From positions 10,718-74,717 of the forward strand of contig FR893375.1 of the NCBI GenBank assembly GCA_000433315.1: 64,000 nucleotides of DNA, given 5' to 3'. The position numbers were made by a program, and so were the translations under genes. The DNA is from Firmicutes bacterium CAG:345 (lineage in GTDB: Bacteria > Bacillota_I > Bacilli_A > RFN20 > CAG-288). Below the pieces are notes generated by a model. That model was not told the origin of the DNA. It did not search any database and saw nothing but the letters and a program-made list of their open reading frames with translations. Shown here one piece after another: positions 1 to 64,000 of the stretch (the first letter of the stretch is position 1; the number at the start of each line of letters is the position of its first letter).

Positions 1-170
1 GACTTTTAATCTCATTATAAAAAAATCCTTATCAAAAATAATAGAACAAAAGTCCATAGTCTCTATATCTAGAAAATCATCTTTATTAAACTTAAATAAC
101 AACGTTTAATAAAGGTTTTTTTATTTTCCTAACAATAGTAAATTTTTATCAAATTACAAAAAGGAGAAAT

Positions 171-1817
171 ATGAAAAAGATTAATTTACTTTCAGCTTTA
201 TTCTTATGCACTATTCTTGCTTCTTGTGCTTCTGAAAACACTTCTAGTTCTTCCTCATATAGTAGTTCATCAACAATTAGTTCTTCCTCATCTAGTAGTT
301 CATCAACAATTAGTTCTTCATCTTTTGTAGTTAGCTCTGTTTCATCAAGTTCGACTATTTCATCAAGCAGCACATCAAGTTCTAGCATTTCAAATAGTAG
401 TACAAGTTCTTCATCTATTTCTTCTTCAAGTTCTTCATCTATTTCTAGTTCAACAAGCGTTCCAAGTTATGAAGGAAATATTCTTTCTTTAAATTCTAAA
501 AATTTTAATAGTGTTGATGCTTTAGTCCTAAATAATATAACTCCAAATACTCAATACGAATCTGAATTTACTTTTGCTAAAAATGGTTCTTATCTTTCAT
601 CAAAAAGAATTACTGAAATTGAAAAAATTGAAGTTTTAGTATACGGAACATACGATAATTTAAAAATGTATGCTTCTGAAAATGCTGATGAAGAAAAATT
701 AATTACTGCCACAAAAGAAGAAAAAACATCAGAAAATGAAGCTCAGAATAATGTTTTATATACTTATTCTTTTGATACTCCAACAGATGTCTTCTATTTA
801 ACTAACCCTTCTACTTATAATGTCCAAGTCTTTACAATTGATATTTATTATAAAGGACAAATAAATGATGCTGAGCCTGAACCAGTAGAAAAAGACATTA
901 CAATTTCTAGAGCTCTTGAAATCGGAAATGCATTGAGCTCAAGTCGTGGAACAACAGAAACCACTTATATTATCAATGGTGTTGTCACAAATATTTCCGG
1001 AAAAGAAGTTACAATTACTCAGGATGATTCCAGCATTATCGCCTATGTTCCAACACCTGTCGAGAACCTTTATATAGGTTATTCTGTAGCTTTAGAAGGT
1101 AAAATTCAAAATTATTATGGCAAAATAGAAATTGTTGAATTCACACTTTTAGATTATCTTGCTGCAACATATAATGTTGATTTACAAGAATTTGAAAACG
1201 GAATAGTTAATGTATCAAAATCTAGTGATATCAACTATGGTGAAGAAATTACTTTAACTGCTGTCCCTAACGAAGGATATAAAGTCCTATCTTTATTCAT
1301 CGATAACGAAAGACAAAATCTTGATGAAAACAATTCTATTTCTCTAATAATGACTCATAATATTTCAGTAAAAGCTGAATTTATTTCTAATGATGTAGTT
1401 ATCGAAGAAACTGTTACTTTAAAATATGTTTTTGCCGATTATCCTGCAGGAACACAATATGCCACTGAAACTCATAAACTTGATGAAAACACTTCTATAT
1501 CAACTGAAAAAGCTCACTTTACTTCTGAGCTTCGTCTTTATAACAGCTCAACAAATGATAGTGTTGCAACAATACATTCCGCTAAGCCTATTAAATCAAT
1601 TTATTTCAATGCTGGATATAGTGCTTCTGAATTATCAGTTTATGGTTCTACTGATGGAGAAACATTTGAACTTATTTCAGCATTAGTAACAACTTCAGCA
1701 TATAAAGTGCTTTCTCTTGAAAACATTGAAGAATCTTCCTACACATATATTAAGCTTGATGTCACTGGTTCAAAGCAAGTTAGAATTAAAGACTTCAGCA
1801 TTGTAGTTGCAAAATAA
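171..1817 (+). CDS. Surface lipoprotein. Signal peptide with lipobox LASC, a Ser-rich low-complexity linker, an OB-fold-like region (tRNA_anti/nuclease-associated type) and a Listeria-Bacteroides-repeat-like segment.
   Basis: N-terminus MKKINLLSALFLCTILASCAS (lipobox). About 100 aa of poly-Ser/Thr/Ile encoded by a tandem 33/30-nt repeat at 261..323. Motif GVVTNISGKEVTITQDDSSIIAYVP...GKIEIVEF resembles an OB-fold. GEEITLTAVPNEGYKVLSLFIDN resembles a Flg_new repeat. RBS aaaggag lies 6 nt upstream. Confidence 0.6.
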   Translation: MKKINLLSALFLCTILASCASENTSSSSSYSSSSTISSSSSSSSSTISSSSFVVSSVSSSSTISSSSTSSSSISNSSTSSSSISSSSSSSISSSTSVPSYEGNILSLNSKNFNSVDALVLNNITPNTQYESEFTFAKNGSYLSSKRITEIEKIEVLVYGTYDNLKMYASENADEEKLITATKEEKTSENEAQNNVLYTYSFDTPTDVFYLTNPSTYNVQVFTIDIYYKGQINDAEPEPVEKDITISRALEIGNALSSSRGTTETTYIINGVVTNISGKEVTITQDDSSIIAYVPTPVENLYIGYSVALEGKIQNYYGKIEIVEFTLLDYLAATYNVDLQEFENGIVNVSKSSDINYGEEITLTAVPNEGYKVLSLFIDNERQNLDENNSISLIMTHNISVKAEFISNDVVIEETVTLKYVFADYPAGTQYATETHKLDENTSISTEKAHFTSELRLYNSSTNDSVATIHSAKPIKSIYFNAGYSASELSVYGSTDGETFELISALVTTSAYKVLSLENIEESSYTYIKLDVTGSKQVRIKDFSIVVAK

Positions 1818-1822
1818 ATTAA

Positions 1823-1855
1823 AAAGCATCATAAAAGCCTCCCGCAAAAAGGAGG
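1823..1855. terminator. Bidirectional rho-independent terminator between convergent genes.
   Basis: aaaagcctcc-cgcaaaaa-ggaggctttt: a perfect 10-bp GC-containing stem flanked by an A-run (5') and a T-run (3'). Confidence 0.8.
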
Positions 1856-1871
1856 CTTTTTAATTTAATAA

Positions 1872-2984
1872 TTATTTAACTATTTCTAGTTTACCATCGA
1901 CAAGTCGTTTTGTACTTTCTTTATCAAATAAGATAATACTATTTCCAACAAAATCAATTGAAACTTCTTCATTAACTTTATAGTCGATAATACCGAAGAT
2001 AACCGAAGTTAAAATATCTTCTCCAATATCAACCTTGACTGTTGTTTCCATACCAGCAGGAAGAGTTGAATATACTTTAGCTTTTAAACCATCTTCACAG
2101 ATACGGATGAATTCTGGTCTTATTCCTATTACAACATCTTCACTTGGTAATTCAAATTCATTATTTGCTTCAAATCTAGCAACAACATTATGGAATTTAA
2201 CTTCATAAGTATTTCCTTCGATTTGTTTTGCCTTTGCTTGAATAAAATTAATAGCTGGATTACCAACAAAGTCAGCAACAAATAAATTATTAGGATTTGA
2301 ATATACATATAAAGGTGGATCATATTGTTGAAGCAATCCATTTTTCATCAAACAAACTTCAGTAGCAAGAGTCATGGCTTCAAGTTGATCATGTGTAACA
2401 TAAACAAATGTTGAATTAGTTGAAGAATGTAAACGTTTTAATTCCGTTCTCATCTCTAAACGCAATTTAGCATCTAAGTTCGATAAAGGTTCATCCATAA
2501 ATAAAACTTTTGGATTAGGTGCTAGTGTTCTAGCAATAGCAACACGTTGTTGTTGTCCACCTGATAATTGACTTGGATATCTATCAAGATAATCTTCAAT
2601 TTTTAACATTTTGACAAGTTCATCAACTCTTGCTTTAATTTGATCTTTACTCCATTTAAGATTTTCAAGGCCAAAAGCAATATTCTTATAAACTGTCATA
2701 TGTGGCCATAAAGCATAGTTTTGAAATAAGAAACCAACATTTCTTTTAGCAGGAGAAATATTGATACCCTTTTTCGAGTCAAATACTGTAACACCATCGA
2801 TTATAATTTCACCAGATGTTGGAGTTTCAAGACCAGCAATCATTCTAAGTGTGGTAGTTTTACCACAACCTGATGGTCCTAAAAGGGTAACAAATCCACG
2901 ATCTTTGATAACCATATTAAGATTATCTACAGCAATGGAATCTCCCCATTTTTTTGTTATATTTTTTAAAATAATTTCAGGCAT
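1872..2984 (-). CDS. ABC transporter ATP-binding protein, MalK/UgpC/FbpC family with a C-terminal TOBE-like domain.
   Basis: Walker A GPSGCGKTT, signature LSGGQQQRVAIAR, Walker B LFMDEPLSNLD, H-loop VTHDQ. About 130 aa of C-terminal extension typical of MalK-type importers. Confidence 0.9.
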   Translation of the reverse strand: MPEIILKNITKKWGDSIAVDNLNMVIKDRGFVTLLGPSGCGKTTTLRMIAGLETPTSGEIIIDGVTVFDSKKGINISPAKRNVGFLFQNYALWPHMTVYKNIAFGLENLKWSKDQIKARVDELVKMLKIEDYLDRYPSQLSGGQQQRVAIARTLAPNPKVLFMDEPLSNLDAKLRLEMRTELKRLHSSTNSTFVYVTHDQLEAMTLATEVCLMKNGLLQQYDPPLYVYSNPNNLFVADFVGNPAINFIQAKAKQIEGNTYEVKFHNVVARFEANNEFELPSEDVVIGIRPEFIRICEDGLKAKVYSTLPAGMETTVKVDIGEDILTSVIFGIIDYKVNEEVSIDFVGNSIILFDKESTKRLVDGKLEIVK

Positions 2985-2987
2985 ATA

Positions 2988-4871
2988 TTAACCTCCTACA
3001 CCTTTATCAATAGAAGCTCCTGTTAATTTATTAACTACAACATTAATAATTAAAACCGAGAGAATGATAATTAAATTGATACCATTACTAATTTGTGTAC
3101 AATCATATTTTTCATAGTTTTGTAAAACTGCTGTTAAAATTGTACTACTACCTGTTAATAAAACGAATAAGGTCAACTCTCTCATACAGGAAACAAATGG
3201 TAGCAAATATCCTGAAATGAAACTTGATTTTTGAATAGGGAATAAAACCTTCACCATTCTCTTCCACCAAGGAACCCCAACAATTATTGCAGCTTCTTCG
3301 ATTTCATTCGATAATTGAAGCATAGCATTTGTTCCTGATTTAGAAGCAAAAGGTAAAAATTTAATAGAGCCAACAACAATGAGTAACACTAAAGAACCAT
3401 TTAAGAAACTTAATGCACTAGTATAAGAAAGAATCAAATATATAGTAGCGAATGACATTGCTGGAATTAAGTAAGGCAAGAAAGCTAAATTACTGACATA
3501 GTTAGATAATTTACTTCCACGTCTTTTAGCAACACCATATCCTACTAAAATACCAAACGTTCCAGCAATAAATGCACAGACAATAGAAATCCATAAAGAA
3601 TTTAAGAAAGCTTTCCAGATATCAGCATTTCTTAAAATACCAACAGATCCATAAATTGACTCATTAGTTTGTTCTGTTGTAATCCAATAATATAATGTAA
3701 ATGTTGAATAATCACCAGAAACTCTTAAGAATGATTCAAGAGCAAACGATACAAGAGGAATAATGGCAAAGAAAGCTGCATATAAAACAACAATTGTAGT
3801 AATAACTGGTTTTGCAACTTTTCCAAGTTTAACAAGAGAAATTTGTGAAGATTTACCTGTTACTGTGGTAAATGATCTTTTTGAATTAGTAATAAATTGA
3901 TTAAATAAGAGAATTACAATACTGAATAACATCAATACTGTAGCCATAACATAACCTTGACCTTTATATTGAGAACCATTAATAAGATTCTTCATTTGTA
4001 AAGAAAGAGTCATGAAACCACTTTTTGTTCCTAAAAATGCAGGAACTGTATAACTACTAATAGAACTAGCAAAAACTAATAATACTGTAGAAATAAGAGC
4101 AGGCATAACAATTGGTAAAGTGATTCTTCTTAAAATTTTGAATCGAGAAGCTTTCAAAATTGTAGCAGCCTCTTCTAAGTTTGCATCCATATTTCGCAAA
4201 ATACCACCAATTAAGATATAAGCAAATGGTGCATAGTGAATACCTAAACATATTGCACAAGGCCAGAATCCATAAACAAAGCTCGCTGGTACAGCAATAT
4301 GTGTCAGTGATTGGAGCATCCCTACTTGAGCTTGGGTGCCTTCCAAATAAACATTATTTTTGAAAAAGTTTTCCCAGAACATTGCAATCGACCAACTTGG
4401 CATAATATATGGGAAAACAAATACAGTTGAAATAAATTTTTTAGCTGGGAAATCACTTCTTGTAATAAGCCAAGCAATTCCTCCACCAACAAATAATGAA
4501 ATAAGACAAGCAACTAAAGCCATCAATACTGAATTTAATAAAGGCTTATAAAATACGTTGATAGAATAATAATAGTCTTCTTTTGATACTTCAGAAAATA
4601 TACCTATCCAATGGTCCATAGTTAGTGCACCAACAGCCTTATGAAGTCTTAATGATTCACCTTGATGGACAAGAATTGTATTATATAGAAGATATACTAA
4701 AGGAATAACAACAGTAATAGTTAATAATATTGCAAAAATAACTAATATAATATTTGATGGTTTAGAAAAATATGTTTTCAATGCATTTAATATTTTTCCA
4801 AACTTAGACAATTCATCTTTATTTTTGCCCTCAGGAGTCTTATTTTCATCTAAAGATAATGTTTCGTTCAT
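2988..4871 (-). CDS. ABC transporter permease, fused two-domain type (FbpB/ThiP/PotBC-like).
   Basis: 627 aa with about 12 predicted TM helices. Two copies of the binding-protein-dependent transport (EAA-loop) domain. Sits directly between the SBP and ATPase genes. Confidence 0.8.
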   Translation of the reverse strand: MNETLSLDENKTPEGKNKDELSKFGKILNALKTYFSKPSNIILVIFAILLTITVVIPLVYLLYNTILVHQGESLRLHKAVGALTMDHWIGIFSEVSKEDYYYSINVFYKPLLNSVLMALVACLISLFVGGGIAWLITRSDFPAKKFISTVFVFPYIMPSWSIAMFWENFFKNNVYLEGTQAQVGMLQSLTHIAVPASFVYGFWPCAICLGIHYAPFAYILIGGILRNMDANLEEAATILKASRFKILRRITLPIVMPALISTVLLVFASSISSYTVPAFLGTKSGFMTLSLQMKNLINGSQYKGQGYVMATVLMLFSIVILLFNQFITNSKRSFTTVTGKSSQISLVKLGKVAKPVITTIVVLYAAFFAIIPLVSFALESFLRVSGDYSTFTLYYWITTEQTNESIYGSVGILRNADIWKAFLNSLWISIVCAFIAGTFGILVGYGVAKRRGSKLSNYVSNLAFLPYLIPAMSFATIYLILSYTSALSFLNGSLVLLIVVGSIKFLPFASKSGTNAMLQLSNEIEEAAIIVGVPWWKRMVKVLFPIQKSSFISGYLLPFVSCMRELTLFVLLTGSSTILTAVLQNYEKYDCTQISNGINLIIILSVLIINVVVNKLTGASIDKGVGG

Positions 4872-4884
4872 TTTTACTCCTTAT

Positions 4885-4911
4885 CTTAGATAAAGTGGTG
4901 CAACTTTAAGC
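4885..4911. other. Intercistronic stem-loop between the SBP and permease genes. Possibly a partial terminator or mRNA stabiliser.
   Basis: agtggtgca-actttaagc-tgcaccact: perfect 9-bp stem. Confidence 0.4.
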
Positions 4912-4942
4912 TGCACCACTAAACTTCTTTTTTTAAAATTTA

Positions 4943-6163
4943 TTATTTGCCTTCGTATTGTTTGACAAATTTAGAAACATCGCCATAATTTTGAGCAACA
5001 ATTGTTGGATCTTCAACAACTAAGCGATCTTTCCACCATGCTAATTCTTTATCATTAGAAGCAATAGTAGTTGTGTGGTTAGTTGAATAATAACCAGCTT
5101 TTGATCCCCAAGCATTTTCAAATCCAGCCTTGGAAGTAATATAGCTTACTAATGCACAAGCTGCATAAGGATATTTAGCATTCGCAGCAACCATTGAATA
5201 CATCTTATAGCAAAATCCACCAAAACCATCAACTTTATTGTCACCTAATTCAATAGATGGGAAAGTCAAGTTAGCAACGTTTTCTTTTCCATAACCTTCT
5301 TCATCTTTTAAGTCTTTGATCTTATTATAATTGACTAAAGCAACTGTACCACCTTTAGCTTTTGCGGTATCTTTACAAGCAGTACCATCAGAGCTATGTG
5401 CTTGAGAATTCTTTAAGAATTCAGCAATCCATTTATAACCAATATTCTTATAATCTGATTCAGCAACATAATCTTTATGATAGAAATTCTTATATGCTAC
5501 TGTTAACTTATCAACCCATTCTTTAGAAGTTAACATAGTTAAGAAATTCATATTAACGTTTTCAGTAGTAGGAGTTTTAAATGATGGATTAGCAATATGT
5601 CCTTCATCGCTTGCAGAACCAGCAAGTTGCCAGACATTTGTTAAATAATTAGTTAATGAATGTTCTGTACCTTCACTATTGTAGTTATTGTACATGAAGA
5701 CTTTGTTCAAATAGACTGCTGCCATTGGAACAGTATCATCAGCTGCAACATTTTGTGCTGCTTCTTTTGGTACAAAGTTCAATAAATAATTTGGTGCAAG
5801 CATTTCACTTTGGAGCATATTACCATCTTGTAATAAGACCATATCTGCAATATAACTCTTACTTTGGAAAGCTGTTGACAAATGATTATATAAGTCGGCA
5901 TCACCTTCTTTAGTATTATTAACCTTAATACCTGTTTCTTCTGTAAAGGCTAAAATAGCTTTTTCTAATTGAGAAGAGTTTCCATAAACACTTACGGTAT
6001 TATTTCCTACTTCTTCTTTAGCCTTTGCAACAAGTTCAGCATAACTTAACTTTTCAGCATCTGAAATTGCCTCATTTTTGTTATTATTTCCAGAATTAGG
6101 AGAACAAGCTGCTAACATTGAACAAGCTGCCAATAAAACTGGAACAAATTTTTTCATTTTCAT
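4943..6163 (-). CDS. ABC transporter substrate-binding lipoprotein (family-1 SBP; Fe3+/thiamine/polyamine type, Mycoplasma p37-like).
   Basis: Lipoprotein signal MKMKKFVPVLLAACSMLAACSP. VSVYGNSSQLEKAILAFTEETGIKV resembles the N-terminus of family-1 SBPs. Heads an operon with a fused permease and a MalK-like ATPase. Confidence 0.65.
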   Translation of the reverse strand: MKMKKFVPVLLAACSMLAACSPNSGNNNKNEAISDAEKLSYAELVAKAKEEVGNNTVSVYGNSSQLEKAILAFTEETGIKVNNTKEGDADLYNHLSTAFQSKSYIADMVLLQDGNMLQSEMLAPNYLLNFVPKEAAQNVAADDTVPMAAVYLNKVFMYNNYNSEGTEHSLTNYLTNVWQLAGSASDEGHIANPSFKTPTTENVNMNFLTMLTSKEWVDKLTVAYKNFYHKDYVAESDYKNIGYKWIAEFLKNSQAHSSDGTACKDTAKAKGGTVALVNYNKIKDLKDEEGYGKENVANLTFPSIELGDNKVDGFGGFCYKMYSMVAANAKYPYAACALVSYITSKAGFENAWGSKAGYYSTNHTTTIASNDKELAWWKDRLVVEDPTIVAQNYGDVSKFVKQYEGK

Positions 6164-6346
6164 ATTTTCCTCCCGTGCTGAAACAAATGAATAATTTCAA
6201 CACACATATACTACAACCCTCTTTTTGTATTTTCAAGTAAGCGTTTACATTTTCTATACATTTTCTTTACAAAAAGTTTAAAAAGCGCTTAAAAAATCTT
6301 TATTTTGAATTTTTGAATGATATACTTATTAAGAGAGGCAATTAAA

Positions 6347-7213
6347 ATGAGTTTAGAAAATTTAAATAAAATGCTAAAAGATGCAGAAGATAATAACTAT
6401 GCCGTTCCCCAATTTAACGTTTGGAATTTAGAATGGATTTCTGCTGTTCTAGATAAATGCCAAGAACTAAAAACTCCTGTAATTCTTGGCGTATCACAAA
6501 ATGGTGCTAAATATATGGGTGGATTTTATGTCGTTACTCAAATGATAAAAGCATATATAAAGAAAAATAACATAACAATTCCTGTCGCAATTCATCTTGA
6601 CCACGCTTCTTCTTTTGAAGCATGTAAAGAAGCTATAGATGAAGGCTTTACTTCTGTAATGATAGATGCTTCAAGAAAACCTTTTGAAGAAAATTTAGAC
6701 ATTACCAAAAAAGTGGTTGAATATGCTCATCCAAGAAATGTTACAGTTGAAGCAGAACTTGGAAAGGTTGGAGGAAAGGAAGAAGAAGTAGTCGCTGAAT
6801 CTTTCTACGCTGATAAAAATGAATGCTTAAAGATGGTACAAGAAGCAAAAATTGATGCTCTTGCTCCTGCACTTGGATCTCAACATGGTTTTTATAAAGG
6901 CGAACCAAAATTAGGTTTAAAAGAAATGAAAGAAATACATGATTTGGTCAAATTACCTTTGGTTTTACATGGCGGTTCAGGAATTCCAGATGATCAAATT
7001 AAACAAACTATTAATTACGGAACGGTTAAAATTAACATCAATACAGATTGCCTTTGTGCTTGGGTTAAAATTGTTCATGAAATAATAAAAGAAAATCCAC
7101 AAGAAATAGATCCAAGAAAAATTATCGGACCTGGTAAAAAAGGAATACAAGATGTTATAGAAAATCGTTGTCTAGTTTTCGGATCCATTGGAAAGGCAAA
7201 TATCAATGGATAA
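6347..7213 (+). CDS. fba: Fructose-bisphosphate aldolase, class II.
   Basis: MSLENLNKMLKDAEDNNYAVPQFNVWNLEW..., HLDHASSFE, LHGGSG motifs. Start moved to the ATG at 6347 with RBS agagagg. Confidence 0.9.
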   Translation: MSLENLNKMLKDAEDNNYAVPQFNVWNLEWISAVLDKCQELKTPVILGVSQNGAKYMGGFYVVTQMIKAYIKKNNITIPVAIHLDHASSFEACKEAIDEGFTSVMIDASRKPFEENLDITKKVVEYAHPRNVTVEAELGKVGGKEEEVVAESFYADKNECLKMVQEAKIDALAPALGSQHGFYKGEPKLGLKEMKEIHDLVKLPLVLHGGSGIPDDQIKQTINYGTVKININTDCLCAWVKIVHEIIKENPQEIDPRKIIGPGKKGIQDVIENRCLVFGSIGKANING

Positions 7214-7946
7214 TCCTGGACTTTTCCAAGAAAGCAATAAAAAATATTCCATTACAAAAAGAATGATAATCTTCTTGATAGATGGAATATTAACTATCGG
7301 TACAATCTTCGCTTTATTTTTCGGAATATGCCAATTTATCATTCCTTCTTTAGCACATAATGAAATTTATAAATTAAATTCTTGGTATCAAGAAATTTGT
7401 ATTTCAGAAAATGTTCCTTATACAGAAGGAACATATGGAATTTACAAAGTTGATTCTAAAAAATATATATTGCAGCTTTCCGAACAAGGTATAGAAGAAG
7501 ATAAATTAATGGATACTTATCTTCAGAAAGTAGATGAGTTAGATGATAAATTAGCTAAAGTTGATGGTTACACTGAAACATATAGAAAATTCAATAGCAT
7601 TTATCTTTTGAATTTTATAAGTTGCATTTGCGTAAGTACTTTAATTTTTGAATTAATCATTCCTCTTTGCAATAAAAGACATAAAACTATTGGCATGATG
7701 ATTTTCAAATCAAATTTAGTAAATAGAGATAATATCGTTGCAAGTAACTCTAAAATTCTTTTGCGTTTCTTATTTATACAAATTATTGAATTAATTGCAG
7801 TATATCTTCTTATAAATTGGATAGGTATCCTTTTTGAAACATTAATTACTTTAGTATTAATATCTTTTACTGGAAATAGATATGCTTTGCACGATTTAGT
7901 TACAAATCTTCATGTTGAGGAACAATCAAAAAGCTTTACTGAATAA
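7206..7946 (+). CDS. RDD-family membrane protein with an inserted extracytoplasmic domain.
   Basis: KRMIIFLIDGILT (RDD signature), TM, a ~120-aa insert, TM segments, then KRHKTIGMMIFK. Same architecture as 58501..59637 and 59630..60670. Confidence 0.6.
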   Translation: MDNPGLFQESNKKYSITKRMIIFLIDGILTIGTIFALFFGICQFIIPSLAHNEIYKLNSWYQEICISENVPYTEGTYGIYKVDSKKYILQLSEQGIEEDKLMDTYLQKVDELDDKLAKVDGYTETYRKFNSIYLLNFISCICVSTLIFELIIPLCNKRHKTIGMMIFKSNLVNRDNIVASNSKILLRFLFIQIIELIAVYLLINWIGILFETLITLVLISFTGNRYALHDLVTNLHVEEQSKSFTE

Positions 7947-7995
7947 AGTGAACATATTTAATATGTTCACTTTTTTATAATAGAAAGAGAAAATT

Positions 7996-8649
7996 ATGAA
8001 CTATAATGAAGAATTTTTTACAAGATTACAAGAATTAATCAATCAATATAAAAATATTGATATTTCCGAAAATACTTTACTAATCGGAGCCTCACACTTT
8101 ACTTTTTGGAAGGAAAAGGCAGAAGAAGATCTTTCGCCTAACCTTAAAGCAATAAATTTTGGCATCGGAGGAACAACCGCTTTATTTTGGAAAATCAATA
8201 TGAATTTATTTAAAACTTTCAAATATCAACCCAAAAATATTTTATTGTCTATCGGTGGAAATGATATATCACAAAATTGTTCAAATGTAGAAACAATAAA
8301 TAGAATAATTTCTGTATTCAATCAAATCAAAGATATTTTTCCAAAAACTAATATGTACTTTGTTGGTATGTTTTCTAGCCCTTGTAAAATTAAAGATGGA
8401 AGAAATCAAAAGCAAAAAGAAGTATCTTTAGCAATTGATCAATATATTGAAACTGAAAAGGATAAAAATCTATTTTATATAGATACCCATAATTTTGTAT
8501 ATAAAAACAATAGTAATATTTTCGATAACGCTTATAATAAAAATATTGACTTAAATTTATTTTTAGATGATAATCTTCACCTTAATCAAAATGGATTCAA
8601 GCTTTTTGGTGAAACAATAAAAAAGTATTTTACTAGTAAATATCAATAA
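7996..8649 (+). CDS. SGNH/GDSL-family hydrolase, cytoplasmic.
   Basis: Blocks I LLIGASHFTFW, II GIGGTT, III SIGGNDIS, V DDNLHLNQNG. No signal peptide. Confidence 0.7.
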   Translation: MNYNEEFFTRLQELINQYKNIDISENTLLIGASHFTFWKEKAEEDLSPNLKAINFGIGGTTALFWKINMNLFKTFKYQPKNILLSIGGNDISQNCSNVETINRIISVFNQIKDIFPKTNMYFVGMFSSPCKIKDGRNQKQKEVSLAIDQYIETEKDKNLFYIDTHNFVYKNNSNIFDNAYNKNIDLNLFLDDNLHLNQNGFKLFGETIKKYFTSKYQ

Positions 8650-8758
8650 ACATTTTATTTATAAAAGTAAAAGTTGTTTCTATTGTTTAGCTATTTTATG
8701 CAATAAAAAAACTATTGTTATCAATATTAGTTATACTGAAAGCAATAGTTTTTATTTT

Positions 8759-11149
8759 TTATAAAGCTAAATTAGATTTATAGGTATCAATATCACTTTG
8801 AACTTTAGTAATTTCATCATTGAATGAAGTTTCATCGCCATCTTTTGTGACAGCCTTCATTTCAGACCAAGTCATTTCCATGCCTTCTGATCCAAATAAA
8901 GTTCCTATTTTTCCTGATTGAGCAGCAATATTTGTTCCAACGATTTTTAATTCATTATTTATATATAAATACGCCGAGGAATCTAAAACAACAAGTTTAA
9001 AACTAAACTCCATAGGTTCAACTAAATTATAAGAAGTAGAAGTACTTGGTGTATGATTGAAAGTCGCTGGATATAAAACTCCATTTTGCTTATTATCCCA
9101 TAATAAGAAACGAGTATCATAGCCTTCATTAAATCTAATTTCAATATGAGCATTAGGGTTATGTGCTGTAATAATCCATTTGCCTTCAAGAACAAAGTTT
9201 CTGTTTAAAATATTTCCATCACCATTGATAATAGTTGTAGAAGAACCTACTGCATCATATTTTTCTTTAGTTATATCTTCAATTTTACCTTGCCTTTTTG
9301 AATCAACAACGCATGTTGACTTATAAAAATCTATATCACCTTTTACTAATGAAATAGCATTATTATAAGCTCCTTCATCTGTCGCTTTATTAGCAACGGT
9401 TAAATTTTTCCAAGATACGGCAATGTTTTCACCACCAAATTTAATTGGAATTAAATCTGTTACATCTGGCAAATCAATAGCAACAGCTCTTAATGTTCCA
9501 TCGATATATAAATATGCATTATCATCAGTTACAACTAATTTAAACTTAACATTTAATTTTGAATCAAATTTATAACTGCTTGTTCCTCTGACATATCCAA
9601 AAGTAGCAACATCAAAAGAAGAAACATCACCACCATGGCCTCCCCAGAATAAAAATCTTTTTTCAGCATCTTCATTGAAGCAAATTTCAATATGAGGATT
9701 ATTGCCTAATTCTTTAATATCCCATCCTCCTTCAAGGACAAAGTTTCTAGAAAGAACAGTACCATTATCAAATAATGCTCTAGATTGGAGAACTGTATCT
9801 TCTAATGAAACATCAAAATCTTCTAATGATTTTTTAGTAGATTCTCCAATTTCACATCCAGCATTTAATAACTCATCAACAAAAATTTGATAATATTCAT
9901 TTTTAGGATGTGTATTATCTTTATACATCGATGGATCATGTCTATCAAATTTACTAGTGCTATCAACATATGTAATCCAATCTCTATCACCAGCCCATTT
10001 TTCCATTTCAGCATTAACAGCATCAACAATATCCCATTCACCATTATTTTGATAAGCTCTTTGAGTAATACCAAAATAATATAAATTTGTAGATGGATAA
10101 CTTTCATGGAATCTTCTTAATAATCTTTGAGTATTATTAATTGTTTGATTGATAGAAGCTTTATCATCATAGACATTATTTGTTCCTAAATGAATAGCAA
10201 TATTCTTTGGAGAATGATCGCCAAAAACTGTTTCATAATAAGTTTCCCAATCTTGTGTTGTTGTCGAAGATATGCCAAAAGCTTCTATATTATATTCAGG
10301 GAATTGTGTTGCATATCCTGTCCAGAAATTTCTGGCATCAAAATATGAATCTCCAACAAAATATGTTGTATCATCATTTTTATATTTTTTAGCAAGCTGC
10401 TTTGCATAACTTAAATAACCATTATCTTTATATTCGAAAGAATTTTCATCTACTTCATAGGCTATAACTTTAAACTTAGCACTATAGTGGGCACTTGTTG
10501 CTTCAACATCATACATACCTGCTTTTAATGGAGTAACAAGATGATTTTCTTCATCAATTTCTAAAGCTTTTGAATTATATTTATATGTCAGTTTTTCAAT
10601 ATGCTTTTCATTTTCATATTTTAAAACAAAATCTGATAATGGATAATTTCCTAAAGTTGCATAAACATTATTAATTGTCAATTTTCCATATTCTTGTAAT
10701 GTATTAACATAAAATTTAGTTTCAAAATGTATAGAAGATGCAGTAATCTCAACCATTTCGCCAACTTTTAAAACAGAAATAACATCATTTTCAATTTTTA
10801 TAGCTGTTTCATCATAAGTATAACTCAGTTTTTCACCCAAAGAACTATTTGAAAAAACAGGTTTAATTTCAAATGTATCATTTAAAGCTAAATCAATACT
10901 TTCAATACTAACTGTTCCATAATCAACATCGGTTGTTGAAGATGAACTTGAAGAAGATGATGAATTCAATGTGGAAGAACTAGTAGAAGAAGAACTTGAA
11001 GTAGAATTAGATGAAGTAGATGGTCTTACACTAGATGAACTTGTAGAAACACTTGAAGATGAACTACTAGATGAAGTAGTATTTCCACTACAAGATGCTA
11101 AAAGAGAAGGAAATAAAAGTAAACTTAATAATAAATATCTTTTTTTCAT
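8759..11149 (-). CDS. Large surface lipoprotein. Ser-rich linker, two Big_2-like Ig domains, an SGNH esterase domain and a tandem pair of about 130-aa lectin/jelly-roll-like C-terminal domains.
   Basis: MKKRYLLLSLLLFPSLLASCSG lipobox, then ~70 aa of poly-Ser. SGNH blocks YFVGDSYFD, HLGTNNV, DNTHP. Internal duplication NRNFVLEGGWDI...ICFNEDAEKRFLFWGG...KFKLVV..AYLYI versus NRNFVLEGKWII...IRFNEGYDTRFLLWDN...SFKLVV..AYLYI. Confidence 0.7.
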   Translation of the reverse strand: MKKRYLLLSLLLFPSLLASCSGNTTSSSSSSSSVSTSSSSVRPSTSSNSTSSSSSTSSSTLNSSSSSSSSSTTDVDYGTVSIESIDLALNDTFEIKPVFSNSSLGEKLSYTYDETAIKIENDVISVLKVGEMVEITASSIHFETKFYVNTLQEYGKLTINNVYATLGNYPLSDFVLKYENEKHIEKLTYKYNSKALEIDEENHLVTPLKAGMYDVEATSAHYSAKFKVIAYEVDENSFEYKDNGYLSYAKQLAKKYKNDDTTYFVGDSYFDARNFWTGYATQFPEYNIEAFGISSTTTQDWETYYETVFGDHSPKNIAIHLGTNNVYDDKASINQTINNTQRLLRRFHESYPSTNLYYFGITQRAYQNNGEWDIVDAVNAEMEKWAGDRDWITYVDSTSKFDRHDPSMYKDNTHPKNEYYQIFVDELLNAGCEIGESTKKSLEDFDVSLEDTVLQSRALFDNGTVLSRNFVLEGGWDIKELGNNPHIEICFNEDAEKRFLFWGGHGGDVSSFDVATFGYVRGTSSYKFDSKLNVKFKLVVTDDNAYLYIDGTLRAVAIDLPDVTDLIPIKFGGENIAVSWKNLTVANKATDEGAYNNAISLVKGDIDFYKSTCVVDSKRQGKIEDITKEKYDAVGSSTTIINGDGNILNRNFVLEGKWIITAHNPNAHIEIRFNEGYDTRFLLWDNKQNGVLYPATFNHTPSTSTSYNLVEPMEFSFKLVVLDSSAYLYINNELKIVGTNIAAQSGKIGTLFGSEGMEMTWSEMKAVTKDGDETSFNDEITKVQSDIDTYKSNLAL

Positions 11150-11300
11150 ATAACCTCAAAATAAGCGGTATAGCGCTTACACGTTGATTATACACGATTA
11201 CAATATTTATTTAATCATTAATTTTATTGATATTATATTTATAGTTTTTATCTCTATTTATTCAATTCATAATTTGATAGAATTTAAAAGAAGGTTAAAT

Positions 11301-11618
11301 ATGAAAACAAATAACATAGCAATGAAACAAATACTAATGGAAGCAGAAAAAGAAATCAATAAATTTTATAATTCTAAAAATTTTCTAGCTGCCATAATTA
11401 CTGGCGAAGAAAAAGAATTATCTTTTGATTTGTATTCCAAAGAAGATTTAAAAACTCAAAAACTTAAGAGCATCCAGTTAGTAAAAGAATACAAGCCGCT
11501 TTGGTTAATTTATGAAGAAGAAAATAACATATATATTTTTTTTAAAAATAGCAATGGAAATATTGAAAATATAACATTAGAAGATATTCCTCATTGCATA
11601 AATTATTCACGCATTTAA
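11301..11618 (+). CDS. Hypothetical protein (105 aa).
   Basis: ORF with a good RBS (aaaagaagg, 7 nt upstream of the ATG at 11301). The longer upstream extension in the ORF track has no RBS and reads through AT-rich promoter DNA. Confidence 0.5.
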   Translation: MKTNNIAMKQILMEAEKEINKFYNSKNFLAAIITGEEKELSFDLYSKEDLKTQKLKSIQLVKEYKPLWLIYEEENNIYIFFKNSNGNIENITLEDIPHCINYSRI

Positions 11619-11653
11619 AAAGATAGTTGGCAAGTTCCAACTATCTTTCTTTT

Positions 11654-12745
11654 TTATTTCTTTAACAAAGAAGTTAATTGTGAAACAATATCTCCGCTTC
11701 CGGTAACATTGATGCTTCCAATTTTATCTGATATCTTTTCTATAAATTCCATTTCTTTCAACTTATATAAAGTTGGGTTATCTTCCATCAATTTTGCAGT
11801 ATTGAGTAAAGATCTTGTCGAAGCAACTTCTTCACGTCTAGTAATAACATTAGCTTGTGCTTTTTTAGTTGCAATTAAAACAGTATTCATAATATCACGC
11901 ATATCGCCAGGAAGAATAATATCTTTGATTCCTACCTCAGTAATTGTAATATAATTTTTCTTTAAATCATCTTTGATAGCATCAAAAATATAATTTGCCA
12001 TCTCATTTCTGCTGTCTAAAACTTCATCCAAAGTTTTAGTTCCAACATAATCACGTGCAGCAAATTGTAATTTTAAATATATTTGGCGACTGTAATCTTC
12101 ATAGCATTCTATTACTTTAACAGGATCATCAACAAGATAATTACAAACTATATTAACACGAATAGTTGCCTTATCCTGTGTTAAAACCTCTTGTCCTGTC
12201 ATATCGATATTTGTTTCTCTAACTGGTATATTCTCATATGTAACAACCTGAAGGTTTTTCCAATAAAAATATCTGCCTGGCTCTAAAACTTCAGATAATT
12301 TACCATCGATAAAGAGCAAGCCCTTTTTAAATTCTTCAATCATAACTGAAATGAAATATTTAGAAGGTATTTTCTCAAAAAGATAAATTGGAAAATCATC
12401 GGCTACTTTTGTATTTTTATAACTTGTTTTTATGAAAGTATTAACCCTATTTTCCTTTGAAAAAATATGCAAGCCACTTTCAAGAAAACAATCATAATTA
12501 TCATCAACAAAATGAACGCCATACTCTTGATCGCCAACTTCGTAAAAATCAAACAAATCTTTAGCGCCTTCTTTTTCTAAAATATCTCTTTTAGAGATAT
12601 ACTTAGAAGAAATTTCTGCATTTAAATTTATTACTTCAATAAATGTTGATGGAAAATGATGATAAAGTCCAGCTTTAACAAACTTGATAAAACGACCTTT
12701 TTTAAACAATAAACCAACTTGATTTTGCTTAACTAATGTTTTCAT
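11654..12745 (-). CDS. SPFH/band-7 (stomatin/flotillin-like) domain protein, soluble, with an N-terminal partial repeat of the first SPFH beta-hairpin.
   Basis: C-terminal two-thirds match an SPFH domain (IRVNIVCNYLVDDP...LDEVLDSRNEM...ITITEVGIKDIILPGDMRDIMN...RREEVASTRS). No TM segment. The N-terminus QVGLLFKKGRFIKFVKAGLYHHFP repeats FKKGLLFIDGKLSEVLEPGRYFYW. RBS aaaggagga. Confidence 0.7.
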   Translation of the reverse strand: MKTLVKQNQVGLLFKKGRFIKFVKAGLYHHFPSTFIEVINLNAEISSKYISKRDILEKEGAKDLFDFYEVGDQEYGVHFVDDNYDCFLESGLHIFSKENRVNTFIKTSYKNTKVADDFPIYLFEKIPSKYFISVMIEEFKKGLLFIDGKLSEVLEPGRYFYWKNLQVVTYENIPVRETNIDMTGQEVLTQDKATIRVNIVCNYLVDDPVKVIECYEDYSRQIYLKLQFAARDYVGTKTLDEVLDSRNEMANYIFDAIKDDLKKNYITITEVGIKDIILPGDMRDIMNTVLIATKKAQANVITRREEVASTRSLLNTAKLMEDNPTLYKLKEMEFIEKISDKIGSINVTGSGDIVSQLTSLLKK

Positions 12746-12989
12746 ATATTTCTAAATCCTCCTTTGTAAATTAAAGAAATCATCCAATTTCTAAAGCGGT
12801 CTAATAATTAAGTAGATTCGATTTTATAACGGGAGCTAAGCTATGGCTATAATTTCAAAAAAACGATATCCTCAAAAGAACAAGGCTTTTCGAAATTTGT
12901 CTTATCCGAAGATAAAACGGGATGATTGTAGTCAGTCTGTATCTCTATAGATCAAATAGTTCTTGATTTTTTACTAATGAAAAAACCGA

Positions 12990-13160
12990 GGTCAAAAAAG
13001 AACGCGGAGAGTCGAACTCCAAAAATCAATTTCGATTACAACGACCATGCTAGTTGTCGGGATTAAAATTAAAGGAATACACGAATGTGCACCGCAATAT
13101 CTTTTAGAAATATCCGCACTAATTTTTTTCCAAAACCATTATACCACATAGCAAAAAAGA
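12990..13160 (-). ncRNA. Candidate structured RNA or long 5' leader transcribed toward the SPFH gene. Identity unresolved.
   Basis: Extended -10 promoter TGgTATAAT on the minus strand (plus coordinates 13138..13146). Downstream RNA contains a tRNA-like T-arm (u)GGAG-UUCGACU-CUCC(g) at 13001..13017 and a UUCG-tetraloop hairpin at 12909..12928. 526 bp with no long ORF. Confidence 0.3.
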
Positions 13161-13271
13161 AATTATATATTCTTAGAATATAAAAACTTCGCCTGAATTT
13201 TTAATAATTCTCTTTTCCTTACGTTTAAAACAAGACTAAAATATGCTAAAATAAAATAAGAAAGGCAAATA

Positions 13272-14546
13272 ATGAATAACAAATTTCTTCAACTAAAAGC
13301 ATTGAAACAAATCATCGATGAAAAGAAATCATTTCAATCAGTTTTGGAAAATATTGTAAGACAAAACAACTTGTCAGAAAATGATAAGGTTGTTTTTAAG
13401 CTTGATGTCCTAGGCAGTCTGCGTCATTTCTATCAACTTCAATATGAAGCTACCAAAGAATTTCCAGAGTTTATGCCCGACGATGATGAAATTTACTTAA
13501 TAATTATTGCCTTATATGAGCTTCGCTATCATAGCAAAGATTTAGCTGGTTATGAAGTAATAAATCAAACAACAGCAACTATAAAATTTATGAGTCTCAG
13601 GTTAGATTCTGAACAAGTAAAAAATAAATTAGAAGAAATAACAAAAAAGAAATTTGTTTTGCCAGAAGATTTAAAAAAGGATCTCTATGCTTATAACGCT
13701 TTGTTTTTTAATACTCCGAAATGGATAATAGAACTTTTAACTTCTGAATATGGCGATGATATCTGTATGAATTTTCTTCTTTCAAGTCAGAGAAAAGGAT
13801 CTCAATATCTTGCAATAAATACAATTTACCGCAAAATTGAAGACTTCTCGAACGATGTAAGATTTATTCATCCTCAAGTTCTCAATACTGCTTTAGAATA
13901 TCAAACAGGTAAATGTTCTAATTTAATCGAAGTAAAAAAAGGGGATTTATTTCCACAAGATTTATCAACTCAAATTATGTTGAATTCTTTGAATTATTGT
14001 TTCAAGCAAAAAACTCTTCATATAGGAGCAAAATCTGGTTCCATCATGGCTGAAGTCGCTATCAGAATTCATGATAATGGTGGATATGTTGATGCACTTT
14101 TCTCCAATGACAAAAAGTACTCTTCGGCAAAATATCTTTCTAGAAGATTAGGATTAGATAATACCCATATATTTTATGGCAGTCTTAAAATGATGAAGAC
14201 ATATAGTCCTTATAACTCATATGATATGGTCATATATTCTCCTAACTCTTCAAAATTAGGACAAGTCAGAAGAAGACCTGATATATTTCCAACACTTCAA
14301 AAAGAAGACATCTTTAAATATTGTGCTAAGTCATCTATCGATTTAAATGAAGTGAAAAAATTTGTTGCTAGCGATAGCTATTTAATATATCATGTTCCAA
14401 CAATTACTAAAGAAGAAACAATAAATATCATCAAAGATTTTCTCAGCAAAAATGATGATTTTATCTTAGAATATGAAAGACAAATTTTTCCTTATGAATA
14501 TGGTTCTGATGGATTATATTTTGCAGTTTTGAAGAAAATAAAATAA
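13272..14546 (+). CDS. RsmB/Sun-family (NOL1/NOP2) 16S rRNA m5C methyltransferase homologue lacking both catalytic cysteines. Likely a pseudoenzyme.
   Basis: Occupies the rsmB position upstream of rlmN-stp-stk-rsgA-rpe. NusB-like N-terminus. Motif IV DMVIYSPNSSKLGQVRRRPDI aligns to D..LLDAPCSGTGVIRRHPDI (PCS to PNS). Motif VI YHVPTITKEE aligns to Y.TCS..PEEN (TCS to PTI). Motif I LHIGAKSGS is degenerate versus LDLCAAPGGKT. Confidence 0.6.
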   Translation: MNNKFLQLKALKQIIDEKKSFQSVLENIVRQNNLSENDKVVFKLDVLGSLRHFYQLQYEATKEFPEFMPDDDEIYLIIIALYELRYHSKDLAGYEVINQTTATIKFMSLRLDSEQVKNKLEEITKKKFVLPEDLKKDLYAYNALFFNTPKWIIELLTSEYGDDICMNFLLSSQRKGSQYLAINTIYRKIEDFSNDVRFIHPQVLNTALEYQTGKCSNLIEVKKGDLFPQDLSTQIMLNSLNYCFKQKTLHIGAKSGSIMAEVAIRIHDNGGYVDALFSNDKKYSSAKYLSRRLGLDNTHIFYGSLKMMKTYSPYNSYDMVIYSPNSSKLGQVRRRPDIFPTLQKEDIFKYCAKSSIDLNEVKKFVASDSYLIYHVPTITKEETINIIKDFLSKNDDFILEYERQIFPYEYGSDGLYFAVLKKIK

Positions 14547-14555
14547 AGGTGAATT

Positions 14556-15599
14556 ATGAAAAATATCTATGGTCTAACTCTTGAAAAATTAACCGAAGAA
14601 ATGCTTTCATTAGAACAAAAAAGTTTTAGAGCAAAACAACTCTTCTCTTGGCTTTACGTTAAGAATGCAACATCATTTGATGAAATGAGTGATATATCTC
14701 TTAAATTCCGTGAAGTTCTTAAAGAAAAATATAGTATAGAAAAGCCAAAATTGTTTTTAAAACAAAAAAGCATTGATGGAACAACAAAGCTTCTTTTAGA
14801 AATGCGTGATGGAGAAAAAATAGAAACTGTTTTAATGCCATATAACTATGGAAATGCAATATGTATTTCAACTCAAGTTGGATGCAATATGGGATGTAAA
14901 TTCTGTGCCTCTGGTCTATTGAAAAGAAAAAGAAATTTATCGACAGAAGAATTAGTAGGGCAAGTTTTAATTCTCAATGATGTTCTTCGTGAAAATAATC
15001 AGAACCCTGTAACTCATGTTGTTGTAATGGGAACAGGGGAACCTTTTGATAATTATGATAATGTCATCGATTTTATCAGAATTATAAATTCACAATTTGG
15101 ATTAGCTATCGGAGCAAGGCATATAACCGTTTCAACATCTGGAATTGTTCCAGGAATTTTAAAATATGGAAAAGAAGGATTACAAATAAATCTAGCTGTT
15201 TCTCTTCACGCTCCTACAAACCAATTACGCGATATCATAATGCCTATAAACAAAGCTTATCCTTTGGAACAATTGATTCCAGCAATCGTTCAGTATGGAA
15301 AAGATAGCAATGGAAGAAGAGTAACTTATGAATACATTATGATTCAGGATTTTAATGATTCTGAAGAATGTGCTGATAAACTTATTGAATTAATTAAACC
15401 TACATTTGGATATGTAAATTTAATACCTTATAATCGTGTTATAGAAAATGATTTCTATCGTTCTTCTAATAATCGTATCCATCGTTTCCATGATAAATTA
15501 TTAAAGGCTGGAATAAAAGCTACAATCAGAAAAGAATTTGGAGCTGACATCGATGCAGCTTGCGGACAATTAAGAGCTAAATATGCAAACAAAAATTAA
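14556..15599 (+). CDS. rlmN: 23S rRNA/tRNA adenine-C2 methyltransferase RlmN (radical SAM).
   Basis: CNMGCKFCASG radical-SAM cysteine motif. GTGEP, RlmN/Cfr family length and synteny. Confidence 0.9.
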   Translation: MKNIYGLTLEKLTEEMLSLEQKSFRAKQLFSWLYVKNATSFDEMSDISLKFREVLKEKYSIEKPKLFLKQKSIDGTTKLLLEMRDGEKIETVLMPYNYGNAICISTQVGCNMGCKFCASGLLKRKRNLSTEELVGQVLILNDVLRENNQNPVTHVVVMGTGEPFDNYDNVIDFIRIINSQFGLAIGARHITVSTSGIVPGILKYGKEGLQINLAVSLHAPTNQLRDIIMPINKAYPLEQLIPAIVQYGKDSNGRRVTYEYIMIQDFNDSEECADKLIELIKPTFGYVNLIPYNRVIENDFYRSSNNRIHRFHDKLLKAGIKATIRKEFGADIDAACGQLRAKYANKN

Positions 15600-16326
15600 T
15601 GGTGCCACACTAACAAATATTGGCAGAAAAAGAACAAAAAATGAAGACGCAGCTTATTTTAATAGTTGCGAAGATTTTACTTTGCTGATGATTGCTGATG
15701 GTATTGGTGGTCATAAAAAAGGTGAAGTAGCAAGTGATATGACAATCAGTATCGTATCTAATAAAATTTCAAATTTTGAAAAAGCATTCAAATTAACAAC
15801 ATCAAGACGTTTGATTAAAAATGCAATTAAATATGCTAATAAAGAAGTGAATAATCTAAGTGTTAAACAAGAATATTTAGATATGGGTACTACTTTAGTT
15901 TTAGCTTTAGTGCTTAAAGAAAAAACTATAATTGCAAATATTGGAGATTCGCGACTATATCGCTTTGATAAAGAATTCGGTTTAACACAATTAACTGTAG
16001 ATCAAAATTATGTACAATATATGATTCAAATTGGAAAAATGACAAAAGAAGAAGCAAAAAATTCCAATAAAAAGAATGTTTTACTCAATGCATTAGGTGT
16101 TAATCCAAGTGTCTACTACGATGAACAAATTATCGACAATAACTACGATGCATTACTGCTATGCTCAGATGGATTATATAATATGGTTTCATTAGAAGAA
16201 CTAAATAAAATAATGTACTTAAATATTTCTGTTGAAGAAAAAGTAAAAAAGCTTATCGATACAGCCAACCGCAATGGTGGCTTTGATAATATAGGTGTAA
16301 GTTTAATGGAGGTAAAACAATGTTAG
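15583..16326 (+). CDS. prpC: PP2C-family Ser/Thr protein phosphatase (Stp/PrpC).
   Basis: MIADGIGGHKKGEVAS, TTLVLAL, LLCSDGL PP2C motifs. Overlaps the downstream kinase gene. Confidence 0.85.
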   Translation: MQTKINGATLTNIGRKRTKNEDAAYFNSCEDFTLLMIADGIGGHKKGEVASDMTISIVSNKISNFEKAFKLTTSRRLIKNAIKYANKEVNNLSVKQEYLDMGTTLVLALVLKEKTIIANIGDSRLYRFDKEFGLTQLTVDQNYVQYMIQIGKMTKEEAKNSNKKNVLLNALGVNPSVYYDEQIIDNNYDALLLCSDGLYNMVSLEELNKIMYLNISVEEKVKKLIDTANRNGGFDNIGVSLMEVKQC

Positions 16327-17198
16327 AAACAGGTAGTTTAATCGATGACCGTTATAAGATAATTAAAGTCTTAGGTGAAGGCGGAATGGCTGTTGTCTAT
16401 CTTGCTAAAGATGTGATTTCCAATAAAGATGTAGCTGTAAAAATAATAAAAGAAGAAACGATGAAAAATCCTGTAAATTTAACAAGATTCGAACGCGAAG
16501 CAAGAGCAGCTGCCTCATTAAATCATCAAAATATTGTCAGAGTAATAAATCTTGGTGCCCATGATAATCGCCCATATATGGTTAACGAATACATCAGAGG
16601 TAAAACTTTAAGAGATACTTTAAATGTTCGCGGTAAATTCTCTTTTTTAGAGGCCTGCGATATTATGTATCAACTTTGCTCTGCTGTCCTATTTGCTCAT
16701 CAACACGGAGTCATCCATAGAGATATTAAACCACAAAATGTTTTTATCACTGTCGATGGAACAGTAAAATTAGGCGATTTTGGAATTGCAACATTCCAAA
16801 ATTCCGCCCATGTCACCAGAAGTGAAGTAGTTGTTGGTAGCGTTCATTACTTAGCACCTGAGATATCACAAGGCAATCCAGCTACTCCACAAAGCGATAT
16901 TTATTCTTTAGGAATAACATTCTTCGAATTAATTACAGGACGTGTTCCTTTTGATGATGAATCCGCTCTAGCTGTTGCATTAAAACATATCAAAGAAAAA
17001 TTCCCATCTGTTAGAATATATAACCCTAAAACTCCTATTGTCATTGAAAAAATAATTACTAAGGCTTGTGCAAAATCGCCTTTAGATCGTTATCATTCCG
17101 TTGCAGACATGCGTAAAGATATTGAAAAAGTATTACATGACCCAAGTTGTTTAGAAGAAAAGAAAGGCTTCTTTGCACGTTTATTCCATCGTAAATAA
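16320..17198 (+). CDS. prkC: Ser/Thr protein kinase, kinase domain only (no TM or PASTA repeats).
   Basis: GEGGMAVVYLAKD (G-loop), VAVKII (VAIK), HRDIKPQNV, DFGIA, APE. Ends about 20 aa after the kinase domain, at 292 aa, whereas canonical PrkC is over 600 aa. Confidence 0.85.
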   Translation: MLETGSLIDDRYKIIKVLGEGGMAVVYLAKDVISNKDVAVKIIKEETMKNPVNLTRFEREARAAASLNHQNIVRVINLGAHDNRPYMVNEYIRGKTLRDTLNVRGKFSFLEACDIMYQLCSAVLFAHQHGVIHRDIKPQNVFITVDGTVKLGDFGIATFQNSAHVTRSEVVVGSVHYLAPEISQGNPATPQSDIYSLGITFFELITGRVPFDDESALAVALKHIKEKFPSVRIYNPKTPIVIEKIITKACAKSPLDRYHSVADMRKDIEKVLHDPSCLEEKKGFFARLFHRK

Positions 17199-17200
17199 TT

Positions 17201-18067
17201 ATGGAAAAAGGAATAATAATCAGCGGTACAAAAAGAGAATATCAAGTTTATATTCATTCTTCCAAAAACATCAAAAAAGCTGTAGTCCGAAAAACTTTAA
17301 TTTATAAATTCGGGCCTCTTTTTGTTGGAGATGAAGTTGATATCGATGAAGATGAAACAATTTGTAACCTCTATCCACGTAAAAATAGATTAATTCGACC
17401 TAAAGTTGCTAATGTTAGTTATGCGGCTATTTGTACATCAACAGCCGAGCCTTCTTTTACCTCATATCTTTTAGAAAAATATCTTACTTATTTGATTTAT
17501 TGCCACGTTACTCCTCTGATTTTCTTTACAAAAACAGATATGCTCGACAACAATGAATTAACAAGAATATTAAGCTATAAAAAATATTATGAAACACTAG
17601 GATATAAAACATTTATGATCAGCACTAAAAATTCTGAAACATTTATGCCTCTAAAAGAAATTATCAAAGATAAGAATGTTATATTTATGGGACAAACCGG
17701 AGTTGGAAAAAGTTCATCCTTAAATATGATTGATCCAACATTAGAAAGAAAAATAGGTGAGTATTCTAAAGCCCTTGGAAGAGGAAAGCATCAAACAAAA
17801 GAAGTTGTTCTTTTTCCTTATCAAAACGGATTTATCGGAGATACTCCTGGATTTTCTAGCTTAGAACTTCCGATGAAACAAGATGAACTAGCAGCTTGTT
17901 TCCCTGGATTTGAAAATTTTGCCCATCTTTGTTTTTATACAGATTGTCTTCATATTTTCGAAAAAAAATGTGAAGTAAAAAAACACATAGAAGAAGGCTT
18001 TATCAGCAAAGAAAGTTACGAAAATTATAAAAAAATGTTAGAAGAACTTAAGGAGAAAGGAAAATGA
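17201..18067 (+). CDS. rsgA: Ribosome small-subunit biogenesis GTPase RsgA (YloQ/CpgA).
   Basis: Circularly permuted GTPase: TKTDML (G4), GQTGVGKSS (G1), DTPGF (G3). C-terminal Zn-finger cysteines CFYTDCLHIFEKKC. Confidence 0.85.
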   Translation: MEKGIIISGTKREYQVYIHSSKNIKKAVVRKTLIYKFGPLFVGDEVDIDEDETICNLYPRKNRLIRPKVANVSYAAICTSTAEPSFTSYLLEKYLTYLIYCHVTPLIFFTKTDMLDNNELTRILSYKKYYETLGYKTFMISTKNSETFMPLKEIIKDKNVIFMGQTGVGKSSSLNMIDPTLERKIGEYSKALGRGKHQTKEVVLFPYQNGFIGDTPGFSSLELPMKQDELAACFPGFENFAHLCFYTDCLHIFEKKCEVKKHIEEGFISKESYENYKKMLEELKEKGK

Positions 18068-18726
18068 AAGATATTATTATAGCCCCTTCATTATTAGCAG
18101 CAAACTTTTTAAATCTTGAAAAAGAAATAACAAGATTAGAAGAAGCTAAAATTAAATGGCTTCATTATGATGTCATGGATGGACATTTTGTTCCAGCAAT
18201 ATCTTTCGGTTCAGAAATTTTAAAACAAATAAGTAATTTTACAGATCTTTTTTTAGATGTTCATATTATGGCCACTAATCCTGAACATTGTGCAAAATTA
18301 TTAATTGATGCTGGTGCAAATAATATTACATTCCATTATGAAGCAACAGGTGATGTAATAGAAACAATTAATAAGCTCCGAGAAATGTCTGCTGATATTA
18401 TGATTGGCATGAGCATAAAACCATTAACACCTGTCGATGAAATTTTAGAATATTTACCTTATTTAGATATGATTTTAGTTATGAGCGTTGAACCCGGAAA
18501 AGGTGGACAAAAATTCAATATTGAAGCTCTAGATAAAATAGAACAATTGCGAAGATATATTGATGAAAATTCATTTGAATGTCTCATCGAAGTTGATGGT
18601 GGAATCAATGGTGAAACTGGAAAAGATTGCGCTCTAGCTGGAGCAGATGTTTTAGTATCTGGAACATATTTATTTAGATCAGAAAATATAGAAAAATCTA
18701 TCGAAAAAATAAAAAATATAGATTAA
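18064..18726 (+). CDS. rpe: Ribulose-phosphate 3-epimerase.
   Basis: IAPSLLAANFLNLEKE...HYDVMDGHFVP...VHIM...MSVEPG...EVDGGI motifs. Downstream of rsgA as in Bacilli. Confidence 0.9.
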   Translation: MKDIIIAPSLLAANFLNLEKEITRLEEAKIKWLHYDVMDGHFVPAISFGSEILKQISNFTDLFLDVHIMATNPEHCAKLLIDAGANNITFHYEATGDVIETINKLREMSADIMIGMSIKPLTPVDEILEYLPYLDMILVMSVEPGKGGQKFNIEALDKIEQLRRYIDENSFECLIEVDGGINGETGKDCALAGADVLVSGTYLFRSENIEKSIEKIKNID

Positions 18727-18810
18727 CTTTTACAGTAATAAAATTGTGTATTAATAATTGACTTGTCAAAAATTTTAAATAAATTAATATATTTACAGGA
18801 GGCAAAATCT

Positions 18811-19458
18811 ATGTTTCAACAAGGAATAGTCATTTCTTCGACAGTAGCATTGCTCGGATTAATAATTTTAATATATTTAGGATATAAAATTATCCATGAC
18901 AAAATGTCTTTTTTATCAACATATCCTTCAGACTTAATAAATGATTCCAATTCAAAAGTTACTAAAACTATTCTCTATTGGCTATATTTAATTTTGTCCG
19001 GATTTAACTTCGTTTTTTTCTTTTTTACATTCAATACAAAAACGACTTTAATTGGTGGATGTATACTCCTTTTCGCATCATTATTAGCAATTATTTTGCC
19101 ATTCTTTAAAAATATAAAATCATTAAGTTATTACAGTATAATTTATTTTCTAATATCTTCCTTTGGCTCTTTAATGTGCGGACTTGGAGGAATTGTTGAA
19201 GTTCAAATTGCTGGACACTATTCTTATCCATTGTGGCTAGCTATCATTTTCATAATTATAGGTGTAATAGAATTTGGCTTAGTATTTGTTCCACCATTAT
19301 GGAATATTCAATTCAACCAAAAAACAGAAGAAAATGGAAAGACAATATATATTCGTCCTAAAAAATCAATTCTTTCATTGTTCCAATGGATTTATCTAGG
19401 AATTGGTTATATTCAATGTATTCTTTTATTAATTGCTTCTTTCCTTTTAAAATTATAA
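18811..19458 (+). CDS. Hypothetical integral membrane protein (about 6 TM).
   Basis: Hydrophobic throughout. Start moved to the ATG at 18811 with RBS acaggagg. Confidence 0.5.
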   Translation: MFQQGIVISSTVALLGLIILIYLGYKIIHDKMSFLSTYPSDLINDSNSKVTKTILYWLYLILSGFNFVFFFFTFNTKTTLIGGCILLFASLLAIILPFFKNIKSLSYYSIIYFLISSFGSLMCGLGGIVEVQIAGHYSYPLWLAIIFIIIGVIEFGLVFVPPLWNIQFNQKTEENGKTIYIRPKKSILSLFQWIYLGIGYIQCILLLIASFLLKL

Positions 19459-19466
19459 TTTTAATC

Positions 19467-19503
19467 TAAATAAAATAGTTGGAAATTTAGTTATGTAAAT
19501 TTC
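19467..19503. terminator. Bidirectional rho-independent terminator.
   Basis: agttggaaattt-agttatgt-aaatttccaact, a 12-bp stem followed by tttttt. Confidence 0.75.
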
Positions 19504-19511
19504 CAACTTTT

Positions 19512-20054
19512 TTAAATCTCTACAGAGCCTTCTGAAACTCGCATTGGATCAATCGGATTAAAATGATCGTAAAATAATATTCCGTTCAAATGATCAAATT
19601 CATGTTGCAAAGCAATAGCTAAATATCCTTTAGCTTCAACCACAACATCTTTTCCTTGTAAAATATCATAAGCAGCCATTTTAATTCGATAAGGACGTTC
19701 TACTAAGCCTTTATGAACACCATCAACTGATAAGCATCCTTCTCCACCACGAAGATAACATTTTTTAGCAGAAATAGATTTTAATCTAGGATTAACCAAA
19801 ACATATTCATAATGTTTTCCATCAGTATCATCAAGATAAATTGCAAACATTTTTATAGCTTTACCAATTTGAGGTGCAGCTAAACCAACACCAGCACGAA
19901 TATCATGTGCAGCAGCAAATTCATCATCTTGAGATTCTTTTAAATGCTGTATCATCTGTTTTCCTAGGTCTATATATTCTTTATCTAATGGCATAGGAAT
20001 ATCTATACATTTTTCATGTAATACTTTTTCCGTATCCTTATAAATTTTTAACAT
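19512..20054 (-). CDS. def: Peptide deformylase.
   Basis: GVGLAAPQIG, EGCLSV, HEFDHLNG motifs. Start at MLKIYKD with a GGAGG RBS (the longer track ORF would encode the RBS). Confidence 0.9.
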   Translation of the reverse strand: MLKIYKDTEKVLHEKCIDIPMPLDKEYIDLGKQMIQHLKESQDDEFAAAHDIRAGVGLAAPQIGKAIKMFAIYLDDTDGKHYEYVLVNPRLKSISAKKCYLRGGEGCLSVDGVHKGLVERPYRIKMAAYDILQGKDVVVEAKGYLAIALQHEFDHLNGILFYDHFNPIDPMRVSEGSVEI

Positions 20055-20153
20055 AACTAACCTCCACAATGTATTTTAACATACTTTATAACATTTTTCT
20101 TTATGGAAAAAGAAAAGATAAAATCATAAATTAAATTTATCATTGCAATCAAA

Positions 20154-20175
20154 AAGGATGTAAAAAATTACATCC
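20154..20175 (-). terminator. Rho-independent terminator of the yjcZ-like gene.
   Basis: Minus-strand gggatgta-atttttt-acatcc followed by ttttt. Confidence 0.6.
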
Positions 20176-20186
20176 CTATTCATATT

Positions 20187-20354
20187 TTAATAACCGGCAC
20201 CGCACCTGTTATTTCCCCAGCCACAGCCGATAATAACAAGTAAAATAAAAATGACAAGAATTATAGCAAACCATCCACCAATACCATTATTTGTATTAGT
20301 TGGATATGCATAACCTGTGCCACCATAAGGATAATTTTGTCCGTAATAGTACAT
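20187..20354 (-). CDS. yjcZ: YjcZ-like small sporulation-family protein (55 aa). Not in the ORF track because it is under 60 aa.
   Basis: Minus-strand AGGAGGTG-n5-ATG. MYYYGQNYPYGGTGYAYPTNTNNGIGGWFAIILVIFILLVIIGCGWGNNRCGAGY: a Gly/Tyr-rich N-terminus plus a single TM, as in the Bacillus YjcZ family. Own terminator. Confidence 0.6.
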   Translation of the reverse strand: MYYYGQNYPYGGTGYAYPTNTNNGIGGWFAIILVIFILLVIIGCGWGNNRCGAGY

Positions 20355-20447
20355 AAGCACCTCCTAATTTAGTGTATGTTAAATATCAATTCTTGTTCAT
20401 AATGTCCGCAATAAATAGTTTTATGCATAGAATATATGGAGGGAACT

Positions 20448-20837
20448 ATGAGTAAATTTGAAGAATTCAAAGAATTTTGTAAAACAAAGCCATTTCTAAT
20501 TGAAAAAATTCACAAAAAAGAAACCACATGGCAAGAATTATATGAAATCTATGATATCTATGGTAAAGATGCAGATATATTTAATGAAGAAGGAAAAAAG
20601 GAAGAAGAAAAAGTAGAAGAAACATCTGATTCAGAAGAAGAAAAAAAAGATGATAATAAAAAAGAAACTAGTGGCATTCTTGATTTATTAGGAAACTTTG
20701 ACCCAGACAAATTAGCTGATGGTTTAAATGGAGTCAAAAAAATACTGGCAGTCCTTGGAGAAGTTACAAAACCAGAAGAAAATGAGTATGTAACTAAAAG
20801 AAAAATGACAAGACCATATCAAAGGAGTGATGATTAA
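20448..20837 (+). CDS. ylbD: YlbD-like putative coat protein.
   Basis: SKFEEFKEFCKTKPFLIEKIHKKETTWQELYEIYDIYGKDADIF matches the YlbD-like family N-terminus. Acidic Lys/Glu-rich middle. RBS ggaggg. Synteny ylbD-ylbE-ylbF. Confidence 0.6.
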   Translation: MSKFEEFKEFCKTKPFLIEKIHKKETTWQELYEIYDIYGKDADIFNEEGKKEEEKVEETSDSEEEKKDDNKKETSGILDLLGNFDPDKLADGLNGVKKILAVLGEVTKPEENEYVTKRKMTRPYQRSDD

Positions 20838-21047
20838 TGCGAGAAGATGTTATAATAAGACTTGATGAGAAGCCGGATTATTATATTTTTCTTCGAGAAA
20901 AAACCTCTTTGGCATCGTGAGTTAACATTCCATCCTGAAGAATTCGAAGAATTTCTTGCTTCTTATAAGTATAAAAGACATTTAAGAATGGTAGATAAAT
21001 TAGAAAATTTATCATTGATGATGTCCTTAGCTAAGGAGTTAATGTGA
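20838..21047 (+). CDS. ylbE: YlbE-like protein, interrupted by a +1 frameshift in an A6 run (20898..20903).
   Basis: Frame 1 from ATG 20838 (overlapping TAATG, RBS aaaggag) gives MREDVIIRLDEKPDYYIFLREK and then stops at 20919. Frame 2 continues PLWHRELTFHPEEFEEF...AKELM. Joined, this resembles YlbE (..FIRMNPIWYRKLTRNP..). Confidence 0.5.
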
Positions 21048-21370
21048 ACACAGAAACATTCATACAAAAAAGAGATGAATTAATCTCAAAAATTAAAGAA
21101 CTAGATCTTTATAAAGAATACAAAAAATTAGATAGTTTAATCTATGAAGATAAAATCATTCAAGAATTAAACACAAAAAAAGAAAAACTTCTTCAAGATT
21201 ATAAATTTGCTTCAGAAGATTTGCAAAATAAAATATTGCAAGAAATTCTTTCAGTTCAAAAAGAAATAGAAAAGCAGCCACTAGTTATACGTTATAACAA
21301 AATAAAAAAAGAGTTAAAAGAATTAGTTGAACCTTTGAATACAAATATAATACAAAAAGTTTACTTTTGA
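21044..21370 (+). CDS. ylbF: YlbF/YmcA/YheA (RicF/RicA, Com_YlbF) family protein.
   Basis: GTG start with RBS aaggag. About 110-aa helical protein at the ylbF position. Confidence 0.5.
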   Translation: MNTETFIQKRDELISKIKELDLYKEYKKLDSLIYEDKIIQELNTKKEKLLQDYKFASEDLQNKILQEILSVQKEIEKQPLVIRYNKIKKELKELVEPLNTNIIQKVYF

Positions 21371-22908
21371 ATTTTAATTGTTATTTCCTCACTAGAAACA
21401 TCTTCTATACTAATAGTGTAAGGAATTGAAGAACCGTCATTAAAAAAATATTTATTCAAATTTTTTCCTTTAGTAAAAAGATCTGAGTTATCAGCAACTG
21501 GTTTAGATATATACTCTAAATCTCCACAATTATTAGCCGAAACTAATTCAACCAGTCTATTATTTTTATCTATCAAACTTCTAGTACTGGTATTATTATT
21601 CACAATTGCGACAGAGGCTCCTTTTTCTATATAATAAACTAAATTATTAACATAAGAACTCTGAATAGTATTTCCTTTAAAATAGCCTATTCTTGCATCT
21701 ACATGATAAATTCTTAGTCCTGAATCAGTAAACATTCTTGCATTATTTCCTAAATATTTCGACTTAGAATCTTTTGAGTTCAATCCTTCAGGAACATAAT
21801 ATTCCAAAATAAGATATTCATCAAAAGCTGTACCATTATAATTATTTGCTATTATATATGCTTCACCACTAGAATAAAAAGGCTTTATCTTTATTTCACC
21901 TTCCCCTATTATTTCTTTTGGAGAAATCCAATTTAATAAATACTTAGAAAAAGCCATATGATCACCGATATTATAGTCCATCATATCTAATCCACCGACT
22001 GGATACTCTGGATTTTCTTTGCTATTTGCATAACTATAATAATCTTCAAGGCCTAAAATATGTCCAGTTTCATGAATATATGTATGTGCATCTGGAAGAA
22101 ACCCGGTTAGAAGGCTTTGATAATTTCCCTCTGTCATAAAAAAATAACTTCCCCATGAAAAGGTGCCTACTTTATATTTCAAATTTTCTTGAGAACGACC
22201 ATTAGCAGTAGTAAAAGCCCAGGCTAATTGAGACTCATTATCATACATCGAATTATAAATAAACCAAACGGCATCAAAATAGCCATCTTTATTTTGATCA
22301 TATTTTTCAAAATTGATATTTGGATTATTATTTAAAACATCTTCGATTATTGTTATTGTAAGATCATTGCTAATACTTGAAAGCGAGATGGAATTATTTT
22401 TACTTTCAGTTGCACTTTTCAAAAGATTTGAATAATAACTCAAAGGTCGATCAATATTAACAACATTAGTTACTTCACCATTTAATGTCAATTTTGAATA
22501 ACTGCTCTTTTCATAAAAAGATTTTACAGATTCCCATCCGACTATTGAATTTCCTTCACCAAAAAAAGCTTCATTCAATGTTTCCTTAAAATCCTTATTT
22601 CTCATTGTTGGAACATTAGAAAAATTAGAATATTTTTCATCTTGAAACGAAACTGGAACAACTAAAATATTTTGGTCACCAACACTATTTAAAGCTTGAT
22701 ATCCATTAGAAGATAGAATTTTATTATTGTCAACATGATCTTGCCAATTTCTAACATTTCCATCATCATAAAATGTTGGTGATTCTATTTTTTCACTATA
22801 AAATAAAAATTTATTTTGGATATAGTTATAGCCAAAATACGCAGAAACGGCTACTAAGGATATAAAAAAAACAGAAATAAAAATTTTTGCTTTTTTTCTT
22901 TTAGCCAT
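21361..22908 (-). CDS. Membrane-anchored zinc metallopeptidase, M6 (immune inhibitor A)-like.
   Basis: N-terminal signal anchor IFISVFFISLVAVSAYFGY. HETGHILGLEDYY matches the M6 motif HExxHxLGLxDEY. 515 aa. Confidence 0.6.
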   Translation of the reverse strand: MAKRKKAKIFISVFFISLVAVSAYFGYNYIQNKFLFYSEKIESPTFYDDGNVRNWQDHVDNNKILSSNGYQALNSVGDQNILVVPVSFQDEKYSNFSNVPTMRNKDFKETLNEAFFGEGNSIVGWESVKSFYEKSSYSKLTLNGEVTNVVNIDRPLSYYSNLLKSATESKNNSISLSSISNDLTITIIEDVLNNNPNINFEKYDQNKDGYFDAVWFIYNSMYDNESQLAWAFTTANGRSQENLKYKVGTFSWGSYFFMTEGNYQSLLTGFLPDAHTYIHETGHILGLEDYYSYANSKENPEYPVGGLDMMDYNIGDHMAFSKYLLNWISPKEIIGEGEIKIKPFYSSGEAYIIANNYNGTAFDEYLILEYYVPEGLNSKDSKSKYLGNNARMFTDSGLRIYHVDARIGYFKGNTIQSSYVNNLVYYIEKGASVAIVNNNTSTRSLIDKNNRLVELVSANNCGDLEYISKPVADNSDLFTKGKNLNKYFFNDGSSIPYTISIEDVSSEEITIKIQK

Positions 22909-22910
22909 TT

Positions 22911-23264
22911 TTAATCTCCATAGTCAGAGCCACGACTATTATCATCAATTATGACATGTATTCTATTTGCTAAATCTGTAATAGTTGCAAATTTTGCGTT
23001 TTGATGTTCATCAATATTTGTCATTGGATCATCATCGTCTGCAGTAAATACCATTACTCTATTTTGATAAGTTAACTCATCCATTTTATCTAAAATATGT
23101 TGAAAATGTTCAGGAAAAAGATTTTTAAAATTCATAAGTGTAGTATAAAAACCTGGTTCAATATAAAAAATAGAACCATCAGAATTTCCGTAACATGCAC
23201 AAAATCTATTTCTTAAATCAATCATGATTTTTCTATCATCCCACTCAGGATATTTACTCTTCAT
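22911..23264 (-). CDS. Hypothetical acidic cytoplasmic protein (117 aa), co-operonic with the metalloprotease.
   Basis: 2-nt gap to the downstream protease gene. No recognisable motif. Confidence 0.4.
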   Translation of the reverse strand: MKSKYPEWDDRKIMIDLRNRFCACYGNSDGSIFYIEPGFYTTLMNFKNLFPEHFQHILDKMDELTYQNRVMVFTADDDDPMTNIDEHQNAKFATITDLANRIHVIIDDNSRGSDYGD

Positions 23265-23306
23265 ATTAATACCTCGTCGTATTAATTATAACACGAGCAA
23301 TATTCT

Positions 23307-24047
23307 TTAAAAAGATATAGTCAAAACCTTTTGTCCATCAGTATTTATGCAAATTATATTCATTTTATGTTTTTGAGCAAATAAAACACATTCTGTAGAA
23401 ATCGGCGAAGAAAAATCTTTTGTAAATTTAAAAAAATCATCAAAAGATATTTCATTATAGATATTTCCTTCTTTATCACATAATCCCGGCATGTCTTTAA
23501 AAAGATAAAAAACTTTTAAATTCAATGAACTAGCAATTATTGCTGCCGATAAATCAGATCCTTCTCTTTTTAAAGTAACCGGTTCCTTATTTTTATCTCT
23601 TCCAATAAAACCAGGAACAACAAGAATATCTTCTATTTTCAAATATTTTTTTATTTTTTTAGAATTAAACCACTTTTTATTATCTTGAATTATCAGTCCT
23701 AATTCTATATAGCTAAAACTTTTTACATGTATTTTTAGATTTCTTAAATCTGAAGTTACTTTTAAAACAGAATAAGTTTCACCTATCGCTTTTAAACGAT
23801 CTTCTTCTTGTAACGTTAAATTATGGTTAACTGAATTTAATAATCCATCCGTAGAATAAGGATCTAAATTTCTTCCAATTGCTGAACATACTAAAACAAT
23901 TTTATCTTTTTGGCACTTTCCAAAAATATAATGATAAACATTATCTCTTTTGCCTTCATTTTTTAAAATTGCTCCACCTACTTTTATTACTTTAACCACA
24001 ACCAATTTTATGTATAAAAGTAAAAATCTATACTTTATATTTAGCAT
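23307..24047 (-). CDS. Aspartokinase-like amino-acid-kinase domain protein lacking ACT regulatory domains.
   Basis: VIKVGGAIL, IVLVCSAIGR...STDGLL, AIGETYSV, ILVVPGFIGRDKNKEPVTLKREGSDLSAAIIASSL...KDMPGL all align to the aspartokinase catalytic domain. Only about 230 aa. The N-terminal 17 aa of the track ORF overlap the yabO promoter, so the true start may be internal. Confidence 0.55.
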   Translation of the reverse strand: MLNIKYRFLLLYIKLVVVKVIKVGGAILKNEGKRDNVYHYIFGKCQKDKIVLVCSAIGRNLDPYSTDGLLNSVNHNLTLQEEDRLKAIGETYSVLKVTSDLRNLKIHVKSFSYIELGLIIQDNKKWFNSKKIKKYLKIEDILVVPGFIGRDKNKEPVTLKREGSDLSAAIIASSLNLKVFYLFKDMPGLCDKEGNIYNEISFDDFFKFTKDFSSPISTECVLFAQKHKMNIICINTDGQKVLTISF

Positions 24048-24069
24048 TAATTTGTTTTATACTAAAAAC

Positions 24070-24321
24070 ATGAGAATAGATAAATATTTAAAAGTAACCC
24101 GTTTAATCAAAAGAAGAGAAGTTGCTAAAACATTATGCGATAAACAATGTGTATTAATAAATGGAAAAGCTGCCAAACCAGCTTCAGAAATAAAAGAAAA
24201 CGATGAAATTGTAATCAATTCACCAAATGGTCGTACTATAAAAATTAAAATTAAAACAATAGCTAATTTTGCAACAACAGATCAAGCTAAAGAAATGTAC
24301 GAAGTTATCTCTCAAGAATAA
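24070..24321 (+). CDS. yabO: S4-domain RNA-binding protein (YabO/Hsp15-like).
   Basis: MRIDKYLKVTRLIKRREVAKTLCDKQCVLINGKAAKPASEIKENDEIVI is an S4 fold. Synteny with yabP-yabQ-divIC. Confidence 0.75.
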   Translation: MRIDKYLKVTRLIKRREVAKTLCDKQCVLINGKAAKPASEIKENDEIVINSPNGRTIKIKIKTIANFATTDQAKEMYEVISQE

Positions 24322-24360
24322 AACACATATTTTTCTCATATTTTAATATGAGGTAAAAAT

Positions 24361-24627
24361 ATGGAAAACGAACAACAAAATAAAATAACACTAATCAATC
24401 GAAAGAAAATGATTATTGAAGGAGTCAAAAAACTTATCGCATTTGATGATAAAGAATTTCAAATGGAAACCAACCTTGGAAATTTAAAAATAACAGGAGT
24501 TAATTTAGGATTAGATGGCATGGATACAGCAAAAGAAATTCTATCTATTCAAGGAACGATTAACAGTCTTAAATATGATGCAGAGATTTCTTCTAAAGAA
24601 AGCATATTAAAGAAATTATTCAAGTGA
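24361..24627 (+). CDS. yabP: Sporulation protein YabP.
   Basis: ITLINRKKMIIEGVKKLIAFDDKEFQMETNLGNLKITGVNLGLD...IQGTINSLKY matches the YabP family. Confidence 0.75.
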   Translation: MENEQQNKITLINRKKMIIEGVKKLIAFDDKEFQMETNLGNLKITGVNLGLDGMDTAKEILSIQGTINSLKYDAEISSKESILKKLFK

Positions 24628-24827
24628 CCTCACTTAGAGAACAAGCAGGCGTTATTTTTGGATCGTTTCTTTTTGGTTTTTTTGTCTTTCTAACATATGA
24701 TTTTTCAACAGATTATTTTTTCGCTTCCATGGAAAATTATTTCTATTTCCATTCTATTTTTTATTATTTTTATTTTATAGTAGTACATACTATATTTTTA
24801 TCAACGAAACTTGTCATCGAATCATAA
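24624..24827 (+). CDS. yabQ: Spore cortex protein YabQ-like small membrane protein.
   Basis: Overlaps the yabP stop (ATGA). Small hydrophobic protein at the yabQ position. Confidence 0.5.
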   Translation: MTSLREQAGVIFGSFLFGFFVFLTYDFSTDYFFASMENYFYFHSIFYYFYFIVVHTIFLSTKLVIES

Positions 24828-25010
24828 ATATTTTTTATCCTCTTTCTATAATTTTAGGCTTTTATATTTATTTCAAATTTTTCAGATTATATTTTTTAAG
24901 AAGCTATAGCAATTTAATTATTAAAATAAAATGCAAAATTATTAATCCAATCACTAGACTTAAAAGAAACACATGTGCTAAACTAGAACATAGTAGAAGG
25001 CTTAAAAAAA

Positions 25011-25283
25011 ATGAAAGAAAGAAGAAAAAAAGAAAAAATAATCGGCTGGACAGCGCTTAGTATTTCTATCGCTATTTTCTCTTCTTTTTTAGGCATATAT
25101 GTTTCAAAACAAATAGAACAACAACGCTTGCAACAACAAATAAATGAGGCGCAAAAAGCTTTAGATGAAGCATTTGATTTATCTCAAAAACTCGAAGATG
25201 ATGAATATTATCAAATATATACTCCAAATGGTAATTACCTTATAACAAAAGATGGAAAAATATTAATTGACTTTGGCAAATAA
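25011..25283 (+). CDS. divIC: Septum formation initiator DivIC/FtsL-like protein.
   Basis: Basic N-terminus, a single TM, then a coiled-coil. Synteny follows yabQ. Confidence 0.6.
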   Translation: MKERRKKEKIIGWTALSISIAIFSSFLGIYVSKQIEQQRLQQQINEAQKALDEAFDLSQKLEDDEYYQIYTPNGNYLITKDGKILIDFGK

Positions 25284-25332
25284 CGACAGATTTTTAACCT
25301 CGATTCGATATTATTAAATCGAGGTTTTTTAA

Positions 25333-27351
25333 TTGAAAGACAAAATACTAGCATTTTTTAAAGAAAAACAAAATGTACTTTGGCAAACATGTATTATTCT
25401 TTGCAGTTTTTATGTTGCCTTTAGTAATGATTCTTTTTCACTTAATCCATACTTTTTAATTCTTCTTTTATTATTGACTAAAAATGGTAATATCATTTTT
25501 ATAATATTTTCAATTAGCGCATTGATTCTCGGATCTTTTTTAAAATCAATAAATTATGGCATAGAACTGAGTCTTGCATGTTTTCTTTATTTAGTACTTT
25601 TATTCTTTCCAAGATATAAAAAATCTTATAGACAGCTATATATAACAAATACACTTTATTTCTTAGCATTCATATCTATATACTTGCTTAAGAAAAGTCC
25701 AACAAGTATTTTAATCAATTTTGGAATATCATATTTAATAGTTCAATTTTTTACTTTTTATTTAAATCAAAATGAAAAGAATAATCTATTTTATGGGACT
25801 TATATTTTTTTGCTGATAGGAATGTTTAAACAAAACTATTTAATTTTTAAAATATTATTCTATTTAGTAATTCTTTTAAATTTGAAAAACGAAAATTTAT
25901 CTGAACGTTTTAGTCTAATTTTCATAGAAAGTTTAATTTCATATTCATTTTATTTAGAATCTCAAGAAGAAATTCTCTCAATTATAATTTCATCGTTCTT
26001 TGCTTCGCTCATATTAAAACAAAAATTTAGAATTCCAATATTTGTAATTCTATATTCTATTCTTTTCAGTATTAAATATCCTGCAACTTTTTATAAAACT
26101 ACCAGCTTGTATCTTCCAATTATTTCTTTATGTATATACTATTTAATAGTAAAAAAAGAAGATATCATTGTAGTTCATTCTTCCGAAACTTCTCTTCTAG
26201 CAAAAATCAAAAATATCTCAGATTACCTCATGTTAATAGAAGAAAAACTACCAATACCTAATATTGAAATTCCAAATATAAAAGAAAATTTGAAATTAAA
26301 CCAATGCAAAAATTGTTCAAAAGCTCAAAATTGTACAAATGTTGCAAACTTATCTGAAGTTCTTCCATCATCCTTACAAAAAAATTTTAAAAAAGAAATT
26401 TTAACCTCCTGTCCAAATGGAAGTAAACTTATTTATCGTTATAAAGTTGTTAAAGACATGGTGAATCTTGAAATGAAAAATTCAATGATTGAAGAAGGAA
26501 AGCAAAGTGCAATTAAGACAATAATCAAACCATTAAAAGAACTTTGTGATCCAAAATTAATAACAATTGACAGCAATTATTTCAATAATATCTTCGGCGA
26601 TAATGTGATTACTTATTTTGCTGATAATTATTTAAAATCCACAAAAAAACTTACACCGCAACAAATAAATATAATAGAAAAAGCAGCAAATAAAACTATA
26701 AGTAAAGATACCTATTATTCCCTTTTATTTCAATCATATACATATAAATTTATTCCAAATAAAATTCATTTTACTTTTGATTATGCAACTAAAAGTTTTT
26801 CTAGACAAAATGGAGATAGTATAATTTTATTTCAAGACGAATCATATTTTGAATTTGCTCTTTTTGATGCCATGGGGCATTTTGAATCATCAGGAAAATA
26901 CTCATTATTCGCAAAAAGGCTTTTTGAAATAACAAGACATAAAGGCAATGATTTTTTCGAAAGAATAAAAGAATTAAACAAAATATTAATTTGTCAATCA
27001 ACAGTTGAAAATTATATCGCAGCAGATTTTTTTATCAAAGATCAAAATTCAAATAAATATTTATTATATAAATTTGGTTCAGCAAAAACTATTCTAAAAC
27101 ACAATCATAAAACAATAGAATTTACTAATTTTTTACCGCCACTTGGAATAATAAAAGATTTAAAAAACGAACCTTTTATTATCGAATTAGAGGATAAAGA
27201 TACTATTATATTTTCAACCGATGGAATTGAAAGTATAGAAAAAATAGACTTCAATAATAATCAAAGTTCTCTTCAAATATTAAATGATTATCTAAGTAAG
27301 CATCAATTAACTGATGATTCAACAATTTGCCAACTTATCTATAAAGCTTAA
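25333..27351 (+). CDS. spoIIE: Stage II sporulation protein E (SpoIIE)-like: polytopic membrane domain plus a C-terminal PP2C phosphatase domain.
   Basis: About 10 N-terminal TM helices. C-terminal FALFDAMGHFESSG and IIFSTDGIES match PP2C motifs. Located between divIC and tilS, as spoIIE is in Bacillus. Confidence 0.65.
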   Translation: MKDKILAFFKEKQNVLWQTCIILCSFYVAFSNDSFSLNPYFLILLLLLTKNGNIIFIIFSISALILGSFLKSINYGIELSLACFLYLVLLFFPRYKKSYRQLYITNTLYFLAFISIYLLKKSPTSILINFGISYLIVQFFTFYLNQNEKNNLFYGTYIFLLIGMFKQNYLIFKILFYLVILLNLKNENLSERFSLIFIESLISYSFYLESQEEILSIIISSFFASLILKQKFRIPIFVILYSILFSIKYPATFYKTTSLYLPIISLCIYYLIVKKEDIIVVHSSETSLLAKIKNISDYLMLIEEKLPIPNIEIPNIKENLKLNQCKNCSKAQNCTNVANLSEVLPSSLQKNFKKEILTSCPNGSKLIYRYKVVKDMVNLEMKNSMIEEGKQSAIKTIIKPLKELCDPKLITIDSNYFNNIFGDNVITYFADNYLKSTKKLTPQQINIIEKAANKTISKDTYYSLLFQSYTYKFIPNKIHFTFDYATKSFSRQNGDSIILFQDESYFEFALFDAMGHFESSGKYSLFAKRLFEITRHKGNDFFERIKELNKILICQSTVENYIAADFFIKDQNSNKYLLYKFGSAKTILKHNHKTIEFTNFLPPLGIIKDLKNEPFIIELEDKDTIIFSTDGIESIEKIDFNNNQSSLQILNDYLSKHQLTDDSTICQLIYKA

Positions 27352-27391
27352 TATTTCAGTTATTTAACTAAAAAAATGTTAAAATATAAAT

Positions 27392-28654
27392 ATGAAATTT
27401 AGTCGTTTACAAAAATCATTATCAAATCAAAATATTACTGCTGAAAATGAAATTCCTGTAGCTTTTTCTGGCGGTCCTGACTCTATTTTTTTAACAGAAG
27501 GATTAATCAAATTAGGGTATAAACCATTGCTTATATATATCAATTACCATGATTCTCCAACTGTATATATAGAAGAAAAAATAGTAAAGCAATACTCTCA
27601 AATAAATAAATTAAAACTCATAGAACATGAAGTTAATATACCTGATAATGTTAATTTTGAAGATGAAGCAAGAAAAATAAGATATAAATTTTTTAGTGAT
27701 GTAATTAAAATTCACCCTAACAAATTCATCTTAACAGCTCATCACAAAAACGACGATATTGAAACTATGATTTTACAGATAAATCGCAATAACATCGTAG
27801 ATTATTATGGACTTAAAGAAAAAAATGATATATTTGGAGTTACTGTAATAAGACCTATTTTAAATTACACAAAATTAGAAATAATCGAATATTTAACCAA
27901 AAATAACATTTCTTTTTATGATGATCCAACAAATTATGAACAAGAAAGACAAAGAAATATTCTTAGAGCAAATCTAAAAAATATCGATTATAATCATTAT
28001 AAGAATTTAAAAATTTCTTTAAATCAAAAAGTTAAAGAAGAAAAAAATAAAATCAAAAATATCGCAAATGGCAAATATATTTCCAAGAAAATATATAGCA
28101 CTCTTAATGATAATGAAAAAAAGCGTTTATTAAACTTTCTATTAAACTATAACTTAGGATATTCAAATAGCAATTTAATAAACATCTGTCTAATGAGATT
28201 AAAAAGTAATAAATCATTTGAAGAAAATTTAAAAAATAACATATCTTTATTTCAAGATAAAAATAATTTCTTTTTTGGAACCACAACAGATAAAAGAAAT
28301 TATTCCTACATAATTGAAAAAGAAGGCTATTATAAATTTAAAGAATTTGATATAGAAATAAAGCTTGGAAATTTCAACATCAAGGATTTTCCTATTTTTA
28401 TTGAAACTCCCAAACAAAAAGATATTATTGAAACTAATATAAAGCAAAATAATGTAATAAAATTTTTAAAACATCATAATGTTCCTAATTTTTTAATCAA
28501 TATTTTTCCAATAATAAAAAACAAAGATAAAAAAATAATTTATGTTCCTTTTTATGAAGATATCATTGAAAATAAAATAAAAATAAACTTGAAATTAATT
28601 ACATTAAAGGAGCACAAAGACGGAAAAGATGTTCTTGTATTTTATCCTTTTTAG
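27392..28654 (+). CDS. tilS: tRNA(Ile)-lysidine synthetase.
   Basis: PP-loop AFSGGPDSIFL, TAHHKNDDIET motif. Its 3' end overlaps the convergent cls gene by 56 bp. Confidence 0.8.
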   Translation: MKFSRLQKSLSNQNITAENEIPVAFSGGPDSIFLTEGLIKLGYKPLLIYINYHDSPTVYIEEKIVKQYSQINKLKLIEHEVNIPDNVNFEDEARKIRYKFFSDVIKIHPNKFILTAHHKNDDIETMILQINRNNIVDYYGLKEKNDIFGVTVIRPILNYTKLEIIEYLTKNNISFYDDPTNYEQERQRNILRANLKNIDYNHYKNLKISLNQKVKEEKNKIKNIANGKYISKKIYSTLNDNEKKRLLNFLLNYNLGYSNSNLINICLMRLKSNKSFEENLKNNISLFQDKNNFFFGTTTDKRNYSYIIEKEGYYKFKEFDIEIKLGNFNIKDFPIFIETPKQKDIIETNIKQNNVIKFLKHHNVPNFLINIFPIIKNKDKKIIYVPFYEDIIENKIKINLKLITLKEHKDGKDVLVFYPF

Positions 28655-30074
28655 GTCTATTTTTATATTCTAAATATGTAAGCTTATGCGATTTTGAAAT
28701 ATCATTAACTGCAATTTGAATAGTTTCTATTACTTCTTTTTTTCCAAACATTAAAGCTGTTACTTCAAAATTCATAGAAAATGAACGAACATCTAAATTT
28801 GCTGTTCCAATTGAAGCTACTCTGTCATCACAAACAACCATTTTAGAATGAATAAAACCAGGATATAAATAAACATTAATGCCTGCTTTTAATAATTCTT
28901 CCAAATAAGAATATGTAACATGATAAACAGTCTTTTTATCCGGAACACCAGGAATAACTAAATTGATATCAACTCCGCTTAATTTTGCAATAAGCAAGGC
29001 ATCAATAAAACTTTTATCAGGAATAAAATATGGTGTTTCTAAATAAATTGTATGATGAGCAATGCCTATCATTTTTAAATAACTTCTTTTAATTTCTTCT
29101 TTATCACTATCAGGACCAGAAGAAACAATTTGTATAGGATTAACATGTTCTGTTTTTTCCTTAATATTTTTTTCAAAATATTTTACCGCTTTAAAAATCT
29201 CACTTGAAGACATCTTATTTTTCTTCGAAATTTTATTATGATCAGAATAAGAAAAATCTTGTAAAAATCTAACTTGTAATAAAGAAACAGCTTCTCCAAC
29301 AATTCTAAGATGTGTATCTCTCCATGGCTTTATTTTCTTATCTTGAGACAGATAATCAACGCCTATATTCATTCCTCCAACATATCCTATTTTATTATCT
29401 ATAACAACAATTTTGCGATGATTACGATAGGCAAAATTATGATTAATCAAAGTAAAATGCGATGAGAAAAATGGTCTTACAATTCCACCAGCTTTAATAA
29501 ATTTTCTCAAAAAACTATAAGTGGTTTTAGGATTTCCTGAATCATCGAAAACTAAAATTACTTTTAGACCTTCTTTTGCTTTTTCAGTCATAGCATCTAA
29601 AAATCTTCTTCCTGCATCATCTTTTTTAAATAAATAATATAAAACAAAAACAGTCTCTTTAGCTTCTTTAATATCTTTTATTTGATCTTCATACATTTCA
29701 TGAGCATCAGTATAAATCTTTGTTTCATTATAAGTAGTACATTGCAAATATTCATTTGAATTTAATTTGATTAATTCTCTAATTTCTCTATCATCGCTCT
29801 CATAAAATTTTAAATTTCCATATGCAAATTCATGAGCAATCATATTATCAGCTATTTTTTTTCGTCTAGACCATCTTTTTCTATTAATTTTTGGTCCTTT
29901 TCCTACGAAGAAATAAATAATCCATGACAGTATTGGAAAAGCTAAAAATGCAAAAATCCATGGCAAAATAGATTTTGGGTCTTTTCTTTCCAAGAAGACT
30001 AAAAACAAAATCATGAAAAAATTAATTATAAATACAATCAATATAGTTAAATAAATAATTTCAGCAGTAGTCAT
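28599..30074 (-). CDS. cls: Cardiolipin synthase.
   Basis: Two N-terminal TMs. Two HKD motifs: HRKIVVIDNKIGYVGGMNIGVDY and HSKMVVCDDRVASIGTANLDVRS. Confidence 0.9.
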   Translation of the reverse strand: MTTAEIIYLTILIVFIINFFMILFLVFLERKDPKSILPWIFAFLAFPILSWIIYFFVGKGPKINRKRWSRRKKIADNMIAHEFAYGNLKFYESDDREIRELIKLNSNEYLQCTTYNETKIYTDAHEMYEDQIKDIKEAKETVFVLYYLFKKDDAGRRFLDAMTEKAKEGLKVILVFDDSGNPKTTYSFLRKFIKAGGIVRPFFSSHFTLINHNFAYRNHRKIVVIDNKIGYVGGMNIGVDYLSQDKKIKPWRDTHLRIVGEAVSLLQVRFLQDFSYSDHNKISKKNKMSSSEIFKAVKYFEKNIKEKTEHVNPIQIVSSGPDSDKEEIKRSYLKMIGIAHHTIYLETPYFIPDKSFIDALLIAKLSGVDINLVIPGVPDKKTVYHVTYSYLEELLKAGINVYLYPGFIHSKMVVCDDRVASIGTANLDVRSFSMNFEVTALMFGKKEVIETIQIAVNDISKSHKLTYLEYKNRPKKDKIQEHLFRLCAPLM

Positions 30075-30079
30075 AGCTT

Positions 30080-30880
30080 TTATCTCCCCTTTCTAAACTC
30101 AATATCTTCTATAATAGGTAAATCTAATTCATGTACAAAACGTACTGCTAAACTATTAGCATGATCATCATTTAACTGATAAGGAGCATGTGCATCTAAT
30201 CCTAGAGTGAATTGTGCTCCCATTTTCTTCGCAAGTTTAAAAAATTCTTTATTAGGATAAATATATCGATCTATTTCTCCTATTCTTCTTTTTCCATTTC
30301 TTAAACCTGCAACATTAACTTCTAAAGGTATTCCCAAAGAAATTGATTTTTCAATTAAACATTTCGAAACTTTAATAACATCTCTATCAATAACAGGGAC
30401 AGCAGCCATAAAATAATCCGGATGTGCAAATATTGAAAACATATTAGTATTTAGTGCAGCAATAGCAGTATCTTTATAAGCATACATATTTGATGCTGTC
30501 GGCTGTCCAAACCTTGCAATGATCTGATGGTGATCATCCATCATACTATGGTTTCCTAAAATTAAATAATCAATGATTCCAGCTTGGAGAATTTCTTTAT
30601 AATATGGAAAATAATAAGAAAAACCTTCTGCCTCATATCCTAAAAATATTTCTATTCTATCTTTATATATTTTTTTTAACTTATTTATAGAATCATAATA
30701 GTCTTGAGACATAATATATTCCCCACGAACATTAGGCTCAGAAAAGCTCGGCAACATAACATGGTCAGAGAATCCTAAAGTATCAAATCCTCCAGCAATA
30801 GCTTCATGAACATATTCTTCATCTGTACCTATAGCATGATTGCAGCGAAATGTATGAGTATGATAATTTTTCTTAAACAT
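30080..30880 (-). CDS. PHP-domain phosphoesterase (HisJ-type histidinol-phosphatase family).
   Basis: MFKKNYHTHTFRCNHA..., GFSDH, HPD, LDAHAP metal-binding motifs. Start at the second ATG with RBS gagagg. Confidence 0.75.
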   Translation of the reverse strand: MFKKNYHTHTFRCNHAIGTDEEYVHEAIAGGFDTLGFSDHVMLPSFSEPNVRGEYIMSQDYYDSINKLKKIYKDRIEIFLGYEAEGFSYYFPYYKEILQAGIIDYLILGNHSMMDDHHQIIARFGQPTASNMYAYKDTAIAALNTNMFSIFAHPDYFMAAVPVIDRDVIKVSKCLIEKSISLGIPLEVNVAGLRNGKRRIGEIDRYIYPNKEFFKLAKKMGAQFTLGLDAHAPYQLNDDHANSLAVRFVHELDLPIIEDIEFRKGR

Positions 30881-31634
30881 TTTTCGACCTCTCATAATCG
30901 AAATCTATATATTCTAAGTATAAACCTTCTGCTGGTGCTTTAGTCCTCTTTCCAAATAAAATCCCCCTATTAAGCCTATCTTCAATATCTTTTAAACTAC
31001 AACGACCAAAAGAATATTCTAAAGCAATACCAACCATATAGCGTACTTGGTAACGCAAAAAACTTTTTCCAATAAAGCGAATATGTATTTCATCATCAAC
31101 TTTTTTTGCATATGCATTATTAATCGTTAGTATAGTATTTTCCTTTTCTTCTATCGAAGAAGCAAATCCTTTAAAGTCATGTTCTCCTATAAATAACTTT
31201 AAAGCAGTATTCAATTTCTCAAAATCTACTTCAAAAAAAGGATGATATGTTAAATCAAACCTGAAAGGATCAACACTATCTCCAATATGAACTCTATATA
31301 AATAAGTTTTGCTTTTAGAGTCATAGCGAGCAGAAAAATCTTCTCCAACTTCTTTAATATCTATAACTTGAATATATAATGGAAATAATCTATTTAAAGC
31401 ATATTTCAACTTATCCATCTTCATTTTTTCTTTCGACGTTTTAAAATTTCCACCCATAAAAATGGCATGAACACCTCTATCTAAACGTGAAGAAAGACAG
31501 AATTTTATTTTTTCATCATAAATTCTAGAAAGTGTATCTTCAAACAAATTCTGAACCGTATTTAAACCCGGTTGCTTTTGAGAACCATAGAAATTTGTTC
31601 CTTTATAAGAAAAAATAATCAAATAATTTTTCAT
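30873..31634 (-). CDS. truA: tRNA pseudouridine(38-40) synthase TruA.
   Basis: YKGTNFYGSQKQ, RLDRGVHA (catalytic Asp), typical length. Confidence 0.9.
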   Translation of the reverse strand: MKNYLIIFSYKGTNFYGSQKQPGLNTVQNLFEDTLSRIYDEKIKFCLSSRLDRGVHAIFMGGNFKTSKEKMKMDKLKYALNRLFPLYIQVIDIKEVGEDFSARYDSKSKTYLYRVHIGDSVDPFRFDLTYHPFFEVDFEKLNTALKLFIGEHDFKGFASSIEEKENTILTINNAYAKKVDDEIHIRFIGKSFLRYQVRYMVGIALEYSFGRCSLKDIEDRLNRGILFGKRTKAPAEGLYLEYIDFDYERSKNV

Positions 31635-32491
31635 TTAAATAACTCTAAAAACATTTGAAATAAATCATAATTCATTCCAAAGCAAGCTAAAGTAATAGAA
31701 CCAGCAAATACTATCATCATTGCGATTAAAAATATGGTATCAGCTACTGACCAATGCATTACTTTATAATGTGTTCTTTTAGCTTTAGGATCATATCCAC
31801 GACATTCCATTGCAATGGCTAAATCACCACTTCTCATCAATGAAGATGAAAATAAAGGAATAATAAGTGAAGTGATAGCTTTTATTTTTTCTTTAAATTT
31901 TCCTTCTTTAAAATCAACTCCACGTGAAGCTTGAGCTTTCATCAATCTTTGAGTATCTTCCATCAATGTAGGAATAAATCTTAAAGCCAAAGCTAAAATC
32001 ATAGCAAAAGCCGTAACAGGAATTTTAATCCATTTTAAAGGGGTCATTAAAAATTCAAGTCCAAAAGTAATCTCCATCGGTGCCGTTGTTGTAGTCAAAA
32101 TTGAAGTTGTCATAATCATTAAAAACAAACGTACAAAAATATAAGCTGTATTATATAAAGCCGCATAATACAATTTAAAGCCATTTATATCAAAATATCC
32201 ACCAGTTTGATTCATCGGCGTAAAAATGTTAAAAATTAAAATAAATACCGCCATTAACCACATAGCTTTAAAAGCTTTTAAAACACCACGGATAGATACT
32301 TTTCCTAAAAGCATAACTATGAATAAACCTAAAAACAAAAAGCCATAAACTATAAAATTTAAAGGAGTTGATCCATAGTTTAAAAATATTGCAACAATTA
32401 CTGAAATCATTCCAATAATTTTTACTCTAGCATCAAGTTTATGAATTGAAGTTTGATAAGGACGATAACGTCCTAAAGCCATATTATTCAT
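31631..32491 (-). CDS. ecfT: ECF transporter transmembrane T component.
   Basis: CbiQ-family TM protein with the conserved ALALRFIPTLMED..AQASRG motif. Follows ecfA1/ecfA2. Confidence 0.85.
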   Translation of the reverse strand: MNNMALGRYRPYQTSIHKLDARVKIIGMISVIVAIFLNYGSTPLNFIVYGFLFLGLFIVMLLGKVSIRGVLKAFKAMWLMAVFILIFNIFTPMNQTGGYFDINGFKLYYAALYNTAYIFVRLFLMIMTTSILTTTTAPMEITFGLEFLMTPLKWIKIPVTAFAMILALALRFIPTLMEDTQRLMKAQASRGVDFKEGKFKEKIKAITSLIIPLFSSSLMRSGDLAIAMECRGYDPKAKRTHYKVMHWSVADTIFLIAMMIVFAGSITLACFGMNYDLFQMFLELFK

Positions 32492-33362
32492 TTTTTCCCT
32501 CCACTCTAGCTATTTCTTTAGCAAGTGAAGAAACATCTTTAATTTTTCCTAAATCAATATTCAAACCATTTTTTATTAAGCTTCGAGCAACCGAAAAGAC
32601 TTTAGGTGGTTCTATCTTTAAATTAGTAAGAACATCTTCCTTTTGAAATAATTCTAAAGGCGTGGAAACACTTTTTAATTCACCATGATCCATAACACCA
32701 ACTTTGGTAGCATATCTAAGTACAATGTCCATATTATGAGTTACCAAAACAATACTTGTACCAGAATCATAAATTTTTTTGAAAAGCTGCATAATGTCAT
32801 CTTCACCTTTAGGATCAAGACCAGCAGTAGGTTCATCCAAGACTAAAATTTTTGGTTTTAAAGCAATTATTCCAGCAATAGCAGCTCTTCTTTTTTCACC
32901 GCCAGAAAGTTCGAAAGGAGCTCTTTCATAATAGCTCTCATCTAATCCTACTAAATTTAAAGCTTCCATCGCTATTTTTTTAGCTTCTTCTTCCTTTATG
33001 TCAAAATTTTTAGGACCAAACATTACATCTTTTAATACAGTTGATTCAAAAAGTTGATATTCTGGAAACTGAAAAACCATACCACAATACGAACGTAATT
33101 TTTTTATTCCTTTTTTCTTTTTCTTTTGAAGCTTGGCATCATTTCCATCTATAAAGAAATCATCGATTTTAATCGTTCCCTTATTAGGCCAAAGTAACCC
33201 ATTCAAATGTTGTGCTAAAGTGGTTTTACCAGATCCAGTTTCTCCAATCAAAGCAAAAAATGAATGATCCTCTATTTCTAAATTAATATTTTTTAAGGCA
33301 TGCGCAACTAATGGATCACCAGAATTATAATCAAAATAAATACTTTTAAATTCTATCGACAT
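32484..33362 (-). CDS. ecfA2: ECF transporter ATPase EcfA2.
   Basis: GETGSGKTT, LSGGEKRRAAIA, LVLDEPTAGLD, VTHNMD. Confidence 0.85.
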   Translation of the reverse strand: MSIEFKSIYFDYNSGDPLVAHALKNINLEIEDHSFFALIGETGSGKTTLAQHLNGLLWPNKGTIKIDDFFIDGNDAKLQKKKKKGIKKLRSYCGMVFQFPEYQLFESTVLKDVMFGPKNFDIKEEEAKKIAMEALNLVGLDESYYERAPFELSGGEKRRAAIAGIIALKPKILVLDEPTAGLDPKGEDDIMQLFKKIYDSGTSIVLVTHNMDIVLRYATKVGVMDHGELKSVSTPLELFQKEDVLTNLKIEPPKVFSVARSLIKNGLNIDLGKIKDVSSLAKEIARVEGKNE

Positions 33363-34207
33363 AATCTATCCACCAATTCATCTATATTATCGACACCATT
33401 AATATCGATACCATATTTTTCTAATTCGTTCTTTAATTGCTTATAAAAAGGAATAGTCAAATCTATTTTTTTCATAAGAACTTCATCACTAAAGACATCA
33501 TCAGGGGTTCCCTCTTTAACAACTTTTCCCTTATTTATCACTATAACGTGATCAGATTGATAAGCTTCTTCAATATCATGTGTAATAGAAATAATGGTTA
33601 AATCAGGATTTTCTTTTTTCATATTTCTTATCAAAGTACGAATATCATTTCTACCTTGAGGATCTAACATCGAAGTAGCTTCATCTAAAACTAAAATTTC
33701 AGGATGTCGCACTAAAGTTCCAGCAATAGCTACTCTTTGTTTTTGCCCACCAGAAAGTGAAGAAGGCTCACGTGATAAATATTCATACATTCCAACCTTC
33801 TTAGAATATTCTTCAACTAAAACTTTCATTTGATCATAAGGCATTGCAACATTTTCCAAACTAAAGGCAATATCATCCTGAACAGTTGAACCGATAAACT
33901 GGTTATCAGGATTCTGAAAAACCATACCTATCTTCTTTTGCAAACTTTGGTAATTATTTTCAGTCATTTTAATTCCATCAATATAAACACCATCGTTTTC
34001 ATTTCCATCAGTAAAAGCTTCAAGTATACCTACTATTATTTTTGCAATTGTACTTTTACCCGACCCATTATGACCAATAAGAGCCACATACTCACCCTTA
34101 TTTATAGTAAATGAAACATCATTGATTGTGCATTTGCTTGCTTCAACTACATCTTTATTTTGTTCATAGCTAAAATAAACATGACTAAATCTTATCGCTT
34201 CACTCAT
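33353..34207 (-). CDS. ecfA1: ECF transporter ATPase EcfA1.
   Basis: GHNGSGKST, LSGGQKQRVAIAG, LVLDEATSMLD, ITHD. Confidence 0.85.
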   Translation of the reverse strand: MSEAIRFSHVYFSYEQNKDVVEASKCTINDVSFTINKGEYVALIGHNGSGKSTIAKIIVGILEAFTDGNENDGVYIDGIKMTENNYQSLQKKIGMVFQNPDNQFIGSTVQDDIAFSLENVAMPYDQMKVLVEEYSKKVGMYEYLSREPSSLSGGQKQRVAIAGTLVRHPEILVLDEATSMLDPQGRNDIRTLIRNMKKENPDLTIISITHDIEEAYQSDHVIVINKGKVVKEGTPDDVFSDEVLMKKIDLTIPFYKQLKNELEKYGIDINGVDNIDELVDRLCR

Positions 34208-34578
34208 TTTTCACCTTTTCTATTTTTTCTTCGCAATTGCAATTTTTGCTTACGCTTGTCAACATATTCAGGATCAAGATATTTTTTATCAAAATAAGAT
34301 TTAAGACAAACATAAATAATAAAAGCTAATAAACTTGCTCCTAATAAACTTCCAAAAACAATAAGAACAATCATTCTAGTTTTTTCATCGCCATTAGAAA
34401 CACCATACATAATTCCAAGAATCATTGCATAGCAAAAAATAATTGCTAAGCTTCCATAAATAATTCTTTTGGTTGATTTTTTGCTAATATCTTTTTTTAA
34501 TCTTTCTATCTTTTCTTTTTCATTAAGAGTATTATTTTGTTCATTTATCAAATCAGACATTTTCTTTATCTCCAACAA
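34204..34578 (-). CDS. Hypothetical 2-TM membrane protein.
   Basis: ORF with two hydrophobic helices and a basic C-terminal tail. Translationally coupled to ecfA1. Confidence 0.4.
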   Translation of the reverse strand: MLEIKKMSDLINEQNNTLNEKEKIERLKKDISKKSTKRIIYGSLAIIFCYAMILGIMYGVSNGDEKTRMIVLIVFGSLLGASLLAFIIYVCLKSYFDKKYLDPEYVDKRKQKLQLRRKNRKGEK

Positions 34579-35047
34579 ATTCAGGAACTAAGATTTTTCC
34601 ATGATATTTAGTCAATTTTATTCCAGCCATATTAAGCATTTTTTTACTTGCGATAGTCGAGTTTGTATTTTCATATTTATCACTCAAATAAATAACTTCT
34701 TTAATTCCAGATTGAATAACCGCTTTAGCACATTCATTACAAGGAAACAAAGTAACATAAATTTTAGAATTCTTTAAATCATGATTAGAATTTAAAATAG
34801 CATTAAGCTCTGCATGGCATACATATGGATATTTTGTTTCAAGTTCTTTTCCTTCTCTTTCCCATGGAATTAAATTATCGTCAACACCAATTGGCATTCC
34901 ATTATATCCCAAAGAAAGTACCTTGTTATCTTGTGAAACAATGCAAGCTCCTACTTTCGTTGAAGGATCTTTGCTTCTTTTTGAACTCAATATTGCAATT
35001 CCCATAAAATATTCATCCCATGAAATATAATTCTTTTCTAAAACCAT
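34553..35047 (-). CDS. dCMP deaminase (ComEB-type cytidine/deoxycytidylate deaminase).
   Basis: CHAELNAI and PCNECAKAV zinc-binding motifs. WDEYFMGIA N-terminus typical of dCMP deaminase. Confidence 0.85.
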   Translation of the reverse strand: MVLEKNYISWDEYFMGIAILSSKRSKDPSTKVGACIVSQDNKVLSLGYNGMPIGVDDNLIPWEREGKELETKYPYVCHAELNAILNSNHDLKNSKIYVTLFPCNECAKAVIQSGIKEVIYLSDKYENTNSTIASKKMLNMAGIKLTKYHGKILVPEFVGDKENV

Positions 35048-35324
35048 ACTAAAGCCCCCACAAAATCTTTCTCTTTATTATATCTAGAATTTAAATTATC
35101 TTCAATTAATACATTTTAAAAATTCAATTGAAAATAGAAAAATTAGCAATAAATATAATAAGAAATAAATTTATTGAAACAATTTTACTCAATTTATAAA
35201 CATTGTTTTCTTAAAAAATCATAATTATTATTAATTAATTTATATTAGTTAAAATAAATTAAAGCAATCATTTTAAATCGATGTTTTTCTTCAGCGTTTT
35301 TATTATTTTACATTGCTGCACTAC

Positions 35325-35353
35325 TTGAAAGAAAAGAAAAAAAGCGGTAAAAT
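35325..35353 (+). promoter_or_regulatory. Sigma-A-type promoter for the yeeN-ung operon.
   Basis: TTGAAA, 17-nt spacer, TAAAAT, about 28 nt upstream of the RBS agagagg. Confidence 0.5.
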
Positions 35354-35381
35354 TAATAAGATATATAAAGAGAGGTAATAT

Positions 35382-36101
35382 ATGGGACGTGCACACGAAG
35401 TACGCGCTGCAAGTATGGCAGCCACAAACGCAAGAAAAAGTGCGTTATATATGAAAGCATCTAGCGAAATCTATCTTGCTGCAAAATCTGGTACTCCAGA
35501 CCCAAGAGAAAATTTAGCTCTTAGATCAGCTATTGAAAAATGGAAAGCTCAAGATGTCACAAGAGAAGTCATCGAAAGAGCTATTGCAAAAGCTAAAGGC
35601 GGTTCGGCTGATAGCTACGAAGCAGGAAGATACGAAGCATTTGGACCTGGCGGTACAGCAATTGTTATCAACACATTAACAGATAATAACAAAAGAGCCT
35701 TTGCAAATGTAAGAGCTGCTGTTACACATCATGGTGGAACTATTTCTGACAGAAGTGGTTCAGCTGCATTCCACTTTGAAGATGCCGGTGTTATTGAATT
35801 TGTTGGAAACGATGTTGATGCTTTAACAGAAACTTTAATATTAAATGAAGTTGACGTAAAAGAAGTTAAACAAGTTGAAGATAACGTTATCAAAGTTTTA
35901 GTTTCTCCAAAAGAATTAGCAAAAGCTAAAGATGTTTTAAATCAAAATGGCGTTGAAAAATTTGATGTAGCCGAAACTAAAATGATTCCAGTCGATGTCG
36001 TCGATCTCGATGGAGAAGAAAAGCAAAAATTAAAGAACTTACTCGATGCTCTTGATGAAGTCGAAGATGTTCAATCAGTTTTCCATAACGCAAATATCTA
36101 A
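35382..36101 (+). CDS. yeeN: YebC/PmpR-family transcriptional regulatory protein (YeeN subgroup).
   Basis: MGRAHEVRAAS...IYLAAKSGTPDPRENLALRSAIEKWKAQDV...GRYEAFGPGGTAIVINTLTDNNKR resembles the YeeN-type YebC family. Confidence 0.85.
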   Translation: MGRAHEVRAASMAATNARKSALYMKASSEIYLAAKSGTPDPRENLALRSAIEKWKAQDVTREVIERAIAKAKGGSADSYEAGRYEAFGPGGTAIVINTLTDNNKRAFANVRAAVTHHGGTISDRSGSAAFHFEDAGVIEFVGNDVDALTETLILNEVDVKEVKQVEDNVIKVLVSPKELAKAKDVLNQNGVEKFDVAETKMIPVDVVDLDGEEKQKLKNLLDALDEVEDVQSVFHNANI

Positions 36102-36102
36102 T

Positions 36103-36783
36103 ATGATAAACGATATATTCCAAAATTTAGATAATAGTTATCAAGACTTGGAATTATCACCAGAATTTAAAGAAAATTTAAATAAAACGGTTCTTAAAGC
36201 ATATGCAGAAAGAACCGTTTTTCCTTCCATAGAAAATTTATTTAAAGCTTTAAATTTAACACCTTTAAACAAAGTAAAAGTTGTTATCTTAGGCCAAGAC
36301 CCCTATCAAACTAAAGGTTTTGCTTCTGGACTAGCTTTTGGTGTAAATCCTGGTGTAAAAATTCCAAAAAGTCTCAAAAATATTTTGATCGAATTAAATA
36401 ATGACTTAAATTTATCAATTGATACATCAATAGGACATTCATTAAAAGGATGGGCTGAACAAGGAGTACTATTGCTGAACACTATTTTAACAGTTGAAGA
36501 AGGAATATCTTTATCTCATAAAGATTTTAAATGGCAAGATTTCACAGATGCAATCATAAAAAAAATAAATGGTCTAAATCACAAGGTAGTATTTATTTTA
36601 TGGGGGAAAAACGCTCAAGAAAAGGAAAAAATTATCAATTCTAAAAATATCATAATAAAAAGTGCACACCCTTCTCCACTTTCTGCACATAATGGTTTTT
36701 TCGGTAGTCATCCATTTTCTAAAACAAATAAAATACTTCTAGAAAATAAATTAACTCCTATCGATTGGTCAAAAATCGATTGA
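36103..36783 (+). CDS. ung: Uracil-DNA glycosylase.
   Basis: VVILGQDPYQ, GLAFGV, LLLNTILTVEEG, HPSPLSA motifs. Start at MINDIF (227 aa). Confidence 0.9.
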   Translation: MINDIFQNLDNSYQDLELSPEFKENLNKTVLKAYAERTVFPSIENLFKALNLTPLNKVKVVILGQDPYQTKGFASGLAFGVNPGVKIPKSLKNILIELNNDLNLSIDTSIGHSLKGWAEQGVLLLNTILTVEEGISLSHKDFKWQDFTDAIIKKINGLNHKVVFILWGKNAQEKEKIINSKNIIIKSAHPSPLSAHNGFFGSHPFSKTNKILLENKLTPIDWSKID

Positions 36784-39493
36784 TTTTTTCCTTGATACTA
36801 TATTTTTTATTACCTGTTTCTAAAACATCAGTTATTTTCATATCTATGAATGGAAAACATGAAAAGCTTATAAAAAAGCTTAAAAGAAGAGTCAATAATG
36901 AAGAAATAATACCCGCTTTATAATCTGTATTGCTCATAACATTAGACAAAATATTTTCCAAAGAAATTTGCATAATATAAACTGTAAAAAAAGAAATAAC
37001 ACCTGGTATTAAAGAATAAAAAACAGCTAAAGCATGATATTCATTTTTTATATCATGCTTTTTTATTCCAAGTAAATTTTTCATCATAATGACATTTTTA
37101 TCCTCTATAACAACTAATAAAATTGAAAAAGCCAATAAAAAGGTAGCTATTAAGCATGATAATCCTGAAAAAAAATAAAGTACATTTTTAATTAAATTTA
37201 TTATCGGCCGTATACTATTTTCAATTTTTTCACCACAAATTTGAAAATAATAATTTGGATAATTCTTTTGAAATTCATTTTTTATATTATTTATATTTGC
37301 ATTTTCATCATAAGTCAAAATTATTTTAGAAATATTGCATGCCTCCTCATTTAATAACTTTGTAATTCCAAAAATGGTCCAGAATTCTGCATTTTGATAA
37401 ATTTTATTTTTTTCATCCATTATAATTTCCGCTACTTCCAAATCTCCAGTTTTAAAAATATGATAGTACTTTTCTTTTTTATAAATTGTTTTAGCTAAAT
37501 AAGCATAATGTATTTTATTTGATAAATTTAAATTTATTCCTAATTTTTTAGCAAGAGATGATGATATTTTTATTCTTCCTTTTAAATCTTCTGAATCAGA
37601 AATAGTTTCTAGCAAAAAATTATTTTTATTAGAACTCGAATAAATATCACCTCCAGCGATATTATCATCTATTTTCATATTTAAAGAAGTCAATATCGGC
37701 GTAGTAGAAATATCATATTTATCAATCAATTTATTGATTTTATCTTTTCCATAAGCAACATAAAAAGGACGATCAAAGCCAGCATAAATTCCTTCATCTC
37801 CATATTGATACATTCCTGTTGTCAATGAATATTTTTGTAATCCTGCCTTACTTTTGCCTATTCTTATAACTTCTTCTAAATCAATTCTCTCACTAGTTCT
37901 TTCATAAAAACATATTCGACAAGGAAATGTTTCATCTAGAATATAAGGATTATAATTTTTAAATCTATTATCATTTAATAATTTAAAAAGAAACTCCTCC
38001 TTTTTATCTTCGCTGATTAAGCAATAACTTTTTCTTTTATATGTCCAAGGATATTTATCTGTGGACTCTAAATTATCACTATAAAGCAATTCCATTTCAT
38101 CAATTAAAAAATGTTTCAAAAAATTTCCACTACAATGAACCAGTGATATATTTTCTCCTAAAAATATTTTTTTAACTCTAATTAAATATTCAAAATGATA
38201 ATTCCATTCAATATTGGAAAACTGAAAATATAAAAATATATTATTATCTTCACAGACATTTTGTATTTTCTTGTTTTTAAAAATATCTTTGTATTGTCTT
38301 TCATTTAAAATCAAGTATATTTCGTCATACTTCATATTATTATCTTTTACAGAAACATTTGCCTCATAAGGTAATTTAAAATTTTTCAAAAGTGATGTAT
38401 CTAATGTCGGAATATTTACTTCCTTATCATTTATCAATAAATTAACTTTGTTCTTATTAGGAAAATTACTTTCAAAATTAATATCAAAATAAAAACCTTT
38501 TTCTAAAATATCATCTTTATATATCCAATATAATTTATCTATTTCTGAATCCAAAATATTTTTCTTTTCATCATTTAAGGAAACGTAGTTTTTCTTCTCG
38601 ACAGAAATAGAATTCTTTACTATATTGCTAGTCAATGACTTTTCAATATCTTTTGATACACCAATAGTTAAAAGATTAGCAATTCCAAAAGTAACTAAAG
38701 CTACTATAATAGTAAGCATAGTACACATCGTTCTAAATTTATTATAAATGATTTTTCGAATACTCTTTTTTGTATACCTTAATTTTATATTTTCTTTTTC
38801 TGAAATTATTAATCTTTTCTTCTCGACAATTTGATTTTCTTTTATTTTAATTGCTTTTCCATCGACAAAATTAATTATTCCAGATTTAGAGCATATTTCA
38901 TCTTTTTGATGAGTTATTACAATGACTAAACTTCTTTGAGCATAATTTTCTAAGATTAAATTTACTTTTTCTCTAAGTTTTTTATTCAAACCATTTAATG
39001 GTTCATCCAAAAAATAAATATAACTCTTTTTTATTAAACATCTTGCAATATTTACTCTCGCTTTTTCCCCTCCAGAAATTTTATTTATAGTCTTATTTCT
39101 TATTTTGAATATTTCTAATTCCTTTAATATTTTATATATTATTTTTCTTCTTTCTTTTTTCTTTTTAATATTGTTTTGCAGAATAAAATCTAAATTGTCA
39201 TAAATAGTTAGTTCTTTTTCCATCTCAGCATTCTGAAACGAAATAGACAATTTATTTTTTCTAATTTCATCTAGTTCTTTCTCATTCATTTTATTAATTT
39301 CTTTTGAAAATAACTTTATTGAACCTTCATATTTTTTTATTTTTCCTAATAAAACATTTAAAAAAGTACTTTTGCCAGAACCTGAATGACCAATTATATA
39401 ATATAATCCTGTATTACTAAATTTCAGATTAACATTATCTAATGCTTTAACACCATTAGAATAAATCACCGTTAAATTTTCACACTCTAACAT
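36758..39493 (-). CDS. Fused ABC transporter: N-terminal ATPase plus a C-terminal MacB/FtsX-type permease with a large extracytoplasmic domain (911 aa).
   Basis: GHSGSGKSTF, ISGGEKARVNIAR, IYFLDEPLNGLN, ITHQ. About 690 aa downstream with a TM, a large loop, and C-terminal FtsX-like TM helices. Confidence 0.75.
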   Translation of the reverse strand: MLECENLTVIYSNGVKALDNVNLKFSNTGLYYIIGHSGSGKSTFLNVLLGKIKKYEGSIKLFSKEINKMNEKELDEIRKNKLSISFQNAEMEKELTIYDNLDFILQNNIKKKKERRKIIYKILKELEIFKIRNKTINKISGGEKARVNIARCLIKKSYIYFLDEPLNGLNKKLREKVNLILENYAQRSLVIVITHQKDEICSKSGIINFVDGKAIKIKENQIVEKKRLIISEKENIKLRYTKKSIRKIIYNKFRTMCTMLTIIVALVTFGIANLLTIGVSKDIEKSLTSNIVKNSISVEKKNYVSLNDEKKNILDSEIDKLYWIYKDDILEKGFYFDINFESNFPNKNKVNLLINDKEVNIPTLDTSLLKNFKLPYEANVSVKDNNMKYDEIYLILNERQYKDIFKNKKIQNVCEDNNIFLYFQFSNIEWNYHFEYLIRVKKIFLGENISLVHCSGNFLKHFLIDEMELLYSDNLESTDKYPWTYKRKSYCLISEDKKEEFLFKLLNDNRFKNYNPYILDETFPCRICFYERTSERIDLEEVIRIGKSKAGLQKYSLTTGMYQYGDEGIYAGFDRPFYVAYGKDKINKLIDKYDISTTPILTSLNMKIDDNIAGGDIYSSSNKNNFLLETISDSEDLKGRIKISSSLAKKLGINLNLSNKIHYAYLAKTIYKKEKYYHIFKTGDLEVAEIIMDEKNKIYQNAEFWTIFGITKLLNEEACNISKIILTYDENANINNIKNEFQKNYPNYYFQICGEKIENSIRPIINLIKNVLYFFSGLSCLIATFLLAFSILLVVIEDKNVIMMKNLLGIKKHDIKNEYHALAVFYSLIPGVISFFTVYIMQISLENILSNVMSNTDYKAGIISSLLTLLLSFFISFSCFPFIDMKITDVLETGNKKYSIKEKINRFLTNR

Positions 39494-41454
39494 ACTTCAT
39501 CCGCCAAACTTAACACTAGATTTTTCTTTTTTAATAAATATAAAACTAATGAAGAAGCTATTAATGATAAAGTAAAAATGACAATTAGCATAATAATATT
39601 ATTAATATTTATAAAAGTAAAATCTAAAAAAGTAATAAATCCATATTTTTTTATCAAACAATTAAATATAACCACTTCTATCAATTTAAAAAGGAAAAAT
39701 AATAAAAAAGAAATAAAAGAGTAAATAAATGATAAAGAATAATAAATCATCTCAAAATTATTTTTCTTAAGATGAAAAGTTATAAACAGAGCTAAAATCT
39801 TTTTTTGTTCTTCGTATATTGTACCTATAGTAAAAAGTTCTAATAAAAAAGCCCCTATGGCAATTAAAATCAAAAAAATTTCCATTATCGAAAGAAAACT
39901 ATTTACAATACTCTCGCTATTTTCAATATAAGATAATGCTGTAGAAGTAACTTCAAATGAATCATTTAAATATTTTTTTAATTCAGTAGGTTCATCAGTT
40001 ACAATTAATGCTTTATAAGACTTTACAAAATCATCTTCTGTAGCATTTTTTATTCTATCGATAATTGTAACTTTCTTTTCAAATATCTCACTTGCATTAA
40101 TTAAATTATAGGTACTTAATTTTCGATACATATTTTCATAAGAATAATAGACTTTTCCACTATTGAGTCCTATTATTTCATCCACTATCCCAACAATAAT
40201 ATAATTTTGATTAAACATCACAGTGTCAAAACATTTTTGACTATTTTTTTCCGAAATAATTTGAACCGCTTTATTAATTTCTATCTTCTTCCCTAACAAT
40301 TCATCTAAATTCATTTTCAATTCAGAAGATAGAACATTATTTACTAAAATTTCATTATCATGGAGAATATTTCTACCACAAAGTAATTTAAAATTATTTT
40401 CTCCTATTATTGGTTCAAAATTAGCATCGATATATTCTGTTTCATCAGAATTTAAAACTTTAATAGTATTTCCTAAAATATAGTCAAAAGAAATATATAG
40501 TTCATATTTTTTCTCCAATTCACTTGGAAAAGTCTTTTTAACTAATGATAAATTGTCATCTAATTTTTCATTTTCAATTTTTGATACATGACAAACATTA
40601 TAATTTGCAAATGATTTTGCTGCATCAAAAAATATATTTCTTGTATTGCTCATAACATCGAGAAATAAGCTCATCATTGAAAAAACTAAAGTTAAAAAGA
40701 ACATTGAAATCAAGCTTCTCCCTAATTTACTTTTCAAAAAAATACATCCAATTTTTAAAGAATACTTTATTTTTATATTTTTTTCTTCAATTTCTTCTTT
40801 AAAAGATATAGATTTCTTTTCAAAATTTTCTTTTTCAAATTTTAATGTCAAATTTTTATTTTCTAATAAATAAACCTTATCTCCATATGCATAGGCAAAA
40901 TTTTCTCTATGCGTAACCATAATGACAAGTATATTTAAAGAGAGTTCCTTAAAAAGGGAAATAAAATACTTGGCATTTTCTTCATCTAAAGAACCCGTAG
41001 GTTCATCTAATAACAAAACATCTGGATTTACTATTAATGCTCTAGCAATTTGAACTCTTGCTAGTTGTCCTCCAGATAATTCATCAATATTTCGATCTTT
41101 CAAATCATAAATTCCAATTTTCTTTAAAATGCACTCGGATTTTTCTGATATTGTTTTTTTATCAATCCCTTTTGCAATTAAAGGAATCTTAATATTATCA
41201 ATAACACTTATATTTTTTATAAAAGTTGGAGATTGAAAAACTAAACTTACAATTACATTTTCCGGCATTATTTGGATTTTTCCCTTTTGCATTTTTATAT
41301 CTTTATCTATTAAATATAAAAGAGTAGATTTTCCAGTTCCAGAACGACCTAAAATAATAACAAACTCTCCTGCTTTTGCACTAAAATTTAAATTTCTAAA
41401 GATAGTTTGTTTATTATAAGAATAGTTTAGATTTCTAATAAAAATAGTTGCCAC
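39487..41454 (-). CDS. Fused ABC transporter: N-terminal ATPase plus a C-terminal membrane domain (655 aa), paralogue of the downstream gene. GTG start.
   Basis: GRSGTGKSTL, LSGGQLARVQIARAL, LLLDEPTGSLD, VTHR. Multiple C-terminal TM helices. The start codon GTG (plus-strand cac 41452..41454) lies inside an inverted repeat. Confidence 0.7.
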   Translation of the reverse strand: MATIFIRNLNYSYNKQTIFRNLNFSAKAGEFVIILGRSGTGKSTLLYLIDKDIKMQKGKIQIMPENVIVSLVFQSPTFIKNISVIDNIKIPLIAKGIDKKTISEKSECILKKIGIYDLKDRNIDELSGGQLARVQIARALIVNPDVLLLDEPTGSLDEENAKYFISLFKELSLNILVIMVTHRENFAYAYGDKVYLLENKNLTLKFEKENFEKKSISFKEEIEEKNIKIKYSLKIGCIFLKSKLGRSLISMFFLTLVFSMMSLFLDVMSNTRNIFFDAAKSFANYNVCHVSKIENEKLDDNLSLVKKTFPSELEKKYELYISFDYILGNTIKVLNSDETEYIDANFEPIIGENNFKLLCGRNILHDNEILVNNVLSSELKMNLDELLGKKIEINKAVQIISEKNSQKCFDTVMFNQNYIIVGIVDEIIGLNSGKVYYSYENMYRKLSTYNLINASEIFEKKVTIIDRIKNATEDDFVKSYKALIVTDEPTELKKYLNDSFEVTSTALSYIENSESIVNSFLSIMEIFLILIAIGAFLLELFTIGTIYEEQKKILALFITFHLKKNNFEMIYYSLSFIYSFISFLLFFLFKLIEVVIFNCLIKKYGFITFLDFTFININNIIMLIVIFTLSLIASSLVLYLLKKKNLVLSLADEVC

Positions 41455-41503
41455 ACTTTATATAAACAATTCTACTTGTTTTTTTGAGTGTGACAACTAT
41501 TTT
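41441..41503 (-). terminator. Long inverted repeat after atpC. Candidate atp operon terminator or translational control element that overlaps the start codon of the next gene.
   Basis: Plus-strand aaaatagttgccacac (41441..41456) is the reverse complement of gtgtgacaactatttt (41488..41503), 15 of 16 matches. A 31-nt loop, followed by UUUUUAUU on the minus-strand mRNA. Confidence 0.45.
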
Positions 41504-41917
41504 AAATTCTTTTTTTTCCTGGATAGTTTAATAAATTTAATTTTGCTCTTTGTTCAGAAATTTCACTTTGTATATCTGAAATACTTCTTCGATTATTTGC
41601 TGATTTTAAACGTTTTTCTGCATTTTCCAATAGTTCAGTAACAACTTTATAATCAATTTGATTTTTATAAAATGTTGCATCAGCAATAATTGTAACAGAA
41701 TCTGTTTTATTCTCTATATTCATTACACCATTTGTAATAACTAAATCATAAATATGCATCGAAGTTGTGTAATGAAAAACAGCAGGAACAAGAGGTGTAA
41801 TTAAATCTTCATGCCCTGGTAAAATTTCTAACCAACCAGTACTGCTTTTGACATTAAGTTTATCTACTCCATCTCTATCAATTACAATTCCTAATGGAGT
41901 AACTACTTGCAAATGCA

Positions 41918-41918
<1 letters not shown>
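41502..41918 (-). CDS. atpC: F0F1 ATP synthase epsilon subunit.
   Basis: 138 aa. Follows atpD with an ATGA overlap. Beta-sandwich plus helical hairpin typical of epsilon. Confidence 0.85.
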
Positions 41919-44213
<2,295 letters not shown>

Positions 44214-44214
44214 A

Positions 44215-45732
44215 TTATTCTTTCTTGCTCAAATATAATTTTTGAAATTCGAGCATTGCTAATTTAAAATCTTCAATTAGTTTATTGTCAAATATCATCT
44301 TTTCTTTTAACCTTAAAACCAATTCTTCATAATTTGTATGAATATACGCTTTCATTTCTTCTAAATAGGTAGAAACTTCATTAATTTCAATAGCATTTAG
44401 ATAGCCATACTTAACATTAAATAATTCAAGAATTTCATCTATTGTTGTCAAAGGATGATATTGAGATTGCTTTAATACTTCCATGCACCTTCTACCATGA
44501 TTTAAAACTTTTTGAGTTTCCGCATCAAGATCCGATCCAAATTGAGCAAAAGCAGCCATATCTTGATAATTAGCTAAATCGATTTTTAATGATCCAGCCA
44601 CTTGTTTCATAGCCTTGGTTTGAACTGCTGATCCAACACGAGAAACTGATAAACCTGAATCGATCGCCGGTCTTTGTCCAGCATTAAATAATTCGCTCAT
44701 CAAAAAGATTTGACCATCAGTAATGGAAATAATATTTGTTGGAATATAAGCAGAAATATCACCTGCTTGTGTCTCAACTATTGGTAAAGCTGTAATAGAA
44801 CCACCACCATGTTCCTTGTTCAATCTACAAGATCTTTCCAAAAGTCTTGAATGTAAATAGAAAACATCGCCAGGATAAGCTTCACGACCAGGAGATCTCT
44901 TCAATAATAAAGATAAAGCACGATAGCTAACAGCATGTTTAGATAAGTCATCATAAACAATTAAGACATCTTTTCCTTGTTCCATAAAATACTCAGCTAT
45001 AGCACAACCTGCATAAGGAGCAATATATAACATAGGAGCTTGTTCAGAAGCAGAAGCAGATAAAACTATTGTATAGTCCATTGCACCTTCTCTTCTAAGT
45101 TTTTCAGTTAATCTGGCAACTGTAGAATTTTTTTGTCCAATAGCAACATAAATACAAATCATATTTTTATTTTTTTGATTTATTATTGTATCTATTGCCA
45201 AAGCAGTTTTTCCAGTTTGTCTATCACCAATAATTAATTCTCTTTGTCCTCTACCGATAGGAATCATAGCATCGATAGCTTTAATTCCTGTTTCTAAAGG
45301 AACATCAACGCTTTTTCTTGTCATGACACCTGGAGCTATTTTTTCAACAGGACGAAATTCTGTAGTTTTAATCTCTCCATTTCCGTCAATCGGTTGTCCT
45401 AAAGCATTTATAACACGTCCAAGAAGAGCCTCACCAACAGGAACTGAAAATACTTGTTTCGTTCTTTTAACAATATCGCCTTCTTTAATAAAATCAGCAT
45501 TACCAAACAAAACAGCACCTACAGAATCCTCATTAAGATTCATAACTAGACCATATACATCATGGGGGAATATAAGTAATTCACCATTCATAGCATTTGA
45601 AAGACCATAAATAGTAGCAATACCATCGCCAAAAGTAACAACAGTTCCTACATCATTATCTTCTAATTTACTATCATAATCGTTGATTTGTGCTTTTATA
45701 AGAGCACTGATTTCTGATGGTTTGATTTCCAT
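44215..45732 (-). CDS. atpA: F0F1 ATP synthase alpha subunit.
   Basis: GDRQTGKT (P-loop), 505 aa. Confidence 0.95.
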
Positions 45733-46275
45733 TTATTCGCCCTCCTCAACTTGTGTTTTTAAAGTATCATTCATAGCAATTAAAGAACTATCAAATAGGC
45801 GATCATCAATAAATATTTTTACACCGCCAATCAAATTCTTTTGCAATATAAATTTTGATTTAACTTCAGCTTTTAACTTTTTACTTATAGCCGAAGTCAA
45901 TTTGTTTTTCATTTCATTTGATAATTCAAAAGCTGTATAACAAATTCCGCATTTAATGCCTTCAATATTATCAGCTTCTTTTACCGTTTCTTCTAAAATA
46001 TCAACTAAATAAAAGCTTCTTTTGTTATCGAGAATGATTTTCAAATAATTACATAATTTATTAGAAATTATTTTTCTATCTTTTAATTCATTTAAAATAT
46101 TAATTTTTTTAAATTTATCAAAAGAAGGTGAAATCAAAAATTTTTTGAAGACAATATCATTATTTAAATATTCTAAAAAATCTTCAATTTCTTTTTTTTC
46201 TTCAGATATATGTTCTCGTTCCATTGCTGTAAAATAAGCTGCAGCATAGCGTGAAGAAGCTTTCAATCTATTCAT
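45733..46275 (-). CDS. atpH: F0F1 ATP synthase delta subunit.
   Basis: 180 aa. Position between atpF and atpA. OSCP-like. Confidence 0.8.
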   Translation of the reverse strand: MNRLKASSRYAAAYFTAMEREHISEEKKEIEDFLEYLNNDIVFKKFLISPSFDKFKKINILNELKDRKIISNKLCNYLKIILDNKRSFYLVDILEETVKEADNIEGIKCGICYTAFELSNEMKNKLTSAISKKLKAEVKSKFILQKNLIGGVKIFIDDRLFDSSLIAMNDTLKTQVEEGE

Positions 46276-46817
46276 TATTTTTCTTCCTCATTTAATGAAT
46301 CAATAAAATTATTTAAAACTTTTTCGTTATCATCTTCATTGATTTCACGTTGCAAAATCTTTTCAGATGCTTGAAAAGCAACATCAATGATTTCTCTTTT
46401 TATATCATCTTTTGCTCTTCTTCGAGATTCTTCAATGTCTTTATCAGCAGCAATTTTTAAATTGCGTACTTCTTCTTTAGTAGCATTGATAATTTTATTC
46501 TTTTCATTTTCTGCAGTTTTTTGTGCTTCAACAATAATATCTTGCGCTTTAATTTTAGCAACTTTAATTTCTTCTTGTGATTTAGAAAGATACTCATTTG
46601 CTGACAATCTTTTTTCTTCAGCTTCCTTAATATTTGCTTCGATATGATCTTGTCTTGTTGTGATTATTTTTCTAACAGGTTTAAACAAAAGTATAAAAAA
46701 CGCTGCAACCAAAACTAACATTGCAATAAATTGCACTAAAAATGGTTGCCAACCACTTGGAAAAAGCTTATCTATAATGTCCTGAGCACCAGGAAATAAA
46801 GATTGTAAAACTAACAT
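46275..46817 (-). CDS. atpF: F0F1 ATP synthase B subunit.
   Basis: A single N-terminal TM followed by a long charged helix. Position in the operon. Confidence 0.8.
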   Translation of the reverse strand: MLVLQSLFPGAQDIIDKLFPSGWQPFLVQFIAMLVLVAAFFILLFKPVRKIITTRQDHIEANIKEAEEKRLSANEYLSKSQEEIKVAKIKAQDIIVEAQKTAENEKNKIINATKEEVRNLKIAADKDIEESRRRAKDDIKREIIDVAFQASEKILQREINEDDNEKVLNNFIDSLNEEEK

Positions 46818-46826
46818 AAGACAATA

Positions 46827-47072
46827 TTACATTACACCGAAAACAATAAGTAAAATAGCAATTAAAAGACCATATAAAGCAGATGTTTCTGTTAATGCAC
46901 AACCAAGAAGCATAGTAGAACGAATTTTCTTATAAGCATCTGGATTACGACCAACAGAACTAACCGCACTAGCTGCACACATACCTTCTGAAATACCAGG
47001 TCCGACAGCAGCAAGAACTGCAATACCAGCACCAATAGCAGCAAGTCCTCTTACCAAACTATTTGCATCCAT
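46827..47072 (-). CDS. atpE: F0F1 ATP synthase C subunit.
   Basis: 81-aa hairpin proteolipid with GLAAIGAGIAVLAAVGPGI. Glu in the second helix. Confidence 0.85.
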   Translation of the reverse strand: MDANSLVRGLAAIGAGIAVLAAVGPGISEGMCAASAVSSVGRNPDAYKKIRSTMLLGCALTETSALYGLLIAILLIVFGVM

Positions 47073-47097
47073 ATATAAACCTCCTTAGATACCATAA

Positions 47098-47838
47098 TTA
47101 ATCTTTTGCAACAACTGCAACTTTTTGTTCCAAATCTTCAGCATCTGGAACCTCATTACTAATAAACAACATTGATAATAATACAAAAACTGTTGTTTGA
47201 ATAAAACCAGAGAATAAATCAAAATACATATGAAGAATCGGAGTAATAAAAGGAGCTATAAAGAAAGACAATCCTCCGAAAATCATAGCGCTTAAGTTCT
47301 CTAATAAAGAATAAACCAAATATAACATAATCCAACCAGCTAAAGCGTTGGCGAATAAACGCAAAGATAAAGATAAAAGTGGAGCAAAAAGAGAGAAAAT
47401 ACCTACAATAGGAATTGGGAAAACAAATTGCTTAAAATATTTCCATTTATTGTAATATAGCGATGTGATATTAATCATTAAAAATGTCACTAATGCTAAC
47501 ATAAATGGAATCCAATAGAAAGTTAAAGGAGAAGGAAGACCAGAAACGCCTATCAAAAATGATCCAAAAATATATGCCGCTAAAAAGCCAAAATATGGAC
47601 TCAAAAATTTAAATTGTTTTCCCATATTTTCTTCAACTAATGAATCTATATATCCAACATAAGTTTCTGCAATAAAAACAATTCCCTTAGGTCTTTTTAA
47701 AGGATCGGTAAAGTGGGCTTTAATTTTAACAACAATGCAAAAAATTAATAATATGCACATAAGAATTATGCTGCTATAAATTTCGCCTGGTAATCCTTCA
47801 GTTGCATGGACCCCTAAACTAAACAATATACTACTCAT
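47098..47838 (-). CDS. atpB: F0F1 ATP synthase A subunit.
   Basis: Polytopic. Conserved LSLSLRLFANALAG motif (essential Arg). Start at MSSILF with RBS aaggatgtggg. Confidence 0.85.
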   Translation of the reverse strand: MSSILFSLGVHATEGLPGEIYSSIILMCILLIFCIVVKIKAHFTDPLKRPKGIVFIAETYVGYIDSLVEENMGKQFKFLSPYFGFLAAYIFGSFLIGVSGLPSPLTFYWIPFMLALVTFLMINITSLYYNKWKYFKQFVFPIPIVGIFSLFAPLLSLSLRLFANALAGWIMLYLVYSLLENLSAMIFGGLSFFIAPFITPILHMYFDLFSGFIQTTVFVLLSMLFISNEVPDAEDLEQKVAVVAKD

Positions 47839-48235
47839 TTCCCACATCCTTGATAAATGGCAAGTATAACCCAATTCTATAAACTATATAAGAAATACCT
47901 ATCGCTATAGGGTTTATAACTCTTATTGAATAGTACCATAAAATTAAAGATAAGGCAATTGGAATTAAAAGAATAATATATCGCACAAAAAAATCAATTC
48001 TAAAAATGCCTTTAGATTTTGTTGCCAAAACCCCATCTACTGATTTTATAAATAAAAAATAATTTAAATTTGCAAAAGGAATAGCAGTCAAAACTCCTAA
48101 TGGCCAATCAATATTCCCATTAAAGAATAAAAAGAATAATGAGAAAAACAAAACAAGCAAAAACAAATTTCCGAGTAAAATCACTCGATATTCACTTTTG
48201 ATGCTATAGAACCAGTTACCAAAACTTTTTGCCAT
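47831..48235 (-). CDS. atpI: ATP synthase protein I-like small membrane protein.
   Basis: 134 aa, 3-4 TM, first gene of the operon. Assigned by position only. Confidence 0.45.
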   Translation of the reverse strand: MAKSFGNWFYSIKSEYRVILLGNLFLLVLFFSLFFLFFNGNIDWPLGVLTAIPFANLNYFLFIKSVDGVLATKSKGIFRIDFFVRYIILLIPIALSLILWYYSIRVINPIAIGISYIVYRIGLYLPFIKDVGNE

Positions 48236-48302
48236 AATTTTATTATACTCAAAAAGTATTTTTCAAAAAGACAAAAAACTGACAAAAATCAATTTATGAC
48301 AA

Positions 48303-49085
48303 TTAAAAATCTAAAGGCAATCGCAAATTCATTGAAGAAAAGCCTAATTCTTTTAATTTTTTCTTAATTCCAATTGGATTAGGGAGATTTGAATATTCAA
48401 AATTCAATTTTGAATCCAAGTTTAAAAAATAGTTTTCTTCAAAAATTGAACAAACAGAAATATGGCCAATCGCTCCATGTTTTAAATATTCTTTAATCTT
48501 TTCATCATTTCCACAATAGACATTAGTAAATTTGGATAATTTTTCTATCTTAAAAAAATCATTATTGCAATCTTTAATTCCATAAAAATTTTTACAATTA
48601 TTGCATATCTTTTTATAGCCATCAATAGAAATTGTACTATTAGTTCTTTTCTTTATATCATAAATAATAAATTGATATTGTTTAAATCTATTAAATATTT
48701 GAACAAAATGTTTTATAATTCCGCTTTCTTTTGGAAGATAATAGCATGGAATACGCAAAAGAATCTTAAAATCTTTAGGTATTTTTAATGATGATATTTT
48801 ATCGATAACTTTTTGCGTACAATCTTCACAGATGCATAGTATTTTTTGAAATTTATATAGTGCTAAAAAATCTATCAAACTCTGAACTTCTTTTTCGGTC
48901 AAACTATCGCCTTCACCAGTACTTCCAGCAATTAAATAACCATCATGATAATGTTCAGTTTTTTTTATTAATTTTTTTAATATATCAAAATCAATTTGAT
49001 TATTATCATCAAAAGGCGTCACCAATGCATTTATTAATTCATATTTCATAATATAAAATATGTTTATAAAAATTAATAAGAACAA
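48303..49085 (-). CDS. Dihydrodipicolinate synthase/N-acetylneuraminate lyase (DapA) family protein, short form.
   Basis: ALVTPFDDNNQIDFDILKKLIK...YLIAGSTGEGDSLTEKE matches the DapA N-terminal motif. YGIKDCNND may hold the Schiff-base Lys. Only about 250 aa. The start may be the internal ATG at 49049. Confidence 0.5.
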   Translation of the reverse strand: MFLLIFINIFYIMKYELINALVTPFDDNNQIDFDILKKLIKKTEHYHDGYLIAGSTGEGDSLTEKEVQSLIDFLALYKFQKILCICEDCTQKVIDKISSLKIPKDFKILLRIPCYYLPKESGIIKHFVQIFNRFKQYQFIIYDIKKRTNSTISIDGYKKICNNCKNFYGIKDCNNDFFKIEKLSKFTNVYCGNDEKIKEYLKHGAIGHISVCSIFEENYFLNLDSKLNFEYSNLPNPIGIKKKLKELGFSSMNLRLPLDF

Positions 49086-49121
49086 ACTAAAAACTATTTT
49101 TCTTAAAATTCAAAAAAACTA

Positions 49122-49150
49122 TTGCAAAATAATATCTTAACTGATAGAAT
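49122..49150 (+). promoter_or_regulatory. Sigma-A promoter for the tRNA pair.
   Basis: TTGCAA, 17-nt spacer, TAGAAT. The tRNA 5' end lies 12 nt downstream. Confidence 0.6.
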
Positions 49151-49161
49151 TAAACATGCGC

Positions 49162-49237
49162 GGATGCTTAGCTCAGTTGGGAGAGCGTTTCTTTCACACG
49201 GAAGAGGTCACAAGTTCGATCCTTGTAGTGTCCACCA
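49162..49237 (+). tRNA. tRNA-Val (anticodon CAC).
   Basis: Manual cloverleaf. Acceptor GGATGCT/AGTGTCC with two G-U pairs. D-arm GCTC-AGTTGGGA-GAGC. Anticodon loop TTCACAC. T-arm ACAAG-TTCGATC-CTTGT. Encoded CCA. 76 nt. Confidence 0.7.
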
Positions 49238-49252
49238 TAAATGAAAGCAATT

Positions 49253-49328
<76 letters not shown>

Positions 49329-49343
49329 TTAAGAAAATATAGC

Positions 49344-49370
49344 TGGTACTGCAAAGTATCAGTTTTTTTA
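49344..49370 (+). terminator. Rho-independent terminator of the tRNA operon.
   Basis: ctggtact-gcaa-agtatcag (8 bp including one G-U, GNRA loop) followed by ttttttt. Confidence 0.75.
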
Positions 49371-49673
49371 TTATCACGCTTTTCTGAATGCCATATTTTC
49401 AAAAATGACAAATAAATTCCTATTTAAATTCTAAAATATGTAGAATTAAAAAATAATAGGTTGTATAATTTGTACATAGTTAATGATTACGAAAAAATTA
49501 GCTATATGAATGCAATTGGATACTATTTTTTGTATATATGCAACTTCTTATAACTAATCTACATTTTTTTATTTAAATCATAATAAATAAATGTAGATTA
49601 GATAATTAAATTATATTATTTATTCTAAGAAAATCTTTTATATGTATATGTTGCTTTATGTAAAGGAGAAAAA

Positions 49674-50543
49674 ATGAATAACAAAATCGCTTTTATAGTA
49701 GACTCTACAACTATTGTCCCTGAAGAATTTGTTCAAGCCTTCCGATATGAACAAGTTTCACTCCATGTAATGATTGAAGGAAAAGAAGAAAGAGAATTAG
49801 ACCTAAAAGATGAAGACATTATTTCACGCTTGGAAAGCACAAAAAATTTAAAATCTTCTTCCCCTTCTACCGGTGAATTTCTCTTAGCTCTAGAAAAATT
49901 ATTTTCTGAAGGATATGAAGACATTATCATTATGACCATGTCAAAAGAAAATTCTACAACCTATAATGTCGCAAATATGGCTATTGATTCTTTAGATGAT
50001 GATCAAAAAAATCATGTATATAATGTTGATACCAATATTAATAACTACGGAATAACCAATATTTTAATAGCCCTTTCCTATTGGAGAGATAAAGATATCT
50101 CCGGAAAAGATTTAGCAGCTAAAGCTAATATTTATTGCCACGATTCCCACCTCGCTTTTACTCTTTTAGATTTAGTACATCTTTTTAGAGGTGGTAGACT
50201 TTCAAAAATTTCTTGTGCAATTGGTCTTTTATTTAAAATAAAACCAGTAATTGAAATGATTGATGGAAAATTAGAATTAACTAAAAAAGAAAGAGTTACA
50301 CCAAAAATCATTTCCTACTTTATGAATTTTATAGAAGAATATTCCAAAAAATATAAAAAAGTCTATTTAAGATTTGCCTATCTTGGCCCAAATAAAGAAA
50401 ACATCGATAAAATGGAAAAGATGGTAAAAGAAAAATATCAAAACATATCGATTTCAACGATTGATAGAGTTGGCCCAGTCTTCCTTGTTCATCTAGGAAA
50501 CGATGGCTTTGGAATTAGTATTACAGGTGTAGATGATCAATAA
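49674..50543 (+). CDS. DegV-family fatty-acid-binding protein.
   Basis: IAFIVDSTTIVPEEF and SSSPSTGEF motifs. 289 aa. Confidence 0.85.
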   Translation: MNNKIAFIVDSTTIVPEEFVQAFRYEQVSLHVMIEGKEERELDLKDEDIISRLESTKNLKSSSPSTGEFLLALEKLFSEGYEDIIIMTMSKENSTTYNVANMAIDSLDDDQKNHVYNVDTNINNYGITNILIALSYWRDKDISGKDLAAKANIYCHDSHLAFTLLDLVHLFRGGRLSKISCAIGLLFKIKPVIEMIDGKLELTKKERVTPKIISYFMNFIEEYSKKYKKVYLRFAYLGPNKENIDKMEKMVKEKYQNISISTIDRVGPVFLVHLGNDGFGISITGVDDQ

Positions 50544-50548
50544 AAAAA

Positions 50549-51628
50549 CTATATTTCAAAATCACCTTTTTTAATAATTCCTAGTTTTCTAAATAATAAA
50601 TCAAATAAGAAAACTAAAATTATTGGAGCTATAAAATGAAGAACTAAAATTCCAATATAAGCCATAGGATTATTATATCCCATACTCTCTAAAGTTCCTA
50701 ATTGTCCAACAAGTCCACACGTTCCCATTCCAGCACCTGCAGGTGTAGATGTCATTTTAAATACTGCTGTTGAAATAGGGCCTAAAATAGCACTTGTTAA
50801 TATAGTTGGAAGCCAAATAACTGGCTTTTTTAATATATTTTTAAATTGAAGCATTGAAGTCCCAATTCCAATAGATATAACTTTTCCAATATTGTTATCT
50901 CTGATAGATTGCACAGCAAATCCAATCATTTGCACCGAGCATCCGACAACCGCTGCACCACCAGGAATTCCTCCAAGTGATAAAGCTATTGCTATAGCTG
51001 CTGAAGAAATAGGAGCAGTTAAAGCCATTCCCATAATTACAGCAATAACAATTCCCATTGGAATTGGAGCATATTCTGTTGCAGTATTAATAAGCCATTG
51101 AATTCCATAAATTATCTGATTCAATGGAAATTCTAATGCACACCCAACAGCATATCCAATTATAATCATAAAAAATGGTATTAAAAGAATATCGACTGGT
51201 GTTTTTTTCTTAAAAATCAAACGATATATTTCTATAGCAGCAATTACAGCAAAATAAATTAATAAAGGATTATTATTCGCCTTGCCACCAGTAAAACTAA
51301 TAGAAGCACTTAACGCCCCAACAGCAGTCGCAGCAATTACTGGGAGTGGTTCTAATTTCAATGCTAATGCAATACCACATCCAATTCCAGGAGCCATCAA
51401 CCCCTGTAAAATGCTTCCGATATTAATAATAAAATCAACATTAGATAATTGGCCTATCTGCTTTATTATCGTGCCCACAATAAGCGTGGCAAAAAGACCA
51501 TAAGCCATCCCATTAGTCGTTTTTATCACATAATTTAATATTTTCTTTCCTAACTCTTTCCAATTTATTTTCTTTTTTGAAGAAAGATTTTGGTCATTAT
51601 TCTGTTCTATTTGTTGTTTTTCTTCCAT
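50549..51628 (-). CDS. Polytopic membrane protein, possibly a PTS-EIIC-like transporter.
   Basis: A Lys-rich N-terminal cytoplasmic tail, then about 10 Gly/Ala/Ile-rich TM helices. No firm motif. Confidence 0.35.
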   Translation of the reverse strand: MEEKQQIEQNNDQNLSSKKKINWKELGKKILNYVIKTTNGMAYGLFATLIVGTIIKQIGQLSNVDFIINIGSILQGLMAPGIGCGIALALKLEPLPVIAATAVGALSASISFTGGKANNNPLLIYFAVIAAIEIYRLIFKKKTPVDILLIPFFMIIIGYAVGCALEFPLNQIIYGIQWLINTATEYAPIPMGIVIAVIMGMALTAPISSAAIAIALSLGGIPGGAAVVGCSVQMIGFAVQSIRDNNIGKVISIGIGTSMLQFKNILKKPVIWLPTILTSAILGPISTAVFKMTSTPAGAGMGTCGLVGQLGTLESMGYNNPMAYIGILVLHFIAPIILVFLFDLLFRKLGIIKKGDFEI

Positions 51629-51753
51629 ATGTCCCTCATTTTCAAAAAAAATTATAAACTTTATCTATTAATAAGTATATATTTATTATCTATTATTCAA
51701 AAAAAGTGTTGAGTAATAGAATAATATTTCTATCTTTCAACACAATTTATAAA

Positions 51754-52608
51754 TTATTTTGTATGAACAATATATGAGGTTACACCAAGAATTGTCTCAC
51801 CATCAATTTGAAGTGAACGAGGTGAATTAAATTCAACTTTGATTGTGTTTCCAGAAAATATTGAAACATTTTTCTTATATTTAACATGTTCACCTTTAAA
51901 TATTTTAGAAAATATAATCAACGTTTTTAATCGACTATACCCATGCATAACCATACAAGAAACTTTTTTATCACTAGAATTACGATCTTGAAGCGGAGTA
52001 ACTTTCATACCTCCACCATAATATTTTCCCTTCATAGTAGGAGCGAGCCAAGCTTTTTTTATAGTAACAGGTTTATTGTCATCAACTGTAACAGTTGCTG
52101 TTGTGCTCTTATAAAACATTAACATTCCTTTAATGGCAATAGAAGCATAATTAACATTTTTAGTTGATGCTCTTTGAATTTCATCACCTTTTTCACAGCA
52201 ATAACCATCTATTCCAAATCCAACACCATTAATAAAGCGATAATCTTTTCCTTTAACAGTTACTATTGGTAAATCCTTGATAAATTCATTAATTCTTACT
52301 GCTCTAGAATCTTCAAAATTTGCTACATCAGTATAAAAATCATTTCCAGATCCAGAAGGACAATAATCTATTTCACATTTAATATCAAGATTACCTATTT
52401 CATTGACGAAATGATTAAGTGTTCCATCGCCACCTGTTAAAATTACTTTATCCTCTATACTTTTTTCTTCTAAATATTTTTTCAAATCAACAATTTTTGT
52501 CAAATCTTCGAAAACGGAATCACTAGAAATTTTACCTTCTAATGCTTTTCTAGAGTTTTCTTCACCTTTATGATTATTAGCTAATGAATTAAAAAGAACG
52601 TATGTCAT
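51754..52608 (-). CDS. Diacylglycerol/lipid kinase catalytic-domain protein (DagK/YegS family).
   Basis: VILTGGDGTLNHFVN (GGDG motif). About 284 aa. Adjacent to plsC. Confidence 0.75.
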   Translation of the reverse strand: MTYVLFNSLANNHKGEENSRKALEGKISSDSVFEDLTKIVDLKKYLEEKSIEDKVILTGGDGTLNHFVNEIGNLDIKCEIDYCPSGSGNDFYTDVANFEDSRAVRINEFIKDLPIVTVKGKDYRFINGVGFGIDGYCCEKGDEIQRASTKNVNYASIAIKGMLMFYKSTTATVTVDDNKPVTIKKAWLAPTMKGKYYGGGMKVTPLQDRNSSDKKVSCMVMHGYSRLKTLIIFSKIFKGEHVKYKKNVSIFSGNTIKVEFNSPRSLQIDGETILGVTSYIVHTK

Positions 52609-53469
52609 TTAAACCTCCTTTTCGTTTTTTAAATCTTCATCTATAATATTTCTTACTTTTTCAGATAATTCTATAGTATTCATTGTTCGAATATCATCAT
52701 ATAAAACATCGATGATATCCATCTCTACAATTGTTCTTTTAAAAGGAAAATTTTTATGAATTTTTTCAGTATTCTTCATGCTGACAATAACTATTGGTTT
52801 TTGTGCCACTGTAGCAATTTTAAAGCTTCCTGGTTTAAATTCTCCTAATTTACCATCTAACGATCTTGTTCCTTCAGGAAATATACCTATATTAGTAATA
52901 TTATTTTCTAATAAATCAATAGCTTTATAAATAGTTTTAATACCTTCTCTTAAAGATTCTCTATTCAATTTTAGATATAAATTTCTATTCATATATCTAT
53001 TTCCAAAAGGGATTTTAAAATTCGAAGGCTTAGAAATATAAGCGATATTATAATCTTTTAGTACATAACTTTGGATCATATTGTCAAATTTTGAACGATG
53101 ATTGCTAACCAAAAGGAAATGAGTATCTTCAGGCATTTTCTCTAATCCTTTAACCTTTATAGTAATTCTACCGCAACCTATTAAACAGCTATATCCCAAA
53201 TTGAACATAAAATGATAAAACTTACTTATAGATTTATATTGTTTTGTTTTAGAACATGTAAATGACATTCCAAAAACAAACAAATATAAAAGTATCCATA
53301 ATCCAGCAAAAGTAATAACAGGAGTTAAAATTATCCACCACCATGAACTCCAATTATATAAGCTTTCTACTATTAGTATAATAATTGAAGAAATAATTGA
53401 AAGCGAATCAATTATTATCGAAGCAATGGAATGAATAATTTTAATTTGACTATTATTTTGTGTTTTCAT
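52609..53469 (-). CDS. plsC: 1-acyl-sn-glycerol-3-phosphate acyltransferase.
   Basis: N-terminal TMs. LVSNHRSKFD (HxxxxD) and FPEGTRS motifs. Confidence 0.8.
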   Translation of the reverse strand: MKTQNNSQIKIIHSIASIIIDSLSIISSIIILIVESLYNWSSWWWIILTPVITFAGLWILLYLFVFGMSFTCSKTKQYKSISKFYHFMFNLGYSCLIGCGRITIKVKGLEKMPEDTHFLLVSNHRSKFDNMIQSYVLKDYNIAYISKPSNFKIPFGNRYMNRNLYLKLNRESLREGIKTIYKAIDLLENNITNIGIFPEGTRSLDGKLGEFKPGSFKIATVAQKPIVIVSMKNTEKIHKNFPFKRTIVEMDIIDVLYDDIRTMNTIELSEKVRNIIDEDLKNEKEV

Positions 53470-53665
53470 AAATAAATTATACTTCTTATTTTTTGGTTAA
53501 ACAATAAAAAAGAATTTTGTTCTTTTTTGTCACATTTTTTGAAAAAACATATTTTCAGCAAAGACAAAATTTTTTGTCAAAATTTAATTTTTGTATACAT
53601 AGCAAGCTATCTAAGAATTACATTCTATGTTAATATATTAAAGATATATAGAAACGGAGGAACTG

Positions 53666-54562
53666 ATGAAAAAATTTTTTTCTAATTTTTTAAAGGAACT
53701 TAAAGAACTAAGTTGGGTTAATTTTTTAGCATTATTTATAGCTGGTATCATTAATTCTGTTGGAGTAACTATGTTTTTGCAGCCAGTTTCTCTTTACGAT
53801 AGTGGCATATCTGGTACTTCAATGTTTCTCGATCAAATAACTCCAGAATTTTTAACATTGTCTTTGTTTTTAGTTTTATTAAACGTTCCAATTTTTATAT
53901 TTGGATTTAAAAAACAAGGAGCTTGTTTTACTGTATATTCTCTTTTTACTGTTATAATTTATTCTCTAAGTGCTTGGTTGATAACTGACGTTCTTCCAAT
54001 TGACGTATCTACTTCTTCTCCAGTTGCTGGAAATGATTTACTTTTATGCGCTATGTTTGGCGGTATTCTTTCTGGTATTGGATCAGGTTTAGCTGTACGC
54101 TTTGGAGGCGCTATGGATGGTATAGAAGTTTTAGCTGTAATTTTTAGCAAAAAACTAGGAATAACTGTCGGAACTTTTGTTATGAGTTATAACCTTATTC
54201 TTTATATCATATGTGGAATTGTCGTCCAAAGTTGGACGTTGCCATTATATTCAATAATCACTTATCTTTGCGGATTAAAAACAGTAGACTTTATCGTCTA
54301 TGGTATCGATAAAAATAAGGCCGCTATGATTGTTACAACAAAAGATCAAGAAGTTGCCGCTGAATTATCCAAAACATTTAGAGGTCTAACAATTATCCCA
54401 GCCAAAGGCTATTACTCAAATACTGATAGAAAAATAATTTACATCGTTGTCAACAGATTTCAAGTTATTAAAATGAAAAACATCGTTCATACAATAGATG
54501 ATAAAGCATTTATCACTATTTCCGATGTTACTGATATTTTTAAAGCTAATATTGAAAAGTAG
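53666..54562 (+). CDS. yitT: YitT-family membrane protein (DUF161 plus a C-terminal DUF2179).
   Basis: FIAGIINSVGVTMFLQPVSLYDSGISG and duplicated TM repeats. The C-terminal soluble domain ITISDVTD fits DUF2179. Confidence 0.75.
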   Translation: MKKFFSNFLKELKELSWVNFLALFIAGIINSVGVTMFLQPVSLYDSGISGTSMFLDQITPEFLTLSLFLVLLNVPIFIFGFKKQGACFTVYSLFTVIIYSLSAWLITDVLPIDVSTSSPVAGNDLLLCAMFGGILSGIGSGLAVRFGGAMDGIEVLAVIFSKKLGITVGTFVMSYNLILYIICGIVVQSWTLPLYSIITYLCGLKTVDFIVYGIDKNKAAMIVTTKDQEVAAELSKTFRGLTIIPAKGYYSNTDRKIIYIVVNRFQVIKMKNIVHTIDDKAFITISDVTDIFKANIEK

Positions 54563-54606
54563 AAAAATATAAGATTGAATTTATTATTTTATTAAAGAGG
54601 AGTACT

Positions 54607-55308
54607 ATGTCTTATATAGAAATTAATAACGTTTGCAAAGAATATAAAAGTGGCGATAATACCATTAAAGCTCTAGATAACATTTCTTTTTCTATCGATA
54701 AAGGAGAATTTGTTATCATTTTAGGCTCTTCTGGTGCTGGAAAAACTACATTGCTAAATATTTTAGGAGGTATGGATAATTTAACTTCAGGAAACTATAT
54801 AATTGATGACAAGGATATTGGAAAAGCTTCTTATAAAGAACTAGAATCGTTCAGAAGAAATGATATAGGATTTGTTTTTCAATTTTATAATTTAATGAAC
54901 AATCTTTCAGCTTATGAAAATGTTAATATCGCTGCTAGTATTGTAAATAATCCTTTATCAACATCAAAATTATTGGAAAATGTCGGTTTAACGAAAAGAA
55001 TGAAAAATTTTCCTTCTCAATTATCAGGTGGAGAACAACAAAGAGTATCTATTGCAAGAGCAATAGTAAAAAATCCAAAATTATTATTATGTGATGAACC
55101 TACTGGCGCCCTCGATAGTAAAACCGGAAAAGAAATTATTAAACTTTTACTTTCACTATGTGAAGAATATCAAACTACCATCGTCGTAGTAACTCACAAT
55201 TCTAATCTTGCTGAATTAGGAACTCGTCTAATTAGAATTGGCGATGGTAAAATTATCGAAAATAAAAAAATAGAAAATCGTAAGAAAGTTGATGATATAG
55301 TATGGTAA
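54607..55308 (+). CDS. ABC transporter ATP-binding protein (LolD/MacB-ATPase type).
   Basis: GSSGAGKTT, FVFQFYNL (Q-loop), LSGGEQQRVSIARA, LLCDEPTGALD, VTHN. Confidence 0.9.
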   Translation: MSYIEINNVCKEYKSGDNTIKALDNISFSIDKGEFVIILGSSGAGKTTLLNILGGMDNLTSGNYIIDDKDIGKASYKELESFRRNDIGFVFQFYNLMNNLSAYENVNIAASIVNNPLSTSKLLENVGLTKRMKNFPSQLSGGEQQRVSIARAIVKNPKLLLCDEPTGALDSKTGKEIIKLLLSLCEEYQTTIVVVTHNSNLAELGTRLIRIGDGKIIENKKIENRKKVDDIVW

Positions 55309-57767
55309 AAAAGAATTTATCAACATCCGCTATACTTTTTAAAGATTTGTTGAGAACTTTAAAAAAAGATTGGAAGCAATTCATCTCTATAATTTTAATT
55401 TCACTTCTTTCTACTTGTTTATTTGCCGGTTTAATTTCTAATGCTAATAAGCTTGAAAAAAGAGCAAATAATTTATATTCTTCATGCAATTATGCTGATA
55501 TATATGTAACTACTAATAGCTATGATAAAAAAGATATTATAAATTTGCCTTCACAAATTGAAGAAATTGAAACTATAGAAAAAAGAACTTATATGCCTGT
55601 AGATTTTAAGAAAAATGGCATAAATATAATTGTTTCAGACTCAGAAAATACATTATCTCATCCAATCCTTATTTCCGGTGAATATGGCTATCTTGCTATG
55701 GGAAAATTTTTACAAAGTGAAAATTTAAAAATAGGCGATTCTTTTTCTATAACTTGTAACAATTTCTTAAAAAATTCACTTTTAGAATATAGTAGGATAT
55801 TAGATAATTTAAAGACAAATGACACTAATATTTTGTTGGAATCAAAAATTAATTTCAGTATAAAAATAACCGGAGAAATGTATCATCCAGAAGGGGTACA
55901 AAATTCTTCTTTTTCTTCATCATTAGGATATATGTCTCCTGAGTATTTAAAAGAACTAATTTTAAATTTGATAAAAAATAATTATAATTATGATTCTCTT
56001 GATGGTTTAATTAGTCTATTCATGGGTTCTTCTTTAGAAGATCTCATTTCTTCCAAGTTAGACTCATTTTCTAATCAATATTTAATAAAAGCAAAAAATT
56101 CCCTCAGTAACGACAATACTTTAGAACAAATTAGACAATATTACGAAAACAAAAAAGAAAACAATTTAATGTTAGCCACCGAAAAAGAATATCTTGAATC
56201 CTACCAAATGTTGAATCAAGATGTTACTCAAGCAGGAAAATTACCATATGTTTTCCCAATAATTTTCTTTTTAGTATCCGCCTTAATCATTTTAACAACA
56301 ATTACACAAATAATAATTAAACAAAGATCACAAATTGGATGTTTAAAAGCAATTGGGGTCCCTCGAAAAAATATCTACATTCACTATATGGGAATAGGAA
56401 CTTTTTTAACTCTTTTTGGATCACTTCTTGGAATGATATTGGGGCCAATTATTATTCCACCTGTTCTTGAAGTTAAATACAATTTACTCTGGGATTTACC
56501 AAAAACCACCACTCCTTTTTTCTCTTGGCAAGCCTTATTAATGCTTATATCAATGTTATTAATTACTATAATTTGTGGATTTTTTGTCTCACGAAATGTC
56601 ATTAAAGAGAAACCCGTAAAAACATTAAGACCAAAAATAAGCGTTGCTCAAAAACATGTACCAAATCCCAATAGTTTTTATTATAAGCATACCTCTTTGT
56701 CTTTAAAAATGGCTTTGAGAAATATTTCTAAAAGCAAGGCTAAAACAATTATGGTAATATTAGGAACCTTAGGTTGTTCATCTTTAGCTGTTTGTGGGTT
56801 TGGAATTATGGATACTTTAAATTATGGAATATTCTATGATTACAATGCCAATATCAATATGAAAATCTCCGCTGAAGGATTAGAAAATAATAAAAACATA
56901 AAAGAAGATATTTATACTATTGAAGGCGTAGAAAAAGTTGAAATTGTTTCAAGTTATAGCGCTACTTTAATTTCAGAAACATCCTATATAATTTCTCCTG
57001 TTTATCTTCTTGAAAATAACTCTTCATATTTTCCAGCTATCAACGAACATCCAGGTTTAAATATTGATAAAACTACTGCCGATAAATTAAATCTTAAAGT
57101 TGGAGATGAGATAGACATTTCTATTAATTCAAATTCTTATACCAAAAAAATCAATAGAATTTTCGAATCATCAATACTTCACGGAATCTATGATTTATCC
57201 GCTAATTATTCAGAAAATATAAGTTCAGTTCCCGTATATTACATTTATGGAAAAAAAGATATCTCCAATGATAATCTCAAAGAGAATCTTTTACAAAGCA
57301 ATTTATTTAGCTCAATAAATACTTATGATGATATGATGACTAGAGCACATGAAATCATGTCTTCAATTGAACTGATGACCGATGTTATAAAAATCTTTGC
57401 AATTTTATTATGTATTGTTGTTATCTATAATCTCTCTTCTTTAAATATCTCTGAAAGAACTAGAGATATTGCTACAATGAAGGTTTTAGGATTTAAATTT
57501 AAAAGCATTGCTTCAACATTAACAATAGAATTGATGGTTGATGCTGTTATTGGAGGTCTTCTCGGTTTACTATTTGGTTTTCCAATGACATATATGGTTT
57601 TAAGTGTTAATATCACTTCACTTTTAACCTTTATGTATCACATTTATTGGTATTCATATATGTATGGATTTTTAGTTACCGGTGGAACTGCTTTAGTTGT
57701 ATCCTTGTTTTTAAACAAAAAAATTAAAAAGGTTAAAATGGTTGAATCATTAAAATCAATCGAATAA
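55302..57767 (+). CDS. ABC transporter permease, FtsX/MacB family with duplicated FtsX domains (821 aa).
   Basis: Two TM clusters, each followed by an FtsX-like 3-TM module (GFKFKSIASTLTIELMVDAVIGGLLG). Large extracytoplasmic domains. Overlaps the upstream ATPase stop. Confidence 0.8.
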   Translation: MVKKNLSTSAILFKDLLRTLKKDWKQFISIILISLLSTCLFAGLISNANKLEKRANNLYSSCNYADIYVTTNSYDKKDIINLPSQIEEIETIEKRTYMPVDFKKNGINIIVSDSENTLSHPILISGEYGYLAMGKFLQSENLKIGDSFSITCNNFLKNSLLEYSRILDNLKTNDTNILLESKINFSIKITGEMYHPEGVQNSSFSSSLGYMSPEYLKELILNLIKNNYNYDSLDGLISLFMGSSLEDLISSKLDSFSNQYLIKAKNSLSNDNTLEQIRQYYENKKENNLMLATEKEYLESYQMLNQDVTQAGKLPYVFPIIFFLVSALIILTTITQIIIKQRSQIGCLKAIGVPRKNIYIHYMGIGTFLTLFGSLLGMILGPIIIPPVLEVKYNLLWDLPKTTTPFFSWQALLMLISMLLITIICGFFVSRNVIKEKPVKTLRPKISVAQKHVPNPNSFYYKHTSLSLKMALRNISKSKAKTIMVILGTLGCSSLAVCGFGIMDTLNYGIFYDYNANINMKISAEGLENNKNIKEDIYTIEGVEKVEIVSSYSATLISETSYIISPVYLLENNSSYFPAINEHPGLNIDKTTADKLNLKVGDEIDISINSNSYTKKINRIFESSILHGIYDLSANYSENISSVPVYYIYGKKDISNDNLKENLLQSNLFSSINTYDDMMTRAHEIMSSIELMTDVIKIFAILLCIVVIYNLSSLNISERTRDIATMKVLGFKFKSIASTLTIELMVDAVIGGLLGLLFGFPMTYMVLSVNITSLLTFMYHIYWYSYMYGFLVTGGTALVVSLFLNKKIKKVKMVESLKSIE

Positions 57768-58415
57768 TATTTTGGTTATCTCATCTAGTAATAAAGCAAT
57801 TTTATCTTTATTTTTAGAAGATTCATTATAATCTTCATTTCCAATATTTAAAATATAATCCCGTATTTCCTCAATTAACTTTTTAAACGATACAACTAAT
57901 TTATCTTTATATTTATCCAAAAAACGATCAGAAAACTTTTCTGGCCATTTGTTCATTTCTTGTAAAGTTAATTTAATCTTATCAAAATCTTTTTCTATTA
58001 TGCTCTTTATAAATGAATTAAACAATTCAACTATATTTTTTACTTCTAAAGAAGCCGTTATCTTTAAAGGATTTTTATTTTTAAATTTATCAAAAAGTTT
58101 TTGAAGATTTTTATATTTTAAAAGTAGAACATCATTCATGTAGTCGCCAAATTTTTCAGATATAAAATAAGCCAAAATACTTTTATCAAACTCATCTTTA
58201 AATTTATTTATTTCATCATAAAAAAATTTTTTATCATAGCTATTAGGCATATTAATCACTCTTTTTTCCTTTGTAGGAATAAGAACCGGGCAATCTTTTA
58301 AATCCATTTTAAACCTATAGCTTTTATTAAACTGCACCAATTCTTCAAAAGTCAAATTATACTTTTGTGCAATATCATAAAGTGTTTCTTTTTCTTTTCC
58401 AATATATAGATTCAT
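57756..58415 (-). CDS. Hypothetical protein with an N-terminal LysM-like motif.
   Basis: ETLYDIAQKYNLTFEELVQFN resembles a LysM helix-loop. Remainder is Lys/Asp/Phe-rich with no signal peptide. Confidence 0.4.
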   Translation of the reverse strand: MNLYIGKEKETLYDIAQKYNLTFEELVQFNKSYRFKMDLKDCPVLIPTKEKRVINMPNSYDKKFFYDEINKFKDEFDKSILAYFISEKFGDYMNDVLLLKYKNLQKLFDKFKNKNPLKITASLEVKNIVELFNSFIKSIIEKDFDKIKLTLQEMNKWPEKFSDRFLDKYKDKLVVSFKKLIEEIRDYILNIGNEDYNESSKNKDKIALLLDEITKILFD

Positions 58416-58500
58416 ATTTACCTCTTTAAATTATATGAGGAATATGCAAAAACACGAATAAAAACTTTAAAAAAAAGAAAAAAATGTTATAATCAATGCA

Positions 58501-59637
58501 ATGAATACAGAAGAAAACAATCAAGAACAAAAATATTTAGATATTTATCCTATTTCCAAAGGAAAAAGAATCCTTACTTTTTTAGCTGATTTTTTTATCA
58601 CACTTATAACATCAATTTTTTTATTTAATATTATAATTTATCCAATTGGCAAAACTATTGCTAAAACAGATGAAAAGACCAATGAAATTTATACACTAGA
58701 AAAAGAAAAATACGATTTACTATACGATAGCAAAATTCTTTTTTATGATTCTGATTATAAATATAGTTATATCAACAATTTAGAAACCAGCATGAAAAAA
58801 TTCATATATTACTATACCGGTGACAATACTGATTTAGAAAATGAATTTATTCGTCATTTTTATATAGATTTGAGGAACAAAGATTTAAACTTTTTATTAA
58901 ATTTTTATAAAAATAACAATAAATCTGGCATAGAATTTTTTGATTATGACAACTTAGATTCAAATGGTCTTCCTACACTTATCGATCAATATAAAGAAGA
59001 TTTTTCTGATTATTTAAAATATCCTGAAGACAATAAAGGAACTTCATCCGAGGCCAATTATAATAAATTTTATCAAAATTTCTTTACTAATATTTATGGT
59101 AATCTTTTAAAAGATATTATAGAAAATGATTTTGAATTTCCTGGGCATGAATTATCTTATAATGAAATAGAAAAAAATATCGCCACTCTTGAAAGAAGCA
59201 ATACCTCTTTAATTACTATTTGCAGCTTTATCTCCTATTTCATCACAATAATATGTTTTTATGTTTTAATTCCATTTTTAACAAGCAGAGGAAAAACACC
59301 CGCTACCTACTTTATGAGAATAGAAAGAACCAAAAAATATAATTTAAATTTATGTGGTATTTTCGAAAAAATATCCTCTCTTATATTCTATATAATTTCT
59401 TTTATGCCATCTTTATTATTTATTTCTTTTCCAACAATTGCTTTTGCTGATTTATTTTCAAATACAGTACTTTTAGTATTATCAGGAATTACAGCAATAT
59501 ATCTAATTATTTCATTCATTGTACTTTTATTTAATAAATACAACCAAACACTATCCGATCTATCTAGTCAAACAATATTAATTGCAACTGAAGATTTAGA
59601 TTCTATTTATCGCTTGAAAGGAACTAATAATGGATAA
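58501..59637 (+). CDS. RDD-family membrane protein with a large inserted extracytoplasmic domain.
   Basis: KGKRILTFLADFFITLITSIFLF (R/D signature), TM, a ~190-aa insert, TMs, then SRGKTPATYFMRI. Confidence 0.55.
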   Translation: MNTEENNQEQKYLDIYPISKGKRILTFLADFFITLITSIFLFNIIIYPIGKTIAKTDEKTNEIYTLEKEKYDLLYDSKILFYDSDYKYSYINNLETSMKKFIYYYTGDNTDLENEFIRHFYIDLRNKDLNFLLNFYKNNNKSGIEFFDYDNLDSNGLPTLIDQYKEDFSDYLKYPEDNKGTSSEANYNKFYQNFFTNIYGNLLKDIIENDFEFPGHELSYNEIEKNIATLERSNTSLITICSFISYFITIICFYVLIPFLTSRGKTPATYFMRIERTKKYNLNLCGIFEKISSLIFYIISFMPSLLFISFPTIAFADLFSNTVLLVLSGITAIYLIISFIVLLFNKYNQTLSDLSSQTILIATEDLDSIYRLKGTNNG

Positions 59638-60670
59638 TACATACAATGTTCATAATGAAGAAGAAAACAATTCATTAAATATTAATATCAATTACGTTCG
59701 CCCAATTTTCCATCGCCGTGTATTAGCAAATATGATAGATTTTTTTATTTTTGCCTTCTTATGGCTTATCTCTTTTACAATAGCTGGAAACATAGCTAAA
59801 TCAACAAATTCTTATAAAGAAAAACAAAATTATATCAATACCATACATTTAAATAGTGATTTATATAAAATTGATAATACTGGAAAAATATATTCTGTTA
59901 TCTCATATTACAATCATTACCAATTAAACACTACCACACAAGAAAAGAATAAATTACGTGAACATATTGATAATTTTATTGTTTTCATTTCCAATGAATA
60001 TGGTGAAGAAAGCAAAGAAGAAATTCAAAAAATGTATGATGATTTTCGTCTTAATGATAATATGAAAGAAGATGGTATTCCTTATTTCATTGTTTCTGAT
60101 AATAAAATTATAGAAAATAATAATAGTGAAAATAATAATATAACACCAACAGATTATGTAAATATCTATACAAACTTTATAGATAATACTTGCAACGGAT
60201 ACCTTCTATCAATCGACAAAACATTATACGAATACACTTCTTTTTTATCAAAAACCATTATTTTTTGGGAATTAATACCAACATTTTTCTTTTCAGGTAT
60301 TCTAACGTGGCTAGTCCCACCATTAGTTTTTAAACGTGGTCGTAAAACAATTGGAAAACTCATATATAAAATAAGTGCTGTAAATTCAAAATATTTAAAT
60401 CTATCCATCGGAAAAACTATCGCAAGATTTTCCATTTTCTTTTTTGGAATAATCACACTATCTTTTGTAACTTTAGGTGTCCCGATGATTATATCATTTT
60501 CAATGATGGCTTTTTCTAAACAAAAACAAAGTTTTCCAGATTACATGTTAGGAATCTATGAAGTCAATACTTCCGAAGACAAAGTATATTTTTCAAAAGA
60601 AGAAATTATTTCAGAATATTTAAATAAAGACAACTCAGCAGAAGAGTTCAAAATGATAGATCGCCTTTAA
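59630..60670 (+). CDS. RDD-family membrane protein, tandem paralogue.
   Basis: HRRVLANMIDFFIFAFLWL, TM, insert, TMs, then FKRGRKTIGKLIYKI. Overlaps the upstream gene by 8 nt. Confidence 0.55.
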   Translation: MDNTYNVHNEEENNSLNININYVRPIFHRRVLANMIDFFIFAFLWLISFTIAGNIAKSTNSYKEKQNYINTIHLNSDLYKIDNTGKIYSVISYYNHYQLNTTTQEKNKLREHIDNFIVFISNEYGEESKEEIQKMYDDFRLNDNMKEDGIPYFIVSDNKIIENNNSENNNITPTDYVNIYTNFIDNTCNGYLLSIDKTLYEYTSFLSKTIIFWELIPTFFFSGILTWLVPPLVFKRGRKTIGKLIYKISAVNSKYLNLSIGKTIARFSIFFFGIITLSFVTLGVPMIISFSMMAFSKQKQSFPDYMLGIYEVNTSEDKVYFSKEEIISEYLNKDNSAEEFKMIDRL

Positions 60671-60791
60671 AAACAACTTTTAAAAAATACAAAAATGTTA
60701 CTTTAAAATTAGTTATTAATAATTATGTTATTTACTTCACATTCAAAAATTCTCATGTTATAATTATTAAGAACCTTAGGAGGTTGGATTT

Positions 60792-61454
60792 ATGTCAAGA
60801 GAAGAAAAAGATGCCCGTTATGTTAAAATTGCCCAAGATATCTGTGGAAAAATTTTAACTGGTGAATATCCTGAAGGAACACTTTTAAAAGGACGTTCTG
60901 TTTTAGGTGGATATTATGGTGTTTCTCCTGAAACAATGAGAAAAGCATTTGCAATTCTTTCAAGAGAAAAAATTGTTGAAATTAAAAGAGGTGTAGGTGT
61001 TTTCGTTGACTCAGCTCTACGTGCCCAACAATTCGCCGAAAAATGGAAATCAAAAACTCGTGTCAGCTCTAAATACGATACAATTAATGAAATCTTTGAA
61101 GAAAAGGCTGAACTAGATAAAAAATTAAATGAAGCTATAAAAGATTTACGTGATGCTTTCATGTTCCAAACAAATGAATCTGTCTCTTTCTCTGAAGTTG
61201 AAATTCCTGTCGGTTCCTGGATTGATGGCAAAACTATTGGTGAAGTATATTTTTGGAACTATACTGAAGCTACCATTGTTGCCGTTGTTACACCAATGTT
61301 AACTCAAACTTCTCCTGGCCCTGATTTTCCACTTCATGTCGGTGATAAACTCTTGTTTGTTGGAAAAGACTCTTTAAGTTTTGATCGTGTCTTATCATTC
61401 TTAACTTATGGTATCATCTCTGATGAAGAAGCAGAAGCTGAAACACAAGAATAA
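60792..61454 (+). CDS. GntR-family HTH regulator fused to a TrkA-C (RCK_C) domain.
   Basis: N-terminal YVKIAQDICGKILTGEYPEGTLL...VSPETMRKAFAILSREKIVEIKRGVGVFV is a GntR winged HTH. C-terminal EIPVGSWIDGKTIGEV...GDKLLFVGK is TrkA-C. RBS aggaggt. Confidence 0.75.
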   Translation: MSREEKDARYVKIAQDICGKILTGEYPEGTLLKGRSVLGGYYGVSPETMRKAFAILSREKIVEIKRGVGVFVDSALRAQQFAEKWKSKTRVSSKYDTINEIFEEKAELDKKLNEAIKDLRDAFMFQTNESVSFSEVEIPVGSWIDGKTIGEVYFWNYTEATIVAVVTPMLTQTSPGPDFPLHVGDKLLFVGKDSLSFDRVLSFLTYGIISDEEAEAETQE

Positions 61455-61466
61455 AATTATATAAAT

Positions 61467-61493
61467 AAAAACTGCCAAAAAGCAGTTTTTTTA
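61467..61493. terminator. Bidirectional rho-independent terminator.
   Basis: aaaaactgc-caaaaa-gcagttttt flanked by an A-run and a T-run. Confidence 0.75.
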
Positions 61494-61547
61494 TTTACAT
61501 TTTTTTCATAAAAAAACCTTAACTTTCGTTAAGGATTTTAAGGTGAA

Positions 61548-61781
61548 TTAATCAGCAAAAGTTAAGTGTCCAGTAAGGATTACCCAAATAAAATCAATCC
61601 AACCAAAGACAATACCACCGATTGTAACAGCAATAGCTAAAATAAGATTGACAATATCTTTCTTATTTAATGCTGCGCTCCAACGAACTACAACTTCGGT
61701 GACCCAGTTAACACCAGGAATGATTAAAAGAATGAGCTTAAGAATAAGACTAAGTTTATTAAATTCTTTATAAAGCATCAT
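61548..61781 (-). CDS. Small 2-TM membrane protein (77 aa), hypothetical.
   Basis: Two hydrophobic helices (LILKLILLIIPGVNWV; LILAIAVTIGGIVFGWIDFIWVIL). Confidence 0.45.
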   Translation of the reverse strand: MMLYKEFNKLSLILKLILLIIPGVNWVTEVVVRWSAALNKKDIVNLILAIAVTIGGIVFGWIDFIWVILTGHLTFAD

Positions 61782-61857
61782 TTATTCCTCCTTACATTAC
61801 AATATACCATATTAGCATTATTTTTAGAATATTTAATTCGATTTTATTTTATATAAT

Positions 61858-63072
61858 TTAATAATCCATAACTAATTTTCTGAAAGGCACTATTTTTTCT
61901 TTCTTTTTTTCATATATATATTTTTGAATTATTTTTCTTCCAAAACAGTTATTTAATATTTCATCTTCTTCTAAATACTTTAAAGACTCTAAAAGACCTT
62001 TAGGTAAAATATCATTTTCGTCTCCTTTTCTTAAAGGATGCTCTAAGCCATCAATACCGGCGGAAATAATTCCAGCTAATAAAAGATATAATTGTGCTGT
62101 ACTATCAACAAAACGCAGCTCAATTCTTGTTCGCGACTGTTTGGCACTAGGAATACGTATCGCAGCTTCTCTATCATTAAAAGAATAAAAAATACCACTA
62201 GGAGACTCTAAACCACTATGCAATCTCAAATATGAATTATCTATTGTCGCACTCAACGCAGTTAATGCTTTGATATGTCTTAAGATTCCATTTGTAAAAT
62301 TTATACCAAAATCAGAAAAATGATGTTCATTAGTTTCATCATAAAACATATTGTTTTTTTTGAAATTCCAAATCGAACAATTTATATGCATTCCAGATCC
62401 GGGAAGTCCCTTAAATGGTTTAGGCAAAAAAGTAGCAATACATTTATTTTTTAGTGCTGTTTCTTTTATTGTCTCTTTATAAATATAAAATGTATCAGCT
62501 ATACTCATAGGATCAGAAAAAAGATAATTAATTTCGTTTTGACCAGGTCCAACTTCATGGTGGAAAGATGAAACATTAAAATTTCTTTTTAAAAGGTTTT
62601 CGACACATATTTTTCTTAAATATGTTGATTTTTGATCCTGACGTATGGAAAAATAAGTTCCATCATCAATAGGATCAAGAGTCTCTTCATCGACAATATA
62701 AAATTCTGGCTCTATTCCGACATTCAAAAAATATCCTTTAGAATTTAATATTTTAATTTGTTTATTTAATATTTCACGTGGATCAAAAACTGTTGTTTCT
62801 TCATTTTCTTCTTGCAAAAAACCAAATATTTCCAATGTATTATCAGAAATGAAATAATGAGAATTTTCATCGAGACAAATTACTCTATCAGAATTATCAG
62901 CTGTTCCAATTCCACATAAAGATGATCCGTCACATTTAACAAGATTATTATAAATATCTTTTAAAGCTGATGCAGGAAATTCTATAGATCTTTTTTCTCC
63001 TAATATATCAACAATAGAAATTCGCAAAAAACTAATATTGTTTTCCCGAATTAACGAATTTAATATTTCCAT
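61858..63072 (-). CDS. glnA: Glutamine synthetase family protein (GlnA-like).
   Basis: N-terminal beta-grasp ISFLRISIVDILGEKRSIEFP...CDGSSL. Catalytic-domain motifs GMHINCSIW, ELRFVDSTAQLY, GIEPEFY. Start at MEILNSL with RBS gtagggg. Confidence 0.7.
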   Translation of the reverse strand: MEILNSLIRENNISFLRISIVDILGEKRSIEFPASALKDIYNNLVKCDGSSLCGIGTADNSDRVICLDENSHYFISDNTLEIFGFLQEENEETTVFDPREILNKQIKILNSKGYFLNVGIEPEFYIVDEETLDPIDDGTYFSIRQDQKSTYLRKICVENLLKRNFNVSSFHHEVGPGQNEINYLFSDPMSIADTFYIYKETIKETALKNKCIATFLPKPFKGLPGSGMHINCSIWNFKKNNMFYDETNEHHFSDFGINFTNGILRHIKALTALSATIDNSYLRLHSGLESPSGIFYSFNDREAAIRIPSAKQSRTRIELRFVDSTAQLYLLLAGIISAGIDGLEHPLRKGDENDILPKGLLESLKYLEEDEILNNCFGRKIIQKYIYEKKKEKIVPFRKLVMDY

Positions 63073-63118
63073 AATTTCCCCTACTATAAAAATTATGGGA
63101 ATACTCATATAATTAGAA

Positions 63119-63142
63119 CAAAAAAGGGGTGAACATCACCCC
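63119..63142 (-). terminator. Rho-independent terminator downstream of the ECF S-component gene.
   Basis: Minus-strand ggggtga-tgt-tcacccc followed by ttttttt. Confidence 0.75.
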
Positions 63143-63167
63143 ACAAAAAATTAATTGATAAAAATAC

Positions 63168-63812
63168 TTAACCTATAATTAATTGAACTTGCTTCGTCAT
63201 TTTTTGTAATGGAATATATAAAGCTCCACCAATAACTAATACAGCGGCTAAACTAATTGCATTATATGGAAGGTTATAATATACAAAAGAATAATAGAAT
63301 GGTTGCATATTATCAGGAGCATATTCTCCAAAAAGAAAAGCACCAGAAATAGAAGATGATAGATATTTAATTACAAATCCAAGAATTGCAGCAACGAAGA
63401 ATGACCAAGGTTTATTCTTATAATATAACTTTGAAAATAAACCACCCATTAATCCTATACCAGCAAAAGGAATAATATAATCAAGAAATACAGATGCCCA
63501 ATGATAAACAACACCATCCATCATAAGATTGATTAAACTATAACAAGCACCTACAACAAAACCATAAACAGGTCCTAAATAAAGTCCAGAAATAACTATT
63601 CCTAGCCCTTCAAGTGAGATAGAACCACCCTGTGGCATTTTTGGTAACCCATAAGTTAAAAAAGATAGTACAAAACTTAATGCCACAAATAAAGCAGACA
63701 TTGATAATTTTCTAATTTGTCGTCTAACTTTGTAACCATCAACACTTTTTGAATTAGGATGCTTAACAATCTTTTTTTCTTCTAATTCACTTTGCAAATT
63801 CTCTGTATCCAT
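63168..63812 (-). CDS. thiT: ECF transporter substrate-specific S component, probably thiamine-specific (ThiT-like) given the upstream TPP riboswitch.
   Basis: About 6 TM helices and of S-component size. Strong RBS aaggagg. TPP riboswitch immediately upstream. The EcfAA'T module is encoded at 31631..34207. Confidence 0.65.
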   Translation of the reverse strand: MDTENLQSELEEKKIVKHPNSKSVDGYKVRRQIRKLSMSALFVALSFVLSFLTYGLPKMPQGGSISLEGLGIVISGLYLGPVYGFVVGACYSLINLMMDGVVYHWASVFLDYIIPFAGIGLMGGLFSKLYYKNKPWSFFVAAILGFVIKYLSSSISGAFLFGEYAPDNMQPFYYSFVYYNLPYNAISLAAVLVIGGALYIPLQKMTKQVQLIIG

Positions 63813-63854
63813 TAAAAAACCTCCTTGAAAGCAAAGAGGCAAACAAAACAAAAT

Positions 63855-63945
63855 TATGTTATCTCTTCGCTAGCATTATCTAGATCAGATACGGTCGATT
63901 CAACATCAGAATCCTCTCAGCCTTATGTTTAAAGCTCCCATAAAA
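63855..63945 (-). promoter_or_regulatory. TPP (thiamine pyrophosphate) riboswitch.
   Basis: Minus-strand GGGAGC...GGCUGAGAGGAUUCUGAUGUUGAAUCGACCGUAUCUGAUCUAGAUAAUGCUAGCGAAGAGAU matches the THI-box consensus (CUGAGA ... ACCnnnnnCUGAUCUGGAUAAUGCCAGCGnAGGGA). Confidence 0.85.
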
Positions 63946-64000
63946 AGTATAATTTTTTACTCAATATTTTTCAAGATAATTTTATAATCCGTGCTTATCT

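Follow-up and report, generated by a model that had tools for sequence, protein, structure and literature searches.

Why should the stop codon of the last ATP synthase gene and the start codon of the next gene be joined by the two arms of one long inverted repeat? This question is raised by a locus of Firmicutes bacterium CAG:345 that was studied within a 64,000-nucleotide stretch of contig FR893375.1 (the window), which belongs to a compact gut Bacilli genome with a G+C content of 28% and 91% coding sequence. The upstream gene, atpC, matches TIGR01216 with 71.4 bits (cut-off, 67.25) and is the last gene of a complete atpI-B-E-F-H-A-G-D-C cluster (41502-48235), and its stop is separated by 47 nt from the start of a fused ABC gene. 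The original prediction stated that the hairpin could terminate the atp operon while sequestering the initiation codon of the ABC gene, and it considered this an unusual coupling. Our analysis indicates that the repeat is probably, though by no means certainly, an ordinary intrinsic (Rho-independent) terminator of the atp operon. The positions of the features discussed are given in Table 1.

Table 1. Features at the junction of the atp operon and the ABC genes, in the order of transcription; positions are those of the window
Feature	Position	Strand	Sequence and basis
atpC (F1 epsilon subunit, 138 aa)	41502-41918	minus	TIGR01216 and PF02823
Hairpin 5' arm	41487-41503	minus	AAAAUAGUUGUCACACU; repeat search and fold
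Candidate sigma-70-like promoter	41469-41496	minus	TTGTCA-16-TAGAAT, 10/12 consensus match
Hairpin interior	41458-41486	minus	29 nt; fold
Hairpin 3' arm	41441-41457	minus	AGUGUGGCAACUAUUUU; repeat search and fold
U-rich tract	41437-41446	minus	UAUUUUUAUU, after the core (...GGCAAC); 8 U in 10
Fused ABC gene (655 aa)	39487-41454	minus	PF00005 and ABC-ATPase profiles
Second fused ABC/FtsX-type gene (911 aa)	36758-39493	minus	PF00005, 105.8 bits

The inverted repeat and the strong hairpin that it forms are confirmed as a real structure. The repeat search returned arms of 17 nt each, 94% complementary and 29 nt apart, which extends the previously described 16-nt repeat by one base pair, and the lone mismatch, between minus-strand positions 41451 (G) and 41493 (T), becomes a G·U wobble pair in the minus-strand RNA and is C·A on the plus strand. 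The stem thus comprises 17 bp, namely, 16 Watson-Crick pairs and one G·U. The 5' arm had been described as containing the atpC UAA (41504-41502), but it begins within this codon, of which only the last two bases, the two A's, are inside it; an A-rich foot (AAAAUA) is followed by a G+C-containing core. The GUG of the ABC gene (41454-41452) lies within the 3' arm, as stated in the original prediction, together with codons 2-5. In the predicted fold of the interior, an internal loop of 5x6 nt leads to an A-U-rich mini-stem of 6 bp (41481-41476 / 41469-41464), of which five pairs are A-U and one is C-G, and this is capped by the apical loop GUAGAA (6 nt). When the fold and its free energy were computed, as had been suggested, the 96-nt minus-strand context was found to fold at -25.8 kcal/mol against a shuffle mean of -9.0 kcal/mol (z = -7.0), and none of 200 shuffles was as stable; values for the full hairpin ranged from -24.8 to -25.8 kcal/mol, and the stem core GUUGUCACACU/AGUGUGGCAAC by itself accounted for -18.1 kcal/mol. 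In a 341-nt context the hairpin was kept in both the minimum free energy (MFE) and the centroid fold. Long inverted repeats (arms of at least 16 nt, at most one mismatch, loops of 3-45 nt) are over-represented, with six in the 64-kb window compared to 0-2 in each of ten Markov shuffles, and all six sit at or around gene or tRNA ends.

Several features of this structure point to transcription termination. On the transcribed strand, a stable, G+C-containing stem located after the last gene of the operon is followed on its 3' side by a U-rich tract, so that the earlier suggestion of a terminator is plausible. The hairpin appears to be built of ordinary parts and most likely ends atp transcripts; any regulatory role is putative. 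The A-rich foot in the 5' arm is also a possible pairing partner for the first six bases of UAUUUUUAUU, and the tract codes for Ile-Phe-Ile in the first beta-strand of the ABC protein. A scan for hairpins followed by U-tracts recorded the structure at 41444-41500 (minus strand; -22.1 kcal/mol), with the tail TTTTATTAGA located 3' of the extended stem. We infer that, as soon as codons 1-5 of the ABC gene have been transcribed, the A-rich foot, the 11-bp G+C-containing core, and the U-rich tail of the minus-strand RNA would fold at about -25 kcal/mol, and that most atp transcripts would end at about 41433-41441. Because the gap between the genes is only 47 nt, the 3' arm and U-tract of this terminator would be made from the ABC start codon and the U-rich first codons. 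In any atp RNA that is read through, the ABC start would be locked in the stem, and the ABC genes would be insulated both transcriptionally and translationally from the strongly expressed atp operon. One feature departs from the standard design: the loops of terminators typically measure 3-8 nt, whereas the arms are 29 nt apart here, and the effective loop is reduced to 6 nt only nominally, via an A-U mini-stem that a natural single-nucleotide polymorphism (SNP) breaks. A consensus terminator scan misses the hairpin because it accepts loops of only 3-8 nt. The d'Aubenton-Carafa score, computed by hand and calibrated on E. coli, was set aside as non-discriminating in an AT-rich genome, since it was negative here and also for clear terminators at convergent gene ends.

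In the window, genes normally end with a signal of this type, in which A-tract, hairpin, and U-tract directly adjoin the stop codon. Other gene ends with a hairpin and U-tract begin 0-4 nt from the stop codon (7946-7972, 11619-11648, and 19477-19508), and several of these sister hairpins also have A-tract feet. Moreover, with a gap of 47 nt any terminator must overlap the ABC gene. The coupling of an operon terminator with a translational occluder is therefore less unusual than had been claimed. Stop-abutting terminators are a known Firmicute trait that has been tied to runaway transcription, according to PMC7858274, which cites Johnson et al. 2020. Like the terminators of B. subtilis described there, which abut or overlap stop codons, the structure studied here has a hairpin and U-tract starting only a few nucleotides from the last stop codon of an operon, as well as an A-tract foot, which makes it formally bidirectional. 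It differs from them in the distance between its arms, 29 nt instead of 3-8 nt, and in that the 3' arm and U-tract belong to the coding sequence, start codon included, of the co-directional gene that follows; termination at our locus is predicted.

The ABC gene downstream has effectively a single possible start. An in-frame TAA (41460-41458) within the hairpin interior closes the reading frame two codons upstream of GTG 41454, the next ATG is codon 55, which lies past the Walker A motif (GRSGTGKST, residues 36-44), and ABC-ATPase profiles align from residues 1-6 of the protein; a different true start, which would have undermined the proposed sequestration, was thus not found. The encoded 655-aa protein has an N-terminal ABC ATPase, and the predicted topology of its C-terminal membrane part suggests a MacB-like layout. 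The ATG of the second fused gene overlaps the end of the first by 7 nt, so that the hairpin is followed by both genes as a single unit; the FtsX match of this 911-aa gene is marginal, at 25.1 bits just below the cut-off of 25.5 bits. The same gene pair was found at one distant homologue locus, where it follows a formate-tetrahydrofolate ligase gene and not atp. No Shine-Dalgarno sequence precedes the 655-aa gene, as the GGAGG motif present for most genes of the window is missing upstream, which fits a gene that is not meant to be translated from a polycistronic RNA.

In the predicted fold the GUG is base-paired in a stable local stem, and opening the region from -12 to +12 would cost 24.2 kcal/mol, which ranks first among 48 starts in the window, the other 47 requiring at most 12.7 kcal/mol. 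As modeled, the occlusion is real and extreme, in agreement with the sequestration originally proposed. It may be of functional relevance, or it could be a mere consequence of the 47-nt gap. The ABC pair could be expressed in spite of it either (a) from a sigma-A-type promoter between the arms or (b) by unzipping of the stem at the atpC UAA on read-through RNA, and we think that the promoter route is more likely than the ribosome route. As to the latter, the UAA is located at the foot of the stem, and a ribosome footprint extending about 13 nt past it removes the stem in the model, upon which the opening cost falls from 23.6 to 8.1 kcal/mol, a normal value for the window. A terminating ribosome would hence unzip the stem, and the occlusion would not be absolute. 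The original prediction had tied translation of the ABC gene to read-through or to an alternative transcript; a concrete candidate for such a transcript, missed earlier, is provided by the promoter match between the arms, but a ribosome at the UAA, which had likewise been overlooked, could also open the stem. As a competing antiterminator, a pairing of 41624-41635 with 41495-41506 was considered; it was weak and was missing from both the MFE and the centroid fold.

The candidate promoter has its -35 element, TTGTCA (41496-41491), in the 5' arm and, after a 16-nt spacer, its -10 element, TAGAAT (41474-41469), in the apical loop. The latter has the A at position 2 and the T at position 6, the spacing is within the range of 16-18 nt, and the site has the right place and orientation for the ABC gene. 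Transcription would start at about 41461-41463 and generate a leader of 7-9 nt that does not contain the 5' arm; in such a transcript the start would be open, its predicted opening cost dropping to 2.3-2.7 kcal/mol. By E. coli standards, a leader of 7-9 nt and a GUG without a Shine-Dalgarno sequence form a poor initiation site. On both strands of the window 61 matches of such quality were found, 14 of which are in the 9% of non-coding DNA; they are about three times denser there and most of those precede gene starts, but the total number of promoter-like matches (67) was practically that expected from shuffled sequence (66). The -35 box may also be a by-product of the complementarity to GTGGCAAC. 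In one strain variant (L038), the change T41493A creates a perfect TTGACA and breaks a pair of the stem; unless it is an assembly error, it would be a natural promoter up-mutation. A leaderless start at the GUG was considered and rejected: such a start was taken to require a -10 hexamer ending 6-7 nt ahead of the start codon, the hexamers at this distance are TTTATA and GTTTAT, and TAGAAT ends 14 nt before the GUG. Four other genes of the window do fit the leaderless-type spacing. An 11/12 promoter match is also enclosed by another inverted repeat (60712-60774), but this further candidate for a promoter within a hairpin was dismissed, as the repeat folds no better than shuffles (z = 0.36).

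The promoter match allows a more elaborate reading, which we hold to be doubtful: the 5' arm of the terminator would at the same time be the -35 element, the loop the -10 element, and the 3' arm the start, in a three-in-one module. RNA initiated upstream would be terminated and translationally dead, whereas RNA initiated inside the hairpin would be open. Polymerases transcribing atp would pass over this promoter before stopping some 20 nt beyond its start point, so that promoter occlusion would result, and ABC expression would be inversely coupled to ATP synthase transcription.

Comparison between strains and with homologues adds little to the choice between these readings. The strain set comprised 19 sequences, obtained from contigs encoding the protein and from a pattern scan of metagenomes. 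The hairpin is identical in 18 of these, with one loop SNP; about 1.2% of the sites segregate in the surrounding 8 kb, so that 0.7 changes are expected per 63 nt, and with so little polymorphism the identity is uninformative. The loop SNP (C41478A, in L040) deprives the mini-stem of its single G-C pair, and the mini-stem is therefore probably not essential. A search with the ABC protein returned matches from the same species (nearly all at 97-100% identity, one at 90%), followed by a single homologue at 30%; a scan of genome contigs with this protein gave unrelated ABC ATPases alone (23-40% identity), and the atpC search found the same species only. These searches thus returned no relatives suited to a comparative analysis of covariation.

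Two alternatives assign the hairpin a role in RNA that continues into the ABC gene. The atp and ABC genes may be co-transcribed and translationally coupled by RNA unfolding, the stem silencing the GUG without Shine-Dalgarno sequence until a ribosome finishing atpC frees the start, in which case the ABC protein would be made in a small, constant proportion to the epsilon subunit. We regard this as rather unlikely. The stop codon at the foot of the 5' arm and the lowered opening cost with a ribosome on the UAA are in its favor, as is the fact that coupling-dependent downstream genes commonly have no Shine-Dalgarno sequence; at +47 nt, the spacing also resembles that of E. coli rpmI-rplT (+52 nt) (PMC12548453). 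However, there is no functional reason for linking ATP synthase with a MacB-like transporter, at the only distant homologue locus the ABC pair lies in the different context described above, and both the U-tract and the A-tract foot are characteristic of terminators and have no role in coupling. Transcription that outruns translation, as suggested by the stop-abutting terminators, would terminate before the ribosome arrives, and the stem would refold fast once the ribosome is released. The hairpin might instead stabilize or process a 3' end, with transcription continuing and the duplex either blocking 3' exonucleases or being cut by RNase III, so that the atp mRNA would be stable and the ABC segment, parted from it, unstable. 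The stability of the duplex (-22 to -25 kcal/mol, compared to -10 to -14 kcal/mol for compact gene-end hairpins) and its large interior, which is atypical of terminators, would suit such a function, but the canonical U-tract directly after the core and the sister structures at convergent gene ends, which are most simply explained as terminators, make it improbable. A 17-bp stem is also shorter than typical RNase III substrates.

The remaining alternatives have still lower standing. A function at the DNA level, as a repressor operator, mobile-element end, or recombination site, or a chance palindrome without any RNA function, is very improbable. A protein bound to the arms, one of which contains the -35-like hexamer, could in principle control the nested promoter, and the lower G+C content of the ABC genes (22-25%, compared to 32-34% for the atp genes) might reflect a later insertion. 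Against this, the half-sites are 46 bp apart from center to center, which is untypical of an operator, no further copy of the arm is present in the 64 kb, where the two arms alone match within three mismatches, and no k-mer enrichment was detected in the window; the mismatch, moreover, is the G·U that pairs on the transcribed strand. Chance is an unlikely origin of the palindrome given the z-score of the fold and the excess of long repeats. Integron attC sites have the core order RYYYAAC...GTTRRRY, and an assignment to this class was rejected by eye because the arms show the opposite order, GTT...AAC. The motif ATAGTTG(G) occurs in three terminator arms, but a repeat family or uptake sequence was discarded as well, since ATAGTTG was observed 8 times with 5.8 expected. 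Control of the ABC genes by a preQ1-I-like riboswitch, with the 5' arm and the A-rich interior as its aptamer, has a negligible probability. A cmscan match to RF00522 at 41470-41503 (minus strand; 17.5 bits, E = 0.16-0.5) raised this idea, but the score falls far short of the gathering score of 39 and is no better than those of a dozen chance matches of microRNA precursors to the hairpin, the P1 would have just 3 bp, and the aptamer would start inside the atpC stop codon. The Rfam scan returned nothing at the gathering score and only chance-level hairpin matches at a permissive threshold. To our knowledge, the family of the downstream ABC gene is not one that responds to preQ1.

The terminator that we favor can be set beside several known systems. 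Operon-internal partial terminators combined with internal promoters reportedly set expression ratios (Lalanne et al. 2018). Common to such systems and our locus are a terminator between co-directional genes and a promoter of the downstream unit that decouples its expression, but the candidate promoter here is nested within the hairpin and not downstream of it. With those expression platforms of riboswitches and attenuators whose single helix serves both for termination and for sequestering the ribosome-binding site, the locus shares a single hairpin that has a terminator tail and contains an initiation region in its 3' strand; unlike these platforms, it is located between genes and not in a 5' leader, and the Rfam scan and the folds revealed no sensor, ligand aptamer, or antiterminator. 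Coupling by RNA unfolding is known from E. coli atpHA. Other cases are E. coli rpmI-rplT, phage f1 genes VII-IX, and MS2 coat-lysis, and in rpmI-rplT the inhibitory structure is kept from forming by the translating ribosome, which leaves the downstream site free (PMC12548453). As in those cases, the downstream start lies in a stem whose other strand can be reached by ribosomes finishing the upstream gene, and at a distance of +47 nt there would be room for another ribosome to bind while the stem is still kept open by the first. Those pairs, however, are functionally related and co-transcribed by design, whereas the genes here are unrelated and the stem carries a terminator U-tract.

Each of the component mechanisms is already known, and no long-standing question is opened by their combination. 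If the terminator reading is true, the locus is a compact example of a gene-dense genome in which the opening codons of a gene double as the terminator of the operon before it, and a transporter would thereby be insulated from one of the strongest operons of the cell. For annotation, same-strand gene pairs 47 nt apart should in that case not be taken automatically for one operon. An uncultured lineage of gut Bacilli would then join the organisms with stop-touching terminators, which are a signature of transcription outrunning translation.

The inverted repeat at 41441-41503 forms a real, selected hairpin that acts on the transcribed strand. A repeat search placed its arms at 41441-41457 and 41487-41503, each of 17 nt and together 94% complementary, with 29 nt between them. 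On the minus strand the order is GGAAAAAAAAGAAUU UAA AAUAGUUGUCACACU, the 29 nt, and then AGU GUG GCAACUAUUUU UAUUAGAAAU, with UAUUUUUAUU directly 3' of the G+C-containing core. Two of the three bases of the atpC stop codon UAA (41504-41502) lie inside an arm, and the GUG (41454-41452) lies within the 3' arm; the original prediction, a 16-bp repeat bridging the two codons, was thus correct with minor adjustments to arm length and to the paired share of the UAA. The sole arm mismatch (41493/41451) can still pair as a G·U wobble in minus-strand RNA but sets C against A in RNA of the plus strand, and the hairpin is therefore more stable on the minus strand (-24.8 versus -22.1 kcal/mol). The RNA fold that had been proposed as a check gave -25.8 kcal/mol in a 96-nt context, as compared to -9.0 ± 2.4 for shuffled sequences (z = -7.0; none of 200 shuffles equalled it), and in a 341-nt context the hairpin was present in the MFE and centroid structures alike. 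In the predicted interior, a 5x6 internal loop leads to a mini-stem of six mostly A-U pairs that is capped by a 6-nt apical loop.

The DNA comes from a 'Bacilli bacterium' MAG (about 28% G+C) that is common in the human gut. The ORF upstream of the hairpin encodes the F1 epsilon subunit (TIGR01216 above cut-off, PF02823) and is the last of a complete atp cluster, namely, I, a, (c), b, delta, alpha, gamma, beta, and epsilon (48235 to 41502). The downstream 655-aa ORF has an ABC ATPase at its N-terminus, and its alignments to many ABC-ATPase profiles began at residues 1-6 of the protein and positions 1-5 of the profiles. The GTG at 41454, taken as the start in the original prediction, is borne out as the only canonical one, since the frame is closed by a TAA two codons upstream and has its next ATG at codon 55, past Walker A. 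All six fully inspected database variants of the protein (of about 100) begin with MATIFIRNL, these starts being automated gene calls. The gene has no Shine-Dalgarno sequence; a clear GGAGG-type site is found in most window genes. It overlaps by 7 nt with the following 911-aa ABC gene, which has a marginal FtsX-type match. Direct repeats AACTAT(T/C)(T/C)TTA, spaced by about 21 nt, occur in the first 25 ABC codons (41397-41449); they were rejected as a separate DNA element and mirror the likeness of the peptides TIFIRNLNY and TIFRNLNF in the first two beta-strands.

With moderate confidence, we consider a role as intrinsic terminator of the atp operon the best explanation of the hairpin. The window contains six inverted repeats whose arms reach 16 nt or more with no more than one mismatch, against 0-2 per shuffle (ten shuffles), and all six are located at gene or tRNA ends. 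A scan of the window for hairpins followed by U-tracts identified compact terminators where genes end, both in convergent and in co-directional pairs (see table). Comparison with the ORF table showed that several start 0-4 nt from a stop codon, and in several the U-tract pairs with an A-rich foot, the same architecture as that of the atpC/ABC hairpin. PMC7858274, in summarising Johnson et al. 2020, documents terminators a few nucleotides from stop codons as a Firmicute pattern and reads them as the result of RNA polymerase outrunning the ribosome, so that the overlap of the hairpin with the atpC stop codon is normal in this window. The hairpin differs from the compact terminators in its energy (-22 to -25 versus about -10 to -14 kcal/mol) and in the distance between its arms, and its 3' half is the beginning of the next gene. 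The long interior is its one atypical terminator trait. The two genes are 47 nt apart, and the terminator would be made in part of the first codons of the next gene.

Positions of repeats, terminators and -10 boxes in the window
Feature	Position	Strand	Remark
Long inverted repeat	1815-1867		
Long inverted repeat	7942-7976		
Long inverted repeat	19471-19514		
Long inverted repeat	41441-41503		atpC/ABC hairpin
Long inverted repeat	49551-49604		two versions
Compact terminator	1835-1858		A-tract/hairpin/U-tract
Compact terminator	7946-7972		A-tract/hairpin/U-tract; start 7946, stop codon 7944-7946
Compact terminator	8707-8753		A-tract/hairpin/U-tract
Compact terminator	11619-11648		A-tract/hairpin/U-tract; start 11619, stop codon 11616-11618
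Compact terminator	19477-19508		A-tract/hairpin/U-tract; start 19508, stop codon 19512-19514
Compact terminator	49342-49363		
Compact terminator	51706-51743		
Compact terminator	63126-63142		
-10 box	48242-48247	-	start 48235, atpI-like gene (weak match, below Pfam cut-off)
-10 box	53476-53481	-	start 53469
-10 box	58488-58493	+	start 58501
-10 box	27380-27385	+	start 27392

Other identities for the hairpin were weighed. No Rfam family was matched at gathering score, and a PreQ1 riboswitch (17.5 bits versus the required 39) and microRNA precursors were matched at a permissive threshold and at chance level. The arm was rejected as a dispersed repeat, a heptamer that it shares with two other terminators was not enriched, and no convincing antiterminator alternative was found.

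The original prediction had also cast the hairpin as an occluder of the ABC start, and the burial of this start was upheld. When the opening energy of the -12 to +12 region was computed for 48 start codons of the window (-70/+50 context), the ABC start required 24.2 kcal/mol, the next highest 12.7 and the median start about 6.5, so that its predicted burial is the strongest among them. On any RNA with both arms it should, by this model, be essentially silent. Two routes by which the start may escape had been left unconsidered. A promoter scan revealed a minus-strand match (TTGTCA 41496-41491, 16-nt spacer, TAGAAT 41474-41469; 10/12) with its -35 box within the 5' arm and its -10 box within the apical loop. 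The start predicted for this candidate promoter, around 41461-41463, is downstream of the 5' arm, and the resulting RNA has an opening cost of 2.3-2.7 kcal/mol, a value that few starts in the window undercut. Over both strands there are 61 matches of this quality, and the window scan gave promoter-like counts at shuffle expectation, with no general excess. Since 14 of the 61 fall in the 9% that is non-coding, most of them just 5' of gene starts, the nested match appears meaningful, though it is not proof. The other route is the ribosome. The atpC stop codon forms the foot of the stem, and when the stretch under a terminating ribosome (to +13 nt) was forced single-stranded, the stem dissolved and the opening cost was 8.1 kcal/mol. 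RNA-unfolding translational coupling follows the same model, and the atpC-ABC spacing of +47 nt is similar to the +52 nt of rpmI-rplT (PMC12548453).

There is no usable comparative evidence on the hairpin. A search with the ABC protein returned proteins of one species at 90% identity or more (nearly all at 99-100%), and beyond these just one full-length homologue, at 30%; atpC matched the same species only, and a genome scan with the ABC protein found nothing close. The hairpin is identical in 18 of 19 strain sequences, and strain L040 carries C41478A in the mini-stem and promoter spacer. This conservation is uninformative because about 0.7 changes are expected per 63 nt (93 of 7968 sites variable among 11 strain sequences). 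In strain sequence L038 (about 2925-2950), a low-quality scaffold with a 10-N run 8 nt away, T41493A and C41486A are found. T41493A would make TTGTCA a perfect consensus -35 box, TTGACA, at the cost of the G·U pair, which is suggestive of a natural promoter-up/hairpin-down change; the variant may instead be an assembly or sequencing error. At the distant homologue (locus L037, 30% identity), the same ABC gene pair is separated by 32 nt from the gene before it, which encodes formate-tetrahydrofolate ligase, with a 9-bp hairpin (CACTATTTA/TAAATAGTG; 4966-5003) ending exactly at the ATG and with neither Shine-Dalgarno sequence nor U-tract. A start-site hairpin may therefore be a recurring trait of this gene pair (n = 2).

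Further features were observed in the window. The terminators marked A-tract/hairpin/U-tract in the table lie 0-18 nt from stop codons, and several stop-adjacent ones separate convergent genes and are bidirectional; such a layout has been linked to runaway transcription. The ung gene (+) shares 26 nt at its 3' end with that of the 911-aa ABC gene (-) (36758-36783); the sole terminator-like hairpin for ung (AAGCATGATAT...ATATCATGCTT then TTTTATT; 37030-37060) is found 250 nt beyond, within the ABC coding sequence and antisense to it. At 36187-36218, 86 nt past the stop of a yebC-family gene and within the 5' part of the co-directional ung ORF, a 9-bp hairpin with U-tract (ACGGTTCTT...AAGAACCGT TTTT), usable on either strand, may likewise be a terminator that lies within the following gene. 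In four genes a -10 box (TATAAT, or TGnTAAAAT/TGnTATAAT) ends 6-7 nt short of the ATG and a Shine-Dalgarno sequence is absent; judged by sequence they look like leaderless mRNAs, and leaderless initiation may thus be fairly frequent in this Bacilli lineage. Within the 366 nt 5' of the peptide deformylase gene (19512-20069, -) there is a structure of very high stability (-24.1 kcal/mol), and behind it a compact hairpin that resembles a terminator (GGGATGTAA...TTACATCCT TTTT; 20155-20176, 20251-20323, -); no Rfam family matched, and the region could contain a small RNA or act as a leader or attenuator. A TPP riboswitch (63845-63951, -; 56.4 bits) followed by a terminator-like hairpin (63819-63840) is located upstream of the gene at 63168-63851.

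Some strains carry altered ABC genes. In L047 (9897-12789) the 655-aa gene, with identical hairpin and GTG start, is fused in frame from about residue 212 to a GmrSD_N (DUF262) domain, with a RiboL-PSP HEPN gene next; here either a defence-type module has entered the transporter gene or the assembly is chimeric. In one strain, L006 (4962-7696), two ORFs of 780 aa and 109 aa stand in place of the 911-aa gene, a split that may reflect a frameshift or pseudogene, and two database variants of the 655-aa protein (P0101, P0102) have internal deletions. The split and the deletions hint that some strains can do without the transporter. The component mechanisms are all textbook, and their nesting is neat but unproven. 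Start burial would render read-through RNA unproductive, and the ABC pair then probably relies on the nested promoter, on ribosome-mediated opening, or on the two together.
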